64,000 bases of DNA from an uncultured Chloroflexota bacterium (GTDB lineage: Bacteria; Chloroflexota; Dehalococcoidia; Lucifugimonadales; GCA-002694895). The position numbers were made by a program, and so were the translations under genes. The stretch lies in the NCBI GenBank assembly GCA_913045935.1, contig CAJWSY010000003.1, positions 979-64,978 on the forward strand, in the 5' to 3' direction. Shown one piece after another: positions 1-64,000 of the stretch; within the stretch, counting starts at the first letter, position 1, and the number at the start of each line of letters is the position of its first letter. The notes under the pieces are model-generated. The model ran no database searches, was not told where the DNA came from, and saw nothing but the letters and a program-made list of their open reading frames with translations.

Positions 1-1023
1 AATCTTAATATTAAAAAATCATCTAATGCTAATGTTAATGTGTTTGTAAACAATAGAGTTATAAAAAATAAATTTTTTCATTATGCGATTGATAGAGCAT
101 ATGATTCCTTATTAGTAAAAGGAGAATTTCCTATTTGTACTCTTAATGTAGAAATAGATCCGTTGCTAATAGATTTGAATGTACATCCATCCAAAAATGA
201 AATTAAAATAAGAGACGAACGTAACTTATTCTCTCTTATCGAAAAACAAATACGTTTATCTTTAATTAACTCAAAATCTAACAATAAAAATAGTGAAATC
301 AGTATTTTGAATTATGATAGTGATTCAATAATAACAAGCGGTATAGAAACTTATTCAAATAAACTCTATACAGATAAAAAGAAACCTGTTATCCAATATG
401 CACAAAATTTATTTCAAGAATTTTCTTCTAATAATGATAATGATATTAAATTAGATTTAATTAAAGAATTCAGATTACTAGGTCAAATAAATAATTCATT
501 TATTCTAGGAGAATACAAAACTCAGATTGCTATTATTGATCAACATGCAGCACACGAAAGAATAAATTATGAAAAAATTTTATCTAATGCAAATCAAGAA
601 GTTATATCTCAGGAATTATTAAATCCTGTAATACTTAATTTGTCCGCAGAAGAAGATATATGGGTTCAAGAAAATATTGATCTTTTTATTTCTGTTGGAT
701 TTGAAATTGAATCATTTGGGATTACTAATCAATTAATTATCAGAAAATTACCATTACAATTTACAAAAGGTAATTTAGAGCGAAAACTACACAATTATAT
801 TTCAGAATTAAAAAACAATTCAAAAACTTCAGAAGATGAAAGATTGAAAACTTTAGCTTGTCACGCATCTATAGAATTTGGAGATTCTTTAACTCAATCT
901 GAAATATTTAATTTAATTGAAGAATTATCTTTATCTCAAGAACCTTGGAATTGTCCTCATGGAAGACCTACAATGATTAGATTAGATAACCAGCAATTAT
1001 ATAAATGGTTCAAAAGAATTTAA
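1..1023 (+). CDS. mutL: DNA mismatch repair protein MutL, C-terminal part (5' end lies upstream of the window)
   Basis: Frame 1 is open from base 1 (NLNIKKSSNANVNVFVNNR...), so the listed ATG at 40 is internal. It carries the MutL text NVHPSKNEIKIRDE, the endonuclease motif DQHAAHERINYE and the C-terminal CPHGRP. Confidence 0.9.
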   Translation, partial: NLNIKKSSNANVNVFVNNRVIKNKFFHYAIDRAYDSLLVKGEFPICTLNVEIDPLLIDLNVHPSKNEIKIRDERNLFSLIEKQIRLSLINSKSNNKNSEISILNYDSDSIITSGIETYSNKLYTDKKKPVIQYAQNLFQEFSSNNDNDIKLDLIKEFRLLGQINNSFILGEYKTQIAIIDQHAAHERINYEKILSNANQEVISQELLNPVILNLSAEEDIWVQENIDLFISVGFEIESFGITNQLIIRKLPLQFTKGNLERKLHNYISELKNNSKTSEDERLKTLACHASIEFGDSLTQSEIFNLIEELSLSQEPWNCPHGRPTMIRLDNQQLYKWFKRI

Positions 1024-2681
1024 ATTGCCCCATCGATATGAATATCAATTAAATTGGGCTTATTAGAATTAATACATTCTTTTAGTACAGAATTTATTTT
1101 TTCAGGGTCAGATATTGAATATGAATTAATATTGAAGCTTTTGGCTATTGTTTCAAAATCAAATTTCTGATCAAAATCCATTCCTAGATATTTACTATTT
1201 TTTTCAGAATTTAATTGTTGTTTATATATATCCATATTCAACTTTAATATTCTATATGTACTATTGTTGCACATAATATATGTTATAGGTATTTGGTTAA
1301 TCGAAGCGGTCCATAATGCCTGAACTGACATCATCCCTGTTCCATCTCCAACTAATGCAACTACATGCCTGTCTGGAAATGCTAATTTTACTCCTAGTGC
1401 GCCTCCCATTCCCCATCCTAATGAGCCTCCTCTGCCTCCAAAAATTGAATTTTCTTTTTCAAAATTCATAAATTTAAATATAGAGTTTGATGTAGTCACT
1501 GCATCATTAACAATAATTGTGTCTTCAGGTATGGCATTAGTTATTTCAGATATCATTCTATCTGGTGACATAGGGTTTTTACTATAATCTTTGTTAAGTT
1601 CTTTTGTATTCTTAATTTCCAGTTGTTCTTTCTCTTTTTTAAGCTCATGGTTTTTAGCGTTAAAATATTCAAGTTGATTTCCTGTTAGTAATTCTTCAAC
1701 TTTTGCGGTTAGTTTGTCTAGTGCTACACTTGGATCGGCTAAAATACCAATATCAGTTTTTTCTGTAGTTCCTACTTGCGCAGGATCATTGTCGATGTGA
1801 ATTAAATTAGATTCTGGGTTGAAAATACGCATTTTAGGATTGGAAAACATATAGCTTACTCTTGGCAATCCTCCTACAGCTAAAACTGTATCAAATTCTT
1901 CGAACTCATCTGATGAGTTGAACCCCAATTTTAGGTTGTTAATATAGTTTGGGTGTTTATTAGGAAAAATCATTTCAGAATAATTAGACGAATAAACTTT
2001 TGCTCCTAATAATTCAGCAAGTTTTGTAGGTATGAATGGAGATGTAGTTTGAACTAATCTGTCTCCAACTAATATTCCTATATTCTGAGACTTTACTAAT
2101 AGTTTGGCTGCTTCATAGATAGTTTTTTCGTCGGGTTTAATTACGATTTCTTCATTATAAGTTTCTGTTGGATATACATTAGTTTTATCATCTAAAGCAT
2201 TTGTAGTAAAAGCTACAAATGTAGGTCCAGTTGGAGGACTCATTGCTATACGAAATGCTTTTTGCATTGCCTGTGCAATAGCATCAGGGTGATTAACTTC
2301 AACAGCCCATTTTGTGAAAGGAGAAACCATATCGATTAAATCTGTTTTACCTGGAGCTATTTCTCTTGAATCTTTATTACCTGCAGTAAGAACAAGTGGC
2401 GTACCACCAGAGTGGGCGTTATGCAGCAAACTTAATCCATTAGCTAATCCGGTTTCAATATGTAGGTTAACAAAAGCAGGCTTTTTTGTTGCTCTAGCAT
2501 ATGCATCTGCCATTCCCATTGCCGCGGATTCTTGAACTGTTAGTATATATTCTAGCTCCGGATATTTTTCTAATGCATCCATGATAGCTGTTTCAGTTGT
2601 ACCAGGGTTCCCAAAAATATATTTTACTTTTTGCTTTTTTAATGATTCAAGTAATATATATTTACCTTCAATTTTTTTCAT
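1020..2681 (-). CDS. Thiamine diphosphate-dependent enzyme (benzoylformate decarboxylase / acetolactate synthase-like), substrate unknown
   Basis: 553-aa ORF. The N-terminal ThDP pyrimidine-binding domain reads FGNPGTTETAIMDAL...QESAAMGMADAYARATKKPAFVNLH. The C-terminal ThDP/Mg motif reads GDGTGMMSVQALWTA...CNNSTY. Confidence 0.8.
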   Translation of the reverse strand: MKKIEGKYILLESLKKQKVKYIFGNPGTTETAIMDALEKYPELEYILTVQESAAMGMADAYARATKKPAFVNLHIETGLANGLSLLHNAHSGGTPLVLTAGNKDSREIAPGKTDLIDMVSPFTKWAVEVNHPDAIAQAMQKAFRIAMSPPTGPTFVAFTTNALDDKTNVYPTETYNEEIVIKPDEKTIYEAAKLLVKSQNIGILVGDRLVQTTSPFIPTKLAELLGAKVYSSNYSEMIFPNKHPNYINNLKLGFNSSDEFEEFDTVLAVGGLPRVSYMFSNPKMRIFNPESNLIHIDNDPAQVGTTEKTDIGILADPSVALDKLTAKVEELLTGNQLEYFNAKNHELKKEKEQLEIKNTKELNKDYSKNPMSPDRMISEITNAIPEDTIIVNDAVTTSNSIFKFMNFEKENSIFGGRGGSLGWGMGGALGVKLAFPDRHVVALVGDGTGMMSVQALWTASINQIPITYIMCNNSTYRILKLNMDIYKQQLNSEKNSKYLGMDFDQKFDFETIAKSFNINSYSISDPEKINSVLKECINSNKPNLIDIHIDGAI

Positions 2682-3891
2682 TTTTTTCTCTTACATCAAT
2701 ACTTATAATAATTATTAGTGACAATAATATACATATTCCAAGAGATAATAAAGCAGTTGGTTGCCCAAGATTCAAAGTGGTTGCAATAAACCCCCAACTT
2801 GCTGTGCCAATTATACTTCCAAGCCTACCTGTAAATCCGTGAAGACCAAAATACTCTCCAATAAATTCATCAGATATTAATTGATGCATAAATGGCCTGT
2901 CACAACTCCATACCCCTGAAATTAATATCCCAGTCAACCCACTGATGACCCACCATATATTATTATCAAGATTAAATACGCCACTTCCGATTGATAATCC
3001 TAGATTTACTAGCCATATAACTAAAACTATTGTTATTATTCTCTTGGCACCATATGTGTCTACAAGTTTACCCCAAATTAAAGCAGAAGGTATTGCAGTG
3101 ACAATACCTGTAAAAATTAGATATTGTATTTCTCTTTCAGACATGCCTATTGTCTCTAAAATATATAAGGATGTAAAAGTGGATGCAGTGTATAGAGCCC
3201 ATGAATACCAAAATCTTGCTATTAGAAATTTTCCGAGGCCAGGAAAATCTTTAATATCTATTAATGTGCGAGAAATTTGGTTTAAAAATCTTTTACTTAA
3301 ACTTTTTGATGTTTTTAGGTAACGATTTTGGATTTCTTGAGGTTTTTCATTTAGAAAAATTAATATTGGTATTCCGAAAATAACAATTAAAATTCCTATA
3401 ATTGAAAAACCAATAGGATAACCTTGATTTTCTATTACAAGAAGCCCTATTACTATGGCTATGATAGCTCCGATGTAACCTATCCCTGCCCCTATTCCGC
3501 CTATTATTCCAATATTATTTTTATTACTAACATCTTTTAACATGGAGTTATAAAATATATCACCCAAATGAAGGCAAGTCACAGAAATCCCATAATATAT
3601 CAGACTTGTAATGAGTGAATTATTTCCAATAAAAGTTGTTGAAAATCCGCAGATTAATGTGAATAAACCTAAAAAAACTTTTCTATTTTTGGTTTGATCG
3701 GACAAAGCTCCAACCATAGGGCTAATTATCAAAGAAACTAATAATGCCAAAGATAAAGTGTACCCAACAGTTGCATCGGTACCATTTAATTTTGTGATTA
3801 TCCATAATGGAAAGAATAAACCAGTAACACCTGCATTAAATAAAGTATTACCTATATCATAAATTACCCAAGAAATAATAGATGCATTCAT
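2668..3891 (-). CDS. MFS transporter (UMF1/Atg22-like)
   Basis: 407-aa ORF with about 12 hydrophobic segments and an N-terminal WVIYDIGNTLFN typical of UMF1-type MFS proteins. Its stop overlaps the start of the downstream ThDP gene by 14 nt. Confidence 0.7.
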   Translation of the reverse strand: MNASIISWVIYDIGNTLFNAGVTGLFFPLWIITKLNGTDATVGYTLSLALLVSLIISPMVGALSDQTKNRKVFLGLFTLICGFSTTFIGNNSLITSLIYYGISVTCLHLGDIFYNSMLKDVSNKNNIGIIGGIGAGIGYIGAIIAIVIGLLVIENQGYPIGFSIIGILIVIFGIPILIFLNEKPQEIQNRYLKTSKSLSKRFLNQISRTLIDIKDFPGLGKFLIARFWYSWALYTASTFTSLYILETIGMSEREIQYLIFTGIVTAIPSALIWGKLVDTYGAKRIITIVLVIWLVNLGLSIGSGVFNLDNNIWWVISGLTGILISGVWSCDRPFMHQLISDEFIGEYFGLHGFTGRLGSIIGTASWGFIATTLNLGQPTALLSLGICILLSLIIIISIDVREKNEKN

Positions 3892-3903
3892 AATATTAAC
3901 TTT

Positions 3904-3998
3904 CGGGAGCGAGAGGGAATCGAACCCAACGCTTCAATAATTCAATTAAAGCCAACGGAGTTGAAGTCCGTGAAATCCACCAGAATTTATTCACTCCC
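3904..3998 (-). tRNA. selC: tRNA-Sec (anticodon UCA)
   Basis: The minus strand reads GGGAGTGA-AT-AAATTC-TGGT-GGATTT-C-ACGGA-CTTCAAC-TCCGT-TG-GCTTTAAT-TGAATT-ATTGAAGC-G-TTGGG-TTCGATT-CCCTC-TCGCTCCC-G. It has an 8-bp acceptor stem, a 6-bp D stem with a 4-nt loop, anticodon TCA, a 22-nt variable arm with an 8-bp stem, a canonical T loop and a total length of 95 nt. CCA is not encoded. Caveat: the T stem shows only 3 clean G-C pairs. Confidence 0.85.
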
Positions 3999-4005
3999 AA
4001 ATAAA

Positions 4006-4368
4006 TCAAGAAATAATTTTATCTAAACGTTCAGTTAATGTTGATTTGGGAACAGCGCCTACGATTTGATCAATTGCAGCACCATCTTTGAACACAAGTA
4101 AAGTAGGAATTCCTCTAATTCCAAAACTTGCAGCGGTTTGTGGATTAGAATCAACATCAAGTTTAGTAACTTTTAATTTACCATCATATTCATCAGATAA
4201 TTCTTCAACGATTGGTGAAACCATTTTACAAGGACCACACCATTCAGCCCAAAAATCAACTAATACGGGTAGATCAGAATTAAGTACTTCTTCATTAAAG
4301 TTATTATCGGTTATTTCTAAAGCAGCCAAGATTATTCTCCATTTAAATATAAAAGTAAAGAATATCAT
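4006..4368 (-). CDS. trxA: Thioredoxin
   Basis: The active site is WCGPC, in DFWAEWCGPCKMV. The ATG at 4368 adds 13 hydrophobic residues. A TTG at 4329, preceded by GGAGA with a 6-nt spacer, would give a typical thioredoxin of about 107 aa. Confidence 0.9.
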   Translation of the reverse strand: MIFFTFIFKWRIILAALEITDNNFNEEVLNSDLPVLVDFWAEWCGPCKMVSPIVEELSDEYDGKLKVTKLDVDSNPQTAASFGIRGIPTLLVFKDGAAIDQIVGAVPKSTLTERLDKIIS

Positions 4369-4403
4369 ACCGAGATTTAATCTAAAACATCTAAACCATA
4401 TAT

Positions 4404-4931
4404 TTATTTTGGCAGGTCAGATGTTATATCATCAGACTCTCTCCACCATAAAGTTAGCGGAGAAATATTTCGTTCAAGATCAAAAAGCATCCATCCTGTA
4501 ACTTCAAATCCCTTATTTAATTCAATATGGCCACTTAATAAAGGGGTGAATTTGTCTAGTTCTGCTTCTATGGATGAAGTTGAAACTGAGCTTTTATAAG
4601 GATCTATATTCCATCCTCTTGATCCACCTCTATCTCCTAATTCTGCAGCTTCAGTGTCTATAAATAGAGGAACGTATGTTACAGATTCATTGATTATTCT
4701 AACTTTTACTGCGACCAGCTTATTATTTGGTTTTGGTTTAATTAGCCTTATATTACCTTGTGTGTCTGTGAAACTTATTCTGTCTCTTACAATTGGAGCA
4801 AAAGTTTCTATTGCTATGGTTCTACCTTTAGTCAAATTTGATGAGGAATCATCATTTAAACAACTAGTGATCAAGACAGGCAATAATACTATAAAAAATA
4901 TTTTTTTTGTTTTTATTTTTTTTAATAACAT
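4404..4931 (-). CDS. Hypothetical lipoprotein
   Basis: 175-aa ORF with a signal peptide ending in the lipobox LITSC. The mature part is beta-rich and loosely DUF4352-like. I recognise no confident family. Confidence 0.5.
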   Translation of the reverse strand: MLLKKIKTKKIFFIVLLPVLITSCLNDDSSSNLTKGRTIAIETFAPIVRDRISFTDTQGNIRLIKPKPNNKLVAVKVRIINESVTYVPLFIDTEAAELGDRGGSRGWNIDPYKSSVSTSSIEAELDKFTPLLSGHIELNKGFEVTGWMLFDLERNISPLTLWWRESDDITSDLPK

Positions 4932-4943
4932 GATTTTTGCTGA

Positions 4944-6119
4944 TTATTTTCTAATAAATTCTTTTTTATTATCTTTAATTCTTTTTATAATTTTATCAAG
5001 AATATTTAAAAATTGCGTTATTTCATCTTCTGTATTATTTCTTCCTAAGCTTATTCTAACAGTGTTTAGAGCTAAATCAGCATCCATTCCGATAGCTTTG
5101 AGCACATGAGAAGGTTCTAAAGAATTGCTAGTACATGCACTTCCATTAGATATACAAATATCTTCTAAATCTAACGCTGATATTAAATCATCCGATCTTA
5201 TGTCTGGAAAAGTTAAATTAATCATGTTAGGCAGATTAAGTTTAGGATGTCCATTGATAAGTACATTTGGCTGCTGTTCTTTTAAATGATTTATAATTTT
5301 ATTTTTTAAAAATAAGCACTTATCGTAGTTAACTGTTTTTTCATTTTCAGATAATTTTATTGCTTCAGCTGAACCAGAAATAAAAGCTATATTTTCTGTT
5401 CCAGATCTTTTTTGTCTTTCTTGACCTCCTCCTGTAATTAGTGGTTCAAATGGTGTCCCGTTTTTCATAAAGAGCACACCTATCCCTTTTGGACCATTAA
5501 ATTTATGGGCAGACAGGCTCATTAAATCAACTCCTAATTTATTAACATCTAAATCTAAGAAAGGAGCAGCCTGTACTGCATCAGTATGGAAAATTGGGAA
5601 TTGTGAATTGTTGCCTTTGAGTTTTTTTATAGCTTCTCCTATTTCTTTTATTGGATTAATTGACCCAAGTTCATTATTTGCATAGATTACAGATATTAAA
5701 ATAGTGTTTGGTTTGATAGCAGATATCACATCATCTTTTGAAACCATTCCAAATTCATCAGTTGTTAGATATGTTATATCATAACCTTGTTTTTCAAGAT
5801 TATTGCACGTGTGTAATACTGCATGATGCTCAGTGGATGTTGTTATAATATGGTTACCTAAGTTTTTAAGAGCATGTGCAGGCCCTTTTATGGCAGTGTT
5901 ATCCGATTCTGTTCCTCCACTGGTAAATATTATTTCGCTTTCCTTGCAATTTAAAGTGTCCGCAAAAATTTTTCTTGATTGATCAACAGCTAGTCTTGAG
6001 TTTCTAGCAGGAGAATAAGGACTTGAAGGATTTGCAAATGAATTAATTAATTCATTATTTATTATTTCTAAAACTTCTTGTCTTATTTGTGTTGAAGCTG
6101 CATTATCGAGATAAATCAT
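4944..6119 (-). CDS. Cysteine desulfurase (NifS/IscS-like, class V aminotransferase)
   Basis: 391 aa. It starts IYLDNAAST, has the PLP-lysine motif SAHKFNGPKG and the C-terminal active-site loop SNGSACTS. Confidence 0.85.
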   Translation of the reverse strand: MIYLDNAASTQIRQEVLEIINNELINSFANPSSPYSPARNSRLAVDQSRKIFADTLNCKESEIIFTSGGTESDNTAIKGPAHALKNLGNHIITTSTEHHAVLHTCNNLEKQGYDITYLTTDEFGMVSKDDVISAIKPNTILISVIYANNELGSINPIKEIGEAIKKLKGNNSQFPIFHTDAVQAAPFLDLDVNKLGVDLMSLSAHKFNGPKGIGVLFMKNGTPFEPLITGGGQERQKRSGTENIAFISGSAEAIKLSENEKTVNYDKCLFLKNKIINHLKEQQPNVLINGHPKLNLPNMINLTFPDIRSDDLISALDLEDICISNGSACTSNSLEPSHVLKAIGMDADLALNTVRISLGRNNTEDEITQFLNILDKIIKRIKDNKKEFIRK

Positions 6120-6191
6120 TTTTAATTCGTGAAAATTAGATGTTAATTAAATTATATTAATAATATTATAATTGAATAATTTTATAATTGA

Positions 6192-6482
6192 ATGGTTATT
6201 AGAATATATATGGCAGCAAATAAAAAATCTAAATCATCTGATCTTTCTAAGATCATTTTGTCAATATTTACACTTTCAGGGTTGTTAACAGGATTGTTAT
6301 TAGGCGTAGATTTTATATCTGTTTTGTTAATTACAATCTTATTAATATTTGGTATATTTTATGTCCGCACTGAAGAACAATATTCAAACATTGAATTTGG
6401 GAATAATTCTATAAAATTTCTAGCGTCCGTTAACTGCCTGTTATTTTGGATTATTGGAATTATGATCAATTCTGTAATTTAA
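6192..6482 (+). CDS. Hypothetical small membrane protein
   Basis: 96-aa ORF with about 3 hydrophobic helices. No motif recognised. It fills the only gap before the lldD-like gene. Confidence 0.35.
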   Translation: MVIRIYMAANKKSKSSDLSKIILSIFTLSGLLTGLLLGVDFISVLLITILLIFGIFYVRTEEQYSNIEFGNNSIKFLASVNCLLFWIIGIMINSVI

Positions 6483-6493
6483 GTACTTAGTTT

Positions 6494-7645
6494 ATGTTTG
6501 GGAATATAAAAAATTGTAATAATACCGATGATTTTAGGAATCTAGCTAAATCAAAATTACCTTCTCCAGTTTTTCATTATATTGACGGAGGAGCTGACGA
6601 CGAAATAACTCTCAAAAGAAATAGAGATTCTTATGAAACTTGCGATCTTGTTCCTAATGTCCTAAAGGGAGTAGAAGAGGTAGATATTTCCACAACAGTA
6701 ATGGGTCAAAAAATAGATATGCCATTATTTTGCTCACCTACTGCAGTCCAAAGATTATTTCACTACGATGGAGAACGAGCAGTTTCCAAAGCAGCACAAA
6801 AATTTGGAACCATGTTTGGTGTTTCTTCTTTAAGTACAGTTAGTTTGGAAGAAATTGGAAAATCAATTTCAACTCCCAAAATGTTTCAAATGTATTATCA
6901 TAAAGATAGAGGACTTACTGAAAGTATGCTTGAAAGATGTCATGAATCGAACTTTGACGTTTTAGCTTTGACTGTAGATACCATAGTGACAGGTAACAGG
7001 GAAAGAGATTTAAGAACAGGATTTTCTATGCCTTTAAGATTGTCATTAGAAAGTATTTTAAGTTTCATTACACATCCCATGTGGGGTATAAATTTTTTAT
7101 TAAGAGAAAAATTTGATTTACCAATTTTAAAAGATCATATACCCGAAGCAAATTTTGCTATTTCTTTATCAGATTATTTTTCTAAAATGCTCGATCAATC
7201 TATGAATTGGAAAGATGCTGAAGAATTGAGAAAAAAATGGGGTAAACAGTTTTGCCTAAAAGGAATAATGAGCGTAGAAGATGCGAAAAGAGCAGTTGAT
7301 ATAGGTGCTACAGGTATAATTTTATCTAATCATGGCGGAAGACAACTAGATGGTAGCAGATCTCCTTTTGATCAATTATCTGAAATTGTTGATGCTGTTG
7401 GAGATAAAATAGATATTATATGCGAAGGTGGGATTACAAGAGGTACACATGTACTTAAAGCTTTAAGTTTAGGAGCTAAAGCTTGTAGTGGTGGCAGAAT
7501 GTATTTATATGCACTAGCTGCAGGAGGGCAAAAAGGAGTGGAAAAAGCACTTTCTAATTTAAGAAACGAAATGATTAGAGATATGAAATTAATGGGGTGC
7601 ACTAAAATATCTGACTTGAAAAGAGATAATATTAGATTTAGATAA
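6494..7645 (+). CDS. FMN-dependent alpha-hydroxy acid dehydrogenase (L-lactate dehydrogenase/glycolate oxidase family)
   Basis: 383 aa. Family text includes PSPVFHYIDGGADDE, SNHGGRQLD and a C-terminal GGITRG. Confidence 0.8.
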   Translation: MFGNIKNCNNTDDFRNLAKSKLPSPVFHYIDGGADDEITLKRNRDSYETCDLVPNVLKGVEEVDISTTVMGQKIDMPLFCSPTAVQRLFHYDGERAVSKAAQKFGTMFGVSSLSTVSLEEIGKSISTPKMFQMYYHKDRGLTESMLERCHESNFDVLALTVDTIVTGNRERDLRTGFSMPLRLSLESILSFITHPMWGINFLLREKFDLPILKDHIPEANFAISLSDYFSKMLDQSMNWKDAEELRKKWGKQFCLKGIMSVEDAKRAVDIGATGIILSNHGGRQLDGSRSPFDQLSEIVDAVGDKIDIICEGGITRGTHVLKALSLGAKACSGGRMYLYALAAGGQKGVEKALSNLRNEMIRDMKLMGCTKISDLKRDNIRFR

Positions 7646-8765
7646 AATTCTGATTTATTAAATCGTAGGCTGTTTTTTCAATTAATTTACTTGCATTAGA
7701 AATTGCATATTCTTTTTCAGATTCGTTTTTACAAATAGGGTAAACTTTTTCTATTCCCTCTGAATAAACTTTTTCAAAGTCTTTTCCAAGAACTCCGCAT
7801 ATTGCAAAAGTTGGAATATTATGTTTTTTTGCTATTCTTGCAACTGCTATGGGAGCTTTATTATTAATTGTTTGAAAATCAATTTGACCCTCACCAGTAA
7901 TTATAATATCTGCATTTTTACATTGTGATTCGAAGTTTATATAGTCTAAAATTATTTGAGATCCGGATTTAAGTTTTCCATTTACAAAAAACATAAAACC
8001 AGCTCCTAATCCTCCAGCAGCACCACTGCCTGGTACTTTTGAAATTTTATTGCCTGAATTCATGTCGATTAAATCTCCATAATTTTTCATATATTTGTCA
8101 ATTTTACATAATTCCCTTTCATTAAATCCTTTTTGGGGTCCAAAAGTAAAAGTGGCTCCGTTTGGTCCGTGTAGAGGGTTGTTAACATCACACGCAACAA
8201 GAAATTCACAATTTTTTATTCTTTGATCTAAATTGGCTAAGTTAATGGATTTTAAATTTTTTAATCCAATTGCGCCTCGTTTGATTTCTTTTTTTTTATT
8301 GTCAAAAAGATTTGCTCCTAAGGCTTGAGCCATTCCTGCTCCTCCATCATTTGTGGCAGATCCTCCAATACCGATTATAAATTTATTATAATTTAAATCT
8401 AAACATTCTTTGATAATTTCACCCAATCCGTAAGTTGTATAATTTTTTGGATCTTTTATATTGCCGCTGAGTAAAGCTAATCCTGAAATTTTTGCCATTT
8501 CAATAACTGCTGTTTTATTATCACCTAGCGCACCCCAAGAAGTCATGATTTTTGTTCCATCTGGCCCTGTGGCTTTAGTTTTATAGATGTGTCCATTTGT
8601 GATACTTACTAATGTTTCTAATGTATCATCACCGCCATCAGCAACAGGCATTTTTGTAGTTGTTATATTTGGGTTGGCTTTATTTATTCCTTTTTCAATA
8701 TAATTAGCAACATCTATAGCTGAAATACTACCTTTAAAAGCTTGCGGGGAAATTAAGATATTCAT
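7638..8765 (-). CDS. Glycerate kinase
   Basis: 375 aa. Motifs are PQAFKGSISA, PVADGGDDTLETL and TGEGQIDFQT. Confidence 0.85.
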   Translation of the reverse strand: MNILISPQAFKGSISAIDVANYIEKGINKANPNITTTKMPVADGGDDTLETLVSITNGHIYKTKATGPDGTKIMTSWGALGDNKTAVIEMAKISGLALLSGNIKDPKNYTTYGLGEIIKECLDLNYNKFIIGIGGSATNDGGAGMAQALGANLFDNKKKEIKRGAIGLKNLKSINLANLDQRIKNCEFLVACDVNNPLHGPNGATFTFGPQKGFNERELCKIDKYMKNYGDLIDMNSGNKISKVPGSGAAGGLGAGFMFFVNGKLKSGSQIILDYINFESQCKNADIIITGEGQIDFQTINNKAPIAVARIAKKHNIPTFAICGVLGKDFEKVYSEGIEKVYPICKNESEKEYAISNASKLIEKTAYDLINQNFI

Positions 8766-8852
8766 AATCTGTTAGCTTGAACTAATTATATATAAAATTA
8801 TATTTATACTACAGATTTTTTTTTAAATAGTATACTATGTTAAATAAACAAA

Positions 8853-10460
8853 ATGACTCATGGAATAATCACAGCACCACAACCAGAAGCAGTTGAAACT
8901 GGAGCTCTAGTATTACAAGCTGGAGGAAATGCAGTTGATGCTGCTATTTCTAGTGCGCTTGTTCAAACTGTAGTAGATCCTATGATGTGCGGAATTGCAG
9001 GATTTGGTTCGTTGCAATTATATTTACCAGATAAAAATTTTCATGGATTTATAGATTTTCATACAACAGCGCCTTCTTCTGTGAGTGAAAGTATGTGGGA
9101 AAACCAAATTTCACATGAAGCTAGAGATGGATTTGGTTTTATTTTAAAAAACAGAGCAAATGAAGTTGGTTATGAATCAATAATGACACCAGGTACTTTG
9201 AAAGGATTTTATGAAGCAATAAAAGAGTACGGAACTATGCCTTGGGACAAAATTATTCAACCAGCAATAGATTTTGCTTCGGAAGGATTTTCGATTAGTC
9301 CTGCTATTGATGAATTTTGGGATAGATCTGCTGGTCATGGAAGAATTTCTATGGATGAGAAACTTAGATTAAACCAAAATGCTAGGCGTATATATTTAGA
9401 TGAAAATGGGAATACTTACCCTATCGGAACTCGTATTAAGAATCTAGATATGTTGAATACATTAGAAAAGATCAGAGATCAAGGTATCGAATCTTTTTAC
9501 TCAGGTGAAATAGCAAACAAGATAGTTAAGGATATGAAAGTACACAAAGGATTTTTATCTTTAAAGGATTTAGAAGATTATAAAACAATTCGAAATGAAC
9601 CACTTTGGGGTGAGTACAAAGATATGAAAGTTGCAACTAATCAACCTCCAGGTGGAGGAATTATGGTTATCCAAATGCTTAATATTTTAAATAACTTTGA
9701 TTTACGATCCATGGGACATAATAGCCCTGAATATATTGCTACTGTTTCTGAAGCAATGAAATATGCAACAATCGATAAAGACGCAAAAGTTGGAGACCCT
9801 GATTATCTAGATGTTCCAATTACACAGTTAACAGACCCTCTATATGCACGAGAAATTGCAGATTTAATTAAAAATGGTGTTAGAGCAGATGTGATTAGGT
9901 ATGGTGATTCAAAAGAGTCTGAAGATACTACACATATAGCTGTAATGGATGAATTAGGGAATACTGCTTCAATGACACATTCTTTAGGAATGCCTTCAGG
10001 TGTAATTACAAATGAATTAGGTTTTATGTATAACGGATGTATGAGCGTATTTGATCCCAGGTCAGGCAGAACAGGATCGATAAAGCCGGGTAAAAGAAGA
10101 TTTACCGGAATGAGTCCAACAATAATTTTCAAGGATGACAAACCCCATGTGGTAGTTGGAGCTCCGGGTGGTACATATATAACTATGGGAGTGTTGCAAT
10201 CAATACTAAATGTTGTTGAGTTTGATATGAATATGCAAGAAGCTGTTTCTGCTCCACGTTTTACTGCAAACAGTAATGCTATTGATGTTACAAACCGTAT
10301 TCCTAGATTCGTAACTAAAGAATTAGAAAATAAAGGTTATGAAGTAATTCGAAATCCATTTAGTTATGGTTTTGCAGGAGTTCATGGAATCAGGATAAAA
10401 AATGGTATTTGGGATGGAGGGGCTGATCCAGGTAGAGATGGTATGGTATTGTATATATAG
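8853..10460 (+). CDS. ggt: Gamma-glutamyltransferase (copy 1)
   Basis: 535 aa. The Ntn autoprocessing threonine sits in the context SEDTTHIAVMD. PGGGI and the C-terminal GGADPGRDG are present. Confidence 0.9.
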   Translation: MTHGIITAPQPEAVETGALVLQAGGNAVDAAISSALVQTVVDPMMCGIAGFGSLQLYLPDKNFHGFIDFHTTAPSSVSESMWENQISHEARDGFGFILKNRANEVGYESIMTPGTLKGFYEAIKEYGTMPWDKIIQPAIDFASEGFSISPAIDEFWDRSAGHGRISMDEKLRLNQNARRIYLDENGNTYPIGTRIKNLDMLNTLEKIRDQGIESFYSGEIANKIVKDMKVHKGFLSLKDLEDYKTIRNEPLWGEYKDMKVATNQPPGGGIMVIQMLNILNNFDLRSMGHNSPEYIATVSEAMKYATIDKDAKVGDPDYLDVPITQLTDPLYAREIADLIKNGVRADVIRYGDSKESEDTTHIAVMDELGNTASMTHSLGMPSGVITNELGFMYNGCMSVFDPRSGRTGSIKPGKRRFTGMSPTIIFKDDKPHVVVGAPGGTYITMGVLQSILNVVEFDMNMQEAVSAPRFTANSNAIDVTNRIPRFVTKELENKGYEVIRNPFSYGFAGVHGIRIKNGIWDGGADPGRDGMVLYI

Positions 10461-10483
10461 TTTTATTTGTAGGAGGATAAAAA

Positions 10484-11809
10484 ATGAGTATAGAAGATAT
10501 TAAGAAAAAAGTAGAATCTAATATAGATAGTAACGCTGAAGATTTGATTGGAATTGCAAAAGATATACTTGATATGCCAGAGCCTGGATATAGAGAATTT
10601 AAAACTTCAAAGTATACAGAAAAACAATTTAACAAATATGGATTTTCAAATATTGAAAAAGTATCAATGACTGGTTTGAAAGCTGTTATCGATACAGGAA
10701 GGGCTGGTCCTACTGTATGTGTGATGGGAGAACTTGATTCCTTAGTTGTTTTAGGTCACCCGCATGCTGATGAAGAAACAAATGCAGCTCATGCATGTGG
10801 GCACCATTGTCAAATTGCTCAAATGATAGCGGTTGGACAAAGCTTGAATGACCCTGAAGTACTACAAGGATTATCAGGTAAGATAGTACTTGTTGCTGTT
10901 CCAGCTGAAGAAAATATTGAAGTTGAATACAGGAAAACTTTAAGAGAGGAAGGTAAGATAGAATTTTTGTTGGGGAAACAAGAATTTGTAAAACTTGGTG
11001 CATTAGATGGAGTTGACATAGCTATGATGACTCATACTTCTAATTTTGACGGAGAAAAAATTCTTGGTGCAGGTGGAACCAATAATGGGACAGTATCAAA
11101 GAGTATAAAATTCATAGGAAAAGCATCGCACGCTGGAGGAGCTCCCCATAATGGGATAAATGCATTAAATGCAGCGAATCTTGCTATGGCAGGGATACAT
11201 TTTCAAAGAGAAACTTTCCAAGAAAAAGATAGCATAAGAATTCATCCGATTATCACTCAAGGTGGAGCTGCAGTAAGCTCAGTTCCTGCTGATGTAAGGA
11301 TGGAAACTTACGTAAGAGGAAGTACAATTGAAGGTTTTTTAGATGCAAGTGAAAAAGTGGATCGAGCACTTAGAGGTGGAGCAATGGCCATAGGAGCTGA
11401 AGTGGAAATAACAACGCTTCCAGGATACCTACCCATTAATAATGATAAAAATCTTACTGAAATGTATAAAATAAATGCGTCCGATCTAATTGGAGAGGAT
11501 AAAGTAGGCCAAGCTGGACATTCAGGTGGATCAACTGACATGGGTGATATATCACAATTAATGCCTACTATTCATCCTTATGTTCATTCAGCATCAGGAG
11601 ATGGTCATGGAATTGATTATGTTGTGGAAGATTATAATTCAGCTGTAATTACAGCTGCCAAAGCTATGGCTTTAACTGTAGTAGATTTATTACATGGTAA
11701 CGCAGAAAAAGGTAAAGAAATTGTAGATAAATTTGAACCATTATTAACAAAAGATGCATATCTGAAATTGTTAAGGTCTATGTATAGACAAGAAAAATTT
11801 AAAGCTTAA
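10484..11809 (+). CDS. M20-family metallo-amidohydrolase/peptidase
   Basis: 441 aa. The metal-ligand text AHACGHH and GGAPHNGINALNAA are present. It starts 23 nt after ggt. Confidence 0.7.
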   Translation: MSIEDIKKKVESNIDSNAEDLIGIAKDILDMPEPGYREFKTSKYTEKQFNKYGFSNIEKVSMTGLKAVIDTGRAGPTVCVMGELDSLVVLGHPHADEETNAAHACGHHCQIAQMIAVGQSLNDPEVLQGLSGKIVLVAVPAEENIEVEYRKTLREEGKIEFLLGKQEFVKLGALDGVDIAMMTHTSNFDGEKILGAGGTNNGTVSKSIKFIGKASHAGGAPHNGINALNAANLAMAGIHFQRETFQEKDSIRIHPIITQGGAAVSSVPADVRMETYVRGSTIEGFLDASEKVDRALRGGAMAIGAEVEITTLPGYLPINNDKNLTEMYKINASDLIGEDKVGQAGHSGGSTDMGDISQLMPTIHPYVHSASGDGHGIDYVVEDYNSAVITAAKAMALTVVDLLHGNAEKGKEIVDKFEPLLTKDAYLKLLRSMYRQEKFKA

Positions 11810-11912
11810 AAAAAAATAATTTTTTTATGTTATAAATATATTCTTTTTTGAAGGTAATATGATATACTTCTACCCTTATCTGAAGTTTGATTAATGAATT
11901 TTTTTTCATACA

Positions 11913-13121
11913 ATGTTCGAAATTATAGAAAATGGAAATGTAACTACTCCCAAAGGCTTTATAGCTGGTGGGACAAATGTTGGTATAAAAACAGATGTTG
12001 AGGAATTAGATTTAGGAATTTTATGGTCTGAATTACCAGACACAACATGCTCTGGTGTATTTACAAGTAATTCTGTTGTTTCTCCCTCTGTTACAGCATC
12101 TAAAACTAATTTATCCAAAAAGAAAATTAGAGGTGTTGTTGCAAATAGTGGATGTGCAAATTGTTCTGTAGGAGAACAAGGATTGATTGACGCTATAGAT
12201 GTCATGAAATTATCATCAGATTTTTTAAATTCTAATCCAGAAAATTTGGCAATATGTAGTACTGGAATTATTGGTGAAGAATTACCAATGGCTTTGATAA
12301 GAAAAAATATATCTAAATTAAATTTATCTCAAACAGGCGGAAACGATTTTGCTAAATCTATACTTACTACAGATACAAAAACCAAAGAAATTGCAGTAAG
12401 TGTAAATTTAAATGGTGAGCAAATTTTAATAGGAGGATGTGCTAAAGGAGTTGGGATGATTCATCCAAATATGGCAACCATGCTAGCCTTTATTACAACC
12501 GATGTATCAATAGATCAAAAACTTCAAGATGATTTACTAAAAAATGTTGTGAATAATACTTTCAATCAAATAAGTGTAGATGGAGATCAGTCAACAAATG
12601 ATACAGTGTTATTTTTTGCTAGCGGCGCTTCGAATACGAATATTACTGATATTTCTTCAGATGATCATGCTAATTTTATGGAAGCATTTGAGTATGTATG
12701 TGAGTATTTAGCAAAAGAACTTGTTTCTGATGGTGAGGGCTCAAATCATGTTATTGAATGTGAAATTAGTGGAGCATTAAGTAATGAAGAAGCAAAAATG
12801 GCTTCAAGAAATGTAGTTAGCTCATCTCTGATAAAAGCTATGGTTCACGGGAGAGACCCAAATTGGGGTAGGGTTATGATGGCTTTGGGTAAAAGTGAAA
12901 TAAAACTTGAAGAAAATAAAATTGATATTTATATAAATGATATCCATATTGCTCATGAAGGTAAAGCTATCCCTTTTTCAAAAGAATCTGTAATTACATC
13001 TATGAATGAAAAAGAAATCAAAATTAAAATAGAACTAAATTTAGGAAATCATACAGGAATTGCATGGGGATGCGATTTAACAGAAGAGTATGTCATATTT
13101 AATTCAGCATATAGTACGTGA
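11913..13121 (+). CDS. argJ: Bifunctional glutamate N-acetyltransferase / amino-acid acetyltransferase
   Basis: 402 aa. It carries GCAKGVGMIHPNMATMLAFITTD, including the self-cleavage A|T site. Confidence 0.95.
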   Translation: MFEIIENGNVTTPKGFIAGGTNVGIKTDVEELDLGILWSELPDTTCSGVFTSNSVVSPSVTASKTNLSKKKIRGVVANSGCANCSVGEQGLIDAIDVMKLSSDFLNSNPENLAICSTGIIGEELPMALIRKNISKLNLSQTGGNDFAKSILTTDTKTKEIAVSVNLNGEQILIGGCAKGVGMIHPNMATMLAFITTDVSIDQKLQDDLLKNVVNNTFNQISVDGDQSTNDTVLFFASGASNTNITDISSDDHANFMEAFEYVCEYLAKELVSDGEGSNHVIECEISGALSNEEAKMASRNVVSSSLIKAMVHGRDPNWGRVMMALGKSEIKLEENKIDIYINDIHIAHEGKAIPFSKESVITSMNEKEIKIKIELNLGNHTGIAWGCDLTEEYVIFNSAYST

Positions 13122-14019
13122 TGTTATGTTAAATGATAAACCTTCAAACCAAGATTTAAATGATATCCAATCTAATAAGATTGATAAAGAAAAACTGATA
13201 TCTAAAAAAGATAATAACCCATTAGATTCATATCTTTTAGAAAAAACTATAGTGGTAAAAGTTGGGGGCAGTACATTGAGTTTTGAGGATACTACTTTGA
13301 GTGATGTTGTCAGACTTAAATCACAAGGATATTTCCCTGTGATTGTACATGGCGGTGGAGCAGACATATCAGATTGGATGAAAAAAATTGGCAAAAGACC
13401 AAAATTTATGGATGGAAGAAGAGTCACGGATAAAGAAACGTTAAATATAGTAATTTCTGTTTTGGCTGGAAAAGTAAATACAGAAATGGTTAATCAAATA
13501 AACATATTAGGAGGCAAAGCAATTGGTTTAAGTGGTGTTGACGATGGATTAGTTACTGCTAAAATGCAGAATCCTAATTGGGGATATGTTGGTGAAGTCG
13601 ACAAAGTTAAAAGTAAATCTATTTTTGAGTTGGTAAAATTAGGATATATTCCAGTAATTGCACCTTTGTGTTTAAATTCCAAACCTCAGTCGGACGATCA
13701 AATATTAAATGTAAATGCCGATAGTGTTGCAGGGGAGATTGCTAGATCAATTAAAGCAAATAAACTAATATTTATTACTGATGTTCCTGGAGTTTTGGAT
13801 ATTTCTAGAAGAGTAATGCCTAAACTAGTTTCCACACAGGTTAAAAAATTGGTAAAAAACTCTTTCATCTCAGGAGGCATGATTCCTAAATTAGAAGCAT
13901 GTTTAAATTCTGTAACTAATGTTAAGGAAGCCCATATTATAGATGGAAGAAAATCAGGAGCATTGTTTTCTGTAGTAACAAAAAAGGGATTTAATAAAGG
14001 AACAATAATAGTTAAATAG
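13090..14019 (+). CDS. argB: Acetylglutamate kinase
   Basis: Motifs are VVKVGGS, VIVHGGG and NVNADSVAG. The listed start overlaps argJ by 32 nt. An in-frame ATG at 13126, 4 nt after the argJ stop, is an alternative start. Confidence 0.9.
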   Translation: MSYLIQHIVRDVMLNDKPSNQDLNDIQSNKIDKEKLISKKDNNPLDSYLLEKTIVVKVGGSTLSFEDTTLSDVVRLKSQGYFPVIVHGGGADISDWMKKIGKRPKFMDGRRVTDKETLNIVISVLAGKVNTEMVNQINILGGKAIGLSGVDDGLVTAKMQNPNWGYVGEVDKVKSKSIFELVKLGYIPVIAPLCLNSKPQSDDQILNVNADSVAGEIARSIKANKLIFITDVPGVLDISRRVMPKLVSTQVKKLVKNSFISGGMIPKLEACLNSVTNVKEAHIIDGRKSGALFSVVTKKGFNKGTIIVK

Positions 14020-14027
14020 GAGATGAA

Positions 14028-16766
14028 GTGAATAATAATACTGAAAATTTACAAATACCCGATGCAATGAAAAATTTTTCAATCAAGTATATATTGATAA
14101 TAATTTTATCTCTTGTTGGTTTGATATTTGTAGCAAATATATTTAAAAACATTTATACCGAATATTTGTGGTTTACTCATCTTAGTTATGAGGATATTTA
14201 TTTTAAAATTTTAAGAACAAAAATCTATTTATTTCTAGGTGCGTTCTTTGTTTCGTTATTATTTTTATCTGTTAGCACATATTTTGCATTCAAGAATTCT
14301 TGGAAAGGTGTTCAATTTGATTTACCTGAACCTTTTAATTTACTTGGACCAAAATTATATAAATCAATAATAGTGTTACTCGTTATATTAACGAGTGTTG
14401 TTCTTGGATTAACTACTTCTTATAATTGGGAACTATTTTTAAGATTTTTTAATTCTTCTACTTTTGCAATAAATGACCCTATTTTTAATCGAGATATATC
14501 ATTTTATATTTTTGATTTTCCAATTTTCACTTTTATTCAAAAAGGATTATTAATTATCTCGATTTTATCAATGATATATAGTTTGGCAATTATATTTATA
14601 AATTCTGTTTTTGCTGGATTAGAATTTAGTGAAAATACGATAATGAAAAAACAAATGATAATAAATTTTTCTATCATTTTATTATTGTTTAGTATAGGTA
14701 TTCTTTTTTCGAGATGGAATATTCTTTTTTCTGAAACAGGAGTTGTATATGGAGCTGGCTACACTGATGCAAATATTAAAATGAATACTTTGTTTTTCAT
14801 GTCATTTCTAGGATTTATTTTATCTGTATTAGTGTTGTTTTCTCTTAAATATTCTTTAACCAGATTTGTGTATATACCTACTGTAGCTTGGGTGGTTTTA
14901 TATATTATATCAGTAGTTATTTGGCCTTCTGTAACACAAAGATTATCTGTAACTCCAAATGAATATGTTAAAGAAAAACAATATATTTCTAATAATATTG
15001 ATTTAACAAGAAAAGCATACAAATTAGATTTAATTGAAGAAAGTTATTTCCCCGCAAGCTCTAAAATACCAGAATCTATTTTGACTCAAAATAATCAGAC
15101 TTTAAATAATATAAGATTATGGGACTACAAGCCACTAAAAGATGTTTATACTCAAACGCAGCTGATTAGGCCTTATTACGATTTTAAAGATGTGGATGTA
15201 GATAGATATACTATAGATGGAGAGTACAGACAAGTTATGTTGGCTTTAAGAGAAGTCGCACCTGAAAAATTGGACGAAAACAAACAAACTTGGGTAAATA
15301 CATTTTTACAATATACTCACGGTTATGGTTTAACTATGAGCCCTGTTAATTCATTTGACTCTCAAGGGAAACCGTATTTTTTCTCAAAAGATATACCTTC
15401 GGATGGAATAATAAATGTTAAGTCTATGGATGGTAATATACAAAAAGATTTGTCTGTTGAAAATCCAAGAATATATTACGGTGAATCATCATCTCCTTAC
15501 GTGATAGTAAACACTAAAACCATGGAGGTTGATTACCAAGAAAAAGGCAAAGATGGAAAAGAAGGAGTACTCAGAAGACATAATTATGCTGGGTCGGGTG
15601 GTGTTACTCTTGATAGCGTGATAAAAAGAATTTTTTATGCTTGGAAATTTAGAGACATAAATATATTCATTAGTGGAGAAATTACTAGTGAAAGCAAAAT
15701 TCAATATCAAAGAAATATATTAGAGAGAGTTAAAAAATTAGTTCCGTACTTAGAATTGGATTCTGACCCTTATGTAGTTATAACTGATGGAAAATTAAAA
15801 TGGATACAAGATGCATATACAGTATCTGCGAATTACCCTTACTCTGAGCCATCAAATAACGGCTATAATTATTGGAGAAATAGTGTTAAAGCTGTTATAG
15901 ACGCTTATGATGGCACTGTTGAATTTTACATATCAGATAACTCAGACCCTTTGATTGATACCTACTCTAAAATATTTCCTAATGTATTCAAACCAATAAG
16001 TGATATGCCTTCTGATCTTAAAGATCATATAAGATATCCAATTGATTTGTTTAAAGTGCAATCAGAAAAGTATTTAGAATATCATATGCAAGATTCCCAA
16101 ATATTTTATAACAATGAGGACCTATGGAATATTCCAAGAGAAAAATTTGGACAATCAGGCGAGTTACAAAATGTGGAGCCTTACTATATTGTTATGAATT
16201 TACCAGGAAATGACGATTCTGAGTTTGTACTTATCAGGCCATTTACTCCTAATCAAAGAAAAAACTTGATTGGCTGGCTAGCAGGAAGGAGTGATGGAGA
16301 TCAATATGGTAAATTAATTGCTTATAATTTTCCTAAGGATCTTACTATTTACGGTACCGAACAAATAGAAGCTAGAATGGATAATGATCCTATTATTTCC
16401 GAATGGTTTACATTAAGATGTCAAGAAGGATCTTTTTGTATAAGAGGGAATCTTTTAGTTGTACCAATAGGTGATACTATATTGTATGCCGAGCCTATTT
16501 ACTTGCAAGCTGAAGGTGTAGATTTACCGGAATTAAAAAAAGTTGTATTAGCTTCTGCTGATCATGTGATAATGGCCGATTCAGTAAAAGAGGGAGTATC
16601 GATATTACTTGAAAAACAAGCTGGTATTTATAATCAAAATGATAAAGTTTTAGAAGACAAAGAAACTAAACAAGAAAGTATTGATGATGATTTGGATGAG
16701 AAAATAGAAAAATTACTTGAAGAAATTCAAAATATTTTAAATGAAGTAAGAAAAGCAAACAAATAA
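14028..16766 (+). CDS. UPF0182-family large membrane protein (function unknown)
   Basis: 912 aa with a GTG start. The N-terminal third has about 7 hydrophobic helices and is followed by a large soluble region. RLWDYKPL, PYYDFKDVDVDRY and LQYTHGYG are recalled as characteristic of UPF0182. Confidence 0.75.
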   Translation: MNNNTENLQIPDAMKNFSIKYILIIILSLVGLIFVANIFKNIYTEYLWFTHLSYEDIYFKILRTKIYLFLGAFFVSLLFLSVSTYFAFKNSWKGVQFDLPEPFNLLGPKLYKSIIVLLVILTSVVLGLTTSYNWELFLRFFNSSTFAINDPIFNRDISFYIFDFPIFTFIQKGLLIISILSMIYSLAIIFINSVFAGLEFSENTIMKKQMIINFSIILLLFSIGILFSRWNILFSETGVVYGAGYTDANIKMNTLFFMSFLGFILSVLVLFSLKYSLTRFVYIPTVAWVVLYIISVVIWPSVTQRLSVTPNEYVKEKQYISNNIDLTRKAYKLDLIEESYFPASSKIPESILTQNNQTLNNIRLWDYKPLKDVYTQTQLIRPYYDFKDVDVDRYTIDGEYRQVMLALREVAPEKLDENKQTWVNTFLQYTHGYGLTMSPVNSFDSQGKPYFFSKDIPSDGIINVKSMDGNIQKDLSVENPRIYYGESSSPYVIVNTKTMEVDYQEKGKDGKEGVLRRHNYAGSGGVTLDSVIKRIFYAWKFRDINIFISGEITSESKIQYQRNILERVKKLVPYLELDSDPYVVITDGKLKWIQDAYTVSANYPYSEPSNNGYNYWRNSVKAVIDAYDGTVEFYISDNSDPLIDTYSKIFPNVFKPISDMPSDLKDHIRYPIDLFKVQSEKYLEYHMQDSQIFYNNEDLWNIPREKFGQSGELQNVEPYYIVMNLPGNDDSEFVLIRPFTPNQRKNLIGWLAGRSDGDQYGKLIAYNFPKDLTIYGTEQIEARMDNDPIISEWFTLRCQEGSFCIRGNLLVVPIGDTILYAEPIYLQAEGVDLPELKKVVLASADHVIMADSVKEGVSILLEKQAGIYNQNDKVLEDKETKQESIDDDLDEKIEKLLEEIQNILNEVRKANK

Positions 16767-16785
16767 TTAATTAAAAGGAATAGTT

Positions 16786-17982
16786 ATGGATGAGCAAAAT
16801 TGGAAAGATATGGAATCAAAATATTATATGCATGCGGCAAATAGATACCCAATGGTAATTGAAAGAGGAGAGGGTACTAAATTATGGGATGTAAATGGTA
16901 ATGAATATTTAGATTTTACTTCTGGGTGGGCAGTTAATAATATAGGTCATTCTAATTCAGTTGTCGCAGATGCTATCGAAAAACAATCAAAGACTTTACT
17001 TCAGACATCAAATGTTTTCTACACCATACCTCAACTTAGACTAGCAGAAATATTAATTGAAAACAGTGTTTTGGATAAAATTTTTATTTGTAATAGTGGT
17101 GCTGAGGCAAATGAAGGTGCAATTAAATTAGCTAGAAAATGGGGGAGGCAAAATAAAAATGGAGCTAATAAAATTTTAACTGCTTTTGATTCTTTTCACG
17201 GAAGAACTATTTCTACACTTGCCGCCACAGGGCAACCAAAATATCATGAAACTTTTATGCCAGTAACAGAAGGATTTGATTATTTTGAATTAAATAATAT
17301 TGATTCATTGAAATCTAAAATTGATGATAATACGGTAGGTATAATGATAGAAGTTGTTCAAGGAGAAGGTGGCGTTAACATTTGTTCTCAAGAATTTGTC
17401 CAAAATGTTCGAAAAATCTGTGATGATAAAAACATAATAATGATTATAGATGAAGTTCAAACAGGTATAGGAAGATTAGGCTCATTTTATGGATATGAAA
17501 AATTTGGAGTTGAACCAGACGTTATAACTCTAGCAAAAGGACTAGGAGCAGGTGTTCCTATTGGGGCTATACTAGCAAAAACTGAATATTCTGTTTTTGT
17601 ACCAGGCGATCATGGATCAACTTTTGGTGGAAATGCTTTAACATCTGCAGCAGCATATGCTTCGAGTAAATTTATTTTAGAAAATGATATTCCTAATAAT
17701 GTTAATCAATTGGGATCGTATTTTTTGAGCAAATTAAACGAATTAACTAGTAAGTTTGAAATAATATCTGAAATCAGAGGTATGGGGTTATTAATTGCAA
17801 TTGAATTTAGCTCAGATATAGCTGCAGATTTGATTAATGAATGTAATAGAAATGGATTGTTAGTTAATGCAGTAAGACCTAATGCAATAAGATTTATGCC
17901 TCCACTTACAGTATCTGAAGAGGAAATATCTGAGGCAATGGTTAAGTTTACATCAGCAATAGAATCTGTTTTAAGAAAATAA
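16786..17982 (+). CDS. argD: Acetylornithine aminotransferase
   Basis: 398 aa, class III aminotransferase. Motifs are NSGAEANEGAIKLAR and DEVQTGIGRLG. It sits in an arg gene context. Confidence 0.9.
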   Translation: MDEQNWKDMESKYYMHAANRYPMVIERGEGTKLWDVNGNEYLDFTSGWAVNNIGHSNSVVADAIEKQSKTLLQTSNVFYTIPQLRLAEILIENSVLDKIFICNSGAEANEGAIKLARKWGRQNKNGANKILTAFDSFHGRTISTLAATGQPKYHETFMPVTEGFDYFELNNIDSLKSKIDDNTVGIMIEVVQGEGGVNICSQEFVQNVRKICDDKNIIMIIDEVQTGIGRLGSFYGYEKFGVEPDVITLAKGLGAGVPIGAILAKTEYSVFVPGDHGSTFGGNALTSAAAYASSKFILENDIPNNVNQLGSYFLSKLNELTSKFEIISEIRGMGLLIAIEFSSDIAADLINECNRNGLLVNAVRPNAIRFMPPLTVSEEEISEAMVKFTSAIESVLRK

Positions 17983-19247
17983 TGAATTATAAAGAGCTTT
18001 TAAATAGTAAAAAAACAAATTTGGTAGGGGCTGTTTCTGGAGGTTTAGATAGTTGCACAATAACTTCTTGGCTAAAAGAAAAAGGATTTAACTTAAAATG
18101 TTTAACTGTTGATTTAGGTCAACCAGATGAAGAAAATATTGAAGCTGTTGCTGATAGAATGAAAGCATGTGGTGCTACTGAAGCTTTGATAGTAAATGGA
18201 CTAGATAAGCTAGCACAATTTGGATTGAAAGTTATTCAATCTCAAGCTAAATACGAGGGTGGATATTGGAATACAACTGGGATTGCAAGACCAGTCACAG
18301 TTGCTTGTATGCTAGATCATTTCAAGTCATTTGATTCGTCTTATTTATTTCATGGAGCGACCGGACGTGGCAATGATCAAGTAAGATTTGAATTGGCAAC
18401 CAAAATGTTAAATCCTGATATAAATGTTTATGCCCCATGGAGAGATCATTATTTTTTATCAGACTTTCCAGGTAGAGCGGAAATGATTGATTATTGTGAA
18501 TTGAAAAAATTACCAATCAAACCAAAATCCGAGTCAAGATATTCAACTGATGCTAATCTTTTAGGACTAACTCATGAAGCAGGTGATTTAGAAGATATTG
18601 AACAATCTCCTTATGATTTTGTAGAACCTGGCATGGGCAAATGGCCTTGGGATACAAAACTCAAACAAGAAATTATTTCTATTACCTGGGAAAATGGTAC
18701 TCCAACTCATATCAACGGAGAATCATATTCATTGGTTAATATTTTTAAAATGTTAAATGAAATAGGTGGGAATCATGGTATAGGAATAGGTATTCATGCT
18801 GTTGAAAATAGATTTTTAGGAATAAAGTCAAGAGGGATATATGAATCTCCATCTATGGAATTGTTAGGAGAGTGTTATGAATTTTTATTGCAATTAGTTT
18901 TAGACAGAAGAATGAGAAATTATTTTGATGAATTGTCTTCTACGATATCTAGACAAATATATGAAGGTTTTTGGTTTGATACAACTACCAATATAGCACT
19001 GAGTAGTTTGTCTAAAATTTCAAATATGATTTCTGGGACGGTAGTTCTTCGATTATTTAGAGGAAAAGTTTATTTTGAAAAAATAGATGATTTAAGTAAT
19101 GTTGATAAATCTTTATATACTGATGATTCGTCAATGGAAAATTTAGGTGAATTTAATCATGAAGATTCACAAGGGTTTTTAAATATTTTAGGTCTTAATG
19201 CTAAAAATCTTGGCATTAAACATAACTCAAATAATATCACAGATTGA
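17982..19247 (+). CDS. argG: Argininosuccinate synthase
   Basis: 421 aa. The PP-loop reads AVSGGLDSCT, and HGATGRGNDQVRFE is present. Confidence 0.9.
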   Translation: MNYKELLNSKKTNLVGAVSGGLDSCTITSWLKEKGFNLKCLTVDLGQPDEENIEAVADRMKACGATEALIVNGLDKLAQFGLKVIQSQAKYEGGYWNTTGIARPVTVACMLDHFKSFDSSYLFHGATGRGNDQVRFELATKMLNPDINVYAPWRDHYFLSDFPGRAEMIDYCELKKLPIKPKSESRYSTDANLLGLTHEAGDLEDIEQSPYDFVEPGMGKWPWDTKLKQEIISITWENGTPTHINGESYSLVNIFKMLNEIGGNHGIGIGIHAVENRFLGIKSRGIYESPSMELLGECYEFLLQLVLDRRMRNYFDELSSTISRQIYEGFWFDTTTNIALSSLSKISNMISGTVVLRLFRGKVYFEKIDDLSNVDKSLYTDDSSMENLGEFNHEDSQGFLNILGLNAKNLGIKHNSNNITD

Positions 19248-19257
19248 TTAAATTTTT

Positions 19258-20403
19258 ATGAATGATGAAATTTCAAAACAAATTATTAGTACAGTAAAAA
19301 ATTTTGTAAAACAAGATGTACATCCTGTAGTTAAAAATTTGGAAGAAAATGATATTTACCCTGAAGATTTAGCAAATAAAATGGCTGAATTAGGCCTTTT
19401 CGGTATTAATATTTCACAAAAATACGGTGGGTTGGGTTTATCTTACAAAAATCTAGCAGAAATTTTTACTGAACTTAGTAGAGGTTGGATGAGTCTAGCA
19501 GGAATATTAGGTACCCATACATTAGCTTGTTATATGATTGAAAATTATGGAACAGAATTTCAAAAACAACAATATTTACCAAAGCTATCTACAGGAGAAA
19601 TAAGGGCTGGCTTGGGATTAACTGAATCTCATTCTGGAAGTGATGTGCAAGGTATAAAAACTTTTGCTAAAAAAAAATCTGAAGGTTACCAAATTAATGG
19701 CTCAAAAATGTTTATCACTAACGGTTCAAAGGGTAATTTATTTATTCTTGTAGCAAAGACTAACTTAGAAATTAATCCTAAGTACAAAGGTATTTCATGT
19801 TTTCTTCTTGAAGATTCCGATCAAGGTTTTTCGGTAGGTAAAAAATTGGACAAGCTTGGTTACAGAGGTGTTGATACCTGTGAATTAATATTAGAAGATT
19901 GTGAAATCCCATTAAATAGATTATTAGGAGGAGAAGAAGGTGCAGGATTTCGTCAAGTAATGGACGGATTGGAAACAGGCAGAATTAATGTTGCAGCCAG
20001 ATCAGTAGGAGTTGCTAAAGAGGCTTTTAATTTATCTGTAGAATATACTAAACAAAGAGAAACTTTTGGAAAAAAAATTCAAGAACATCAAATGATTCAA
20101 TCAATCATTGCAACAATGGCAACGAAAATTGAAGCAGCAGATCTTTTGGTTAAAAAAGCTGCTAATTTAAAGGATCAAGGATTGAGAGTTGATTTGGAAT
20201 CTGGAATGGCAAAACTTTATTCTAGCGAAGTTTGTCAAGAAATATGCATGGATGCCATGAGAATACATGGCGGATATGGATACACCAAAGACTTGCCTAT
20301 AGAAAGATTTTACAGAGATGCACCTCTTATGATAATTGGAGAAGGAACAAATGAAATTATGAAATTGCTCATAGCAAAAAGAGTTTACGAAAATCATTAT
20401 TAA
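19258..20403 (+). CDS. Acyl-CoA dehydrogenase
   Basis: 381 aa. Motifs are GLTESHSGSD, RIHGGYGY and IGEGTNEI. Confidence 0.9.
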   Translation: MNDEISKQIISTVKNFVKQDVHPVVKNLEENDIYPEDLANKMAELGLFGINISQKYGGLGLSYKNLAEIFTELSRGWMSLAGILGTHTLACYMIENYGTEFQKQQYLPKLSTGEIRAGLGLTESHSGSDVQGIKTFAKKKSEGYQINGSKMFITNGSKGNLFILVAKTNLEINPKYKGISCFLLEDSDQGFSVGKKLDKLGYRGVDTCELILEDCEIPLNRLLGGEEGAGFRQVMDGLETGRINVAARSVGVAKEAFNLSVEYTKQRETFGKKIQEHQMIQSIIATMATKIEAADLLVKKAANLKDQGLRVDLESGMAKLYSSEVCQEICMDAMRIHGGYGYTKDLPIERFYRDAPLMIIGEGTNEIMKLLIAKRVYENHY

Positions 20404-20413
20404 AGGAAATATA

Positions 20414-20884
20414 ATGGAAATAGATGTATATGAATCTTATGGCAGATTTTATGAAGAATTCAGTGTGGGTATGAAATTTAAACATTGGCCTGGTAAGACA
20501 ATAACTCAATCGGACAATCATAATTTTTGTATGCTTACCATGAATCATAATCCATTACATATTGATGTTGAATATATGAAAAATCATCAACACAAAAAAC
20601 CACTTGTTGTTGGATTATTAACATTAAGTTTAATAGTAGGAATGACTGTTCAAGAGTTGTCTGGGAAAGCAATTGCTAATTTAGGTTATGAAAAAGTGAA
20701 ACATGAAGGTCCTGTTTTTGAAGGTGATACAATTCATGCTTTATCAGAAGTGATAGATATGAGAGAAAGTAAATCTAATCCAAATGCAGGTATAGTTAAA
20801 GTTCAGACATTGGGTTACAATCAAAACGACCAAAAAATATTAACCTTAATAAGAAATATTTATATTCCAAAGAAAATTAATTAA
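20414..20884 (+). CDS. MaoC-like (R)-specific enoyl-CoA hydratase/dehydratase (hot-dog fold)
   Basis: 156 aa with the motif NHNPLHID. It starts 10 nt after the acyl-CoA dehydrogenase. Confidence 0.8.
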   Translation: MEIDVYESYGRFYEEFSVGMKFKHWPGKTITQSDNHNFCMLTMNHNPLHIDVEYMKNHQHKKPLVVGLLTLSLIVGMTVQELSGKAIANLGYEKVKHEGPVFEGDTIHALSEVIDMRESKSNPNAGIVKVQTLGYNQNDQKILTLIRNIYIPKKIN

Positions 20885-20888
20885 AAGA

Positions 20889-22244
20889 ATGTCCAAAGAT
20901 TATAGTAAATATACGATATCATATAATTATGAGCAAAGACTTGCTAAATATGACATAGAGGGGTCTATTGCCCATTCTAAGATGTTGTCGAAACAAAATA
21001 TAATTACTGAAAAAGAATTTGCAATAATACAAAAAGGCCTTTTAACTGTTCTAAGTGAAATTGATAATCAACAATTCATATGGAAACCCGAATTAGAGGA
21101 TATTCATATGAATATTGAATTTAGACTTACAGAATTAATAGGCGAAGTTGGATCTAAATTACATACCGCAAGATCAAGAAATGATCAGATTTCTTTAGAC
21201 ATGAGAATGTATATTAAAGATTTAAATATACTAGCTATTAATAAACTGATTTTATTGATTAACAAATTAGTTGAAGTATCAGAAGAAAATTCAGATATTA
21301 TTATGCCAGGCTACACACATTTACAAAGAGCGCAACCAATTTTGTTATCTCATCATCTTCTAGCTTATGCAGAAATGTTTTTGAGAGATATAGACAGATA
21401 TTTAGATTCTTATAAAAGAGCTGACGTTATGCCATTAGGGAGCGGTGCTCTTGCTGGGTTACCTTACGATCTAGATAGAGAATTTGTTGCCAAAGAATTA
21501 GGATTTAGTTCACTATCTAATAACAGTATTGATACAGTGTCTGATAGAGATTTTATTTTGGATTATAGCTATGCATCATCTACAACAATGATGCATATTT
21601 CAAGATTTTCTGAAGAAATAATAATATGGTCATCTGAAGAATTTGGTTTTACTAATTTGGGGAAACAATTTACGACATGGAGCAGCATAATGCCACAAAA
21701 AAGAAATCCAGATTTTGCAGAATTAGCAAGAGGTAAAACTGGAAGAGTTTATGGAGATTTATTCAGATTATTTACAATATTAAAAGGCTTGCCATTAGCT
21801 TACAACAGAGACATGCAAGAAGATAAAGAAGGATTTTTTGACATAGCTGACACTTTAAATTTAACACTTGAAATCTTTTCAGATATGATTGGATCATTAA
21901 CATTTAATAAATCTAAAATGCTAAAAGCGGTTGAAAATAGCTATGTCCTTGCAACAGACATTGCTGATTATCTTGTTTCAAAATCTGTTCCTTTTAGACA
22001 GGCTCATAAAATTGTTTCAGAAATGACTGATTTTTGTATAAAAGAAAAAAAATATTTTTCTGAATTAGAATTAAAAGATTACAAATCCTTTTCCGAAAAA
22101 TTTGACAAAGATATATTTGATATTACCCCTTTATATTCTGTCAATAAAAGAGATACTTATGGTGGCACATCTGAAAATCAAATTAAAAATAACATTGCTA
22201 ACATCAAATCTAGGATTAAGTTGATTGAAAAACAAATCATTTAA
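20889..22244 (+). CDS. argH: Argininosuccinate lyase
   Basis: 451 aa. The fumarate-lyase signature is in WSSIMPQKRNPDFAE, and GYTHLQRAQP is present. Confidence 0.95.
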   Translation: MSKDYSKYTISYNYEQRLAKYDIEGSIAHSKMLSKQNIITEKEFAIIQKGLLTVLSEIDNQQFIWKPELEDIHMNIEFRLTELIGEVGSKLHTARSRNDQISLDMRMYIKDLNILAINKLILLINKLVEVSEENSDIIMPGYTHLQRAQPILLSHHLLAYAEMFLRDIDRYLDSYKRADVMPLGSGALAGLPYDLDREFVAKELGFSSLSNNSIDTVSDRDFILDYSYASSTTMMHISRFSEEIIIWSSEEFGFTNLGKQFTTWSSIMPQKRNPDFAELARGKTGRVYGDLFRLFTILKGLPLAYNRDMQEDKEGFFDIADTLNLTLEIFSDMIGSLTFNKSKMLKAVENSYVLATDIADYLVSKSVPFRQAHKIVSEMTDFCIKEKKYFSELELKDYKSFSEKFDKDIFDITPLYSVNKRDTYGGTSENQIKNNIANIKSRIKLIEKQII

Positions 22245-22890
22245 AATAGCACCGTCTATACTTGCAGCAGATCTTTTGAATTTAGAAAAAGAAGTTATAC
22301 AAGCACAAAAATTTGGAGCTTACAGAATATCGGTTGATGTAATGGATGGTAATTTTGTACCAGATATTACCTTCGGACCAAACCTTGTTTCTCAACTCAA
22401 AAAAATTTTAGATATTGATATTGAAGTTCATTTAATGGTAAATAATCCTGAATCAAAAATAAATTCCTTTAATCAAGCTGGAGCAGATGTTTTAACTTTT
22501 CATTACGAATCTGTAAATGATTCTATTGAAAAAACAATTACAGAAATTAAAAATTTAAATTGTAGAGTAGGATTAGCTATTAATCCAGACACAGAAGTTG
22601 ATGAAATCCAAAAATATTTACCTGATTTAGATGAAGTAACTGTTATGACAGTAGTACCAGGTAAGGGGGGGCAAAAACTTATTCAATCTTGCTTGTTAAA
22701 AGTAGAAAAACTTGTGGAAATCAGAACGAAATTAAACTTGAATTATTTAATACAAATAGATGGTGGAGTGAAAAAAGAAAATATTCAATCGGTAATTAAA
22801 TCCGGAGCTGATATAGCAGTTGCAGGTACATCAGTTTTCAATAATGAAAGTGTAGAATATAATATGAAATCGTTACTTAATAGTTTATAG
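22225..22890 (+). CDS. rpe: Ribulose-phosphate 3-epimerase
   Basis: 221 aa. Motifs are KIAPSILAADLLNL and DVMDGNFVP. The TTG start overlaps the end of argH by 20 nt. Confidence 0.9.
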   Translation: MKNKSFKIAPSILAADLLNLEKEVIQAQKFGAYRISVDVMDGNFVPDITFGPNLVSQLKKILDIDIEVHLMVNNPESKINSFNQAGADVLTFHYESVNDSIEKTITEIKNLNCRVGLAINPDTEVDEIQKYLPDLDEVTVMTVVPGKGGQKLIQSCLLKVEKLVEIRTKLNLNYLIQIDGGVKKENIQSVIKSGADIAVAGTSVFNNESVEYNMKSLLNSL

Positions 22891-22899
22891 GGTGAAATA

Positions 22900-23901
22900 T
22901 TGATTATTTTAGGCATCGAATCCTCTTGTGATGATAGTGGAGTTGCAGTACTCGAAAATGGCAATAATCTAATACACAATAAAATTCATTCACAAACTGA
23001 AATACACGCGAGTTTTGGTGGAATTGTTCCAGAAGTTGCAGCACGACAACATATTATTTCTTTTGGCAATTTAATTCAAGAAATTAAGAATAATAATTTA
23101 CTAGACAATATTGATTATGTTGCTGTCACAAAAGGTCCTGGACTTGCAGGATCATTATTAGTAGGTGTGAATTATGCTAAATCTTTAGCATATTCATTAG
23201 ATGTCCCTGTTATTGGTGTTAATCATTTATCTGGCCATATATACGCTGCTTGGATTGATCATCAAAATGAAATCAAATTTCCTGTCATAGCTTTATTGGT
23301 ATCAGGTGGCCATACTGAGTTGGTATTAATGAAATCAAACACTGAGAAAATTTTATTGGGACAAACTAGAGATGATGCCGCAGGAGAAGTATTTGACAAA
23401 GTTGCAAGATATATGGATTTAGGTTTCCCTGGTGGTCCTGAAATAGATAATAGAGCTAAATTATCAAAATTAAAATCCAGAAACCTTCCAGTTACTAACA
23501 TTAAAGATAGTCTGGATTTTAGCTTTAGTGGAATTAAGACTTCAGCAATAAAATATATATCAAGATTAATTGAAGAAAATGGAAAACTTTCGGAGGATCT
23601 GATTAATGATGTTTGTTATAACTTTCAAGACACAGTTGTTCAACAATTAATTCTTAAATTAGAATTAGCTGTAAATTTATATAAACCTAATAATATAATT
23701 GTTTGTGGCGGTGTAGCCGCTAATTCGCATTTACGAAGTAGAATAATAGAAGAATTTCCAATTCCTGTAATAATACCTACACCCAAATTATGTACGGATA
23801 ATGGCGCAATGATTGCAGCAGCAGCCTTTCATGAAGGGCTTGTTTCTAATAAATCAGAGTTAGATTTAGATGTATTTCCATCTCTTAGATTAGTAGATTG
23901 A
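22900..23901 (+). CDS. tsaD: tRNA N6-adenosine threonylcarbamoyltransferase
   Basis: 333 aa with a TTG start. Motifs are ILGIESSCDDSGVAV, NHLSGHIYA and LVSGGHTE. Confidence 0.95.
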   Translation: MIILGIESSCDDSGVAVLENGNNLIHNKIHSQTEIHASFGGIVPEVAARQHIISFGNLIQEIKNNNLLDNIDYVAVTKGPGLAGSLLVGVNYAKSLAYSLDVPVIGVNHLSGHIYAAWIDHQNEIKFPVIALLVSGGHTELVLMKSNTEKILLGQTRDDAAGEVFDKVARYMDLGFPGGPEIDNRAKLSKLKSRNLPVTNIKDSLDFSFSGIKTSAIKYISRLIEENGKLSEDLINDVCYNFQDTVVQQLILKLELAVNLYKPNNIIVCGGVAANSHLRSRIIEEFPIPVIIPTPKLCTDNGAMIAAAAFHEGLVSNKSELDLDVFPSLRLVD

Positions 23902-23907
23902 TATATT

Positions 23908-24366
23908 TCACTCAGAAATTTTTTCAATTAGTTTATTGTAAAACAAATTATTTTTAGAAAAATTTAGTTTTATTTTGTCGCTTGAATTTATAGATAAACT
24001 TATATTATCTATAAAAAATAATTGATTTATTAATATAATCAACCCAAAAACAAAAGAAGAAAGAGCTAATATAGTATTTATAATTTCATTTTCTAATAGA
24101 TTCATTAAAGGAAAATAAGATATAAACCCTAAAATAGAAAGAATTAATTTAGAGGTGTTAAATCCTTTACTTATTTTTATATTTTTTATGTCATCTATTA
24201 ATAGGATTTGATATTCCCATTTAAAATTAGATTGAATTCTTTTGATAATCCTTTTAGTCGTGATTATTACATAATCATCGGAATTATATTTCAATGAATT
24301 GAATTCTTGTTCTTTTATTAAGTCATATCCAAGTATGAATTTTTCGTCTTCAAAAATGTTAATCAT
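23908..24366 (-). CDS. Hypothetical membrane protein (PH-like N-terminus plus two helices)
   Basis: 152-aa ORF. YVIITTKRIIKR resembles bacterial PH-domain strands and is followed by two hydrophobic segments. No confident family. Confidence 0.4.
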   Translation of the reverse strand: MINIFEDEKFILGYDLIKEQEFNSLKYNSDDYVIITTKRIIKRIQSNFKWEYQILLIDDIKNIKISKGFNTSKLILSILGFISYFPLMNLLENEIINTILALSSFVFGLIILINQLFFIDNISLSINSSDKIKLNFSKNNLFYNKLIEKISE

Positions 24367-24370
24367 AAAT

Positions 24371-25318
24371 TTATAGATTTGCTAAATATCTTTCTGTGTC
24401 TATTGCAGCCATGCAACCGCTTCCTGCTGCTGTAATTGCTTGTCTGTATTCCCAGTCTTGGACATCTCCGCAAGCAAAAACTCCCGGGATGTTAGTTTTA
24501 GTTCCTTCTTCAGTTAAAATATATCCGTTTTCATTTAAATTAAGATAATTTTTAAAAAGAGACGTATTTGGGATATGTCCGATAGCAATAAACACAGCGT
24601 CTATATTCATATTATTCGTTTTATCTGTTTTATTATTTTTAAGAACTACATCTGTTACTTTATTTTCATTGGGATTATTGATCTTTATCACTTCGCAATT
24701 TAATATAAATTCAATTTTTTCATTTGATTTTGCCCTGTCTAACATAATTTGTGACGCTCTGAATTCTTCTCTTCTGTGGATAATATATACTTTTTTAGCA
24801 AATTTTGTTAAAAATAGAGCTTCTTCCATCGCAGAATCTCCGCCTCCAACAACAATAACATCCTGATCCCTAAAGAAAAAACCATCACATGTTGCACAGG
24901 TTGACACCCCTTTACCGATTAAAAGGGATTCTTCTTTCAATCCTAGCATTTTTGCTGATGCTCCTGTTGAGATAATTACGGATTTTGAATTAATAATGGT
25001 ATTATTATCTAAAAATAATTTGAAGTTTTTTGTACTGAAATCAACTTCTTTCACTTCTCCTGTAATGATTTCGGCACCGAATTTTTCAGATTGTTCTCTA
25101 AATTTATTCATTAAATCAGGTCCCATAACTCCATCAGGAAATCCGGGGAAATTTTCTACATCTGTTGTAAGAGTCAATTGACCTCCAGGAGGGAAACCTT
25201 CAATTACCATAGGATTTAGATTACCTCTTGCAGCGTACAATGCTGCGGTAAGACCTGCGGGTCCAGAACCAATGATAGTTAGTTGCTTGTCGATTTGTTT
25301 ATCTATTGAATTATCCAT
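24371..25318 (-). CDS. trxB: Thioredoxin-disulfide reductase
   Basis: 315 aa. It has the FAD motif GSGPAGLTAALYAAR, the redox-active CATCDG and the NADPH motif GGGDSAMEEA. Confidence 0.95.
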   Translation of the reverse strand: MDNSIDKQIDKQLTIIGSGPAGLTAALYAARGNLNPMVIEGFPPGGQLTLTTDVENFPGFPDGVMGPDLMNKFREQSEKFGAEIITGEVKEVDFSTKNFKLFLDNNTIINSKSVIISTGASAKMLGLKEESLLIGKGVSTCATCDGFFFRDQDVIVVGGGDSAMEEALFLTKFAKKVYIIHRREEFRASQIMLDRAKSNEKIEFILNCEVIKINNPNENKVTDVVLKNNKTDKTNNMNIDAVFIAIGHIPNTSLFKNYLNLNENGYILTEEGTKTNIPGVFACGDVQDWEYRQAITAAGSGCMAAIDTERYLANL

Positions 25319-25405
25319 TTATTGTATTACTATAATTATTAAAATCTTTTATATGTTACTTATATTTATGTAAAATTTAAACTGATAATTAATTCAAAAA
25401 GTTAT

Positions 25406-26023
25406 ATGGCAAATTTGATTTATAAATTGCGACTGAAATTATTTTCAATAATTTATCCTTTTATTGATGACATATCTTCGTATAAAAACCAATTTTTTAG
25501 AGATTACATAACAAAAAACACCCATGGAGTAATTTTAGAGATCGGTTCTGGAAATGGAGCTAATATAAATTACTATAAGAAATATAAAAAATTAATTCTT
25601 TTAGATAAAAATATTCATTTATTAAAAAAGACACAACTCTTGTGTAATCATAATGTTATTTTGGCGGATTCAAGTCACCTACCATTTAAAGAAACTATAT
25701 TTGATAATATAGTTTCATCTCTTGTTTTGTGTTCAGTCATTGACAAACAAAAAACTATTAGAGAAATGAATCGAGTTTTAAAACCTGCAGGAAAATATTT
25801 TTTTTGGGAACATTCTATATCTAAAAATAAATTTATATATCACATGAAAACATATATTATTTTTATATGGAAATTTTTAACAGGTGGCTGTGATTACAAT
25901 AGTGACAATCACAAACTAATCAAATCAATACTTTGGGGCAAATCAAAGATCTATATTAAGAAATCAATTTTAGTTAAATTTTTAGGAATGACTTACATTT
26001 ACGGAGTTGTTTTGAAAGACTGA
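25406..26023 (+). CDS. Class I SAM-dependent methyltransferase
   Basis: 205 aa. SAM motif I reads ILEIGSGNGAN, and LKPAGKYFFWEH is present. Confidence 0.7.
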   Translation: MANLIYKLRLKLFSIIYPFIDDISSYKNQFFRDYITKNTHGVILEIGSGNGANINYYKKYKKLILLDKNIHLLKKTQLLCNHNVILADSSHLPFKETIFDNIVSSLVLCSVIDKQKTIREMNRVLKPAGKYFFWEHSISKNKFIYHMKTYIIFIWKFLTGGCDYNSDNHKLIKSILWGKSKIYIKKSILVKFLGMTYIYGVVLKD

Positions 26024-26026
26024 ATT

Positions 26027-26974
26027 TTATTTTGAAATTTCTAATAATTTATTTTTGTCTATATTTCCGCCGCACAATATGAATATAGGGTTTGAATTTT
26101 TTGGTAATTTGAATTTGTTAAAAATTATAGGAGCAAGTGATGCTGCAGATGACGGTTCTATAAATAATTTTGTTCTTTCAAATATTAACCACATAGTTTC
26201 AATTATTTCTTTGTCAGATACTGTGATTAATTCATCTAAATATTTATTAACTATCTGATAATTTCTTTCACCTATAAAAGGTGCAGACAGTCCGTCTGCT
26301 ATAGTATTTATAGATTTCAAGGTAATTGCTTTACCTTTTTTTAAACTTTGTTCCATACCATTTGCGCCTTTTGGTTCAACTCCAATAATTTTAATTTTCG
26401 GATTGAATTCTTTGAGTGCAACACAAATTCCTGATATTAAGCCCCCTCCTCCGATACCTGTGAATACATGGTCAACTTGTGGTAAATCTTTTGTTATTTC
26501 CATTCCTAATGTCCCTTGTCCTGCAATGACAAAATCATCATCAAAAGGATGTATAAAATAAGCATTTGTTTTTTCTTGAATTTCTTTAACTTTTTCAAGT
26601 AAATTGTCATCTGTTACTATTACATTTGCACCATAATTTTTCGTTGCTTCTATTTTTGATTTTGTGGAATATTTAGGCATAACTACCGTACTAGAAATTT
26701 GGTTTATTTTTGCGCCGTAAGCAACAGCTTGAGCATGATTTCCTGAAGACATACTCACAATTCCATTTTTTTTAAGATCTTTAATATTTAGATTACTGAT
26801 TTTATTTAAAACACCTCTTATTTTAAAGGAGCCTGTTTTTTGAAATAGTTCTTGTTTAAAATATATATTTGAGTTGTATTTTTCTGATAAAAAGCTTGAC
26901 GTAGATATAGGTGTTCTGTGTATATTACTACCAATTACTCTAAGAGCTTTATTTATATCATTAGAATTTATCAT
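26027..26974 (-). CDS. PLP-dependent threonine/serine dehydratase-like enzyme
   Basis: 315 aa, fold type II. Motifs are SFKIRGVLNK (PLP lysine), SSGNHAQAVAYGA and GIGGGGLISG. Confidence 0.8.
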   Translation of the reverse strand: MINSNDINKALRVIGSNIHRTPISTSSFLSEKYNSNIYFKQELFQKTGSFKIRGVLNKISNLNIKDLKKNGIVSMSSGNHAQAVAYGAKINQISSTVVMPKYSTKSKIEATKNYGANVIVTDDNLLEKVKEIQEKTNAYFIHPFDDDFVIAGQGTLGMEITKDLPQVDHVFTGIGGGGLISGICVALKEFNPKIKIIGVEPKGANGMEQSLKKGKAITLKSINTIADGLSAPFIGERNYQIVNKYLDELITVSDKEIIETMWLIFERTKLFIEPSSAASLAPIIFNKFKLPKNSNPIFILCGGNIDKNKLLEISK

Positions 26975-27006
26975 GTTAAATTTTAATTAAACTAAAGGAT
27001 TAAAAA

Positions 27007-28644
27007 ATGAAATATACTAATTATCCACCATCTACTAGGCCAACTGCAATGGGTTTTAATGGTATGGCTGCATCTGCACATCCTTATGCTAGTATGGCAG
27101 GAATCAATATTTTAAAAAAAGGTGGGAATGCATTTGATGCAATAGTTGCAATAGCATCAACGTTAAACGTTGTAGAACCTTTCATGTCTGGTATGGGAGG
27201 AGTTGGCGTTGCATTAGTTTACAATTCTAAAGAAAAGAAATTACGTTCACTTAATTTTTCTGGATCAGCGCCTAAATTAGCTGATCCAGAAAAATATACT
27301 GAAGAAGCTAAAAATATAGGGCCTTGGGCACCATTGGTACCTGGAAATGTTGCAGGATGGTTAGAAATTCAAGAAACGTTAGGAAATCTAGAAAGAAAAG
27401 AAGTATTTGAAGAAGCTATAAATTATGCTAAGAATGGATTTCCAATGACACATTTTCATTACACAATGTTTGGTAATTCTGTTGATAGACTAAATAAATT
27501 TCCTTCTGGTGAAATAATATTAAATTCAGGAAAAGTTTCTCCTCCTGGATCTAGGATAAAAATGCCTGAATTAGCAAATTCATTACAGTTGGTTGCAAAT
27601 AAAGGTGCCGATGAGTTTTACAGAGGAAGTATAGCAAAAAAAATAGTTGACTCAATGAAATTATATGGAGGTTTAATTAACGAAGAAGATTTAGATGCTG
27701 TAAAAGCCGAATGGACTGATCCTTTGACAGTCAAATATAAAGATTTTGAAGTTTCTACAGTACCCCCAAATAGTAGTGGATTTCAAATTCTTGAAACTCT
27801 TAAAATTTTAGAAACCCTACCACCTGAAAAAATCAAGTTCCAGGATTCTGATTTTGTTCATACTTTTATAGAAACTGCAAAATTGGCTGCCACTGACAGA
27901 ATTGCATATGGGGGAGATCAATCACTTGGCTTAACTCCAACAGATAAATTGTTATCATCAGATTACGCAAATTATCAATCTAGTAGAATTTCACTAGATA
28001 AAGCTAATTTGTTAGCTGGAGAAGTTTTTAATCCCGATGCTCCTCAAGGTTCTTTGACAGCCGTAGACCTTGATGCATATGATGGTGGAATGACCACACA
28101 TTTTTCAGTTGCAGATAAAGATGGAAATGTAGTATCGATTACTCAAACACTTGGGGGTGGATTTGGATCAGCCCTTGCCCCTGAAGGCACAGGAATATTT
28201 CTTAATAATATGGGAGATTGGTTTGATTTACACGATGGAAGTCGAAATCAAATTGGACCAAACAGAAAGCAGGATATGTGCCTAAGCCCAACACAAACAT
28301 TTAAAAATGGAGAATTTTATGCAAGCGTTGGAACACCCGGAAGTTGGGGGATTTTGCAAACAACATCTCAAATGTTAATTAATTTATTGGATTTTGAAAT
28401 GAATATGCAACAAGTTATTGATTCACCAAGATTTAAAGCTATTGGAGGTAATAGAGTAGAAATGGAATCAAGATTTCCTGTTTCATTAATTGAAAATTTG
28501 AAAGCAAGAGGTCATGAAATAGTAAATCTACCTGATTGGTCACCTAGTGTTGGTGGAGGGCATGGAATAAAATTTGACAAAGAAACAGGATCTTATCAAG
28601 GTGGAGCCGACCCAAGGCGTGACGGATATGCTTTTGGTAACTGA
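27007..28644 (+). CDS. ggt: Gamma-glutamyltransferase (copy 2)
   Basis: 545 aa. It carries DGGMTTHFSVADKDGN (nucleophile Thr) and the C-terminal GGADPRRDG. Confidence 0.9.
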   Translation: MKYTNYPPSTRPTAMGFNGMAASAHPYASMAGINILKKGGNAFDAIVAIASTLNVVEPFMSGMGGVGVALVYNSKEKKLRSLNFSGSAPKLADPEKYTEEAKNIGPWAPLVPGNVAGWLEIQETLGNLERKEVFEEAINYAKNGFPMTHFHYTMFGNSVDRLNKFPSGEIILNSGKVSPPGSRIKMPELANSLQLVANKGADEFYRGSIAKKIVDSMKLYGGLINEEDLDAVKAEWTDPLTVKYKDFEVSTVPPNSSGFQILETLKILETLPPEKIKFQDSDFVHTFIETAKLAATDRIAYGGDQSLGLTPTDKLLSSDYANYQSSRISLDKANLLAGEVFNPDAPQGSLTAVDLDAYDGGMTTHFSVADKDGNVVSITQTLGGGFGSALAPEGTGIFLNNMGDWFDLHDGSRNQIGPNRKQDMCLSPTQTFKNGEFYASVGTPGSWGILQTTSQMLINLLDFEMNMQQVIDSPRFKAIGGNRVEMESRFPVSLIENLKARGHEIVNLPDWSPSVGGGHGIKFDKETGSYQGGADPRRDGYAFGN

Positions 28645-28658
28645 TATTCTATTTTTAA

Positions 28659-29417
28659 TTATTCAGGCATTATTATTTCTGAATTTACATTTCTCATTTT
28701 ATTTGGCATTATTACCATAGAATGAATTGAAGTACTCTCGGATAAAGATGCTAGAGAAAAAATTGTTTCAGCTACGTCTACGCTTTTTGCCATTGATTTT
28801 CGTCCCTCCTCAGAAGGAACTACAGGTCTTTGATCCATAATTGGAGTATCTACTTCACCTGGCATAATTGCAGTTGCTTTAACCATAGTATTTTTTAGTT
28901 CGATATTTAAGTATTCTGTAAAATTAATAACAGCAGCTTTTGCTGCTCCATATGATAATCCTGCAATTGGGCTCCCTGATAATCCTGCTACTGAAGATAT
29001 ATTTATTATTAAGCCATTATTGTGTGATTTCATATTTTTTAAGACAGCCTGGGTAAACAAGACTGTACCAACAAGATTGGAATTAAATACATTTACAATA
29101 TCTTCTAACTCAGTATTTTGAGTATTCCGATTTTTAGAACTATGCCCTGCATTGTTCATTAGGATGTCTATTTTTCGATGTTTTTTGATAACATCCTCAA
29201 CTGTTTTTTCTACAAAAACAGGGTCTGCGACATCCCCTACATAGTAAGTACAATTACCATTGTTTTGTTTGATATTTTTTGATACCTCTATTAATTTAGA
29301 TTCAGTTCTTCCAGTAATAATGATATTATCTCCATTGTTAGCAAATTTTATGGCAGTTTCCATTCCTATTCCACTACCACCACCTGTTATTATTATATTT
29401 CTATTAGTTTTAGCCAT
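28659..29417 (-). CDS. Short-chain dehydrogenase/reductase
   Basis: 252 aa. Motifs are TGGGSGIG, NNAG and YGAAK. Confidence 0.85.
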   Translation of the reverse strand: MAKTNRNIIITGGGSGIGMETAIKFANNGDNIIITGRTESKLIEVSKNIKQNNGNCTYYVGDVADPVFVEKTVEDVIKKHRKIDILMNNAGHSSKNRNTQNTELEDIVNVFNSNLVGTVLFTQAVLKNMKSHNNGLIINISSVAGLSGSPIAGLSYGAAKAAVINFTEYLNIELKNTMVKATAIMPGEVDTPIMDQRPVVPSEEGRKSMAKSVDVAETIFSLASLSESTSIHSMVIMPNKMRNVNSEIIMPE

Positions 29418-29438
29418 GATTTCTCCTTAAGAATTAGA

Positions 29439-30590
29439 TTATTTATCTTTATTTTTTGTTGCTCTTGATTGCTCTAAAATTGGAATCAGTTTATCAATTG
29501 GGATTGCATATCTTGTGTTACCATTTATGCCCGTAACTGTTTCTGCTTTTAATATTGAATTTATTATTGATTCATTCGTAGTTTCTATAACACCTCTAAA
29601 AAGATTATTCAGATTATCCTCAGTTAATTGAATATGATCATATTTTGAATTTTTATTTTTACTTTTATTATATTCAGCATTTGAAAATGCTATTACAAAA
29701 TCTCCACTTCCATGGCTAGCAATTCCACCTGAAAGTCCTAATCCTAATCCCACTCTTTTTGCTAATCGGTTAAGTTGTCTGCTCGATAAAGGCGCATCAG
29801 TAGCAATTATTATCATTATAGACCCTGGAGGTTCATCAGATTTACTCTGATTTGGGTTATATTCATCAGTTTCAAAATTAGGTGGTAATATGTGTCTACC
29901 AACAGGTATTCCGTCTAACCTTAAGTCTCTTGGATCTCCTGTATTTGTTAAAGTTAAACATCCAATTGTATATTCACCTTCAGGTGTATTTGTGATTCTT
30001 GAAGATGTTCCTATACCTCCTTTCCAACCAAACCCTGTCATTCCTACCCCGGCTCCTACTACACCTTCTGAAAATTCGTTTTCACTTGCATGATCTATAG
30101 CATTAATTACATGAGATTTTTGTATGTGTCTACCAACGATGTCATTTAAAAATCCATCATTGCATTCTCCAACAACAGGGTTAAATGATCTGATTTCAGG
30201 GTTTTTTTCAGATAAATAATCTATTAAATAATTTGTTACTTTCCATGTACTTAATGTGCTTGTCAGAATTATTGGCGATTCAATCCGCCCTAACTCTTTG
30301 ATTTGAGGAATTCCAACTGTTTTCCCAAAACCATTGATTACATGAGAAGAAGCTTTCACTTTATATTTAAATATATTTTCATCATGAGGAAGAATCGCTG
30401 TAACACCAGTTCTTATTGGTCCTTTGCCTATTTTCAGATCTCCGCTACCTTCAATTATTGTTGAATGTCCAACTTTAACACCAGGCACATCAGTGATTGA
30501 GTTTAATTTACCCTTGGGTAATATTCCCATTTCTAATCCAAGATCTTTACTCCTTGGTCGATTATTATTTGATATCATTTGATACTCCAT
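29439..30590 (-). CDS. DmpA/peptidase S58 family aminopeptidase (Ntn hydrolase)
   Basis: 383 aa. Motifs are GVTAILP, IIATDAPLS and HGSGDFVIAFS. Confidence 0.8.
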   Translation of the reverse strand: MEYQMISNNNRPRSKDLGLEMGILPKGKLNSITDVPGVKVGHSTIIEGSGDLKIGKGPIRTGVTAILPHDENIFKYKVKASSHVINGFGKTVGIPQIKELGRIESPIILTSTLSTWKVTNYLIDYLSEKNPEIRSFNPVVGECNDGFLNDIVGRHIQKSHVINAIDHASENEFSEGVVGAGVGMTGFGWKGGIGTSSRITNTPEGEYTIGCLTLTNTGDPRDLRLDGIPVGRHILPPNFETDEYNPNQSKSDEPPGSIMIIIATDAPLSSRQLNRLAKRVGLGLGLSGGIASHGSGDFVIAFSNAEYNKSKNKNSKYDHIQLTEDNLNNLFRGVIETTNESIINSILKAETVTGINGNTRYAIPIDKLIPILEQSRATKNKDK

Positions 30591-30653
30591 GAAAACAAAA
30601 TTATTTATTGATATTCTTACATAATTTTAAGCTATAGTCGATTATTATAGTAA

Positions 30654-31388
30654 ATGTTTAAATTTAAATTGATTAAATGTATGTTATGGTTTGAAAATTG
30701 TGATTCAACTATGGATATTTGCCATAGATTTGCCAGTTTTTATGATAAAGATTTATTGATAGGATCTTCAAGGCAATTATCGGGCAGAGGGACAAAAAAC
30801 CGAGTTTGGGAATCTCCCAAAGGTAATTTGTATCTGTCTTTTTTATTATTTCCACGAAAGAGGCAAGTTCATACTCTTCACATGATTGCAGCATTGTCTG
30901 TGATAGAGTTTTTAAATATAAACAAATTAAAATCTACTATTAAATGGCCAAATGATATTATGATTAACGGAGAGAAAATTTCAGGAATTTTGCAAGAAAA
31001 TGTTTATAAAAATCAATCTATTCAGTATTCAATCTTAGGAATTGGCTTAAATTTAAACATGGATCAAAAGTTAAATATAGATGTCCCTCATACATCTGTG
31101 AAATTAATAACTTCTAATGTTATTGATGAAAAAAAATCAGGAAATAAAATTTCAAGTTTGTTTTCTAAATTTTATTTGTCAAAACTCTCTGATAATCAAA
31201 TTTCAAACTTATGGAAAAAAGAAATTGATACTATTTCAAAGGAAGCTCAAGTTCTCTTATTAGATGGCACAGAACTAAAAGGTAAAGTGTTATGCGTAGA
31301 TAATAACGGAGATCTAGTTTTAAAAACAAAAAATGATAATCAAATCATTAAAGCGGGAATGGTAAAAAAATTAACTATTAGTAAGTAG
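30654..31388 (+). CDS. birA: Biotin--[acetyl-CoA-carboxylase] ligase (no HTH domain)
   Basis: 244 aa. The biotin-binding loop reads GRGTKNRVWESPKGNLYLS, and KWPNDI is present. There is no N-terminal DNA-binding domain. Confidence 0.85.
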   Translation: MFKFKLIKCMLWFENCDSTMDICHRFASFYDKDLLIGSSRQLSGRGTKNRVWESPKGNLYLSFLLFPRKRQVHTLHMIAALSVIEFLNINKLKSTIKWPNDIMINGEKISGILQENVYKNQSIQYSILGIGLNLNMDQKLNIDVPHTSVKLITSNVIDEKKSGNKISSLFSKFYLSKLSDNQISNLWKKEIDTISKEAQVLLLDGTELKGKVLCVDNNGDLVLKTKNDNQIIKAGMVKKLTISK

Positions 31389-32121
31389 CTCGTCCTCCAC
31401 TAATGTCAAACACAGCGCCTGTTGAAAATGAGCATTTTTCCGAACTTAGCCATGATACCATATTGGCCACTTCTTCTATTTCCCCCGTACGCCCAATAGG
31501 GATTTTTTCAATCATATAATTTATATGTTCTTCTGTAAATTCATCAAGAATTGAGGTATTTACTACTGCAGGAGTAATGCAATTTACTCGTATTTCTGTT
31601 TTTGATAATTCTTTTCCTAAAGATTTAGTTAATCCTATAACTCCAGCTTTTGTTGCCGAATACGCTGATGCATTAGGATTCCCCTCCTTTCCGGCTATTG
31701 AAGCAATATTAACAATCCTTCCGTAATTGTTTTTTAACATTAACGGGACTGCGTATTTGCAAAACAAAAACACACTTTTTAGATTTATTGAATATACCCG
31801 ATCAAATTCTTCAGATGGTAATTCCCATAAAGTTTTATTTATTCCACCGATCCCTGCATTATTGACTAAAATATCTAAACCTGTAAATTTTGTTTCAACA
31901 ATGTTCATAACACTTTTTGCTGTGCTTTCTTGAGATACATCTCCTATTATAATTTCAACGGTGTTTCCATATTCTTTCAATTCTTCTTGGGTGGTTTTAA
32001 CTTTTTCATCTATATCAACAAGAATAAGATTGGATCCGTTTTTTGCAAATTCTTTTGCAATTCCTTTTCCTAATCCTTGATATGAACCAGTTACTATTGC
32101 TAATTTATTTTCGAAACTCAT
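31378..32121 (-). CDS. Short-chain dehydrogenase/reductase (FabG-like)
   Basis: Motifs are KLAIVTGSYQGLGKG, NNAG and YSATK. I use the ATG at 32121 (MSFENKLAIVTG). The ORF-track start at 32163 is a TTG that adds 14 residues and overlaps an upstream small ORF. Confidence 0.85.
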   Translation of the reverse strand: MSFENKLAIVTGSYQGLGKGIAKEFAKNGSNLILVDIDEKVKTTQEELKEYGNTVEIIIGDVSQESTAKSVMNIVETKFTGLDILVNNAGIGGINKTLWELPSEEFDRVYSINLKSVFLFCKYAVPLMLKNNYGRIVNIASIAGKEGNPNASAYSATKAGVIGLTKSLGKELSKTEIRVNCITPAVVNTSILDEFTEEHINYMIEKIPIGRTGEIEEVANMVSWLSSEKCSFSTGAVFDISGGRATY

Positions 32122-32122
32122 T

Positions 32123-32302
32123 TTAATGTAAAGGGCAAATAAAAATTGCAGATTTTTGTACAAAAGATAATTGTTCTTCAGTAAGATTTTGATTTTCCAT
32201 AGATTTGGAAGCAGCTTGTGCTAAACTCCATGAACCTAATAGTAAGACTGAAGTAAATAATATAACCCAAATAAACAAAAAGGTAATATTTGATTTCAAC
32301 AT
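32123..32302 (-). CDS. Hypothetical small secreted/membrane peptide (59 aa), below the ORF-track length cutoff
   Basis: Hand translation gives MLKSNITFLFIWVILFTSVLLLGSWSLAQAASKSMENQNLTEEQLSFVQKSAIFICPLH. The N-terminus is signal-peptide-like with an AQA-A site. Its TAA stop lies 1 nt before the ATG of the SDR gene, which suggests translational coupling. Confidence 0.3.
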   Translation of the reverse strand: MLKSNITFLFIWVILFTSVLLLGSWSLAQAASKSMENQNLTEEQLSFVQKSAIFICPLH

Positions 32303-32442
32303 GTACTTAAACTGTTTTTATAATTATATCCATTATAACTTGATTTTAAAATAAAAACTTTTAAAAGAAATTTAATTGTTTTTTTATTAGAATTATTTTC
32401 TGTTAGATTGTACAATAACAATCATTAATTATTATCAGAATC

Positions 32443-32958
32443 ATGAAATCTTTTTTTATATTTTTAACACTATTTATTTGCTTGATTGCTTGTTCTTCAC
32501 AAGAAATAACTACATCGACACAAAATAATCAAACAAGTGAACCCGAAGTAATTTCTTCTGCTTTTTCTTTTGTTTTCGATTCAGGACGTGAACTATCTGA
32601 TAAGACAATTAAAGATTCAGGGATGTCTCATTTCCTGTATTTTTTCACCCCCACCTGAGGTCATTGTATTTCTGAGTTGCAGAAAATAGTTTCAAAATCT
32701 GACGAATTATCTAATACAAAATTTGTAGCAATATCTATTGATCCTTCAATGAAAGAAAGTGAATTTCAGAAATTTAGAGATAAAAATAACCTTAGTGAAT
32801 TAGATATGCTTCCATATAATAAAGAAATGATTTTATTTTTTGAAATTAGCATGAGAGGTTCCAAACGAATTTTAAATCAAAATTCTAATTTGATTTACTC
32901 AGGAAATATGTCAGATTACGAATTTGACTTGTGGAAGGAATTATTAAATGAACAATAA
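32443..32958 (+). CDS. Thioredoxin-fold (TlpA/ResA/redoxin-like) lipoprotein with in-frame UGA; candidate selenoprotein with a UGHC redox motif
   Basis: ORF-track fragments 32443-32658 and 32677-32958 are in the same frame, separated only by TGA (32656-32658) plus 6 sense codons. The joined text reads ...SHFLYFFTPT-U-GHCISELQKIV...KFVAISIDPS..., matching the FWAxWCxxC...V.vs.D layout of TlpA-like redoxins with the TGA at the first Cys position. The N-terminus is a lipoprotein signal (LIACSS). The second fragment has no ATG of its own, only an internal TTG. A hairpin follows the TGA. Confidence 0.75.
32663..32690 (+). promoter_or_regulatory. Candidate bacterial SECIS stem-loop downstream of the in-frame UGA
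   Basis: The upper stem TTTCTG (32669-32674) pairs with CAGAAA (32680-32685) around the loop AGTTG. This is a 17-nt element beginning 11 nt after the TGA codon. The lower stem ATTGT (32663-32667) pairs with ATAGT (32686-32690), including two G-U pairs, and A32668 is bulged. Confidence 0.5.
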
Positions 32959-33418
32959 TCAGAACATAAATAATTCAATTGTTATATCAGCTGATCATGG
33001 TGGTTATGATTTAAAAGAAGAACTAAAGCTTTTTATATCTGAAAATTATCCAGAAATGACAATTATCGATGCTGGTGCTTATCAGTATGACTCTGAAGAT
33101 GATTTTCCTGATATGACTAAAAATCTAACTGACGTAATACATAAAGGTGATGCAATGCGCGGGATTGCAATATGTGGGTCAGGCGTGGGAGCATCAATTG
33201 TGGCTAATAAAAACCCAGGAATTAGAGCAGCCGTTTGTCATGATGTTTATAGTGCTGCTCAAGGTGTAGAGCATAATAATATGAATGTTTTGTGCATGGG
33301 TGGGAGAGTTATTGACATTGACTCAGCTAAGCAAATTGTAAAAAGTTTCTTGAATGCAAATTTTATTGAAGAACCCAAGTATGTAAGAAGGCTAAATAAA
33401 ATTAATAAACTGGATTAA
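32948..33418 (+). CDS. rpiB: Ribose-5-phosphate isomerase B
   Basis: 156 aa. Motifs are ISADHGGYDLKEEL and GIAICGSGVGASIVANK. Its start overlaps the end of the selenoprotein candidate by 11 nt. Confidence 0.9.
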   Translation: MNNNQNINNSIVISADHGGYDLKEELKLFISENYPEMTIIDAGAYQYDSEDDFPDMTKNLTDVIHKGDAMRGIAICGSGVGASIVANKNPGIRAAVCHDVYSAAQGVEHNNMNVLCMGGRVIDIDSAKQIVKSFLNANFIEEPKYVRRLNKINKLD

Positions 33419-34171
33419 TCCTTCATATATCAATCTCATTGCAAGAATTGTCAATATAAAATAAAAAACTCTTCCAAATATTTTTTCATTTATATTTGTT
33501 AATATTTTTTTGCCTGTCCAAGTCCCAAATATTCCAAATATAATCATTGTGATGATCAGATATATATATTCTGAAAAAGAAAACCCAAGGAAAATAAAAA
33601 CAATTATTTTTATTCCATGCTTCCAAGTCATAAATGCTGCTTGTGTAGCTACAGTTGATTGTCTGTTCTTGGTAAATGATTTGATAAATGGTGCCATAAT
33701 TGGGCCTGATGCACCAATGAACATTGTTAGAAATGATGATATCAAACCAACTAGACCAATGCTTTTATTAGATATTTTGATGTTTCTAGATTGAGGTACG
33801 TATATTGAATATAAAATAAATATTCCAATTAAGGATTGAATAATGTGCTTAGGTAAATCAATTAATATAATTCCAGCAATAGAAACTCCAATTAACGAAC
33901 CAAATATAAATGGAGTAAAGTATTTCAAATCAATATGTTCACGGAGCATTACCGCTCTTGTGGAATTAGAACTTATTTGTATTACAGCATGAACGGGAAC
34001 AATAGCTAGTGGATTTAAAATATTTACCATAATTAGAATTAAAAGCGCTCCTCCTCCGAGTCCAAATGAAGCTGTAATAGTTGATGTGATGTAACTACTT
34101 AAACAAAGTATTAGAAATTCCCATACTGTGAAATTATTTGTGGTTGTGATAAAAGAGATTATTTCAGGCAT
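33392..34171 (-). CDS. TauE/SafE (DUF81) family anion exporter-like membrane protein
   Basis: 259 aa with about 8 hydrophobic helices and the internally duplicated 4-TM pattern typical of DUF81. Confidence 0.75.
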   Translation of the reverse strand: MPEIISFITTTNNFTVWEFLILCLSSYITSTITASFGLGGGALLILIMVNILNPLAIVPVHAVIQISSNSTRAVMLREHIDLKYFTPFIFGSLIGVSIAGIILIDLPKHIIQSLIGIFILYSIYVPQSRNIKISNKSIGLVGLISSFLTMFIGASGPIMAPFIKSFTKNRQSTVATQAAFMTWKHGIKIIVFIFLGFSFSEYIYLIITMIIFGIFGTWTGKKILTNINEKIFGRVFYFILTILAMRLIYEGLIQFINFI

Positions 34172-34317
34172 AAATTAATTTTGTACTAAGATTGAATTTA
34201 GTATAATTCCAATTAGAAAAATATATTTTAGAATAATAGCATATATATTAAGTGCATTTTACAATATAACCAATTAGTATTATTTAAAATCATTTTTATA
34301 CGTGAGGTATATAATAA

Positions 34318-36966
34318 TTGAATAGCGAAGAGATTAGAGAAAGTTTTTTAAATTATTTTGAGTCTAAAAATCATTTGAGGTACCCAAGTTCTTCTTTGAT
34401 TCCTGTAGGTGATCCTACTTTGCTACTAACTAACGCTGGAATGGTTCAATTTAAATCATATTTTTCAGGAGACGAAAAACCTCCGTCAGATATTCTTACA
34501 ACTTCACAAAAATGTTTTAGAACAGTTGATATTGATGAAGTTGGTGATTCAACTCATCTTACATTTTTTGAAATGTTAGGAAATTTTAGTATTGGAAAAT
34601 ATTTTAAACAAGATGCAATTAAGTATTCTATAGATTATCTTACCAATATCTTAAAATTAGATATCAAACGATTATATATAACCATTCACGATTCAGATGA
34701 TGAATCTTCAGTATTTTGGAATGAAGTAGGGATCCCTGATGAAAGAATATATAAATTTGGATCTGAGGATAATTGGTGGGGACCTGCAGGATCTGAAGGA
34801 CCATGTGGCCCATGCTCAGAGTTGCACTATGATTTTGGGGATGATGTGCCACAATGCGGTTTAGATTCATGTGGGCCCAATTGTGATGTTGTGATAAATA
34901 AAAATGGAGATACATGTGAGAGAGTTATTGAATTATGGAATTTAGTATTTATGCAATTTTATCAAGATCAATCAGGTAATAGAAAATTACTACCTGCTCC
35001 AAGTGTTGATACAGGTATGGGGTTTGAAAGATTAGCAGTCATTATGCAAAAAGTAAGAAGCATATATGATACTGATTTATTTATGCCCATTATCAAATTA
35101 ATTGAGCAACAAAGCGAAAAAAAATATAAAAATAATGAATCTGATGATGTTGCATTTCGAATAGTATCAGAGCATATGAGAAGTTCTACATTCTTGATTG
35201 GTGATGGTGTTATTCCAGGAAACGAAGGTAGATCATATGTTTTACGCAGAATTTTAAGAAGGGCTATAAGATATTCAGACAAATTAAATATTGACTCAAA
35301 TACATTGTTGGATATTTCGAAATATATTATTGAAAACATGAATAAGTGGTACCCAGAATTGAAAGTTAATGAAGAATTTATTTATTCTGTCATACAGCAA
35401 GAGCAAGAAAAATTTTCTTTAGTGTTTCAAAGAGGCTTAAACGAATTACAAAGTTTTTTTGATAATAATGAAGGCGAAGACATAAATGCAAAATTACTAT
35501 TTAAATTATGGGACACTTTTGGTTTTCCTGTAGAATTGACATCTGAGATTGCAACTGAAAATGGTGTTGATATAGATTTAAATGGTTTTAACTCTTTAAT
35601 GGATACACAAAAAAAAAGATCCAGAGAATCTTCTAGATTTGAAACCTCTACATCAAAAATCGATGAATATAAAAAAATAAAAATTTCTCAAATTAATTTT
35701 GTAGGATATGATCTTCTAAATAAAAAGAGTACTGTAGTTGGTATTATTGAAAATGATAAATTTGTGAACAACACTACCCAAAATGGTAAAAACCTTGAAA
35801 TTATTACTGACTCTACAACTTTCTATCCTGAAGGCGGCGGCCAGATAGGAGATTCAGGATTAATATTTAATGATAATTTTAAATTTGAAGTCCAAGACAC
35901 TCAAGAAGTTATAAAAGGAATAATCACGCATATAGGTGTGTTGAAATCAGGAAGCATATCTATAGGTGATAAAGTATTTAATAATGTAGATGAACAGAAC
36001 AGAAAAGATTCAGGTAGAAATCATACAGCAACCCATTTGCTGCATTCAGCCTTAAGAAAAAGATTGGGTAATCATGTTAGACAAGCTGGTTCGTTAGTTG
36101 AACCTGATCGATTAAGATTTGATTTTAGTCATCCAAAAGCTTTATCAAAAGCAGAAATTTCAGACGTACAAAGCCTTGTTTCCAATCAAATAAACTTAGA
36201 TTCTTCTATAAGAAAATCCGAGGATAAATATAATGATGCAATTAAAAGAGGTGCACTAGCTTTTTTTGGTGACAGATACGATCAAACAGTTAGATTGATT
36301 GAAATAGGTGATGAGTCAACTTTTAGCTTTGAAGTATGCGGAGGAACCCATGTTAAGTCTACAGGTGAATTAGGACAGTTTATTATTGTGTCTGAATCAA
36401 GTATTGGTGCAGGTTTAAGGCGTATTGAAGCATATTCAGGACGAAGAGCAAAAGAATTTCTTGATTCAAAAATAGAGTCTTTGAATAATTTATCTAAACA
36501 ATTGAATTGTAAACCAGAAGATATAAAAGAAAAAATTGAATTTTTATCTAAAAATTTAGATTTATATTCTGAAAAAATAGATTATTCAAAAACTAAAATC
36601 ATTAACATGATGGCAAAAGAAATTTCTGACAAATCAGTTGACCAAAACGAAATTAAAATAGTTTCAAATGTTGTTAATTTGGAACCAGCTATGCTAAAAG
36701 AATTATCCGACAAAATTCAAGATTATATTCCAGATTCTTTAATTATTTTAGGAACACCTACAACGAAAGGTCCAGTAGTAATTGTTAAATCAACAAAGAA
36801 AGCCTTAATGCTCGGCTACGATGCTAGAGAAATTGTAAAAATGATTTCTGAAATAATTAATGGTCGTGGCGGAGGAAAACCTGAGATGGCACAAGCTGGG
36901 GGTGATGATAATACTAAATTAATTAACATAGAAAATATTGATTTAGCGTACCTTATTAAAGATTAA
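34318..36966 (+). CDS. alaS: Alanine--tRNA ligase
   Basis: 882 aa with a TTG start. Motifs are FFEMLGNFSIGKYFK and the editing-domain HTATHLLH and CGGTHV. Confidence 0.97.
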   Translation: MNSEEIRESFLNYFESKNHLRYPSSSLIPVGDPTLLLTNAGMVQFKSYFSGDEKPPSDILTTSQKCFRTVDIDEVGDSTHLTFFEMLGNFSIGKYFKQDAIKYSIDYLTNILKLDIKRLYITIHDSDDESSVFWNEVGIPDERIYKFGSEDNWWGPAGSEGPCGPCSELHYDFGDDVPQCGLDSCGPNCDVVINKNGDTCERVIELWNLVFMQFYQDQSGNRKLLPAPSVDTGMGFERLAVIMQKVRSIYDTDLFMPIIKLIEQQSEKKYKNNESDDVAFRIVSEHMRSSTFLIGDGVIPGNEGRSYVLRRILRRAIRYSDKLNIDSNTLLDISKYIIENMNKWYPELKVNEEFIYSVIQQEQEKFSLVFQRGLNELQSFFDNNEGEDINAKLLFKLWDTFGFPVELTSEIATENGVDIDLNGFNSLMDTQKKRSRESSRFETSTSKIDEYKKIKISQINFVGYDLLNKKSTVVGIIENDKFVNNTTQNGKNLEIITDSTTFYPEGGGQIGDSGLIFNDNFKFEVQDTQEVIKGIITHIGVLKSGSISIGDKVFNNVDEQNRKDSGRNHTATHLLHSALRKRLGNHVRQAGSLVEPDRLRFDFSHPKALSKAEISDVQSLVSNQINLDSSIRKSEDKYNDAIKRGALAFFGDRYDQTVRLIEIGDESTFSFEVCGGTHVKSTGELGQFIIVSESSIGAGLRRIEAYSGRRAKEFLDSKIESLNNLSKQLNCKPEDIKEKIEFLSKNLDLYSEKIDYSKTKIINMMAKEISDKSVDQNEIKIVSNVVNLEPAMLKELSDKIQDYIPDSLIILGTPTTKGPVVIVKSTKKALMLGYDAREIVKMISEIINGRGGGKPEMAQAGGDDNTKLINIENIDLAYLIKD

Positions 36967-36967
36967 A

Positions 36968-37390
36968 ATGAATATTCTTAGTATAGATCACGGAGATAAG
37001 CGTATTGGTTTTGCAATTGGTAATTCAATAAGAAAAATCTCAACTCCTTTAACCCAAATTACTAATTCATCTTTGGATTTTGTAATATCTCAAATCAAAT
37101 CTTTAATTATCCAATATGAAATTGAGCAAATTATTATTGGGATTCCTTTTAATGAAGATGGAGGAGACAGTTTACAGTCTCTAAAAGTAAGAGATTTTGC
37201 AAATATTATTAAAACAGAATTAAATTTAGTTGTCCTTGGAGTTGACGAAAGATTTAGTTCGATTGACTCAGAAAAATTATTAATTGATATAGATGTTTCA
37301 AGAAAAAAAAGAAAAAAAAGCTTAGATTCTCTATCTGCTTCAATTATATTGAAAAGATATTTTGATAATGAGGAATGTGTAAGATTATGA
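36968..37390 (+). CDS. ruvX: Putative pre-16S rRNA nuclease / Holliday junction resolvase-like YqgF
   Basis: 140 aa with LSIDHGDKRIGFAIG. It lies immediately after alaS, which is a conserved synteny. Confidence 0.85.
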   Translation: MNILSIDHGDKRIGFAIGNSIRKISTPLTQITNSSLDFVISQIKSLIIQYEIEQIIIGIPFNEDGGDSLQSLKVRDFANIIKTELNLVVLGVDERFSSIDSEKLLIDIDVSRKKRKKSLDSLSASIILKRYFDNEECVRL

Positions 37391-38244
37391 ATAATTCACA
37401 ATTAAAAAACATAGGCATTATAGGTTATCCTCTTGGACATTCTTTGTCTCCTGATATGCATAATTATATATATAAATCTTTAGCTATAAATGCTCTATAT
37501 AACAAATGGGAAGTTAGCGAATTAGATTTAAAAAACGAATTTACAAGAATCACAAATGAAAATTTTATTGGTGCTAATGTTACAGTTCCATATAAAGAAA
37601 AAATTATCCCGTTTTTAGATGAACTAGATAATGATTCAAAAATCACTGGTGCAGTTAACACAATATTGAAGCAAAACGGAAAATTGTTAGGATTTAATAC
37701 AGATATATATGGAATTAAAGAATGTTTAAATAAAAAATTTGCTGACAATGACATAGATAACGTAGTTTTATTGGGATCGGGTGGGGCGGCTAAAGCTGTG
37801 ATGTATGCATTATTACAAAGAGGATTAAAAAATGTTTCAATAATAAATAGAACGAAATTAAATACAAATCAAATGTTGGATAATTTTAAGAAATTCAAAT
37901 TTAACAGTGAGTATTTAGATTTTGACGATAAAGAAAAAATCAATCAAAAATGTATTGAATCAAATTTAATTGTTAATACAACAACTATTGGAATGAAAGG
38001 TTCAATGATGGAAGGATCTTCACCGTTAGACATTAAATCTATCAACAATAAAAATATTGTGTTTGATTTAGTATATAATCCAAGAATTACGAAACTTATA
38101 GAAATTGCCCATAACAAAAATGCAGAAATCATAGAAGGGATAGATATGTTGGTTTACCAAGCGATAAGAAGTATAGAAATATGGACTGATATCACTCCAT
38201 CTTTTGATATTATGAAAAATAAATGTTTAGAATTATTAAAATAA
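37375..38244 (+). CDS. aroE: Shikimate dehydrogenase
   Basis: 289 aa. Motifs are GIIGYPLGHSLSP, NVTVPYKE and LGSGGAAKA. Confidence 0.9.
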   Translation: MCKIMNNSQLKNIGIIGYPLGHSLSPDMHNYIYKSLAINALYNKWEVSELDLKNEFTRITNENFIGANVTVPYKEKIIPFLDELDNDSKITGAVNTILKQNGKLLGFNTDIYGIKECLNKKFADNDIDNVVLLGSGGAAKAVMYALLQRGLKNVSIINRTKLNTNQMLDNFKKFKFNSEYLDFDDKEKINQKCIESNLIVNTTTIGMKGSMMEGSSPLDIKSINNKNIVFDLVYNPRITKLIEIAHNKNAEIIEGIDMLVYQAIRSIEIWTDITPSFDIMKNKCLELLK

Positions 38245-38248
38245 AAAT

Positions 38249-39889
38249 ATGAAGACTATTGTGTATATTGTTGGATTTTCTGGGACTGGCAAATCAGTCT
38301 CATCAGAACTTGCAGCCAAATCATTAGGATGGAAATATTATGATATGGACAAAATTATAGAGTACGAATCAGGGAAATCAATAAATGAAATTTTTGATAG
38401 TAATGGGGAATCTTGGTTCAGGAAAAAAGAATCTGAATTATTAATCAGACTATCAAAAGAAAGTAATTGTATTATTTCTACAGGGGGAGGAGTTCCAATT
38501 TCAAAAGATAATATAAAAAAAATGAATCAAACAGGATATGTGATATCTTTAGATGCTTCAATTAGTACTATTATAAAAAGATTAGATCAAAATAATGTTG
38601 ACGGTGAAAATGAAAAGACAATCAGGCCTAAATTATCAAATTTTACCCCTGAAAAAATAAAAAAACTTAAATCTGACAGGTCGGATGCATATTCTAGTTC
38701 AAATTATATTATTAATACAAATAACAAAACTGTGGAAGAAGTTGCAAATAATATAGTTTATGAAACTGAAAAATATATATCAGACTTAATTGGTAATTCG
38801 TTATCTAAAATTGATTCTTTTTGTACAAATGTAAAATCTAAAAATGATCAATATGGAGTATTTGTTGGTTTGGATATATATAAAAACTTACCTCAGGTAA
38901 TATCAAATTTAACCAATAGAGATAAATTTTATTTACTTGCAGATGATGGATCTAAATCTTATATGAGAGATATACAAAACATATTTGAATTAGCGGGCAA
39001 AAATACTACTACTTTTGTTATTCCTCAAGGTGAGTCTAGTAAATCATTAGAAATATCCTCAAAAATTTATGAGTGGTTATCAATCGAACATGCTGATAGA
39101 GGTGATATGTTAATTGGGATTGGGGGAGGAGTGGTTGGAGACATTACAGGTTTTGTTGCTTCCACATACATGCGAGGGATAAAATTTGTTTTACTTCCTA
39201 CAACACTTCTTTCTATGTCTGATTCATCAATAGGTGGCAAAACTGCTGTAGATGTAAATAATATAAAAAATTTGGTGGGTTCGTTTTATAATCCTTCACT
39301 AGTATATTCAGATTTGCGTTCATTAAATACGTTGCCCCAAAGACAAATAAGTTCTGGATGGGCTGAATTAATTAAACATGGATTTATAAAAGATAAAATA
39401 TTATTACGTGAAATGATGGATATTTCAAATTATAAAGATATTGATCAAAACATTAGTGAAATCATAAAAAGAAGTATCCAGATTAAAGGTGACATAGTTA
39501 CGGTTGATGAAAATGAAAAATATGGATCACGAATTATGCTTAATTACGGACACACTTTGGGACATGCAATAGAAAGTTCTACAAATTTAGAGCAATATAC
39601 GCATGGAGAAGCCGTTAGTATTGGAATGACTTTTGCTGCAAAATTAAGTCATCATTTAAATATGCTAAGTCATGATGAGCTAGATTTCCATAATAAAATT
39701 TTACAAAAATTTGATCTACCTATAAAGACAAATAATATAGATTGGGATAAATGTTACGAGTTAATGTTAAATGATAAAAAAGTAATAAACGGTCAAATTA
39801 ATTGGATTTTATTAGAGTCACTAGGTAAATCTATTTTGAAAAATGATATAAATAAAGAGACAATATATAAAGTTTTTGAGAGTATGTAG
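38249..39889 (+). CDS. aroB: Fused shikimate kinase / 3-dehydroquinate synthase
   Basis: 546 aa. The N-terminal P-loop GFSGTGKS marks the shikimate kinase part. The C-terminal DHQ synthase part carries GGGVVGDITGFVA and LNYGHTLGHAIE. Confidence 0.9.
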   Translation: MKTIVYIVGFSGTGKSVSSELAAKSLGWKYYDMDKIIEYESGKSINEIFDSNGESWFRKKESELLIRLSKESNCIISTGGGVPISKDNIKKMNQTGYVISLDASISTIIKRLDQNNVDGENEKTIRPKLSNFTPEKIKKLKSDRSDAYSSSNYIINTNNKTVEEVANNIVYETEKYISDLIGNSLSKIDSFCTNVKSKNDQYGVFVGLDIYKNLPQVISNLTNRDKFYLLADDGSKSYMRDIQNIFELAGKNTTTFVIPQGESSKSLEISSKIYEWLSIEHADRGDMLIGIGGGVVGDITGFVASTYMRGIKFVLLPTTLLSMSDSSIGGKTAVDVNNIKNLVGSFYNPSLVYSDLRSLNTLPQRQISSGWAELIKHGFIKDKILLREMMDISNYKDIDQNISEIIKRSIQIKGDIVTVDENEKYGSRIMLNYGHTLGHAIESSTNLEQYTHGEAVSIGMTFAAKLSHHLNMLSHDELDFHNKILQKFDLPIKTNNIDWDKCYELMLNDKKVINGQINWILLESLGKSILKNDINKETIYKVFESM

Positions 39890-40731
39890 TGGTTTTAATT
39901 TTATATTATTTTTTAGCTAGTTTAATATCTTCAACTTTAGGTACATTGATTGGAGCAGGAGGTAGTGCAATATTGGGACCTTTGCTTCTGATTACAGAAA
40001 CTTCTATGGGCACATCAATTGGAGCAAAAAACATAATAGGTACTTCTTTGGCATGTGTAGTAGCAAATAGTGTGTCAGGTTCATATCGGTATTTGAAAAT
40101 AGGAACTGTAGATATCAAAAGTGGTTTGATTTTTAGTGTTATTGGAATTCCTTTTAGCATACTTGCAGCCCTAGCACTCATAGAAATTGATACAACTAAC
40201 TTTAAAATTATGTTTGGTGTCACATTGATATTAATAACGATATTTATGATATATCAATCTATGAAAAATGAAATTATAGGAGAATCAAACAGTATTATAA
40301 AATTGAACAATAAATTTTTCTCAGAAAATAGAGAAATTGTTACAAAAGATTCTCAAATCTATAAATACACATTTAGTATGGGAGTCGCTGCTTTTTATAA
40401 TATATTCTTGGGTTTCGTAGCTACTTTTTTTGGTATTGGGGGAGGAATAATTCGAACACCTTTATTGATTTATATTTCAAGATTTCCAGTAAAGATTGCT
40501 ACTGCCACATCTGTATTTAGCCTACTATTTACATCTTTAGCTGGTACTATTGTGTATTGGTGGCAAGGTTTTTATGATCTTAATTTGTTTTTTCCTGCAG
40601 CAACAGGAGCGTTATTTGGAGCTCAAATAGGCGCGCAAGTAAGTAGGTTTTTAAATGGTCAATGGATTATAAGAATATTAGCTCTTGTTTTATTAAGTAT
40701 GGGATTATTGTTAATTATTCAAAATACTTAA
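39889..40731 (+). CDS. TauE/SafE (DUF81) family membrane protein (second copy)
   Basis: 280 aa, polytopic. The GTG start overlaps the aroK/aroB stop by 1 nt. Confidence 0.75.
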   Translation: MVLILYYFLASLISSTLGTLIGAGGSAILGPLLLITETSMGTSIGAKNIIGTSLACVVANSVSGSYRYLKIGTVDIKSGLIFSVIGIPFSILAALALIEIDTTNFKIMFGVTLILITIFMIYQSMKNEIIGESNSIIKLNNKFFSENREIVTKDSQIYKYTFSMGVAAFYNIFLGFVATFFGIGGGIIRTPLLIYISRFPVKIATATSVFSLLFTSLAGTIVYWWQGFYDLNLFFPAATGALFGAQIGAQVSRFLNGQWIIRILALVLLSMGLLLIIQNT

Positions 40732-40733
40732 AT

Positions 40734-41909
40734 ATGGAACCTTTTTTTAAAATAATAAATGTTGATAATGCTAGCAGGACTGGAGTTATCCATCTTAAGG
40801 GTATAAATATTAATACACCTTGTTTTATGCCTGTAGCAACCCAAGCATCTGTGAAATCATTAGATTCATTTGAACTCAAAGAAATAGGATATAAATTAAT
40901 TTTATCAAATATTTATCACATGGCAGTTAGACCGGGAATAAACTATTTACATAAATTTGGAGGTATCCATAAATTTATGAATTGGGATGGCTTAATTTTA
41001 ACTGACAGCGGTGGATTTCAAGGATATAGCTTAGCCCATAGAGTTAAAATCCGAAACGATGGGATTATTTTTAAAAGCCATTTAGATGGCAAGGAAATAT
41101 ATTTTAAACCTAAGGAAGTTATTGAATATCAAGAAAATATAGGCTCTAATATTATGATGCCTTTAGATATTTGTTTACCAAAAGGGTCCAATGAAAATAA
41201 ATTAATGGAAGCATTAGAAACAACATACAAATGGGGAAAAGAAAGTATTTCTGCTCGTACTTCGTCATCTTCCAAGCTTTTTGGCATAATCCAAGGAGGA
41301 AATAATTTGCAATTAAGAGAAATCTCAGCGAAAAAAATGACCCAACTTGATTTTGATGGCTTTGCATATGGAGGCCTTTCTGTAGGTGAAGATAAAGACT
41401 TAATGATCCAAACACAAATTTCAGCAAATAGATTATTACCGGAAGATAAACCAAGATATTTAATGGGTATTGGTTCTCCTGAAGATTTAGTCCGATCTAT
41501 TTATAACGGATTTGATATGTTTGATTGTGTTTTGCCAACCAGAATAGCTAGAAATGGATCATTATTTACAAATAACGGCAGAATAAATATCTTTAATTCC
41601 AAATATAAAAATTTAGATAAACCAATAGTATTAAATTGTGAGTGTTATTCTTGTCATAATTACAGCGTTGCATATATTCATCATTTATTTAAAGCAAAAG
41701 AATTATTGGGTTATAGAATTGCTTCAATACATAATTTAGCTTTCTTGTATAATTTAATGAATGAAATTCGACAGCATATCAAAAATTCTGATTTTTCTGA
41801 ATTTGTAAATGAATTTTTATCTAAATATAAAGTTCCAAACCAAAAAGTTCAACAAGAACAAAAATCTAAATGGATTGAATCTAAGGGTAGAATAAAAAAT
41901 AAGATTTAA
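40734..41909 (+). CDS. tgt: Queuine tRNA-ribosyltransferase
   Basis: Motifs are LTDSGGFQ, YGGLSVGE, the zinc site CECYSCHNYS and SIHNL. I use the ATG at 40734 (MEPFFKIINV). The ORF-track start at 40662 would overlap the upstream gene by 70 nt. Confidence 0.93.
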   Translation: MEPFFKIINVDNASRTGVIHLKGININTPCFMPVATQASVKSLDSFELKEIGYKLILSNIYHMAVRPGINYLHKFGGIHKFMNWDGLILTDSGGFQGYSLAHRVKIRNDGIIFKSHLDGKEIYFKPKEVIEYQENIGSNIMMPLDICLPKGSNENKLMEALETTYKWGKESISARTSSSSKLFGIIQGGNNLQLREISAKKMTQLDFDGFAYGGLSVGEDKDLMIQTQISANRLLPEDKPRYLMGIGSPEDLVRSIYNGFDMFDCVLPTRIARNGSLFTNNGRINIFNSKYKNLDKPIVLNCECYSCHNYSVAYIHHLFKAKELLGYRIASIHNLAFLYNLMNEIRQHIKNSDFSEFVNEFLSKYKVPNQKVQQEQKSKWIESKGRIKNKI

Positions 41910-41933
41910 TGTCTAGTGTGAAATGAGAATATT

Positions 41934-42740
41934 ATGAAAACAATTCTGAAACTATTAATTATAATTATTGATAAATTTGAACACTCAAATTACTGTAAAT
42001 TAAGAAATGTAATTAGTTTACTTTTGAATAGAGACTATAAATTAAGTTTTGTTAAATCTGAAAATATGTATAAGAAAACATATAAGAATAAAAAGTATGT
42101 ATATTATTCTGATAAAAAAAGAGCTGTTAGAATTCATTCTCCTTACAACGAAATGATTAGTAATTTAATTTATAGTTATTGCCTTGAAAACATAGATTTT
42201 AAAGATAATGATGTGATTATTGACTGCGGAGCTAATATAGGAGAATTAGGTTTGTTTTTTTCTGAACAAAATTTTTTAGTAAACTATATTGGATTAGAGC
42301 CATCCAGTAAAGAATTTTCAGCATGCAAATTAAATAATCCACATTCTGAAATTTTAAATTTAGGATTATGGAACAAAAAAAGTAAATTAAATTTTTACAT
42401 TAAATCTGAAACAGCTGATTCTTCGGTGTTTGAAATTGATGATTATAAAGAGATAGTCACTATTAAAGTAGATAGACTTGATAGCATCATAGATAAAGAA
42501 AAATATAAATCTATAAAATTATTGAAAATTGATGCAGAAGGAGCGGAACCTGAAATTTTAGAAGGTACGAAAAATCTTTTAGGTATAATTGAATATATTT
42601 CTGTTGATGTGGGCCCCGAAAGAGGTATAGATCAGAAAAGTACAGACTATGAAGTAACGACCTTTCTAACAAATAATAATTTTAAATTAATTACAGAAAA
42701 CACTAATAGAAAATCAAAATTGTTTCAAAATAAACATTAA
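41934..42740 (+). CDS. FkbM-family methyltransferase
   Basis: 268 aa. Motifs are VIIDCGANIGELGLFF and LKIDAEGAEPEILEG. Confidence 0.8.
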   Translation: MKTILKLLIIIIDKFEHSNYCKLRNVISLLLNRDYKLSFVKSENMYKKTYKNKKYVYYSDKKRAVRIHSPYNEMISNLIYSYCLENIDFKDNDVIIDCGANIGELGLFFSEQNFLVNYIGLEPSSKEFSACKLNNPHSEILNLGLWNKKSKLNFYIKSETADSSVFEIDDYKEIVTIKVDRLDSIIDKEKYKSIKLLKIDAEGAEPEILEGTKNLLGIIEYISVDVGPERGIDQKSTDYEVTTFLTNNNFKLITENTNRKSKLFQNKH

Positions 42741-44065
42741 TTTATTAAAGATTTCCACTTTTCTACTTCATCGTAAATATCTTTGTCATTAATATAATTA
42801 AATTTTTGATTGTCAGGATGGATAGTATGTTTTCTTTTTATGTATCTATCTAGTTGAGATTTTCTTAGAATTTGTACAATAAAATTTCTTAAATGATAAT
42901 TTAATCCTATTGGTTTGGGGATTATTATATTTTCATTTTTATAGTATTTATTTATATCTCTTTCTATAGGCTTGTGTGTAGTAGATTCTTGATGTATAAA
43001 ATCAACTAATTTTTCTATAACATCATATTCCGGTGATATGTTCTTATTAGCCCATTTTTTTAATTTGAGATCTTTATTATTGTTAAAGCTTTGGTTCTGA
43101 ATTAATTGTTCAAAATTATCAAGAGATTTGATTTTTGGTAAGAATTCAAACCACTCACTGATCATATATTTGGGTAAAGTAAAAGGTTGCAACATATATG
43201 TAGGTTTTTCAGATAAAGCGGATTCGATTAAAGTTGTACTATAATTTGAAATGATTAAATCACTTGATAATATCCAGTCTCTTGCATTCCCTTCTTTGAT
43301 GAAATATAAGTTGGGATGTAATTCTTTATTGATTTTTTTATAATATTTTACAAAATCTGTAGTTGGAGTCATGGGTCTAGGCCTGATAATTAAGTTTATG
43401 TCAAAATTAGAAATAATATGATGTATCCATTTCATTGTTTCTTCATAAGAATTTTTTACAAATAATTGAACTTCTAAAGATATATCTTTATCTTGTTTAA
43501 CCGGTTTAAATACAGATTTGTCTCCTCCGAATATAGCCCCATAATTTTCAGGGAAGAATACCCATGGTTTGTTTTTGTTAATATCATATTTTTTTGATAA
43601 ATAATTTTTATCTAAAAATAAATTATTATATGGAGGTTTGTATAACTGATATTGCAAATTGCCATTCACAAATATATTTTTGTCATTTACACCATTATCA
43701 ATCAAAAATTGTTTGTAGTTTTCACTCCAAGTTAAATGTGTAACTTCATTTTTTACAAATTCACTGGTTGGTTTGCGGAAAGTTAGTTGGTGAGGTCTAA
43801 ATATTTGTTCGTAATTTAAATTTATTATTTTTGCATCACTCCAGGTATAAATAAAAGGAAACACAATAGAATTTAACGTTCTGAAAAAAGGAGTTAATAC
43901 AATCCGGGGTCGTATGGAATTAATATTTGAGCGGTCTCTTGTAGATTTAATATAAACTGAATAATTGTATCTTGTTTCCAAAAGCATTTTTATTATACAT
44001 GCGACTGCAAATTCTCTTGCTTTATGTTCAATTAATATAACTATTGAATGTTTGTCATTATTCAT
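42737..44065 (-). CDS. Putative surface polysaccharide biosynthesis protein (TagF/KpsS-like GT-B fold)
   Basis: 442 aa. The C-terminal half (WVFFPENYG...DWILSSDLIISNYSTTLIESALSEKPTYML) resembles CDP-glycerol glycerophosphotransferase and capsule-synthesis proteins. This is pattern-level recognition only. Confidence 0.4.
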   Translation of the reverse strand: MNNDKHSIVILIEHKAREFAVACIIKMLLETRYNYSVYIKSTRDRSNINSIRPRIVLTPFFRTLNSIVFPFIYTWSDAKIINLNYEQIFRPHQLTFRKPTSEFVKNEVTHLTWSENYKQFLIDNGVNDKNIFVNGNLQYQLYKPPYNNLFLDKNYLSKKYDINKNKPWVFFPENYGAIFGGDKSVFKPVKQDKDISLEVQLFVKNSYEETMKWIHHIISNFDINLIIRPRPMTPTTDFVKYYKKINKELHPNLYFIKEGNARDWILSSDLIISNYSTTLIESALSEKPTYMLQPFTLPKYMISEWFEFLPKIKSLDNFEQLIQNQSFNNNKDLKLKKWANKNISPEYDVIEKLVDFIHQESTTHKPIERDINKYYKNENIIIPKPIGLNYHLRNFIVQILRKSQLDRYIKRKHTIHPDNQKFNYINDKDIYDEVEKWKSLIN

Positions 44066-44095
44066 TGTTACAGTATATTGGACTTTTAAGCCATT

Positions 44096-44923
44096 TTATA
44101 CAATTTCTTCTTCAATGTTTTTATTTATACTTTTGTATTTACCAAGATTTATTGCAGTATCTTTAATATGTTTAAATTCTTCAATAAATCCGTTTTGAGA
44201 TGTTCTTTTATCAGAAGTGTACAATACAAAATTCGCCCCATTTTTGATCCATTTACTTGTGAGATCAGTTGTTTGATGATGGATCATTACCGGGGTATTT
44301 GCTGACTCGCACTTTTGAATTATTTCTTTAAGGGCATCTTCGTATAATTTGTTTTCGTATTCATTAGGAATTCCTAGAGAAACACTTAAATCGTTTGGTC
44401 CAACAAATATTGCGTCTATTCCTTTTGTATCTAACATGTTTTCTAAATTTTCTATTGCAGGAACACTTTCTATACCAATGATGCAAATATTGTTTTTATT
44501 TAAATTTTCAAGATATATTTTTGATTTTTCACTTGGAAAGATATTCTTTTTTACAATATCATCTAATAATTTACCTTTTAGAGGTTTCCATTTAACTGCT
44601 CCTACAATTTCTTCTACTTCGGATTTTGATTCACAATAAGGAGCTAATATTCCAGCTGCACCAGCGTCAAGGTTCATAGTTGCATAATGAGAAGATGGAA
44701 TAGGTATTCTGACTATAGGTGCTACGCTACATAAATTGAATGAATTTACTAAGTTGGCTACTTCTGATCTACTATAAGGAGAATGCTCTGTATCAATCAC
44801 AACATAATCTAATCCGATATTTTCAAAATGGGAAGCCCATCTTGGCGAAATAGAATTTGTTAGCATAGTTCCAAACACACAGTTGCCGTTATCTATTTGC
44901 TTTATTATTTGATGATTTTTCAT
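44096..44923 (-). CDS. HpcH/HpaI-family (class II) aldolase
   Basis: 275 aa. It carries GTMLTNSISPRWASHFENIGLDYVVIDTEHSPYS and FVGPNDLSVSLG. Confidence 0.8.
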   Translation of the reverse strand: MKNHQIIKQIDNGNCVFGTMLTNSISPRWASHFENIGLDYVVIDTEHSPYSRSEVANLVNSFNLCSVAPIVRIPIPSSHYATMNLDAGAAGILAPYCESKSEVEEIVGAVKWKPLKGKLLDDIVKKNIFPSEKSKIYLENLNKNNICIIGIESVPAIENLENMLDTKGIDAIFVGPNDLSVSLGIPNEYENKLYEDALKEIIQKCESANTPVMIHHQTTDLTSKWIKNGANFVLYTSDKRTSQNGFIEEFKHIKDTAINLGKYKSINKNIEEEIV

Positions 44924-45013
44924 TATAGCTATTTTCCTTTAATTTTAATCATATGATAAATTTAAAATTAATTTTTGTATTGAACTTATATGGTAAGATT
45001 GTAAAATTTTGTT

Positions 45014-47215
45014 ATGAATACTAGTTTTACTAAATTATTAAATGAAATCAAGATCTTAGATTTCACAAATCATTATTCAGGTGACATAACATCCATGTTT
45101 TTATCTGATTTTGGTGCTGAGGTTATTAAATTAGTAAATAAAAATACATCTATTAAGGATAAAAATGCTTTTTGGAACCGAAATAAAGAATTTTTATTAT
45201 ATTCTGACTTGGACGATATAGATAATTCAATATTTAATTTATGTACCATTATAATTCACGATTTTCAAATTGATTCATCTGAATATAAAAATTTAAATCA
45301 AAAAATTTATGATTTAAATATCAATGATAAGATCATATGTCACATATCAGCATTTCCCACGAAATCTAGATTAAAAAATGAATTAATGATTGATGAATTA
45401 GTAATAGCTAGGGCTGGAGAAATGAGAATATTACCAGGTCACGGTAAAGCTAGCCCCAAATATTTAATGCATCCAATTACAAGTGTTGGATGTGGAATCA
45501 ATTCTGCTACAGCTATAGTATCAGCTATGGTTTCTAACTCTATTTCAAAAAAACAAATTAATAATATTAATTCTACATTAATTGGTGGATTATTGTTATA
45601 TGCTTCAAACCCGTATCAGGGTGATAAATGGAGAGATTTTGCCAAACCATATGGAGGTGTCCCTTTTTATAGTAGTTACGAATGTAAGGATGGATTTATC
45701 CAGCTAGCTTGTATTCATTCCGGATTTTCTGAAAAAGCTGCTATTGCAATTGATATGCCAGAAATATTATTTGACCCAGAATTTGAACCAATTTTTAGAC
45801 CAACGGGTAGAGACAGGGATAATTTCATTAATGTTGCTACCAAATTATATGATTTAATTGCTGTTACTATGAAAACAAAAACTTGTGAGGAATGGAGTCA
45901 AATATTTGAGGATGCAGATGTACCGTATAACAAAATTAATAATTTAGAAGAAGCAATTAATGATCCTCAGATTATTCATAACAAATTAATTTTTGAAGAA
46001 AATAATATAAAACAAATAGGTGAATTTGTTTCAATCCAATCAACAGAAGTTAAAGAAAATTCCAATAATAATTTCAATCGAGAATCATTTTCTTTACCTT
46101 TAGAAGGATTTAAATCTCTTGAAATCACAAATGTGATAGCAGGACCTGTTGCAGGCAGAATATTGTCAAACTTGGGAGTTGAAGTTATTAAAATGGAGCC
46201 TCCTTCAGGTGAGATATCCAGACCATTGGGAGTTGGATACTTTCAAAATCTGAATCGAAATAAAAAAGGTATTTCTATCAATACCAAGACTACAAAAGGG
46301 AAAAAAATTGCGCAAGATCTTATTAAAGAAGTTGATATATTTCTTGAAAACATGAGACCAGGCGCTGCAGAAAGAGTTGGTCTTGGGCAAAAAGATTTAA
46401 ATGAATTAAATCCCTATATAACACAAACACATATATCAGCTTATGGTCATGACGGACCGTATGTAAATAGACCAGGACTAGACCCAATTGCGCAATCAAT
46501 TACAGGATTGCAAACCATTCAAGGAGGAGGAGGACCTCCTGTGTTTTTAGGAATGTTGGCACCTACTGATTTTACTGCAGGAGGAATGGCTGCACTTGGA
46601 ACTATTGTAGGCCTTTATAATCGGATAAAAAATAATTCTGGTAGTATTGTTAGCACTAATTTGCTATCTGGAGGAATGTTATTAAATGCTCGAAGAATAA
46701 AAGATTATATAGATCGAAAATATATCCCCAAATTTGTAAATGAACATCAAAATGGAATAAGTGAAATTAACAGAGCATATGAAACTAAAGATGGTTGGGT
46801 ATATGTTTATTCAAAAAATTTAAGTAAGCAAAATTTGATCGAAATTGTAAATGAAAAATTTAATACTAAAATATCAGATCTTGAATCCTTTTTTATCACT
46901 CATAATTCTTCAATTTTTATAAAAAACATAAATTCTTCTGATATATTTATTTGCACTGTAACAAATCCAAGAGAAGACGAATATGATTTTTTAAAAAATC
47001 CTATCACATGGGATTTAGTTACTGAATTAGAGCATCCTTCATTAATATCACTTGAAATGGGTCATAATTTATACGATTTTGGACTTAAAGAAATTCCTAT
47101 TTCAAATTACCCTAATTTAGGGGAACACAATAATTTATATCTTAATAATTTAGGTTACTCTTCGGATCAGATAGATTTATTATATAAGGATAAAATAATT
47201 TTCACTGAGAATTGA
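45014..47215 (+). CDS. Tandem-fused family III (CaiB/BaiF) CoA-transferase (two complete domains)
   Basis: 733 aa. There are two N-terminal-type signatures, ILDFTNHYSGDITSMFLSDFGAEVIKL near residue 14 and SLEITNVIAGPVAGRILSNLGVEVIKMEPPSGE near residue 368. The second half has the catalytic-Asp context RPGLDPIAQSITGL and the C-terminal LGEHN. The first half has the more divergent MIDELVIARAGEM. Confidence 0.8.
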   Translation: MNTSFTKLLNEIKILDFTNHYSGDITSMFLSDFGAEVIKLVNKNTSIKDKNAFWNRNKEFLLYSDLDDIDNSIFNLCTIIIHDFQIDSSEYKNLNQKIYDLNINDKIICHISAFPTKSRLKNELMIDELVIARAGEMRILPGHGKASPKYLMHPITSVGCGINSATAIVSAMVSNSISKKQINNINSTLIGGLLLYASNPYQGDKWRDFAKPYGGVPFYSSYECKDGFIQLACIHSGFSEKAAIAIDMPEILFDPEFEPIFRPTGRDRDNFINVATKLYDLIAVTMKTKTCEEWSQIFEDADVPYNKINNLEEAINDPQIIHNKLIFEENNIKQIGEFVSIQSTEVKENSNNNFNRESFSLPLEGFKSLEITNVIAGPVAGRILSNLGVEVIKMEPPSGEISRPLGVGYFQNLNRNKKGISINTKTTKGKKIAQDLIKEVDIFLENMRPGAAERVGLGQKDLNELNPYITQTHISAYGHDGPYVNRPGLDPIAQSITGLQTIQGGGGPPVFLGMLAPTDFTAGGMAALGTIVGLYNRIKNNSGSIVSTNLLSGGMLLNARRIKDYIDRKYIPKFVNEHQNGISEINRAYETKDGWVYVYSKNLSKQNLIEIVNEKFNTKISDLESFFITHNSSIFIKNINSSDIFICTVTNPREDEYDFLKNPITWDLVTELEHPSLISLEMGHNLYDFGLKEIPISNYPNLGEHNNLYLNNLGYSSDQIDLLYKDKIIFTEN

Positions 47216-47816
47216 TTAATTTTAAATAATTTGTTTTTAAATTTTTGTAGATATTTTCAATTTCATCGTTAGTATCAATGATTAAATCTGAATATTGAGC
47301 TCTTTTTTTCCATGGAGTTTGGCTATTAATTCTTTTATTTGCTTCTGTGTCACTTAAATTATTTCTTTTGATTAATCTATTGAGTGCGATATTACTATCA
47401 ACTTTAAATAACCATACCTTATCGCACCATTCTATATAATTTGCCTCAATTAAATTTACTGCTTCGACTATGCCTATTTTTTTATTTTTGATTATCCAAT
47501 TATCAACAATTTTTTTAACTTCGCTACCAATGTCTCCAATGGCGTCAGTTAAATTTTTCATTAAATCTTTATTTTTAAATACTATAGCACCTAATTTTTT
47601 ACGATCAATGTATTTTGTTTTTTCGTCTAAAATATCTTTTCCAAATACATCTAAAATTCTTGAATAAGCTGGTTTTCCTGGTTCGTATAAAGTGTGTACT
47701 AATTTGTCTGCATCACAGTATTCAGGAGCAAATTCTGTGATTAATTTTTGAATATACGTAGATTTACCAGTCGCAATTGAACCTGTAATACCTAGAATAA
47801 TTGTTTTATCTTTCAT
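47202..47816 (-). CDS. coaE: Dephospho-CoA kinase
   Basis: 204 aa with the P-loop GITGSIATGKST. Confidence 0.9.
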   Translation of the reverse strand: MKDKTIILGITGSIATGKSTYIQKLITEFAPEYCDADKLVHTLYEPGKPAYSRILDVFGKDILDEKTKYIDRKKLGAIVFKNKDLMKNLTDAIGDIGSEVKKIVDNWIIKNKKIGIVEAVNLIEANYIEWCDKVWLFKVDSNIALNRLIKRNNLSDTEANKRINSQTPWKKRAQYSDLIIDTNDEIENIYKNLKTNYLKLINSQ

Positions 47817-47901
47817 AATTTTTTTAAATCTTTGTATTATTGTTTATTTATTTGTAATTATATGGTAAATTTTCGAAAAATAGTTCATAAAGGGTGTATA
47901 T

Positions 47902-48954
47902 ATGTCACGAAAAGGAAAGATTCAAACAGTTAAAGGTGTCATCGATCCAAGCGAATTAGGCATGACTATGACTCATGAACATATATTTATAGAATTTCCT
48001 CCGACTATGGCTGTTCCTCCTGATGAGTCTCATAAAAAACAAGTTTTTTATGAGCCAATTAATCTTCAAAACAGAGGATTAATTTATCACCAAGGTTGGA
48101 AAAATTTAGATGATAGAAGTATTTTAGATTTTGATATTTCAGTTAAAGAAATTTTAAAATACAAGGCTGTGGGTGGTGGTGCAATTGTTGATGCTACAAG
48201 TATAGGACTTTCTAGAGATCCTGAAGGATTATTGAAAGTTTCAAATTTAACTGATATTAACGTTATAATGGGGGCTGCATATTATGTTTATTTAGCTCAT
48301 CCTCCGGAAGTTTCTGAAATGAGTATTGAGGATTTAGCTGCTGTTATAATAAATGACGTTAATATTGGAGTGGGTAAACAACTAATAAAATCAGGGATTA
48401 TTGGAGAAGTCGGATTATCTCATCCTCTACATAAAGATGAAGAAAAGGTCCTAATTGCTTCAGCTGTAGCACAACAAGAAACTGGTGCACCAATTTTGAT
48501 ACACCCTGGTAGAGATGAAAAAGCCCCAATTGTTGCTATAGATATACTAAAAAAATCTGGAGCAAACCTATCTAAAACAATTATGGGTCATTTAGACAGA
48601 ACAGTGTTTGAAAAAGAAACATTATTACAAATTGCTGAATCTGGATGTTATTTAGAGTGGGATTTATTTGGACAGGAAAATCATTATTACAGCGCTAATG
48701 AAAACATAGATATGCCTTCTGATGCTAAAAGAATGTATGATATTTTATGGTTAATTGAACAAGGATATGAATCCAAAATACTGATTGCTCATGATATATG
48801 TGCAAAACATCAATTAGAAGAATATGGAGGATGGGGTTATAGTTATATCCCTTCATTTATTGTTCCAAGAATGAAAGACAAGGGATATACAGATTCAATG
48901 ATTGAATCAATATTATATAAAAACCCTTCTGAAGCATTACAATTCTTTAAATAA
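47902..48954 (+). CDS. Phosphotriesterase-related protein (PTER/Php family amidohydrolase)
   Basis: 350 aa. It has the GMTMTHEHI metal-binding start, IGEVG and the HxH-type ligands of the family. Confidence 0.85.
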   Translation: MSRKGKIQTVKGVIDPSELGMTMTHEHIFIEFPPTMAVPPDESHKKQVFYEPINLQNRGLIYHQGWKNLDDRSILDFDISVKEILKYKAVGGGAIVDATSIGLSRDPEGLLKVSNLTDINVIMGAAYYVYLAHPPEVSEMSIEDLAAVIINDVNIGVGKQLIKSGIIGEVGLSHPLHKDEEKVLIASAVAQQETGAPILIHPGRDEKAPIVAIDILKKSGANLSKTIMGHLDRTVFEKETLLQIAESGCYLEWDLFGQENHYYSANENIDMPSDAKRMYDILWLIEQGYESKILIAHDICAKHQLEEYGGWGYSYIPSFIVPRMKDKGYTDSMIESILYKNPSEALQFFK

Positions 48955-48957
48955 ATA

Positions 48958-50616
48958 ATGAAACAAACAGGTTCTGAATATATAGCAGATTTTCTTGAAT
49001 CAAAAAATATAGATACAATTTTCACGGTAGCTGGTGACCATATATTACATATTATGGATATTTTATCTAAAAGAGGATTTAAATTTATTGATACAAGACA
49101 CGAACAAGCTGCCGTTGATATGGCAAATGCGTGGGGAAGAATAAAACAAAAACCTGGTATTACTATGTTTACCACACCAGGACATGCCAACGCTATTCCT
49201 GGACTTACTTTAGCACATCAACAACTTAGTCCTATAATAAATATAACAGGTTGTGCTGATAGTAAGCTACTTGGTATGGGCGCTGCTCAGGAAATAGATC
49301 AAGTTGGCATGGCGAAACCTGTTACAAAAAGATCTGAAATTATTCTTAACGGGAATCAAATTGTATCTAATTTAGAAGCTAGTTATCAAATAAGTTTGTC
49401 TGGAAGAAGAGGACCTACTCATTTAACGATTCCTACAAATTTGCAATCGCAATCATATGATAAAAATGATATGTCTTTTCAATCTAGAATAAATGGATCT
49501 TCTGTTATCAATCCTGATTTTTCACATCAAAAAATCATTGAATATTTAAAAAAATCAAGTAATCCGATTATCATTTTAGGAAATGGAGCACATGATGTTT
49601 TATCTGATGAAATAATTAATTTGGTTGAAACTTTAAATATTCCAATATTAACTGAAATGAGTGCAAGAGGAATTATTCCAGACAGTCATTATTTATGTTT
49701 TGGATTGTCAGATCAAAGAGCAAATCCAATTGCAAGAGTAATTTCTGAATCAGATTTGGTTATATTACTTGGTAAAGAATTAGATTTTACTTTAGACTTT
49801 GGTAACCATCCTGTTATTTCCAAATCATCTTATATTATACAAGTTGATCCAGATGAACAAATATTGAGCCGATCTAAGAGAGCGGATCTTTCAATATTAT
49901 CATCAGTTGGAAACTTTGTTTCACAAATAGTTCGGAATTTGAATTATTATAAAGACTATAAAAAATCACCAGATATTTTAAAATCTTTAGAAATAGAGTC
50001 TCAAAACCATCATTCTAGCTTGGAGAAATATAGGAATGATATTGAATCGATTCACTCAATGGATATTCATTTTGCATTAAATAAAATGTTGGATGAAAAA
50101 TCATGCATGGTATTTGAAGGGAGTGATTTTGCTTTTTACGGAGCTTCTTATTATCCTGCAAATGAAAGAGATAGATGGTTCGTTAATGGTGTTTTAGGTA
50201 TGATAGGATGGGGAGTCCCTTTTGGAATTGGAGCTAAAGTGGCATTACCTGACGAAGAAGTAATTGTTTTTACAGGGGATGGTGCTTCTGGTTTTAATTT
50301 AATGGAAATTGACACAGCTGTAAGGAATAATGTGAATGTAAAAATTATTATTGGATGCGATTCTGTTTGGGGTATAGATTATCACCAACAAGTCCAATTT
50401 TTTGACAACCCTGTGGCTACCAACTTAAACTTTGTTAATTATGAAAATATAGCAAAAGCAACAGGAGCATATGGAGATTTGATTGAAAAAAAATCCGAAT
50501 TAAATTCAAAGCTATCAAAATTTTTAGCTCATAAAGGTCCTGGGATTTTAAATATTAAAACTAATCCATCTCCAAGTCCATTAACTCAATACATAATGGA
50601 TAATAAGGAATACTAA
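48958..50616 (+). CDS. Thiamine diphosphate-dependent enzyme (acetolactate synthase / oxalyl-CoA decarboxylase-like)
   Basis: 552 aa. It carries DTRHEQAAVDMANAWGR and the ThDP motif GDGASGFNLMEIDTA...GCDSVWG. It starts 3 nt after the PTER gene stop. Confidence 0.8.
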   Translation: MKQTGSEYIADFLESKNIDTIFTVAGDHILHIMDILSKRGFKFIDTRHEQAAVDMANAWGRIKQKPGITMFTTPGHANAIPGLTLAHQQLSPIINITGCADSKLLGMGAAQEIDQVGMAKPVTKRSEIILNGNQIVSNLEASYQISLSGRRGPTHLTIPTNLQSQSYDKNDMSFQSRINGSSVINPDFSHQKIIEYLKKSSNPIIILGNGAHDVLSDEIINLVETLNIPILTEMSARGIIPDSHYLCFGLSDQRANPIARVISESDLVILLGKELDFTLDFGNHPVISKSSYIIQVDPDEQILSRSKRADLSILSSVGNFVSQIVRNLNYYKDYKKSPDILKSLEIESQNHHSSLEKYRNDIESIHSMDIHFALNKMLDEKSCMVFEGSDFAFYGASYYPANERDRWFVNGVLGMIGWGVPFGIGAKVALPDEEVIVFTGDGASGFNLMEIDTAVRNNVNVKIIIGCDSVWGIDYHQQVQFFDNPVATNLNFVNYENIAKATGAYGDLIEKKSELNSKLSKFLAHKGPGILNIKTNPSPSPLTQYIMDNKEY

Positions 50617-52212
50617 TTATCCTTCATAAACAGTTTTTCCACCAATAACAGTTTTGACAACTTTGATATCTTTTATTGCAAAAGGATCAACTTGCGTGAT
50701 ATCTTCATCAAGAACAACAAAGTCGGCAAGTTTGTTTAATGATATCGAACCTTTAATATTTTCTTCGAAAGCAGCCCGGGCACCATTCAGTGTATATATT
50801 TTTAAAGCTTGATCGATATTTATCTTTTGGCTTGGACCCCAAAGCTTACCATTTGAATCAGTTCTTGTTATACAACTCTGTATTCCCATTAGTGGAGGGT
50901 ATGGTCCGGGAGGATAATCAGTTGCTCCAGTAGAATTTACACCGTATTCTATAAATGATTTTTGAGCAAACATCCATTCTAAACGTTCTTCTCCATAAAA
51001 TTGCATTTTTTCTCCATGGTAAAAAACGTAAGTGCAAAATGGTGTTGCTTGCACATCATTTTTTGCCATTCGTGTTAATATTTCAGGATTTACCAAGGTG
51101 CAATGTTCTATTCTGTGCCTAGTATCTTTTAAAGGATTAAGATCTAATGCTTTTTCATATGAATTTAAAACCATTGAAATAGCAGAATCGCCATTAGCAT
51201 GTACTGCTACCTGGAAACCTGCATTATGCATTTGAATAACCTGGTCGTCTAATTCTTCTTGACTCATGGCTTGGATCCCACAATCGTGATCTGATCCAAT
51301 ATAAGGTTGAGAAAGCCATGCAGTTCTTGCAGCAATAGCTCCGTCAGATGTCATTTTAATTCCACCAACTTTTAGCATTTCACTTCCAAAGCCTGTTTTA
51401 ACACCTGCATCTCTTAAACTTGGAAATAAATCTTGAGCCATTAGCATATATACCCTTAGCCCCAAATAATCATTTTTTTCACCATCTTGATACGTAAGAA
51501 ATTCATCTTGGCTGACTCGAGCATCGTGAACACTTGTTAATCCTGATGAATTTAACATGGAGCTAATTTGTTTTAATCCCTCAGTTCTTTCTTTATCAGA
51601 TATTCTGGGTAGCAATTCTCGAGTTGGCTCTATTGCTCTCTCGTAAACCACTCCATTTAATTCACCAGTATTTTTGTCTCTTCCTAATTTTCCACCATGA
51701 GGGTCTTCAGATTCATGATGATACCCAGAAAGTTCTAAAGCTTTTGAATTCATATAATATACATGACCAGCTCTGTGAGATACCATTATTGGGTGGTCTA
51801 ATGAAATTGAATCTAAATCTTGTCGGTAAAGATCTCTATTTTCTTTTATTTTAGTATCGTCATATTTAAATCCTTGAACCCATTCTCCTTTCGGCGTATT
51901 ACTAGCTTGTTTCTTTAAAAGCCCTGAAACTTCTTCTATATCTTTTACAGTACAGTCTGCAGCCATAACGTGTCTTATACCACTACTTAATACATGAATA
52001 TGCGCATCAATAAGACCAGGGATTATTGTTCTACCTTCGGCGTCATAAATTTTTGTATTTGGCGATGCTATGTTTTGAATATCTGCGTTACTTCCAATTG
52101 CAACAAATTTTCCATTTGATATTGCAAAAGCTTCTGCTCTAGGTAATGCTTCATCTATTGTGATTACATTAGCATTTTTAACTATCAAGTCAGGTATAGA
52201 TTGATTTGTCAT
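50617..52212 (-). CDS. Amidohydrolase (amidohydrolase-3 / YtcJ-like)
   Basis: 531 aa. Motifs are PGLIDAHIHV, VHANGD and RIEHC. Confidence 0.8.
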   Translation of the reverse strand: MTNQSIPDLIVKNANVITIDEALPRAEAFAISNGKFVAIGSNADIQNIASPNTKIYDAEGRTIIPGLIDAHIHVLSSGIRHVMAADCTVKDIEEVSGLLKKQASNTPKGEWVQGFKYDDTKIKENRDLYRQDLDSISLDHPIMVSHRAGHVYYMNSKALELSGYHHESEDPHGGKLGRDKNTGELNGVVYERAIEPTRELLPRISDKERTEGLKQISSMLNSSGLTSVHDARVSQDEFLTYQDGEKNDYLGLRVYMLMAQDLFPSLRDAGVKTGFGSEMLKVGGIKMTSDGAIAARTAWLSQPYIGSDHDCGIQAMSQEELDDQVIQMHNAGFQVAVHANGDSAISMVLNSYEKALDLNPLKDTRHRIEHCTLVNPEILTRMAKNDVQATPFCTYVFYHGEKMQFYGEERLEWMFAQKSFIEYGVNSTGATDYPPGPYPPLMGIQSCITRTDSNGKLWGPSQKINIDQALKIYTLNGARAAFEENIKGSISLNKLADFVVLDEDITQVDPFAIKDIKVVKTVIGGKTVYEG

Positions 52213-52381
52213 ATTAATATCTCCATTTGATTATGAAGATATTAATATGATTTATTTTCAAAGTCAATTCTAGACCTAATCTTTAATTTTGAACTTTAAT
52301 AATTTAATCATTATATTTTTTTATTTTTAATTCAGTAATATAATGAACTTTATATAAGCGTAATTAGTTGGAGAGTGAAGT

Positions 52382-53263
52382 ATGAAAAATTTGAAAGATA
52401 AAGTTGTTTTGGTAACAGGTGCTAGCAGAGGTATAGGGCAATATATATCCCAGGAATTCGCAAAGAGAGGTTCTAAAGTTATTTGTGTTGCTAGAACAAT
52501 GACTGACGGAGAGCATCCATTACAAGGATCTTTAACTAAAACTATTGAAAAAATAAGATCTGAAGATGGTGAAGCTACGGCTTTGTCAGCTAATATTTCT
52601 GATTTTGAACAATGCGAACAACTAATTGATCAGGCAAAAAATATCTACGGACCAATCGATATTTTAGTAAACAATGCTGCGTTGACTTATTTTGTACCTG
52701 TGAGAGAATACGTTTTAAAGAGATGGCTGAAATCTTGGGAAGTTAATTTACATGCTCCATTTTATCTAAGCCATCTTGTTTTAGATGACATGATATCTAA
52801 AAAAGAAGGCAGTATTGTTAATGTATCCTCAGCAGCAGCAGTTGGCCCAGGTTCAGGGCCTTATAAAGATCAAGAAAATGAAGATATCCAAAATAAACCT
52901 AGAAAAAAAGGTGGAGGAACTTGTTATGGTGCACAGAAGGCTGCATTAGAGAGATTTACTCAAGGCTTAGCTGAAGAAGTTTACGAATTTGGAATTTCTG
53001 TAACTTGCGTTTCTCCAAGCTTGGTTGTCCCTACACCTGGAACTGTATTCCATAATTTGGTTTCAGGATTTGATGATCCTAAGGGTGAACATCCAGAATT
53101 GATGGCAAAAGCAGTAGTTTTACTTGCAGAATTAGAAAAAGAAAAGATATCAGGAAGAGTAACCTACAGTCAAGAAATATTACATGAATTTGGTTTTTTG
53201 GATGATGCCAGAGGAAGAGGTGTAGACCCAGATATTCCTGTATCCGGTTTTAGTAGAGCTTAA
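52382..53263 (+). CDS. Short-chain dehydrogenase/reductase
   Basis: 293 aa. Motifs are VLVTGASRGIG, NNAA and YGAQK. Confidence 0.8.
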   Translation: MKNLKDKVVLVTGASRGIGQYISQEFAKRGSKVICVARTMTDGEHPLQGSLTKTIEKIRSEDGEATALSANISDFEQCEQLIDQAKNIYGPIDILVNNAALTYFVPVREYVLKRWLKSWEVNLHAPFYLSHLVLDDMISKKEGSIVNVSSAAAVGPGSGPYKDQENEDIQNKPRKKGGGTCYGAQKAALERFTQGLAEEVYEFGISVTCVSPSLVVPTPGTVFHNLVSGFDDPKGEHPELMAKAVVLLAELEKEKISGRVTYSQEILHEFGFLDDARGRGVDPDIPVSGFSRA

Positions 53264-53296
53264 TTATTAAATGATGTTATAATATTTTCTTACTAT

Positions 53297-53372
53297 GCGG
53301 GAGTAACTCAGCGGCTAGAGTATCTGCCTTCCAAGCAGAAGGTCGCCGGTTCGAATCCGGTCTCCCGCTCCA
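53297..53372 (+). tRNA. tRNA-Gly (anticodon UCC)
   Basis: The cloverleaf reads GCGGGAG-TA-ACTC-AGCGGCTA-GAGT-A-TCTGC-CTTCCAA-GCAGA-AGGTC-GCCGG-TTCGAAT-CCGGT-CTCCCGC-T-CCA. CCA is encoded. Confidence 0.95.
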
Positions 53373-53431
53373 TTTTCTTTCTGAATAGTTAAATAATTAG
53401 TTTTGTAGTAGGTTTTCCTAACAATATTAAA

Positions 53432-54565
53432 TTAAAAATCTGCTACAGAGCCATCATCTGAAATAGGTGTATCTAATATTTTTTCTTGAAAAGGATATTT
53501 AGACATACTTTCTTCATTTAGAGTTATCCCTAATCCAGGTTCATTAGGTACTAATAAATACCCATTTTCTAATTTTAGTTTATTTAATAACAATTCACTT
53601 TTAGGCGATTCAGATTCACCGGTATACTCTTGTAATGCAAAATTTGGAATGCATGCATCTAATTGTACACAAGCAGCTGTGCTGATTGGGCTAAGAGGGT
53701 TGTGAGGTATTACTTTAACATGAAATGATTCAGCTATAGATGCAACTTTCTTGGATCCAGAAAGACCTCCACATAAACAGACATCGGGTCTAACAAAATC
53801 ACAACCTTTATTTTCTAGAAGTTGTTGATATTCAAAAATAGTAGAGAATCTTTCTCCAGTGGCTATTGGAATATTAATAGACTTTTTAATATCAGCCATT
53901 ATAGCAGGACTGTCAGGTAGCATGGGATCTTCATAAAAATATGGATTGAATTGTTCTAATCTTCTTCCTAAAGCTATGGATTCTGTGGGATTCATTTGTC
54001 TATGTATTTCTACACAAATGTCTATGTCTGGCCCTACCGATTCTCTTACTGCTTTAACTCTTTCAACAGCTTCATTGGACCATTTAGAATATGATTTGTG
54101 TAACCAATGATTAGGTGCAAAAGCACTAAATCTGACAGCACTAAATCCTTCATTTACAGCTTTTTTTGCATCCTTATAAAGTGATTCGGGGGTATCACCA
54201 TTAATATGTATATAACATCTTACTTTATCTCTAACTTTGCCACCCATTAATTCATATATGGGTACACCCAATCGTTTCCCTTTAATATCCCACAGAGCAA
54301 TATCTATTGCTGATAATGCTCCATTAATTACAGAGCCCATGAAATGAGAGTTACGATACAGAAATTGGTAATGGTGTTCAATTAAGTCAGGATTTTTCCC
54401 TATCAGATATGGCTCACATACCTTGATCATTGTTTCTGTAGGTCTTTGCCATCCATGAACTCCTGCTTCTCCTATGCCTACTGTCCCATCTTCACAATGA
54501 ATTTTTAATATTAACCAGCGAGACCATAAGATTGTTTCTATTTTTTCAATTTTAGTTACTTTCAT
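53432..54565 (-). CDS. dgoD: Enolase-superfamily dehydratase, D-galactonate dehydratase-like
   Basis: 377 aa. Start, middle and end parallel E. coli DgoD as I recall it: MKVTKIE...RWLILKIHCEDGTVGIGE, ALWDIKGKRLGVPIYELMGG and the C-terminal DDGSVADF. The substrate is not proven. Confidence 0.7.
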   Translation of the reverse strand: MKVTKIEKIETILWSRWLILKIHCEDGTVGIGEAGVHGWQRPTETMIKVCEPYLIGKNPDLIEHHYQFLYRNSHFMGSVINGALSAIDIALWDIKGKRLGVPIYELMGGKVRDKVRCYIHINGDTPESLYKDAKKAVNEGFSAVRFSAFAPNHWLHKSYSKWSNEAVERVKAVRESVGPDIDICVEIHRQMNPTESIALGRRLEQFNPYFYEDPMLPDSPAIMADIKKSINIPIATGERFSTIFEYQQLLENKGCDFVRPDVCLCGGLSGSKKVASIAESFHVKVIPHNPLSPISTAACVQLDACIPNFALQEYTGESESPKSELLLNKLKLENGYLLVPNEPGLGITLNEESMSKYPFQEKILDTPISDDGSVADF

Positions 54566-54754
54566 TTCTAGCTCTCTTTTTTTAAATACTATTAATTATA
54601 AATCTGGCTAATATAAGTATTTATTTTATTGTGTGAATTATGAGATATTTATTTTGTTGAATCAAGTTCAATATGTTCTAGTTTTAAACTATATTCTATT
54701 AATAGAATTTGATTAGTTATATAATAATTATTTAGATCACACATCTCAGATTAA

Positions 54755-55978
54755 TTGAGCAATATATTAAATTATTCAAAAAAAATAAGTTTGGTTTTTC
54801 TTGGCTTTCTTTTCGCATTCATTATATTAGAATTATGTGTGAGAATTCTTTTTAGTGTTTTACCTGATCAATATTTACCTTCTTATGGAATATATCAAAG
54901 TACTGATCCTGTAGTAGGTCCAAAATTAATTCCAGAATCAAGAGGTATTTGGAATAAGGAAGGTTTCTCTAAAGTTGAAATCAATTCTAAAGGTTGGAAT
55001 GATTTTGAAAGACAATACAATAAACCGCAAGATGTAGTTAGAGTGGCAATTGTTGGAGATTCATTTATTGAGGCTCTTCAAGTTCCTAAAACAGATTCTG
55101 TAGCTTCCAAACTAGAATCATGGCTAGATGTGAACTGTAAATACAAAATGGATGATATTAGATATGAAGTACTATCATTTGGAGCATCTGGTTGGGGCAC
55201 AACACAAATGCATTTAGCAATTAACAACGAAATTATTCAATATGATCCAGATTTCGTAATTATGGCTTTTTTCCCTGGCAATGATTTGAAAAATAATATT
55301 TATGAATTGGAATTAAATTCTAATAGACCTTATTTCAAAATAGAAAATGGATCATTAATCCAATCGTCATTTCCAACTATAAATAATAGTTTTAAGAGAT
55401 CTGTATATACATTTTTACGGGATAATTTTTTAATGATCCAGTTAATTCGAGAGCCTATAGTAAATATATTTTGGGAATTTTCTCGTGAAGAAAAAATAAA
55501 AGAATCAAATTCTGAAGGCAAATCTAATTATTCTGATAGATTAGAGTTAATAGACAGAGGTACGTGGGGTAATGATTTAGATAATGAATTTGTTGAATAT
55601 TCTTGGAATTTGTTTGAATTAATCCTTTTAAAAACTAAAGAAGATTTGAATGATAAAAACATTGAATTTATTACTCTTGTGGTATCTAGAGGCGAAGTTG
55701 TTGATAATCGTAAAAATGAAGTCGAGCAATGGGCTATAAAAAATAATTATTCAAATATATTTTACCCTGAAGATAGAGTAGAAAATTTCGGTAAAAAAAA
55801 TGATATCCCTGTTATTGCTATTTCTCGTATGATGACTGATTTGAATTGGGATCTTAGTAAAGAAATTGCATACTTTCATGGTTTTGGTCATAATTTAGGT
55901 GGAGGGCATTGGAATAAAAATGGTCACAACCTAACTAGTTCAATAATTGGGGAGAAAATTTGTGGTTTAAGAAAATAA
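54755..55978 (+). CDS. Membrane-anchored SGNH/GDSL-type hydrolase or O-acyltransferase-like protein
   Basis: 407 aa with a TTG start and an N-terminal TM helix. SGNH blocks are VAIVGDSFIE, GASGWG, FFPGNDL and GGGHWNKNGH. Confidence 0.55.
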   Translation: MSNILNYSKKISLVFLGFLFAFIILELCVRILFSVLPDQYLPSYGIYQSTDPVVGPKLIPESRGIWNKEGFSKVEINSKGWNDFERQYNKPQDVVRVAIVGDSFIEALQVPKTDSVASKLESWLDVNCKYKMDDIRYEVLSFGASGWGTTQMHLAINNEIIQYDPDFVIMAFFPGNDLKNNIYELELNSNRPYFKIENGSLIQSSFPTINNSFKRSVYTFLRDNFLMIQLIREPIVNIFWEFSREEKIKESNSEGKSNYSDRLELIDRGTWGNDLDNEFVEYSWNLFELILLKTKEDLNDKNIEFITLVVSRGEVVDNRKNEVEQWAIKNNYSNIFYPEDRVENFGKKNDIPVIAISRMMTDLNWDLSKEIAYFHGFGHNLGGGHWNKNGHNLTSSIIGEKICGLRK

Positions 55979-56575
55979 CTAAGAAATCGTTCCTTTTGTT
56001 GAAGGGATAGAATTTCTTCTTGGATCTAAAGTTAATGCATTTTTTAAAACAATACCAAGAGATTTGAACATTGCTTCAGAAATATGATGATTGTTAACAC
56101 CTTCTAATATTGTGGTAAACAAATTACAGTTTGCTTCTCTGCTAAATGTTTCTAGAAAATGTGTAATTAGGGACCCGCTTAATTCTCCTAAATCTGAATC
56201 ACCAATATACCCGGACAATTTGAAGTAACCTCGTCCACCAAAATCTATTACATTTCGCACTAAGGTTTCATCCAAAGGAACATAGGCATGACTTGTCCTT
56301 GTAATGCCTTTCCCATCACCTATACATTTAGAAAAAGATTGTCCAAGAATAATCCCTAAGTCTTCAACTACATGGTGCCACCCAAGTCCGCTATCTCCGC
56401 TTACAAGTTGAATATCTAAATCTATAAGTCCGTGCTTGGACAATTGTGAAAGCATGTGATCAAACATTTCATTACCAGTATTGATATTTGAATTACCATT
56501 ACCATCAATATTTAATGATATTTCAATATTTGTTTCGTTAGTTTTTCTTGAATGTTTTATTTTTCTATCTGGCAT
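55979..56575 (-). CDS. hisB: Imidazoleglycerol-phosphate dehydratase
   Basis: 198 aa. Motifs are FDHMLSQL and GWHHVVEDLGI. Confidence 0.93.
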   Translation of the reverse strand: MPDRKIKHSRKTNETNIEISLNIDGNGNSNINTGNEMFDHMLSQLSKHGLIDLDIQLVSGDSGLGWHHVVEDLGIILGQSFSKCIGDGKGITRTSHAYVPLDETLVRNVIDFGGRGYFKLSGYIGDSDLGELSGSLITHFLETFSREANCNLFTTILEGVNNHHISEAMFKSLGIVLKNALTLDPRRNSIPSTKGTIS

Positions 56576-56656
56576 ATCTATTAAATAAATTAATTTTAGG
56601 AAGGTTATTATACATTTAATTTAACTGTATACAATATAGTTTTATAGTTTCTAAAT

Positions 56657-57622
56657 TTAATTTTTTAATAATTTTTCAACGTTAAGAGTTTTATTAAAAA
56701 CCAACTTATTTTCGATAACAGTTATGCCTTCAGCAGAAATATCCTCTAGATGGTTAATTGCTAGATCTAAATTTGTGTTTTCAACAATAATTGTTACAGC
56801 ATACCAGTTTTTTTGATCATTGGAATATACTTTTGCTATTGTTGGTCCAATCACACCACTGAGATAATTGTATTCTTTTAATTGATTGAATAGTGCATTT
56901 TCATCTTTTGATTCTATATTGAATATGATGGTATTATATTTTTTGGAATTTAAGTACCCGTTTATAAACCTTAAAATCTTCTTTGCTGATTCAAATTTGT
57001 CATTAGAAGCTTTAATTGAAGAGTTGTTCATTATCATGCATGCCTCTGAAAAAAGTATGTAGCCGTCATTTAATATTTTCAAATTATTAGCTCTAATAGT
57101 ATTTCCTGTTGCACTAATATCAACAATAATATCTGCAATTCCCATTTCAGGAGCAACTTCTACTGATCCACTAGTATGAATGAGTTCGTATGATTCGATC
57201 TCATTTTGAGATAAAAATTTTGCAGTTAATACAGGATACTTTGTTGCAATTCTAAGTTTTTGAGTTTTGGAATGTTTTAATAAATCTTTTGTATTATTAA
57301 CTTCGTCCCATTTTTGAGGTACTGCAACAACCAGTTCACAATTTCCGTAACCCATTTTTTCAATAATAATTTTAGTGTTTGAAGCTTTATCATTTTCTAA
57401 ATACCTATCAAGACCTAAGATTCCTATATCAGCGATATTTTTGTTAACAGAATCAGAGATGTCTGATTGTCTTTGGAAAATTATTTTTATATTTTTGTCA
57501 AAATGTGTTTTTCCTGTGTAAGACCTAGAATTTGATCTTTCAATAGAAATACCTGCATTATTAAAAAATTCAATAGTTGATTGATATAACGGCCCACTTG
57601 ATGGCAGTGCAATTGATAGCAT
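56657..57622 (-). CDS. hisG: ATP phosphoribosyltransferase (long form with C-terminal regulatory domain)
   Basis: 321 aa. It carries LSIALPSSGPL...QRQSDISDSVNKNIADIGILGLD and ATGNTIRANNL, plus an extra C-terminal alpha/beta domain. Confidence 0.85.
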   Translation of the reverse strand: MLSIALPSSGPLYQSTIEFFNNAGISIERSNSRSYTGKTHFDKNIKIIFQRQSDISDSVNKNIADIGILGLDRYLENDKASNTKIIIEKMGYGNCELVVAVPQKWDEVNNTKDLLKHSKTQKLRIATKYPVLTAKFLSQNEIESYELIHTSGSVEVAPEMGIADIIVDISATGNTIRANNLKILNDGYILFSEACMIMNNSSIKASNDKFESAKKILRFINGYLNSKKYNTIIFNIESKDENALFNQLKEYNYLSGVIGPTIAKVYSNDQKNWYAVTIIVENTNLDLAINHLEDISAEGITVIENKLVFNKTLNVEKLLKN

Positions 57623-57734
57623 AATTATGTAATTTCATTGATTTATATTGAAGAATTAGTTTCTCATTATGGATAATAATAGTCAATGTTACATATAATG
57701 AATCATTAATAAATTAATAAATATTGAGTTAAAA

Positions 57735-58343
57735 TTGAAAATACATATAGTAGATTATGATTCGGGGAATTTAGAAAGTATTAGAAATGCATTAACTAAA
57801 GTTGGATGCAGCCATACTACCACAAATAATCCTAAAGAATTAAGAAAAGCTAAAGCTGTAATTTTCCCAGGACAAGGATCATTTCCGTCTGCACTAAAAA
57901 AATTACATCAATATGATATGGTTGAAACTATCAAATCACTGGTAGTGCAAGGTATTCCATTTTTAGGTATTTGTTTAGGTTTACAGTTGATGTTTGATTC
58001 TTCTGATGAAGGCAAAATGAATGGATTAGGACTTTTTGAGGGAACAGTTCCTAAAATATCTAATTCCGTAAAAGTTCCACAAATTGGATGGAATAAGGTT
58101 AAAATTAACAACTCAAATATTATTTTTGATAATATCCCAGATAATTCTTATTTTTATTTTCTTCATAGCTACTACGTTAACCCCAAATCGAAAAATAATA
58201 TTATTGGATTTACTGATTATGGGATTGAATATTGCTCAGCCTATTCACAAAACAATTATGTTGGAGTTCAATTCCACCCCGAAAAAAGCGGTCAATTAGG
58301 ACTGAAAATTTTTGATAATTTTATTAATAAATTTGTAGTTTAA
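57735..58343 (+). CDS. hisH: Imidazole glycerol phosphate synthase, glutaminase subunit
   Basis: 202 aa with a TTG start. It has the catalytic GICLGLQ and QFHPEKSG. Confidence 0.93.
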   Translation: MKIHIVDYDSGNLESIRNALTKVGCSHTTTNNPKELRKAKAVIFPGQGSFPSALKKLHQYDMVETIKSLVVQGIPFLGICLGLQLMFDSSDEGKMNGLGLFEGTVPKISNSVKVPQIGWNKVKINNSNIIFDNIPDNSYFYFLHSYYVNPKSKNNIIGFTDYGIEYCSAYSQNNYVGVQFHPEKSGQLGLKIFDNFINKFVV

Positions 58344-58351
58344 AGTAAGAC

Positions 58352-59068
58352 ATGAAAATTTTTCCAGCTATTGATATTTTGAATGAAAAATGTGTTAGGC
58401 TTTTTAAGGGAGATTATAAAAAAGCTACTGTGTATTCAGAAGACCCAATCAAAATGATTAATAAATGGTCTGAACATGGTGCTGAATGGATTCATATAGT
58501 TGATCTAGATGGCGCCAGAAAAGGTAAACCAATATCTAAGGCATTAATTACCAAGATGATTAATAAATCTAGTGTAAAAATTCAAATTGGTGGAGGAATA
58601 AGAGATTTGGATTCTATTGAATATTATCTTTCAATTGGGGTCGAAAGAGTTATTTTAGGGAGCGTTGCTATAGAAAATAAGAACGATTTTGTAAATACAG
58701 CAGTTTCTAAGTATGGCTCAGATCGAATTATAATTTCAGTTGATTCTGAAAATGGTTTTGTAAAATCTGATGGATGGATTAGGTCTACTAAAATATCATC
58801 TAAAGAATTGATTTCAAATATGATTAGTTCAGGTGTAACTAATTTTATTTATACAGACATTGAAAAAGATGGTACATTTCAAGGTGTGTCAATTGAAACT
58901 ATAGAATCTATAACAAAAGAATATCATTTGAATTTAATTGTTGCGGGTGGAATATCATCAATTGATGATATAAAAAATTTAGAGAAATTAAATGTAGATG
59001 GAGTCATAATAGGTAAAGCTTTCTATGAAAATCATTTGAACCCATCTGTTATTTCAGAATTTAAATAA
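58352..59068 (+). CDS. hisA: ProFAR isomerase
   Basis: 238 aa. Motifs are IFPAIDI, IGGGIRD and AGGISS. Confidence 0.93.
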   Translation: MKIFPAIDILNEKCVRLFKGDYKKATVYSEDPIKMINKWSEHGAEWIHIVDLDGARKGKPISKALITKMINKSSVKIQIGGGIRDLDSIEYYLSIGVERVILGSVAIENKNDFVNTAVSKYGSDRIIISVDSENGFVKSDGWIRSTKISSKELISNMISSGVTNFIYTDIEKDGTFQGVSIETIESITKEYHLNLIVAGGISSIDDIKNLEKLNVDGVIIGKAFYENHLNPSVISEFK

Positions 59069-59082
59069 TGTAAAAGGTAAAT

Positions 59083-59841
59083 ATGCTGACCAAAAGAATT
59101 ATTCCTTGTTTAGATGTAGATAAAGGAAAAGTTGTAAAAGGAAAAAGTTTTGTTGATCTTGTAGAGGCAGGAGATCCTGTAGATATGGCAAAAAAATACT
59201 ACGAATCTGGTGCAGATGAAATTGTTTTTTTAGATATTACAGCAAGCGTTGAAAAAAGAGAGACTATTCTAGACATAGTTCAAAAAGTTTCTAAACATGT
59301 TTTTATTCCACTTACTGTTGGTGGAGGAATCCAAAGTGTTCAGGATATTAAAAAGTTATTAAATTGCGGTGCTGATAAAGTTTCAATTAACACTGCTGGT
59401 ATTTTAAATAAGAATTTAATTTCAGAATCCACAGATTATTTTGGATCTCAGGCAATAGTTGGTGCTATAGACGCAAAAAAAACACAAGAATCCTGGGAAA
59501 TTTATAGCCATGGAGGTCGGAAATCTACAGGAATAGACGCTATTGATTGGGCAAAAGAGTTAGAACTATTAGGCGCAGGGGAATTATTGGTCACAAGCAT
59601 TGATCAAGATGGGAAAACTTCTGGTTATGATCTAGATCTTTTGATGGAAATAACAAATAATGTAAATATACCAATTATTGCAAGTGGAGGAGCGGGATCT
59701 CCTGATCATATGGTTGAAGCTTTTTTAATTGGTAACGCAGATGCCGTTCTTGCAGCTAGTATATTTCATTTTGAGGAATATACAATTAAAAATACCAAGG
59801 AATATTTAAAATCAAAAGGAATAAATATTAGAGATGAGTGA
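59083..59841 (+). CDS. hisF: Imidazole glycerol phosphate synthase, cyclase subunit
   Basis: 252 aa. Motifs are [13 protein letters not shown] and ASGGAG. Confidence 0.95.
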
Positions 59842-60424
59842 AGATAATAATTTAAAACTTATACCTGCAATAATACAGGATCATCGAACCCTGAATGTGT
59901 TGATGCTGGGATATATGAATCAAGAGTCAATCGACTTAACTCTTAAAACAAAAAAAGTTTGGTTTTATAGTAGAAGTAGAAATAAATTATGGCAAAAAGG
60001 TGAAACATCTGGTAATTTTTTGAATTTAAAACAATTGGTATACGATTGCGATAAAGACGCTATATTGGTTAAAGCTATCCCAGATGGTCCAACTTGCCAT
60101 AATGGTACGTATAGTTGCTTTGAAGGCTTAGATACAAATCATAATTTTTTATATCAATTAATTAATATAATTAACCAAAGAAATACCGATTCTAAAAAGG
60201 ATAGTTATACTTCAAATTTATTACATGATGGAATACCTAAAATAGCTCAAAAAATTGTAGAGGAAGCAGGAGAGTTAAGCATTGCAAGCTTAGGTGATGA
60301 TAAAAAAGAAGTTATATATGAATTTGCAGATCTACTTTTTCATATGTTAGTTTTATTAGAAAAAACAGAGATAAATATCGAAGAAATTTGGAGTGAACTT
60401 GCTTCAAGAAATAATGAAAAATAA
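59834..60424 (+). CDS. hisI: Bifunctional phosphoribosyl-AMP cyclohydrolase / phosphoribosyl-ATP pyrophosphatase
   Basis: 196 aa. The N-terminal HisI part carries GETSGNF and GPTCHNG. The C-terminal HisE part carries EEAGELSIA...[12 protein letters not shown]. Confidence 0.9.
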
Positions 60425-60438
60425 AAGGAGGAATATTT

Positions 60439-61848
60439 ATGTCTGAATTTGTAGATACAGTTATCAATGGAGGTATAGTAGCCTTTTCTTCCAATGCATT
60501 TCAATCTAGCATCGCAATCAAAGGCGAAAAAATTGTAGCTGTAGGTGATCACTCTACTATGCCAAAAGCTAAAACATATATCGACGCTTCAGGTAAATTT
60601 GTTCTTCCTGGACTTATTGACAGTCATGTCCATATTAGAGAAAAACCTGGAGATGACTGGGGAATTACATCTAAAGCAGCTGCCTTAGCTGGGTTAACAA
60701 CAATTATTCCATTTGGAGAATACAAATCAGATCAAAAAGAAACACTGCCAGAATCAATAGAAAGATGGAAATTAGAAGCAGGAAAGGAGTCTTTTGTAGA
60801 TTATTCCCTTCACTATATTCTTAGTAATACACCGTATATCGTTGAAGGACTTAAACAAGCAATGGAAATGGGAGTAACTTCTTATAAGATGTTTATGACA
60901 TACGATCATAGAGTATCAGATTCATTCATAGCAAATGTTATGGAAATTGTAGGTAAAAACGGAGGTATAGTCCAACTACATGCTGAAAACGGAGATGTTA
61001 TAGAGCATTTAATGAATAAATCTATATCTTTAGACAAAACAAAACCCACAGATTTTCCAGCAACATGCCCTCCTTGGGCTGAAGAAGAGGCAATAAATAG
61101 AGGAATTTTATTAGCTAAAATGACTGAATGTCCTTTGTATATTGTGCACCTGACAACAAAAATTGGTTTAGATAGGATTATTAAAGCACAATTATCAGGA
61201 CAGCAAGTTTGGGCAGAAACATGTCCTCAATACTTGTTATTAGATGAAACAGCTTTGGAAAAAATCGGACCTTTTGCAAAAATTGGCCCTCCTTTGAGAC
61301 CTGCTGACGGATTAAATCAATCTGCATTATGGAATGGTTTGAAAAATGGATATTTATCTACAATTGGCAGCGATCATTCTCCTGCGCCATCAGATAAAAA
61401 AGAACTAGGTTGGGATAATATTTTTAGAGCTCCTAATGGAGATGCAATTCCCTTTGGCGCTCCATCTATAGAGACTTTAGTTCCTTTAATTTTTTCTGAA
61501 GGAGTCGTAAAAAGGCAATTTCCAATTTGGTGGATGTCTAGAATGCTTTCTGAAAATCCGGCAAGAATTTTTGGACTTTACCCTAAAAAAGGAATTATTC
61601 AGCCGGGTTCAGATGCAGATTTACTGATTATTGACCCTGACTCAAAATCCACTATAACTGCAAAGAATCATCAAAGTACCACTGGTTATACTCCTTATGA
61701 GGATTGGGACATACAAGGAAATCCGTGGATGACATTTTTGAGAGGAAATGTATTGTTGAATGATGGTAATTTGGAACAATCACCGGGATTTGGAAACTTT
61801 ATTTCTGCAGGTTCTCCAGTTCCTCCAATTGCAGGGATTTCTCATTAA
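60439..61848 (+). CDS. Dihydropyrimidinase / D-hydantoinase
   Basis: 469 aa. Motifs are PGLIDSHVHI, YKMFMTYD and GSDHSP. Confidence 0.85.
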   Translation: MSEFVDTVINGGIVAFSSNAFQSSIAIKGEKIVAVGDHSTMPKAKTYIDASGKFVLPGLIDSHVHIREKPGDDWGITSKAAALAGLTTIIPFGEYKSDQKETLPESIERWKLEAGKESFVDYSLHYILSNTPYIVEGLKQAMEMGVTSYKMFMTYDHRVSDSFIANVMEIVGKNGGIVQLHAENGDVIEHLMNKSISLDKTKPTDFPATCPPWAEEEAINRGILLAKMTECPLYIVHLTTKIGLDRIIKAQLSGQQVWAETCPQYLLLDETALEKIGPFAKIGPPLRPADGLNQSALWNGLKNGYLSTIGSDHSPAPSDKKELGWDNIFRAPNGDAIPFGAPSIETLVPLIFSEGVVKRQFPIWWMSRMLSENPARIFGLYPKKGIIQPGSDADLLIIDPDSKSTITAKNHQSTTGYTPYEDWDIQGNPWMTFLRGNVLLNDGNLEQSPGFGNFISAGSPVPPIAGISH

Positions 61849-61880
61849 AATTTAAATTAATATCTAAATTAATTAGTACT

Positions 61881-62867
61881 ATGAAAAAAAATCTAAACAT
61901 GGTGATCCTTGATGATTATCAAAAATATTTTCATCAAATGAAGAATGATAAAAGATTACCTGAAAATATTAATTTAACTATATTTGAAAATCATTTTAAT
62001 AATTCGAAAGATTTAGTTTATCATTTGAAAAAATACAACATAATAGTTGGGATACGAGAAAGAACTAGGTTTCCTGAAAAAGTGATAAATAAATTACCTA
62101 ATTTAAATTTACTCATAACTACAGGTCTTAAGAATGCTTCTTTTGATTTAGATGCATCAACAAAAAATAATATTGTAGTTTCTGGAACTCCCGGATCAGG
62201 AGAGGGGCCAGTTGATCTAACTTGGGGATTAATCATTTCACTGGTAAGAAAAATACACATCGAAGATAAGTTTGTTAGAGAAGGTAAATGGGGGCATTTT
62301 ATTGGACCAAGCTTATCAGGTAAAACATTAGGTATATTAGGATTAGGACATATAGGTAAATTAGTATCAAAAGTGGGATTGGCATTTGGCATGAACGTTA
62401 TTTCATGGAGTGAAAACTTGGACCAAATATCTGCTAAAAAATATGGAGTTACTTATGTTCATAAAGAAACGCTTTTTAGTAAGTCTGATATTTTATCAAT
62501 CCATACAAAATTAAGTGATAGGACAACAGGTCTTGTCGGAGAAAAAGAAATAAGCTTTATGAAACCAACTTCTTACCTAATAAATACATCGCGAGGCCCG
62601 ATAATTAAAGAACAAGCCTTAATTGAAGCATTAAATTCAAATAAAATTGCAGGTGCAGGGCTAGATACTTTTGATGTTGAACCATTATATCCAAGTCATC
62701 CTTTATTGCATACACCAAATACTCTTTTGACGCCACATATAGGCTATGTTACAAAAGAAGCATATAAAGCTTACTATGAGGGTATATTAGAAAATGTTAT
62801 TTCTTTCTTAAATAACAACCCAACGAGAGTATTAAATCCTGAAGTTTTAAGTAAATTATATGGTTAA
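61881..62867 (+). CDS. D-isomer-specific 2-hydroxyacid dehydrogenase
   Basis: 328 aa. It has the NAD motif GILGLGHIGK, NTSRG and TPHIG. Confidence 0.85.
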   Translation: MKKNLNMVILDDYQKYFHQMKNDKRLPENINLTIFENHFNNSKDLVYHLKKYNIIVGIRERTRFPEKVINKLPNLNLLITTGLKNASFDLDASTKNNIVVSGTPGSGEGPVDLTWGLIISLVRKIHIEDKFVREGKWGHFIGPSLSGKTLGILGLGHIGKLVSKVGLAFGMNVISWSENLDQISAKKYGVTYVHKETLFSKSDILSIHTKLSDRTTGLVGEKEISFMKPTSYLINTSRGPIIKEQALIEALNSNKIAGAGLDTFDVEPLYPSHPLLHTPNTLLTPHIGYVTKEAYKAYYEGILENVISFLNNNPTRVLNPEVLSKLYG

Positions 62868-62931
62868 GATTTTTTAAATTATACTTTTATTTTAAAACTA
62901 CAGTTTATATTTATGTTTATAATATTCATAT

Positions 62932-63189
62932 ATGAAAAATGAAAGTTGGTTTGTTTATATATTGCTTTGTAAGGACAATACATTTTATACAGGAGTTACA
63001 AATGATATTAAAAAACGAATATTAGCACATGAAAACGGAAAAGGCGCAAAGTATACAAAAGGTAGAGGTCCTTTTAAATTGATCTACAAATGTGCTTTTG
63101 AAACACACAGCCTGGCTTTGAAAGAAGAGATAAGAATAAAAAAACTATCTAAAATTCAAAAATTAAAATTAATAAAATATGAGGTTTAA
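62932..63189 (+). CDS. GIY-YIG domain protein (UPF0213/YhbQ-like)
   Basis: 85 aa. WFVYILLCKDNTFYTGVTNDIKKR...GKGAKYTKG parallels E. coli YhbQ as I recall it. Confidence 0.8.
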   Translation: MKNESWFVYILLCKDNTFYTGVTNDIKKRILAHENGKGAKYTKGRGPFKLIYKCAFETHSLALKEEIRIKKLSKIQKLKLIKYEV

Positions 63190-63191
63190 TA

Positions 63192-63458
63192 ATGGAAGAT
63201 AATGAATTATATAACAGCATAAGAAGATTTCTTGATAATAAAAATTTCGTAAACATTGAATTTCATAATTTTGAAAAACAATTTTTACATGAATCAAATA
63301 TCAGTTGGGAACAAGATACTATCGGAATTATTGTTGCTTGTATGATTGAAAAATATGGGAATCATTGGATAAATATGCACAATGATTTTAAACGTATAAT
63401 ATTGGAACCATTAATAACTTTATCGCGTAAAGAAAAAGAATTAGAAAGAGGTTTATAA
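63192..63458 (+). CDS. Hypothetical protein
   Basis: 88-aa ORF starting 2 nt after the GIY-YIG gene. No motif recognised. Confidence 0.4.
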   Translation: MEDNELYNSIRRFLDNKNFVNIEFHNFEKQFLHESNISWEQDTIGIIVACMIEKYGNHWINMHNDFKRIILEPLITLSRKEKELERGL

Positions 63459-63468
63459 GGGTAATGCT

Positions 63469-64000
63469 ATGCCACAAATTAAATTACAAGATATAAATAT
63501 AGAGTATCAGGAATTTATTCCAGAAATAAATAATTACGAAACTATAATTTTTATGCATGGAAGAGGAGGTAACTTGTTGTCATGGTTTCAGCAGATTCCA
63601 TATTTTTCAAAAAAATATCGATGCGTTGTGTATTCTCAAAGAGGTTTTGGTCATTCTTATGATTTACCTGACGGACCAGGATGGTCATCTTTCCCGAATG
63701 ATCTAAAAGGAGTTATGGATAACCTGAATATCAAACAAGCACATTTGGTTGCGCAATCAATGGGAGGAGTATCTGCACTAGGATTCGCTGTGAATAATCC
63801 AGAAAGAGTTTTAAGTATTACTTTTGCTGATACTACAGGAGGAATGGGAGAACCTGAATTAGAAAGAGAAATGATAAAGTGGAAAGAAAATAATCCTAGG
63901 ACAAGAGGAAGATTTGAAGCAATCTCTGAAATATTTGAAAAGCAAAATCCGGAAATGGCAAATTTGTATTTTCAAATAGGATTGAGTAATCCTGAACTCA
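63469..64000 (+). CDS. Alpha/beta-fold hydrolase (3' end beyond the window)
   Basis: Hand translation from the ATG at 63469 gives MPQIKLQDINIEYQEF...IIFMHGRGGN...YSQRGFGHS...LVAQSMGG (nucleophile elbow). The frame is open to the window edge. Confidence 0.75.
   Translation, partial: MPQIKLQDINIEYQEFIPEINNYETIIFMHGRGGNLLSWFQQIPYFSKKYRCVVYSQRGFGHSYDLPDGPGWSSFPNDLKGVMDNLNIKQAHLVAQSMGGVSALGFAVNNPERVLSITFADTTGGMGEPELEREMIKWKENNPRTRGRFEAISEIFEKQNPEMANLYFQIGLSNPEL

Follow-up and report, generated by a model that had tools for sequence, protein, structure and literature searches.

The tRNA-Sec of Escherichia coli is the molecule against which others of its kind are usefully read. Three of its pairs, C7-G66, G49·U65 and C50-G64, reject EF-Tu and serve as identity elements for SelB, and its strongest serylation element is G73 (PMC9976931). 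Departures from this design have been described: a non-canonical 8/4 tRNA-Sec with a bulge at 51a has been reported in Actinobacteria and some Chloroflexi, and the same work describes the allo-tRNAs (Mukai et al., PMC5389517). Use of selenocysteine (Sec) in Dehalococcoidia is already on record, since two MAGs of this class are in the top ten of bacteria by number of selenoprotein genes, with 49 and 46 (PMC13326102). The genome-streamlined SAR202 of the euphotic ocean have a GC content of 29-33% and genomes of 1.1-2 Mbp; the paper that describes them makes no mention of selenium (PMC11994032).

The DNA considered here, a stretch of 64,000 nucleotides to which we refer as the window, comes from a host of about 30% GC that matches the genome-streamlined SAR202 type of marine Dehalococcoidia. 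We are confident that the element at 3904-3998 is a functional selC of this low-GC marine lineage, and that some UGA codons are decoded as Sec. The argument draws on the tRNA itself, on its conservation among relatives and on a client gene elsewhere in the window.

The initial annotation placed a tRNA-Sec gene here, in the most GC-rich non-coding spot of this part of the window, and both statements hold. ARAGORN calls a tRNA-SeC on exactly these coordinates of the minus strand, with the anticodon tca at position 35. The Rfam family RF01852 (tRNA-Sec) matches 3905-3998 of the same strand over the full model (1-91), with 63.7 bits against a curated gathering score of 47 (E 1.2e-10); the weak T stem, flagged at the outset as a possible reason for a covariance model to fail, is not disqualifying. 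The GC content of the gene is 46%, in a window of about 30%. The minus-strand sequence is GGGAGUGAAUAAAUUCUGGUGGAUUUCACGGACUUCAACUCCGUUGGCUUUAAUUGAAUUAUUGAAGCGUUGGGUUCGAUUCCCUCUCGCUCCCG, and its minimum-free-energy fold is the cloverleaf, at -32.8 kcal/mol (z = -3.79); none of 200 shuffles was as stable. The parts that had been picked out by eye are all in that fold: an acceptor stem of 8 bp (GGGAGUGA/UCGCUCCC), as in tRNA-Sec; a D stem of 6 bp closed by a 4-nt loop (AAAUUC-UGGU-GGAUUU), the feature recognized by SelA; the loop CTTCAAC, here on an anticodon stem of 5 bp; and a variable arm of 22 nt, which forms a stem-loop of 8 bp and 6 nt. The discriminator, G73 (position 95), and the long variable arm are together what SerRS identity calls for. 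The only other RNA gene found in the window by ARAGORN and Rfam is tRNA-Gly(UCC), at 53297-53372. Taken alone, the selC finding is correct but routine, an annotation that standard tools produce automatically. The features discussed below are collected in Table 1.

Table 1. Positions in the window of selC, its neighbors and the selenoprotein gene
Feature	Position	Strand	Remarks
ThDP-dependent enzyme (benzoylformate decarboxylase/acetolactate synthase-like)	1020..2681	-	Pfam, NCBIfam; 14-nt overlap with the end of the MFS gene
MFS (ATG22-like) transporter	2668..3891	-	Pfam MFS_1 and ATG22; orthologs of 72-88% identity directly after selC in 7 relatives
selC, tRNA-Sec gene	3904..3998	-	95 nt; anticodon UCA; discriminator G; CCA not encoded
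T arm UUGGG-UUCGAUU-CCCUC	3913..3929	-	Three Watson-Crick pairs only (G-C x3)
Anticodon UCA	3962..3964	-	tRNA positions 35-37; 7-nt loop CUUCAAC; invariant in 8/8 species
trxA, thioredoxin, WCGPC	4006..4368	-	PF00085 E 6.8e-34; TIGR01068 131 bits, cutoff 96.8
Block GAACGTTTAGATAAAATTAT, 3' end of trxA	4013..4032	-	Conserved at synonymous sites; candidate internal promoter or selC processing signal
Small lipoprotein, unknown function	4404..4931	-	Signal and lipobox; weak DUF4352 match; syntenic in relatives
NifS/IscS-type class-V cysteine desulfurase	4944..6119	-	PF00266 (Aminotran_5) E 9.9e-74
Selenoprotein gene, 171-aa thioredoxin-fold lipoprotein, active site U-G-H-C	32443..32958	+	TGA-joined ORFs; conserved orthologs
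In-frame UGA (Sec) codon	32656..32658	+	
SECIS-like hairpin UUUCUG-AGUUR-CAGAAA (putative)	32669..32685	+	Starts 10 nt after UGA; second loop base G; consensus fold

Relatives were sought by scanning the MFS protein against one genome per GTDB species. The seven retrieved at 72-88% identity are MAGs of marine Dehalococcoidia/Chloroflexota with 29-31% GC, one of them SAR202-LRMED-127, and around selC they are fully syntenic with the window. The assemblies with this locus are JBJLGN01 (SAR202-LRMED-127), PAHZ01 (NAT190), NZNN01 (EAC84), JAPYRX01, CAZMBU01, CATLOZ01 and CAYTCC01. In all seven a tRNA-SeC immediately precedes the MFS gene (ARAGORN; Rfam 58-63 bits), so that the slot trxA-selC-MFS is common to eight species; the gaps in the relatives are 8-10 nt between trxA and selC and 12-25 nt between selC and the MFS gene. 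An identical MFS protein is present on Tara Oceans and JGI marine metagenome contigs. A more distant homolog of the MFS protein, 43% identical, was tried as a means of dating the insertion and set aside: it lies on a 63%-GC Dehalococcoidia sequence (L012), in a different context, with no selC nearby.

The eight genes support the cloverleaf jointly. Standard pairs occupy 92.2% of the pair cells of the alignment, against 43-52% when the 3' partners are slid. Changes on both sides, that is, compensatory ones, are found in four stem pairs, of which three belong to the D stem and the fourth to the variable arm, and the observed covariation score was reached by one of 500 shuffles. Pairing across the eight species reaches 98-100% in the acceptor, D and anticodon stems (acceptor 98.4%, D 100%), in organisms whose proteins have diverged to 66-90% identity. 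Two of the relatives, L008 and L010, share the change A28G, which turns A-U into G·U, together with U45C in the adjacent unpaired linker (alignment columns 38 and 55). This co-occurrence is not explained by the cloverleaf as drawn, and the pair count does not class it as compensatory.

The T stem had been called weak, and it is. Beyond its three G-C pairs it has U·C at 49:65 and U·U at 50:64, and neither position shows standard pairing in any of the eight species; these non-paired layers are the two next to the acceptor stem. The arm is identical in seven of the eight, and the N-containing assembly L007 has one T-loop base changed; because the arm never varies, its pairing is a matter that covariation cannot decide. 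On the 3' strand five nucleotides lie between the T loop and the acceptor stem, and the branch therefore has 13 layers, as in an 8/5 tRNA-Sec: the strand lengths fit, yet three of the five T-stem positions form standard pairs.

For comparison we took E. coli selC, the sequence of which was verified against 5,425 genomes, and tRNA-Sec genes on unrelated contigs that bear SelD, of which seven of eight could be parsed. All five T-stem positions are paired in E. coli selC and in the seven parsed genes. Several of the unrelated genes have instead a mismatch at the eighth acceptor pair. Five of them (L031, L034, L037, L068 and L106) have a fully paired T stem (GUGGG/CCCAC) and a purine-purine mismatch at that pair, which is another irregularity of the same acceptor/T junction.

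One way to understand the unpaired layers is to look at their position in the helix. The U·C and U·U of the SAR202 gene coincide with the layers of the pairs by which the E. coli molecule rejects EF-Tu and is recognized by SelB; they are probably this lineage's version of an irregularity in the helix that EF-Tu rejects and SelB accepts. A bolder perspective supposes that the clade-wide U·C/U·U is a distinct structural solution to the sorting of tRNA-Sec, in which a partly unpaired junction, in effect 8+2+3, replaces antideterminant pairs of specific sequence. We put this forward tentatively, and think it rather doubtful. If it is true, the SelB and SelA of genome-streamlined SAR202 would have co-evolved with an unusually flexible tRNA-Sec. 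The conserved non-paired layers offer a small, testable case of how tRNA-Sec is kept from EF-Tu.

A tRNA with the anticodon UCA raises the question of what UGA means in this genome. TGA is the stop of 12 of the 57 window genes (21%), and the read-through extensions are short. UGA is therefore not reassigned genome-wide, and global reassignment (code 4 or 25) is ruled out, as the genes that end at TGA end where expected. Decoding of particular UGA codons is another matter. Two ORFs linked through a single TGA occupy the sole large unannotated gap of the window (32164-32947, 784 nt). The protein read through it begins with a lipoprotein signal (...LIAC) and carries the motif FFTPT-U-GHC, in which the alignment sets U opposite the first Cys of CGHC in TXNDC5/PDI (FFAPW-C-GHC) and of CxxC in the thioredoxin-like 2m72.

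Public catalogs list eight full-length homologs of this protein (P0001-P0008), all with ‘W’ at the Sec site. In the DNA of the homolog loci L024-L028 (49-60% identity), the codon is TGA in every case, and rpiB follows the gene, just as it does in the window. The ‘W’ thus arose when short (~1-kb) contigs were translated with code 4. Upstream and downstream of the TGA alike, the ORF is open and the protein conserved, in orthologs as distant as 49% identity. The public protein search retrieved no Cys-containing homolog, the Pfam matches (Thioredoxin_8, AhpC-TSA) lie below the gathering scores, and no NCBIfam model matches; placement in a family is therefore approximate.

The segment that follows the UGA is under constraint at the nucleotide level. 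Over 33 nt, counted from the UGA, orthologs share 91-97% identity, with flanks at 56-75%; in this zone 8 of 9 synonymous sites have the same codon, versus 19 of 51 elsewhere. Within this segment lies a hairpin that looks like a SECIS, the signal in the mRNA by which Sec is inserted. It is short and AU-rich (-4.4 kcal/mol), and no more stable than shuffles of the same 60 nt; it matches no Rfam family; and, being invariant, it draws no support from covariation. A conserved in-frame UGA at the position of a redox-active Cys, followed by a SECIS-like hairpin, is what one looks for in a Sec-decoded gene, and this gene has both. No further credible selenoprotein gene emerged from TGA-joined ORFs, TGA read-through extensions and upstream TGA segments of the window and its flanks. 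The Sec decoding that had been read from selC alone thus gains the support of two detectors, of covarying relatives and of a selenoprotein gene in the same window.

Pfam identified no selA, selB or selD among window ORFs of at least 110 aa, and none was found within 10 kb past either end of the window or in the flanks of the seven relatives. The SelD motif D[VI]TGFGxxGH, written with AT-biased codons, was also sought in metagenome contigs, and at least 120 contigs matched. Among the matches listed, many are true SelD genes, several carry an active-site Sec and some are fusions of NifS with SelD. None of those same matches could be assigned to this lineage: the GC-normalized tetranucleotide correlation with the window is at most 0.63, where known DNA of the lineage gives 0.62-0.87, and no genes are shared with lineage DNA. 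Four of the low-GC contigs (L044, L046, L047 and L081) have ORFs of 742, 662, 742 and 745 aa at the motif; that of L046 (2870-4855, minus strand) is a NifS-like/SelD fusion by sequence, and the other three are assumed from their size to be fusions. L070, L092 and L148 have ORFs of 727-765 aa as well. A gene for the CCA-adding enzyme (PolyA_pol and PolyA_pol_RNAbd domains) does lie close by, about 8 kb beyond the window start (L016, 18523-19749), which fits a selC without an encoded CCA.

The neighbors of selC are those named by the initial annotation: a NifS-like gene, a lipoprotein gene, trxA, the MFS gene and the ThDP-dependent enzyme, co-directional on the minus strand, with identities borne out by Pfam and NCBIfam. 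The spacing given there is also right (7 nt from the trxA stop, TGA at 4006-4008, to selC, and 12 nt from selC to the MFS ATG at 3891), apart from the gap between trxA and the MFS gene, which is 114 nt rather than 113. Public gene calls start trxA at an internal ATG, for a protein of 107 aa. In the window trxA stops at TGA; six of the seven relatives have TAA there, and L007 has an unreadable TNA. The speculation that the NifS-like protein might act as a Sec lyase found no specific support: the SclA model scores 99.5 bits against a cutoff of 525, and the best NCBIfam models are the generic NifS (421 bits) and IscS (345 bits). NifS-SelD fusions exist in other organisms, but nothing ties the NifS-like gene of the window to selenium.

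How selC is expressed can be considered in two ways. The packing is tight, the genes are co-directional and a promoter and terminator scan of 900-6600 found no terminator-like site at the gene junctions; co-transcription is therefore compatible with the arrangement, and excision of selC from a polycistronic transcript is plausible. The other possibility lies within trxA. Near its 3' end a block uses identical codons at six of seven conserved residues, versus 16 of 68 elsewhere in trxA (seven species, Fisher p = 0.002). Inside the block is a -10-like TAAAAT (4021-4016), 17 nt upstream of the 5' end of the tRNA; the match to the promoter consensus is TCAACA-17-TAAAAT, with a -35 that is not conserved among relatives, and one base of the hexamer differs in L007, an assembly rich in Ns. 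Promoter-like matches in the AT-rich DNA of 900-6600 are not enriched (30 versus 30 ± 6.4), and the scan alone is uninformative. The conserved block that bears TAAAAT may be an internal promoter or a processing signal, as an alternative or an addition to co-transcription. Transcription of selC is probably shared with its neighbors, or starts within the 3' end of trxA, or both.

The rest of the window offers some observations of its own. An arginine-biosynthesis cluster (11913-22244) contains argJ, argB, argD, argG and argH; between argB and argD lies the gene of a 912-aa UPF0182 membrane protein (14028-16766), and between argG and argH are those of an acyl-CoA dehydrogenase and a MaoC hydratase. 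Within the 64 kb of this streamlined genome there are two gamma-glutamyltranspeptidase paralogs (8853-10460 and 27007-28644) and two genes for exporters of the TauE/SafE family (33392-34171 and 39889-40731). Two conserved ORFs have no Pfam or NCBIfam match, one of 152 aa beside thioredoxin reductase (23908-24366, minus strand) and one of 407 aa (54755-55978, plus strand).

Other accounts of the element must be weighed. One of them, that a tRNA-like fold arose by chance in a GC-rich spacer, has nothing in its favor beyond the weak T stem. It is refuted already by the Rfam match (E 1.2e-10), the conserved position and the covariation; with 0/200 shuffles as stable, and with position and covarying stems repeated in seven other species, its probability is negligible. 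A look-alike is a different proposal: an allo-tRNA for serine, or a tRNA-Cys of the selC* type, would carry the UCA anticodon and suppress UGA by way of EF-Tu or a SelB paralog, inserting Ser or Cys. Known tRNAs of these kinds first came to notice as false positives in covariance searches for tRNA-Sec (PMC5389517); the unusually weak T stem does make the present tRNA less than fully canonical. The details of the molecule point the other way, as its discriminator is G73 where the selC* tRNA-Cys has U73 (PMC5389517), and its acceptor/T branch has 13 layers (8 plus 5 nt, counted on the 3' strand) where allo-tRNAs have 12. So does the client gene: the recoded UGA takes the place of the catalytic Cys of CGHC, and a conserved hairpin comes after it, an arrangement to be expected of insertion that depends on SelB and SECIS. 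A suppressor borne by EF-Tu, moreover, would compromise the fifth of window genes (21%) for which TGA is the normal stop. We consider a look-alike very unlikely.

The remaining account makes selC a relic: the Sec pathway has been lost, or is being lost, in the course of streamlining, and the lipoprotein gene with its internal TGA is a pseudogene. In favor of this proposal, roughly 84 kb of the genome showed no sel genes, and streamlined genomes shed accessory pathways (PMC11994032). Relics, however, would not be expected to look like this. The tRNA has been kept with compensatory substitutions in eight species with proteins at 66-90% identity; the lipoprotein ORF is conserved on both sides of an invariant TGA, down to 49% identity; and two dead genes kept across species are not expected of a streamlined genome of 1.1-2 Mb. 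This account, too, is highly improbable.

A functional selC, then, is the reading that we adopt, and its working can be sketched from the established bacterial pathway. The selC RNA would be cut from its precursor and given its CCA end by the CCA-adding enzyme; SerRS would charge it with serine by way of G73 and the long variable arm; SelA would convert the seryl form to Sec-tRNA-Sec, with selenophosphate from SelD; SelB would deliver Sec-tRNA-Sec to those UGA codons that have a SECIS hairpin behind them. At least one client lies in the window itself: a secreted thioredoxin-fold lipoprotein, in which the catalytic CxxC has become UGHC.

Nothing in these results changes existing knowledge of how Sec decoding works. 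Their interest lies in the organism: genome-streamlined SAR202, the dominant SAR202 type of the sunlit ocean, keeps selenocysteine decoding. A streamlined ocean genome of 1.1-2 Mb may pay to keep the whole Sec apparatus, with one client gene seen in roughly 84 kb. A further implication concerns annotation, for standard gene callers split the client gene, and public catalogs mistranslate it with Trp at the Sec site.

Set beside known systems, both genes are recognizable and both depart in particulars. The client shares with the UxxC thioredoxin-fold selenoproteins of marine bacteria (TlpA/ResA/DsbE-like, Prx-like) a lipoprotein signal, a thioredoxin-like domain, Sec in place of the N-terminal Cys and a hairpin past the UGA; it differs from those marine UxxC families (thiol:disulfide oxidoreductase and others) in that its Pfam matches lie only below the gathering scores. 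The tRNA has the layout of E. coli selC: an 8-bp acceptor, a 2-nt linker, a 6-bp D stem with a 4-nt loop, a 5-bp anticodon stem, UCA, a long variable arm, a T arm of 5+7+5 nt and G73. In contrast to E. coli selC, it has U·C and U·U where that gene has G·U (49:65) and C-G (50:64), its variable stem-loop is longer (22 nt), and it has no encoded CCA; nor is it adjacent to selA or selB, lying instead between trxA and the MFS gene, 7 nt from the one and 12 nt from the other. The resemblance to the 8/4 tRNA-Sec and the allo-tRNAs (PMC5389517) is of another sort: it includes the occurrence in Chloroflexota, an imperfect 8/5 branch, a D arm like that of tRNA-Sec and a long variable arm. Allo-tRNAs and selC* are known by a 12-bp branch (8/4 or 9/3), or by U73 with Cys identity (PMC5389517); the SAR202 tRNA has G73, and a branch of 13 layers rather than 12, which contains no bulge and presents two consecutive pyrimidine-pyrimidine oppositions.

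Follow-up and report, generated by a model that had tools for sequence, protein, structure and literature searches.

The stretch from 32443 to 32958 of the window analysed here, 64,000 nucleotides of a contig (CAJWSY010000003.1) from an uncultured Chloroflexota bacterium, very likely is a single gene encoding a 171-residue TlpA/ResA-like lipoprotein selenoprotein of the UxxC type (motif U-G-H-C), and from sequence comparison the active-site residue encoded by its in-frame UGA is very probably selenocysteine. The original prediction described two open reading frames sharing one frame and split by a single TGA, and this is what the DNA contains. The 71-codon ORF starting at ATG 32443 (32443-32658) and the following one (32659-32958) have one common frame, TGA 32656-32658 is the sole interruption, and past it there is no further stop before TAA 32956-32958, which gives a joined product of the predicted 171 amino acids. 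The motif around the stop reads ...FLYFFTPT-[TGA]-GHCISELQK..., and the predicted tryptic peptide spanning the UGA is DSGMSHFLYFFTPT-U-GHCISELQK. The features discussed are collected in Table 1.

Table 1. Positions in the window of the candidate selenoprotein gene, its elements and related features
Feature	Position	Strand	Remarks
Complete candidate selenoprotein gene	32443..32958	+	171 codons; in-frame UGA is codon 72; stop TAA 32956-32958
Predicted signal peptide with lipobox L-I-A-C	32443..32493	+	read from the sequence; N-terminus MKSFFIFLTLFICLIAC
UGA codon 72, predicted selenocysteine, N-terminal redox residue of U-G-H-C	32656..32658	+	TGA in all orthologues examined; aligned to the first Cys of CxxC
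Cys75 (TGT), resolving Cys of UxxC	32665..32667	+	invariant in the 17- and 67-sequence alignments
Candidate minimal bacterial SECIS, 17-nt hairpin	32669..32685	+	UUUCUG 32669-32674, loop AGUUG 32675-32679, CAGAAA 32680-32685
R138-G139-S140-K141-R142 loop, in place of the cis-Pro loop, just before strand beta3	32854..32868	+	invariant in the family
rpiB (ribose-5-phosphate isomerase B)	32948..33418	+	Pfam LacAB_rpiB, 1.5e-45
selC (tRNA-Sec, anticodon UCA)	3904..3998	-	ARAGORN; Rfam RF01852, 63.7 bits (gathering score 47), E = 3.9e-13, full length

As had been expected of standard gene callers, public collections hold this gene as two unnamed fragments, one of 71 amino acids and one of 93 or 69 amino acids, the latter called from TTG 32677 or ATG 32749. 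The downstream fragment had been said to possess neither an ATG nor a ribosome-binding site of its own; the first part is incorrect, since in-frame start-like codons are present past the TGA (TTG at codon 79, ATG at codon 103), while the second stands, no Shine-Dalgarno-like sequence being found upstream of either codon. Starting at either of them would remove the conserved active-site helix. At its end the selenoprotein gene shares 11 nt with the start of rpiB, and this overlap recurs in related contigs L001, L002, L005 and L006; rpiB is genomic context, with no functional link to the selenoprotein gene evident.

A TGA joining two open stretches is not in itself significant. Elsewhere in the window 21 TGAs link open stretches of 40 codons or more per side, all of them in shadow frames, and the folding energy of the region is ordinary, so that the pattern alone is not beyond chance. 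The significance of the joined frame comes from comparative evidence and not from the window sequence alone.

The same TGA is present at the same codon in at least 14 distinct orthologues with 49-97% amino acid identity. Orthologue DNA was read in contigs L001-L006, in five MAGs and in seven further ocean metagenome contigs, together 14 distinct sequences; the MAGs (JBJLGN01, CATLOZ01, JAPYRX01, NZNN01 and CAYTCC01) are species representatives of marine SAR202 Dehalococcoidia/Chloroflexota, all with a GC content of about 30%. These homologues do not end at the TGA but continue in frame and conserved, with the frame across the junction kept without indels in all orthologues and no extra stops past it. 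There is also no decay of the second half in relatives: dN/dS past the TGA is 0.06-0.39 (close pairs 0.056, 0.095, 0.14 and 0.16), and selection is purifying before and after the TGA, strongly so downstream, even as synonymous divergence between the lineages keeping the TGA is near saturation. The 40 invariant residues of the family lie mostly downstream of the UGA, residues 73-102 (GHCISELQK...AISIDP) are among its most conserved, and M103 is invariant. In a library of 1.8 billion proteins the N-terminal fragments P0013, P0017, P0025 and P0027 all end at ...PT.

The selC gene that had been noticed in the same window was recovered by both ARAGORN and Rfam (Table 1), while selA, selB and selD were not found among the approximately 59 window ORFs scanned. 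The original prediction also held that TGA is otherwise a genuine stop, citing argJ, argG, tsaD and ggt copy 2, and this proved correct for these genes and also for trx, ruvX and an MFS gene. An alternative genetic code (4 or 25) was considered and is ruled out, because TGA terminates 15 of the 63 long window ORFs and the conserved Trp164 of the protein is encoded by TGG. A scan for further selenoprotein genes in the window and in the five MAG loci gave only shadow-frame artefacts.

The candidate SECIS hairpin begins 10 nt past the UGA, with its loop 16 nt past it. Its consensus in the family is UUUCUG-AGUUR-CAGAAA, paired in 78 of 78 cells in 13 distinct sequences, and the stem shows one U-G pair and one compensatory change from U-A to C-G, the latter found in three sequences (L007, L015 and L016) and probably a single event common to them. 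Two rare codons in the hairpin, GAG (13% usage) and CAG (12%), are fixed in 14 of 14 sequences, and synonymous entropy is 0.29 at the hairpin versus 0.82 elsewhere; nucleotide conservation around it is partly confounded, since the peptide ISELQK is invariant. The bSECIS model describes an apical loop of 3-9 nt on a stem of 4-16 bp, a G in the first two loop positions, 16-37 nt from UGA to loop and an MFE of -7.5 kcal/mol or lower (PMC13188914). The hairpin agrees with three of these four constraints, having a loop of 5 nt on a stem of 6 bp, G-U at loop positions 2 and 3 and a spacing of 16 nt; it misses the stability threshold of -7.5 kcal/mol, with -4.3 kcal/mol alone and -6.7 for the best local fold containing it, while the L007 variant has -10.1. 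The genome has a GC content of 30%. For the region 32650-32720 the MFE of -8.2 kcal/mol does not improve on shuffles (z = 0.14) and belongs to a structure different from the conserved hairpin, and for this reason energy alone was dropped as evidence for a SECIS. The hairpin that had been noted after the TGA is present and constrained, but it is the one overstatement of the original prediction, being small and thermodynamically weak.

A lower stem extending the hairpin (AUUGU/AUAGU) was considered as a conserved part of the element and rejected, as it forms in the window sequence and is not kept in other clades. A search of the post-UGA region against Rfam returned no family even at E <= 10, which is uninformative because bacterial SECIS elements are poorly modelled there. 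Liu and colleagues are said to have described, in NAR in 1998, the minimal SECIS of the E. coli fdhF type as a 17-nt upper stem-loop located 11 nt from the UGA. The window hairpin resembles this type in its 17 nt, in starting 10 nt after the UGA and in having G-U in a small apical loop, and differs from it in an A-U-rich stem with only two G-C pairs, without conserved lower stem or bulged U.

That the TGA falls exactly at the N-terminal redox Cys position, as had been proposed, is borne out by distant homologues. The first Cys of their CxxC motif is aligned to the TGA in P0021 (CPTC), in P0026 (CGTC) and in more than 10 WCPxC proteins, with a profile-profile alignment (hhalign) of the window family and the Cys homologues giving 99.8% probability and E = 2e-28 over 160 columns; in PDB 2m72 (CKPC) the first Cys is likewise opposite the UGA. 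The Cys homologues are single chains that match the NCBIfam models for ResA, DsbE and TlpA, and they bear the name 'TlpA family protein disulfide reductase'. No Cys form was found inside the close family, the nearest Cys homologues being about 21-24% identical. The anticipated redoxin/TlpA-family matches are obtained through Cys homologues and profiles and not with the window protein itself, which alone remains under every Pfam and NCBIfam cut-off (best match Thioredoxin_8, 21.1 bits against 27). Support for TlpA/ResA membership comes entirely from intermediate homologues and from comparisons between profiles or structures. Two selenoprotein-type models, NF041054 (WAxxUGC) and NF053656 (TUGYCR), were matched by neither the window protein nor P0008 at E <= 10; weak matches of 0.01-0.05 were given by the distant relatives P0019 and P0021 to NF053656 and P0026 to NF041054, far off the cut-offs of 100 and 300 bits. 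Proteins like P0019 have the motif Y-W-G-K-C. The multi-hit proteins P0014 and P0018 of the representative search were also considered, and P0014 turned out to be an unrelated tandem-repeat protein resembling the family by chance (SPHWSTCITQLQ).

Profile and structure comparison confirm a TlpA/ResA-type fold for the modelled protein. The AlphaFold (AF2) model, which carries W at position 72 and replaced a discarded earlier model from an 8-sequence alignment (pLDDT 46), has a pLDDT of 83.8, above 90 over the domain and below 50 at residues 21-34. It shows an N-terminal beta-hairpin (strands 42-44 and 50-52), a central insert (121-132) and U72-G-H-C75 where strand 62-68 passes into helix 73-88; a single thioredoxin fold is predicted to be built from both halves, the strand being encoded ahead of the UGA and the helix past it. 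The best Foldseek matches are ResA, StoA, Etrx1, DsbE and MPT53. Their target-normalised TM-scores reach 0.77; ResA, StoA, Etrx1 and MPT53 have probability 1.00 and scores of 0.72-0.77. The family profile matches ResA structures at 1e-21, and PDI structures are also among its matches. Of the TlpA/ResA/AhpC-TSA types named in the original prediction, TlpA/ResA is upheld by profile and structure, whereas AhpC-TSA is not, given 18.6 bits against a cut-off of 26 and a missing Prx motif.

The canonical cis-Pro is absent, so that the chemistry may differ from that of ResA and TlpA: HMM alignments to 2yp6 and to ResA 4nmu place the Pro opposite G139 of the RGSKR loop, a position which is S/T in the Cys homologues. 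K141 of the same loop is invariant in 67 homologues, the wider Cys-containing clade included. At the N-terminus the lipoprotein signal that had been proposed was found again as the lipobox LIAC, its Cys17 (32491-32493), the residue predicted to be lipidated, being conserved in at least 90% of the 67 homologues; after it comes a disordered, S/T/N/Q-rich linker (residues ~18-38). The signal peptide predicts export of the protein and its anchoring by lipid at Cys17. Genes for ccdA, dsbD and cytochrome c maturation were not found in the window.

We propose that, when the ribosome reaches the UGA at codon 72, the hairpin would recruit SelB with Sec-tRNA(Sec) made from the selC gene, so that selenocysteine would be inserted in place of termination and translation would go on to the TAA at 32956. 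The product would be exported and tethered through a lipid on Cys17 to the cytoplasmic membrane's outer face in these SAR202-related marine Dehalococcoidia, with the flexible linker holding out the TlpA/ResA-like thioredoxin-fold domain. By analogy with the family, the attacking nucleophile would be Sec72, located at the helix alpha1 N-terminus, and Cys75 would resolve the mixed intermediate to a Sec72-Cys75 selenenylsulfide. The protein would thus resemble ResA, TlpA, StoA and Etrx in working as an extracytoplasmic selenol/thiol-disulfide oxidoreductase; its catalytic direction may be that of a reductase or, as the G-H dipeptide hints, of a PDI-like oxidase/isomerase.

Three other readings dispense with selenocysteine. 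A nonsense mutation (TGT, TGC or TGG to TGA) or a sequencing artefact in a TlpA-like gene would leave a pseudogene, which the window sequence alone could not exclude, and the related contig L019 is indeed frameshifted by 1 nt just upstream of the TGA. This indel is unique and falls within a long run of T, a pattern usual for an assembly error, and the TGA is shared by at least 14 independent sequences that come from various samples, assemblers and species, down to 49% identity and with dN/dS of 0.06-0.39 past the TGA; by conservation the pseudogene reading is effectively refuted, with a negligible probability. Genuine termination, yielding a 71-residue lipopeptide with a separate C-terminal protein from TTG 32677 or ATG 32749, or the first product only, is extremely unlikely. 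It would account for the products of gene callers, exactly 71 plus 93 or 69 amino acids, and for the invariance of M103, but it would leave the highly conserved residues 73-102 untranslated or split off, while both halves together form one predicted thioredoxin fold, the Cys homologues are single chains, the internal starts are without Shine-Dalgarno-like sequence and the frame is kept without indels. Selenocysteine insertion is generally inefficient, so that some truncated product is likely even where selenocysteine is inserted. Decoding of the UGA independently of a SECIS, by a standard tRNA (e.g. Trp or Cys) or a suppressor to give W/C-G-H-C without selenium, is in our view very unlikely. 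The weakness of the hairpin, which misses the bSECIS energy criterion, would fit it, as would the lack of selA, selB and selD among the window ORFs scanned and the W by which public pipelines already render the codon on short contigs. These W calls, however, are artefacts of code-4 calling on contigs of less than 2 kb; the DNA has TGA there and TGG at Trp164. The codon stands in the catalytic Cys column, where selenocysteine replaces Cys in known families (PMC1088965), a tRNA-Sec is encoded in the same window, and a G-containing loop at canonical distance is maintained by rare codons. TGG and TGT are moreover one mutation away, yet the TGA is kept despite saturated synonymous divergence.

A different question is whether the selenoprotein is a ResA/TlpA-type reductase at all, or a Prx/GPx-like peroxidase or a PDI-like oxidase/isomerase with exported proteins as substrates. 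Several observations point in that direction: the invariant RGSKR stands where the cis-Pro loop would be, and K141 does not vary in the wider clade; AhpC-TSA (18.6 bits), pdi_dom and a BCP structure, 2cx3, give weak sub-threshold matches; and a ccdA/dsbD-type supplier of reductant is absent nearby. CGHC with its G-H dipeptide is the motif of PDI, and the same dipeptide is found here. Against a peroxidase, the Prx signature PxxxTxxC/U is missing, the motif being (T/S)-P-T-U-G-H-C with Leu and not Pro at -7; the UxxC spacing is of thioredoxin type, and by structure as well as by profile the protein comes closest to ResA, StoA, Etrx and DsbE and not to Prx or GPx. We consider a function outside the ResA/TlpA type rather unlikely.

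Compared with ResA, TlpA, StoA, CcmG (DsbE) and Etrx (cd02966), the window protein has the same predicted fold, down to the N-terminal beta-hairpin and the central insert, with the redox motif at the N-terminus of helix alpha1, and it shares with pneumococcal Etrx1 (4hqs) a membrane or lipoprotein anchor, here a predicted one. Unlike that family it has predicted selenocysteine for the first Cys, G-H instead of P-x, Thr in place of the Trp before the motif (WCxxC) and Gly replacing the cis-Pro within the invariant RGSKR loop, and identity is only 12-19%, below all curated HMM cut-offs. With the a-domains of PDI (CGHC) it has in common the identical G-H dipeptide and a weak pdi_dom match; it differs from PDI as a predicted single-domain bacterial lipoprotein with selenocysteine for Cys and a TlpA-type insert which PDI lacks.

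Among marine UxxC thioredoxin-fold families are a thiol:disulfide oxidoreductase of Prx-like type, a thiol:disulfide interchange protein, a thiol-disulfide isomerase-like protein and a UGC-containing TlpA (PMC1088965, PMC13188914). The window protein is similar to these in its predicted selenocysteine at the first position of a CxxC-type motif, its candidate SECIS in the coding region after the UGA and its marine hosts (PMC1088965, PMC13188914). The Sargasso 'thiol-disulfide isomerase-like' family differs, having the motif W-U-T-W-C (AACY01592196, MVLVDFETDWuTWCDRL...) in an unrelated sequence. The strings 'GHCISEL', 'UGHC' and 'SIDP' are absent from the Sargasso selenoprotein supplement, and 'GHCISEL', 'UGHC' and 'RGSKRI' from the available parts of the GOS supplements. 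In the literature nothing relevant was found on selenocysteine in SAR202, and nothing but noise for the UGHC motif.

The gene is a real annotation miss, but the selenoprotein is of a well-known kind. Among marine bacterial selenoproteins, UxxC thioredoxin-fold proteins are the most common type (PMC1088965), and the finding leaves the field's concepts unchanged. What is corrected is a systematic error, by which public collections carry the gene as two unnamed fragments or, from code-4 calling on short contigs, as a 171-residue protein with a false Trp. A novel selenoprotein family confined to AT-rich marine SAR202-related Dehalococcoidia is conceivable, though we hold it doubtful. This reading draws on the absence of the protein from curated models and from the available parts of the Sargasso and GOS selenoproteome text, on the non-canonical active site (U-G-H-C, no cis-Pro, invariant Arg-Gly-Ser-Lys-Arg loop), on the minimal 17-nt A-U-rich SECIS candidate under the standard bSECIS stability threshold and on the rendering of such genes as Trp under code 4 by callers on short contigs. 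If it is true, selenoproteomes of low-GC marine lineages would be systematically under-counted. The gene would add a surface-exposed redox enzyme using selenocysteine to widespread uncultured ocean Chloroflexota, which implies a selenium requirement of these bacteria. It also offers a natural example of a very small and weak candidate SECIS that threshold-based finders could miss, and the wider Cys clade, without the thioredoxin cis-Pro and with an invariant Lys, may merit biochemical attention.

The gene opens with a 71-codon ORF running from an ATG to a TGA, beyond which the frame stays open until a TAA. The joined product has 171 residues, with the N-terminus MKSFFIFLTLFICLIAC... carrying the lipobox LIAC, then a Ser/Thr/Asn/Gln-rich linker and ...FLYFFTPT-(TGA)-GHCISELQK...AISIDP...RGSKRIL...YSGNM...LWKELLNEQ. 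The two ORFs are, as the original prediction had it, in one frame and parted only by the TGA. Its further claim that the downstream fragment has no ATG of its own is wrong, since an in-frame TTG (codon 79) and ATG (codon 103) are present and both are used by public gene callers. The bare ORF-TGA-ORF pattern is not rare in the window; 21 other TGAs are likewise flanked on both sides by 40 or more open codons, each time in a shadow frame of a real gene. The case for recoding therefore rests on comparative evidence. This evidence, the Cys homologues, the fold and selC support the overall interpretation as a selenoprotein, and we hold recoding of the UGA, with selenocysteine as the most probable residue, to be very likely.

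A search of 5.8 billion proteins gave eight full-length homologues (49-96% identity), all entered with W at the UGA column. The DNA behind these entries has TGA at this codon; the W arose because genes on contigs of less than 2 kb were called with code 4, a general route to mistranslated selenoproteins in AT-rich genomes. Where contigs are long, public protein collections have this locus as unnamed fragments of 71 aa and 93 or 69 aa, the split expected of standard callers. The representative library of 1.84 billion proteins contains four N-terminal fragments (P0013, P0017, P0025 and P0027), each terminating exactly at ...PT. With one genome per species scanned, five MAGs proved to carry the gene; their titles name Dehalococcoidia, SAR202 or Chloroflexota, their GC is about 30% as in the window, and all five have the TGA. 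Metagenomes contributed eight further loci, of which seven have the TGA in frame. In the remaining one (L019, JYMV01025236.1, around 1680-1700) the TGA is present, but a 1-nt T-homopolymer indel just upstream shifts the frame. This sole disrupted copy among about 20 loci is probably an assembly error, and could be a decaying copy. In total, 14 distinct coding sequences keep the TGA, with a junction free of indels.

A genome-wide reassignment of TGA (code 4 or 25) is excluded, since TGA ends 15 of the 63 window ORFs with 110 aa or more, including argJ, argG, tsaD, the second ggt, trx, ruvX and an MFS gene, and the invariant Trp164 of the family is encoded by TGG. TGA is thus otherwise a genuine stop, as predicted. 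Decay of the second half of the gene was not seen; judging from substitution rates, the sequence past the TGA is under purifying selection. Downstream dN/dS in close pairs is 0.056 (window and locus L013), 0.095, 0.14 and 0.16, rising to 0.2-0.4 in saturated distant pairs, and is equal to or below the upstream values. Because of this selection a pseudogene is excluded and two independent genes are very unlikely.

The family profile matches distant full-length single-chain relatives with CxxC, among them P0021 (FFSSS-CPTC-KSEL) and P0026 (FFSPY-CGTC-RGEL); many others carry WCPxC. A multiple alignment puts the first Cys of CxxC at the position of the UGA and shows Cys75 as invariant. Comparing a profile of the UGA family with one of 16 Cys homologues (99.8% probability, E = 2e-28, 160 columns) also pairs W(U)72 with the first CxxC Cys, and the family-only profile matches PDB 2m72 (NCKPC) in the same register. 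The Cys homologues match Pfam Redoxin, AhpC-TSA and Thioredoxin_8 and NCBIfam ResA, DsbE and TlpA, and several are named TlpA family protein disulfide reductase by NCBI. The window protein alone is below every curated cut-off (Thioredoxin_8, 21.1 bits vs 27; no NCBIfam model reached). Its AlphaFold model (66-sequence alignment) has a mean pLDDT of 83.8, above 90 across residues 40-160 and below 50 in the linker (residues 21-34). By Foldseek its neighbours, at probability 1.00, are ResA, StoA, Etrx1 (the lipoprotein thioredoxin of pneumococcus), DsbE and MPT53; normalised to the target, the TM-scores of ResA, Etrx1, StoA and MPT53 are 0.72-0.77. The proposed TlpA/ResA-type redoxin layout is thereby borne out. 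P0019, a 183-aa relative of about 24% identity, has the sequence ...FLSRY-W-GKC-RSEL..., in which the W stands at the UGA position and is probably a further TGA translated with code 4; if so, P0019 would represent a second Sec-containing lineage. P0014, a 1071-aa tandem-repeat protein with 16 matches to the active-site part of the profile, was rejected as a false positive matching only through chance resemblance (SPHWSTCITQLQ), a caution for motif-based selenoprotein mining.

The hairpin noticed after the TGA is present (UUUCUG-AGUUG-CAGAAA) and begins 10 nt past it. It resembles the minimal E. coli fdhF SECIS, which Liu et al. in 1998 reportedly delimited to 17 nt, 11 nt from the UGA. Across 13 distinct sequences 78/78 pair cells are standard, and shifting the 3' partner lowers pairing to 35-80%. 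Covariation is limited to one event: loci L007, L015 and L016 replace one U-A by C-G, through a synonymous Ser change (TCT to TCC) and Gln CAG to Arg CGG; L015 additionally has one U-G wobble. Glu78 is GAG in 14/14 sequences (GAG being 13% of Glu codons in window genes), its third-position G being loop position 2. Gln80 is CAG (12% of Gln codons) wherever codon 80 is Gln, and its third-position G pairs with the Ser codon's C; codon 80 is CGG (Arg) in L007 and L015. Ser77 is TCT or TCC only. At invariant residues the entropy of synonymous codon choice is 0.29 for codons +1 to +10 vs 0.82 elsewhere, and because dS between clades is near saturation this conservation reflects a real RNA-level constraint; the rare codons hold the hairpin together. 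Geometry agrees with the published bSECIS model (loop of 3-9 nt, stem of 4-16 bp, UGA-to-loop distance of 16-37 nt, G at loop position 1 or 2 with, as a rule, G or U after it; PMC13188914). Stability is -4.3 kcal/mol (-6.7 with a non-conserved extension), short of the bSECIS threshold of -7.5 kcal/mol, and the region folds no better than shuffled sequences. The hairpin is a probable, not a proven, minimal SECIS in a 30%-GC genome.

The selC gene announced for the window was confirmed (anticodon UCA; full-length Rfam tRNA-Sec match, 63.7 bits). Genes selA, selB and selD are not adjacent to it and were not found among the approximately 59 window ORFs. From the sequence signals, SelB and Sec-tRNA(Sec) would bind the hairpin and insert Sec at codon 72, and the preprotein would be exported and lipidated at Cys17, with the flexible linker tethering the domain. 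Since the host is presumably a monoderm Dehalococcoidia bacterium, the domain would be located at the outer surface of the cytoplasmic membrane. By family membership, Sec72 would attack a substrate disulfide or oxidised species and Cys75 would resolve the intermediate to a selenenylsulfide, before the enzyme is recycled. No CcdA/DsbD-type electron supplier is located near the gene. PDI (CGHC) has the same G-H dipeptide as U-G-H-C. Gly139, in the invariant R-G-S-K-R loop, takes the place of the usual cis-Pro, and Lys141 is invariant across 67 homologues; Cys homologues carry T-T-T-K at this loop. Such absence of cis-Pro is unusual for CxxC oxidoreductases. The whole TlpA-like clade, Sec and Cys forms, lacks it, having T-T-T-K, Q-S-T-K or R-G-S-K-R instead, and shares invariant K141, D100 and W164; many of its Cys forms originate from DPANN-archaeal MAGs.

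UxxC thioredoxin-fold proteins are archetypal marine bacterial selenoproteins, the Sargasso Sea families being Prx-like, thioredoxin, glutaredoxin, DsbA-like and "thiol-disulfide isomerase-like" (PMC1088965); a review of 2026 (PMC13188914) extends the list by TlpA-type UGC proteins and several families that have NCBIfam models. The window protein does not match NF053656 (TUGYCR) or NF041054 (WAxxUGC), differs from the Sargasso isomerase-like sequences (W-U-T-W-C), and its signature strings are absent from the Sargasso supplement and the part of the GOS supplements covered. As it appears, as far as tested, to lie outside these families, its most fitting description is a new branch of the TlpA/ResA-like superfamily that contains Sec and is lineage-restricted. 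The finding is a solid annotation correction and not conceptually surprising; its unusual details are the weak, minimal candidate SECIS, the missing cis-Pro, the PDI-like dipeptide and the code-4 mistranslation in databases.

The sole conserved neighbour is rpiB, a pentose-phosphate gene whose start overlaps the gene end by 11 nt. The overlap is kept in loci L001, L002 and L005 (17 nt in L005), and this conservation suggests co-transcription and translational coupling. The arginine cluster of the window has the order argJ-argB-UPF0182-argD-argG ... argH.

Positions of the elements of the probable selenoprotein gene and of other features in the window
Feature	Position	Strand	Remark
selC (tRNA-Sec)	3904-3998	-	7 nt downstream of Cys-type thioredoxin gene
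Cys-type thioredoxin	4006-4368	-	WCGPC; stop TGA
175-aa ORF	4404-4931		next upstream of thioredoxin gene; no Pfam match
Class-V aminotransferase	4944-6119		beyond 175-aa ORF
Gamma-glutamyltranspeptidase paralogues (two)	8853-10460 and 27007-28644
UPF0182 membrane protein, 912 aa	14028-16766	+	inside arginine biosynthesis cluster
152-aa ORF	23908-24366	-	no Pfam match at E <= 1e-5
Selenoprotein gene	32443-32958	+	ATG at 32443; TAA at 32956-32958
In-frame TGA	32656-32658	+	codon 72
Hairpin	32669-32685	+	candidate SECIS
R-G-S-K-R loop	32854-32868	+
rpiB start / selenoprotein gene end overlap	32948-32958		AATGAACAATAA
TauE/SafE-family membrane protein	33392-34171	-	convergent with rpiB, right after selenoprotein gene
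TauE/SafE-family membrane protein, second	39889-40731	+
442-aa ORF	42737-44065	-	no Pfam match at E <= 1e-3
407-aa ORF	54755-55978	+	no Pfam match at E <= 1e-3
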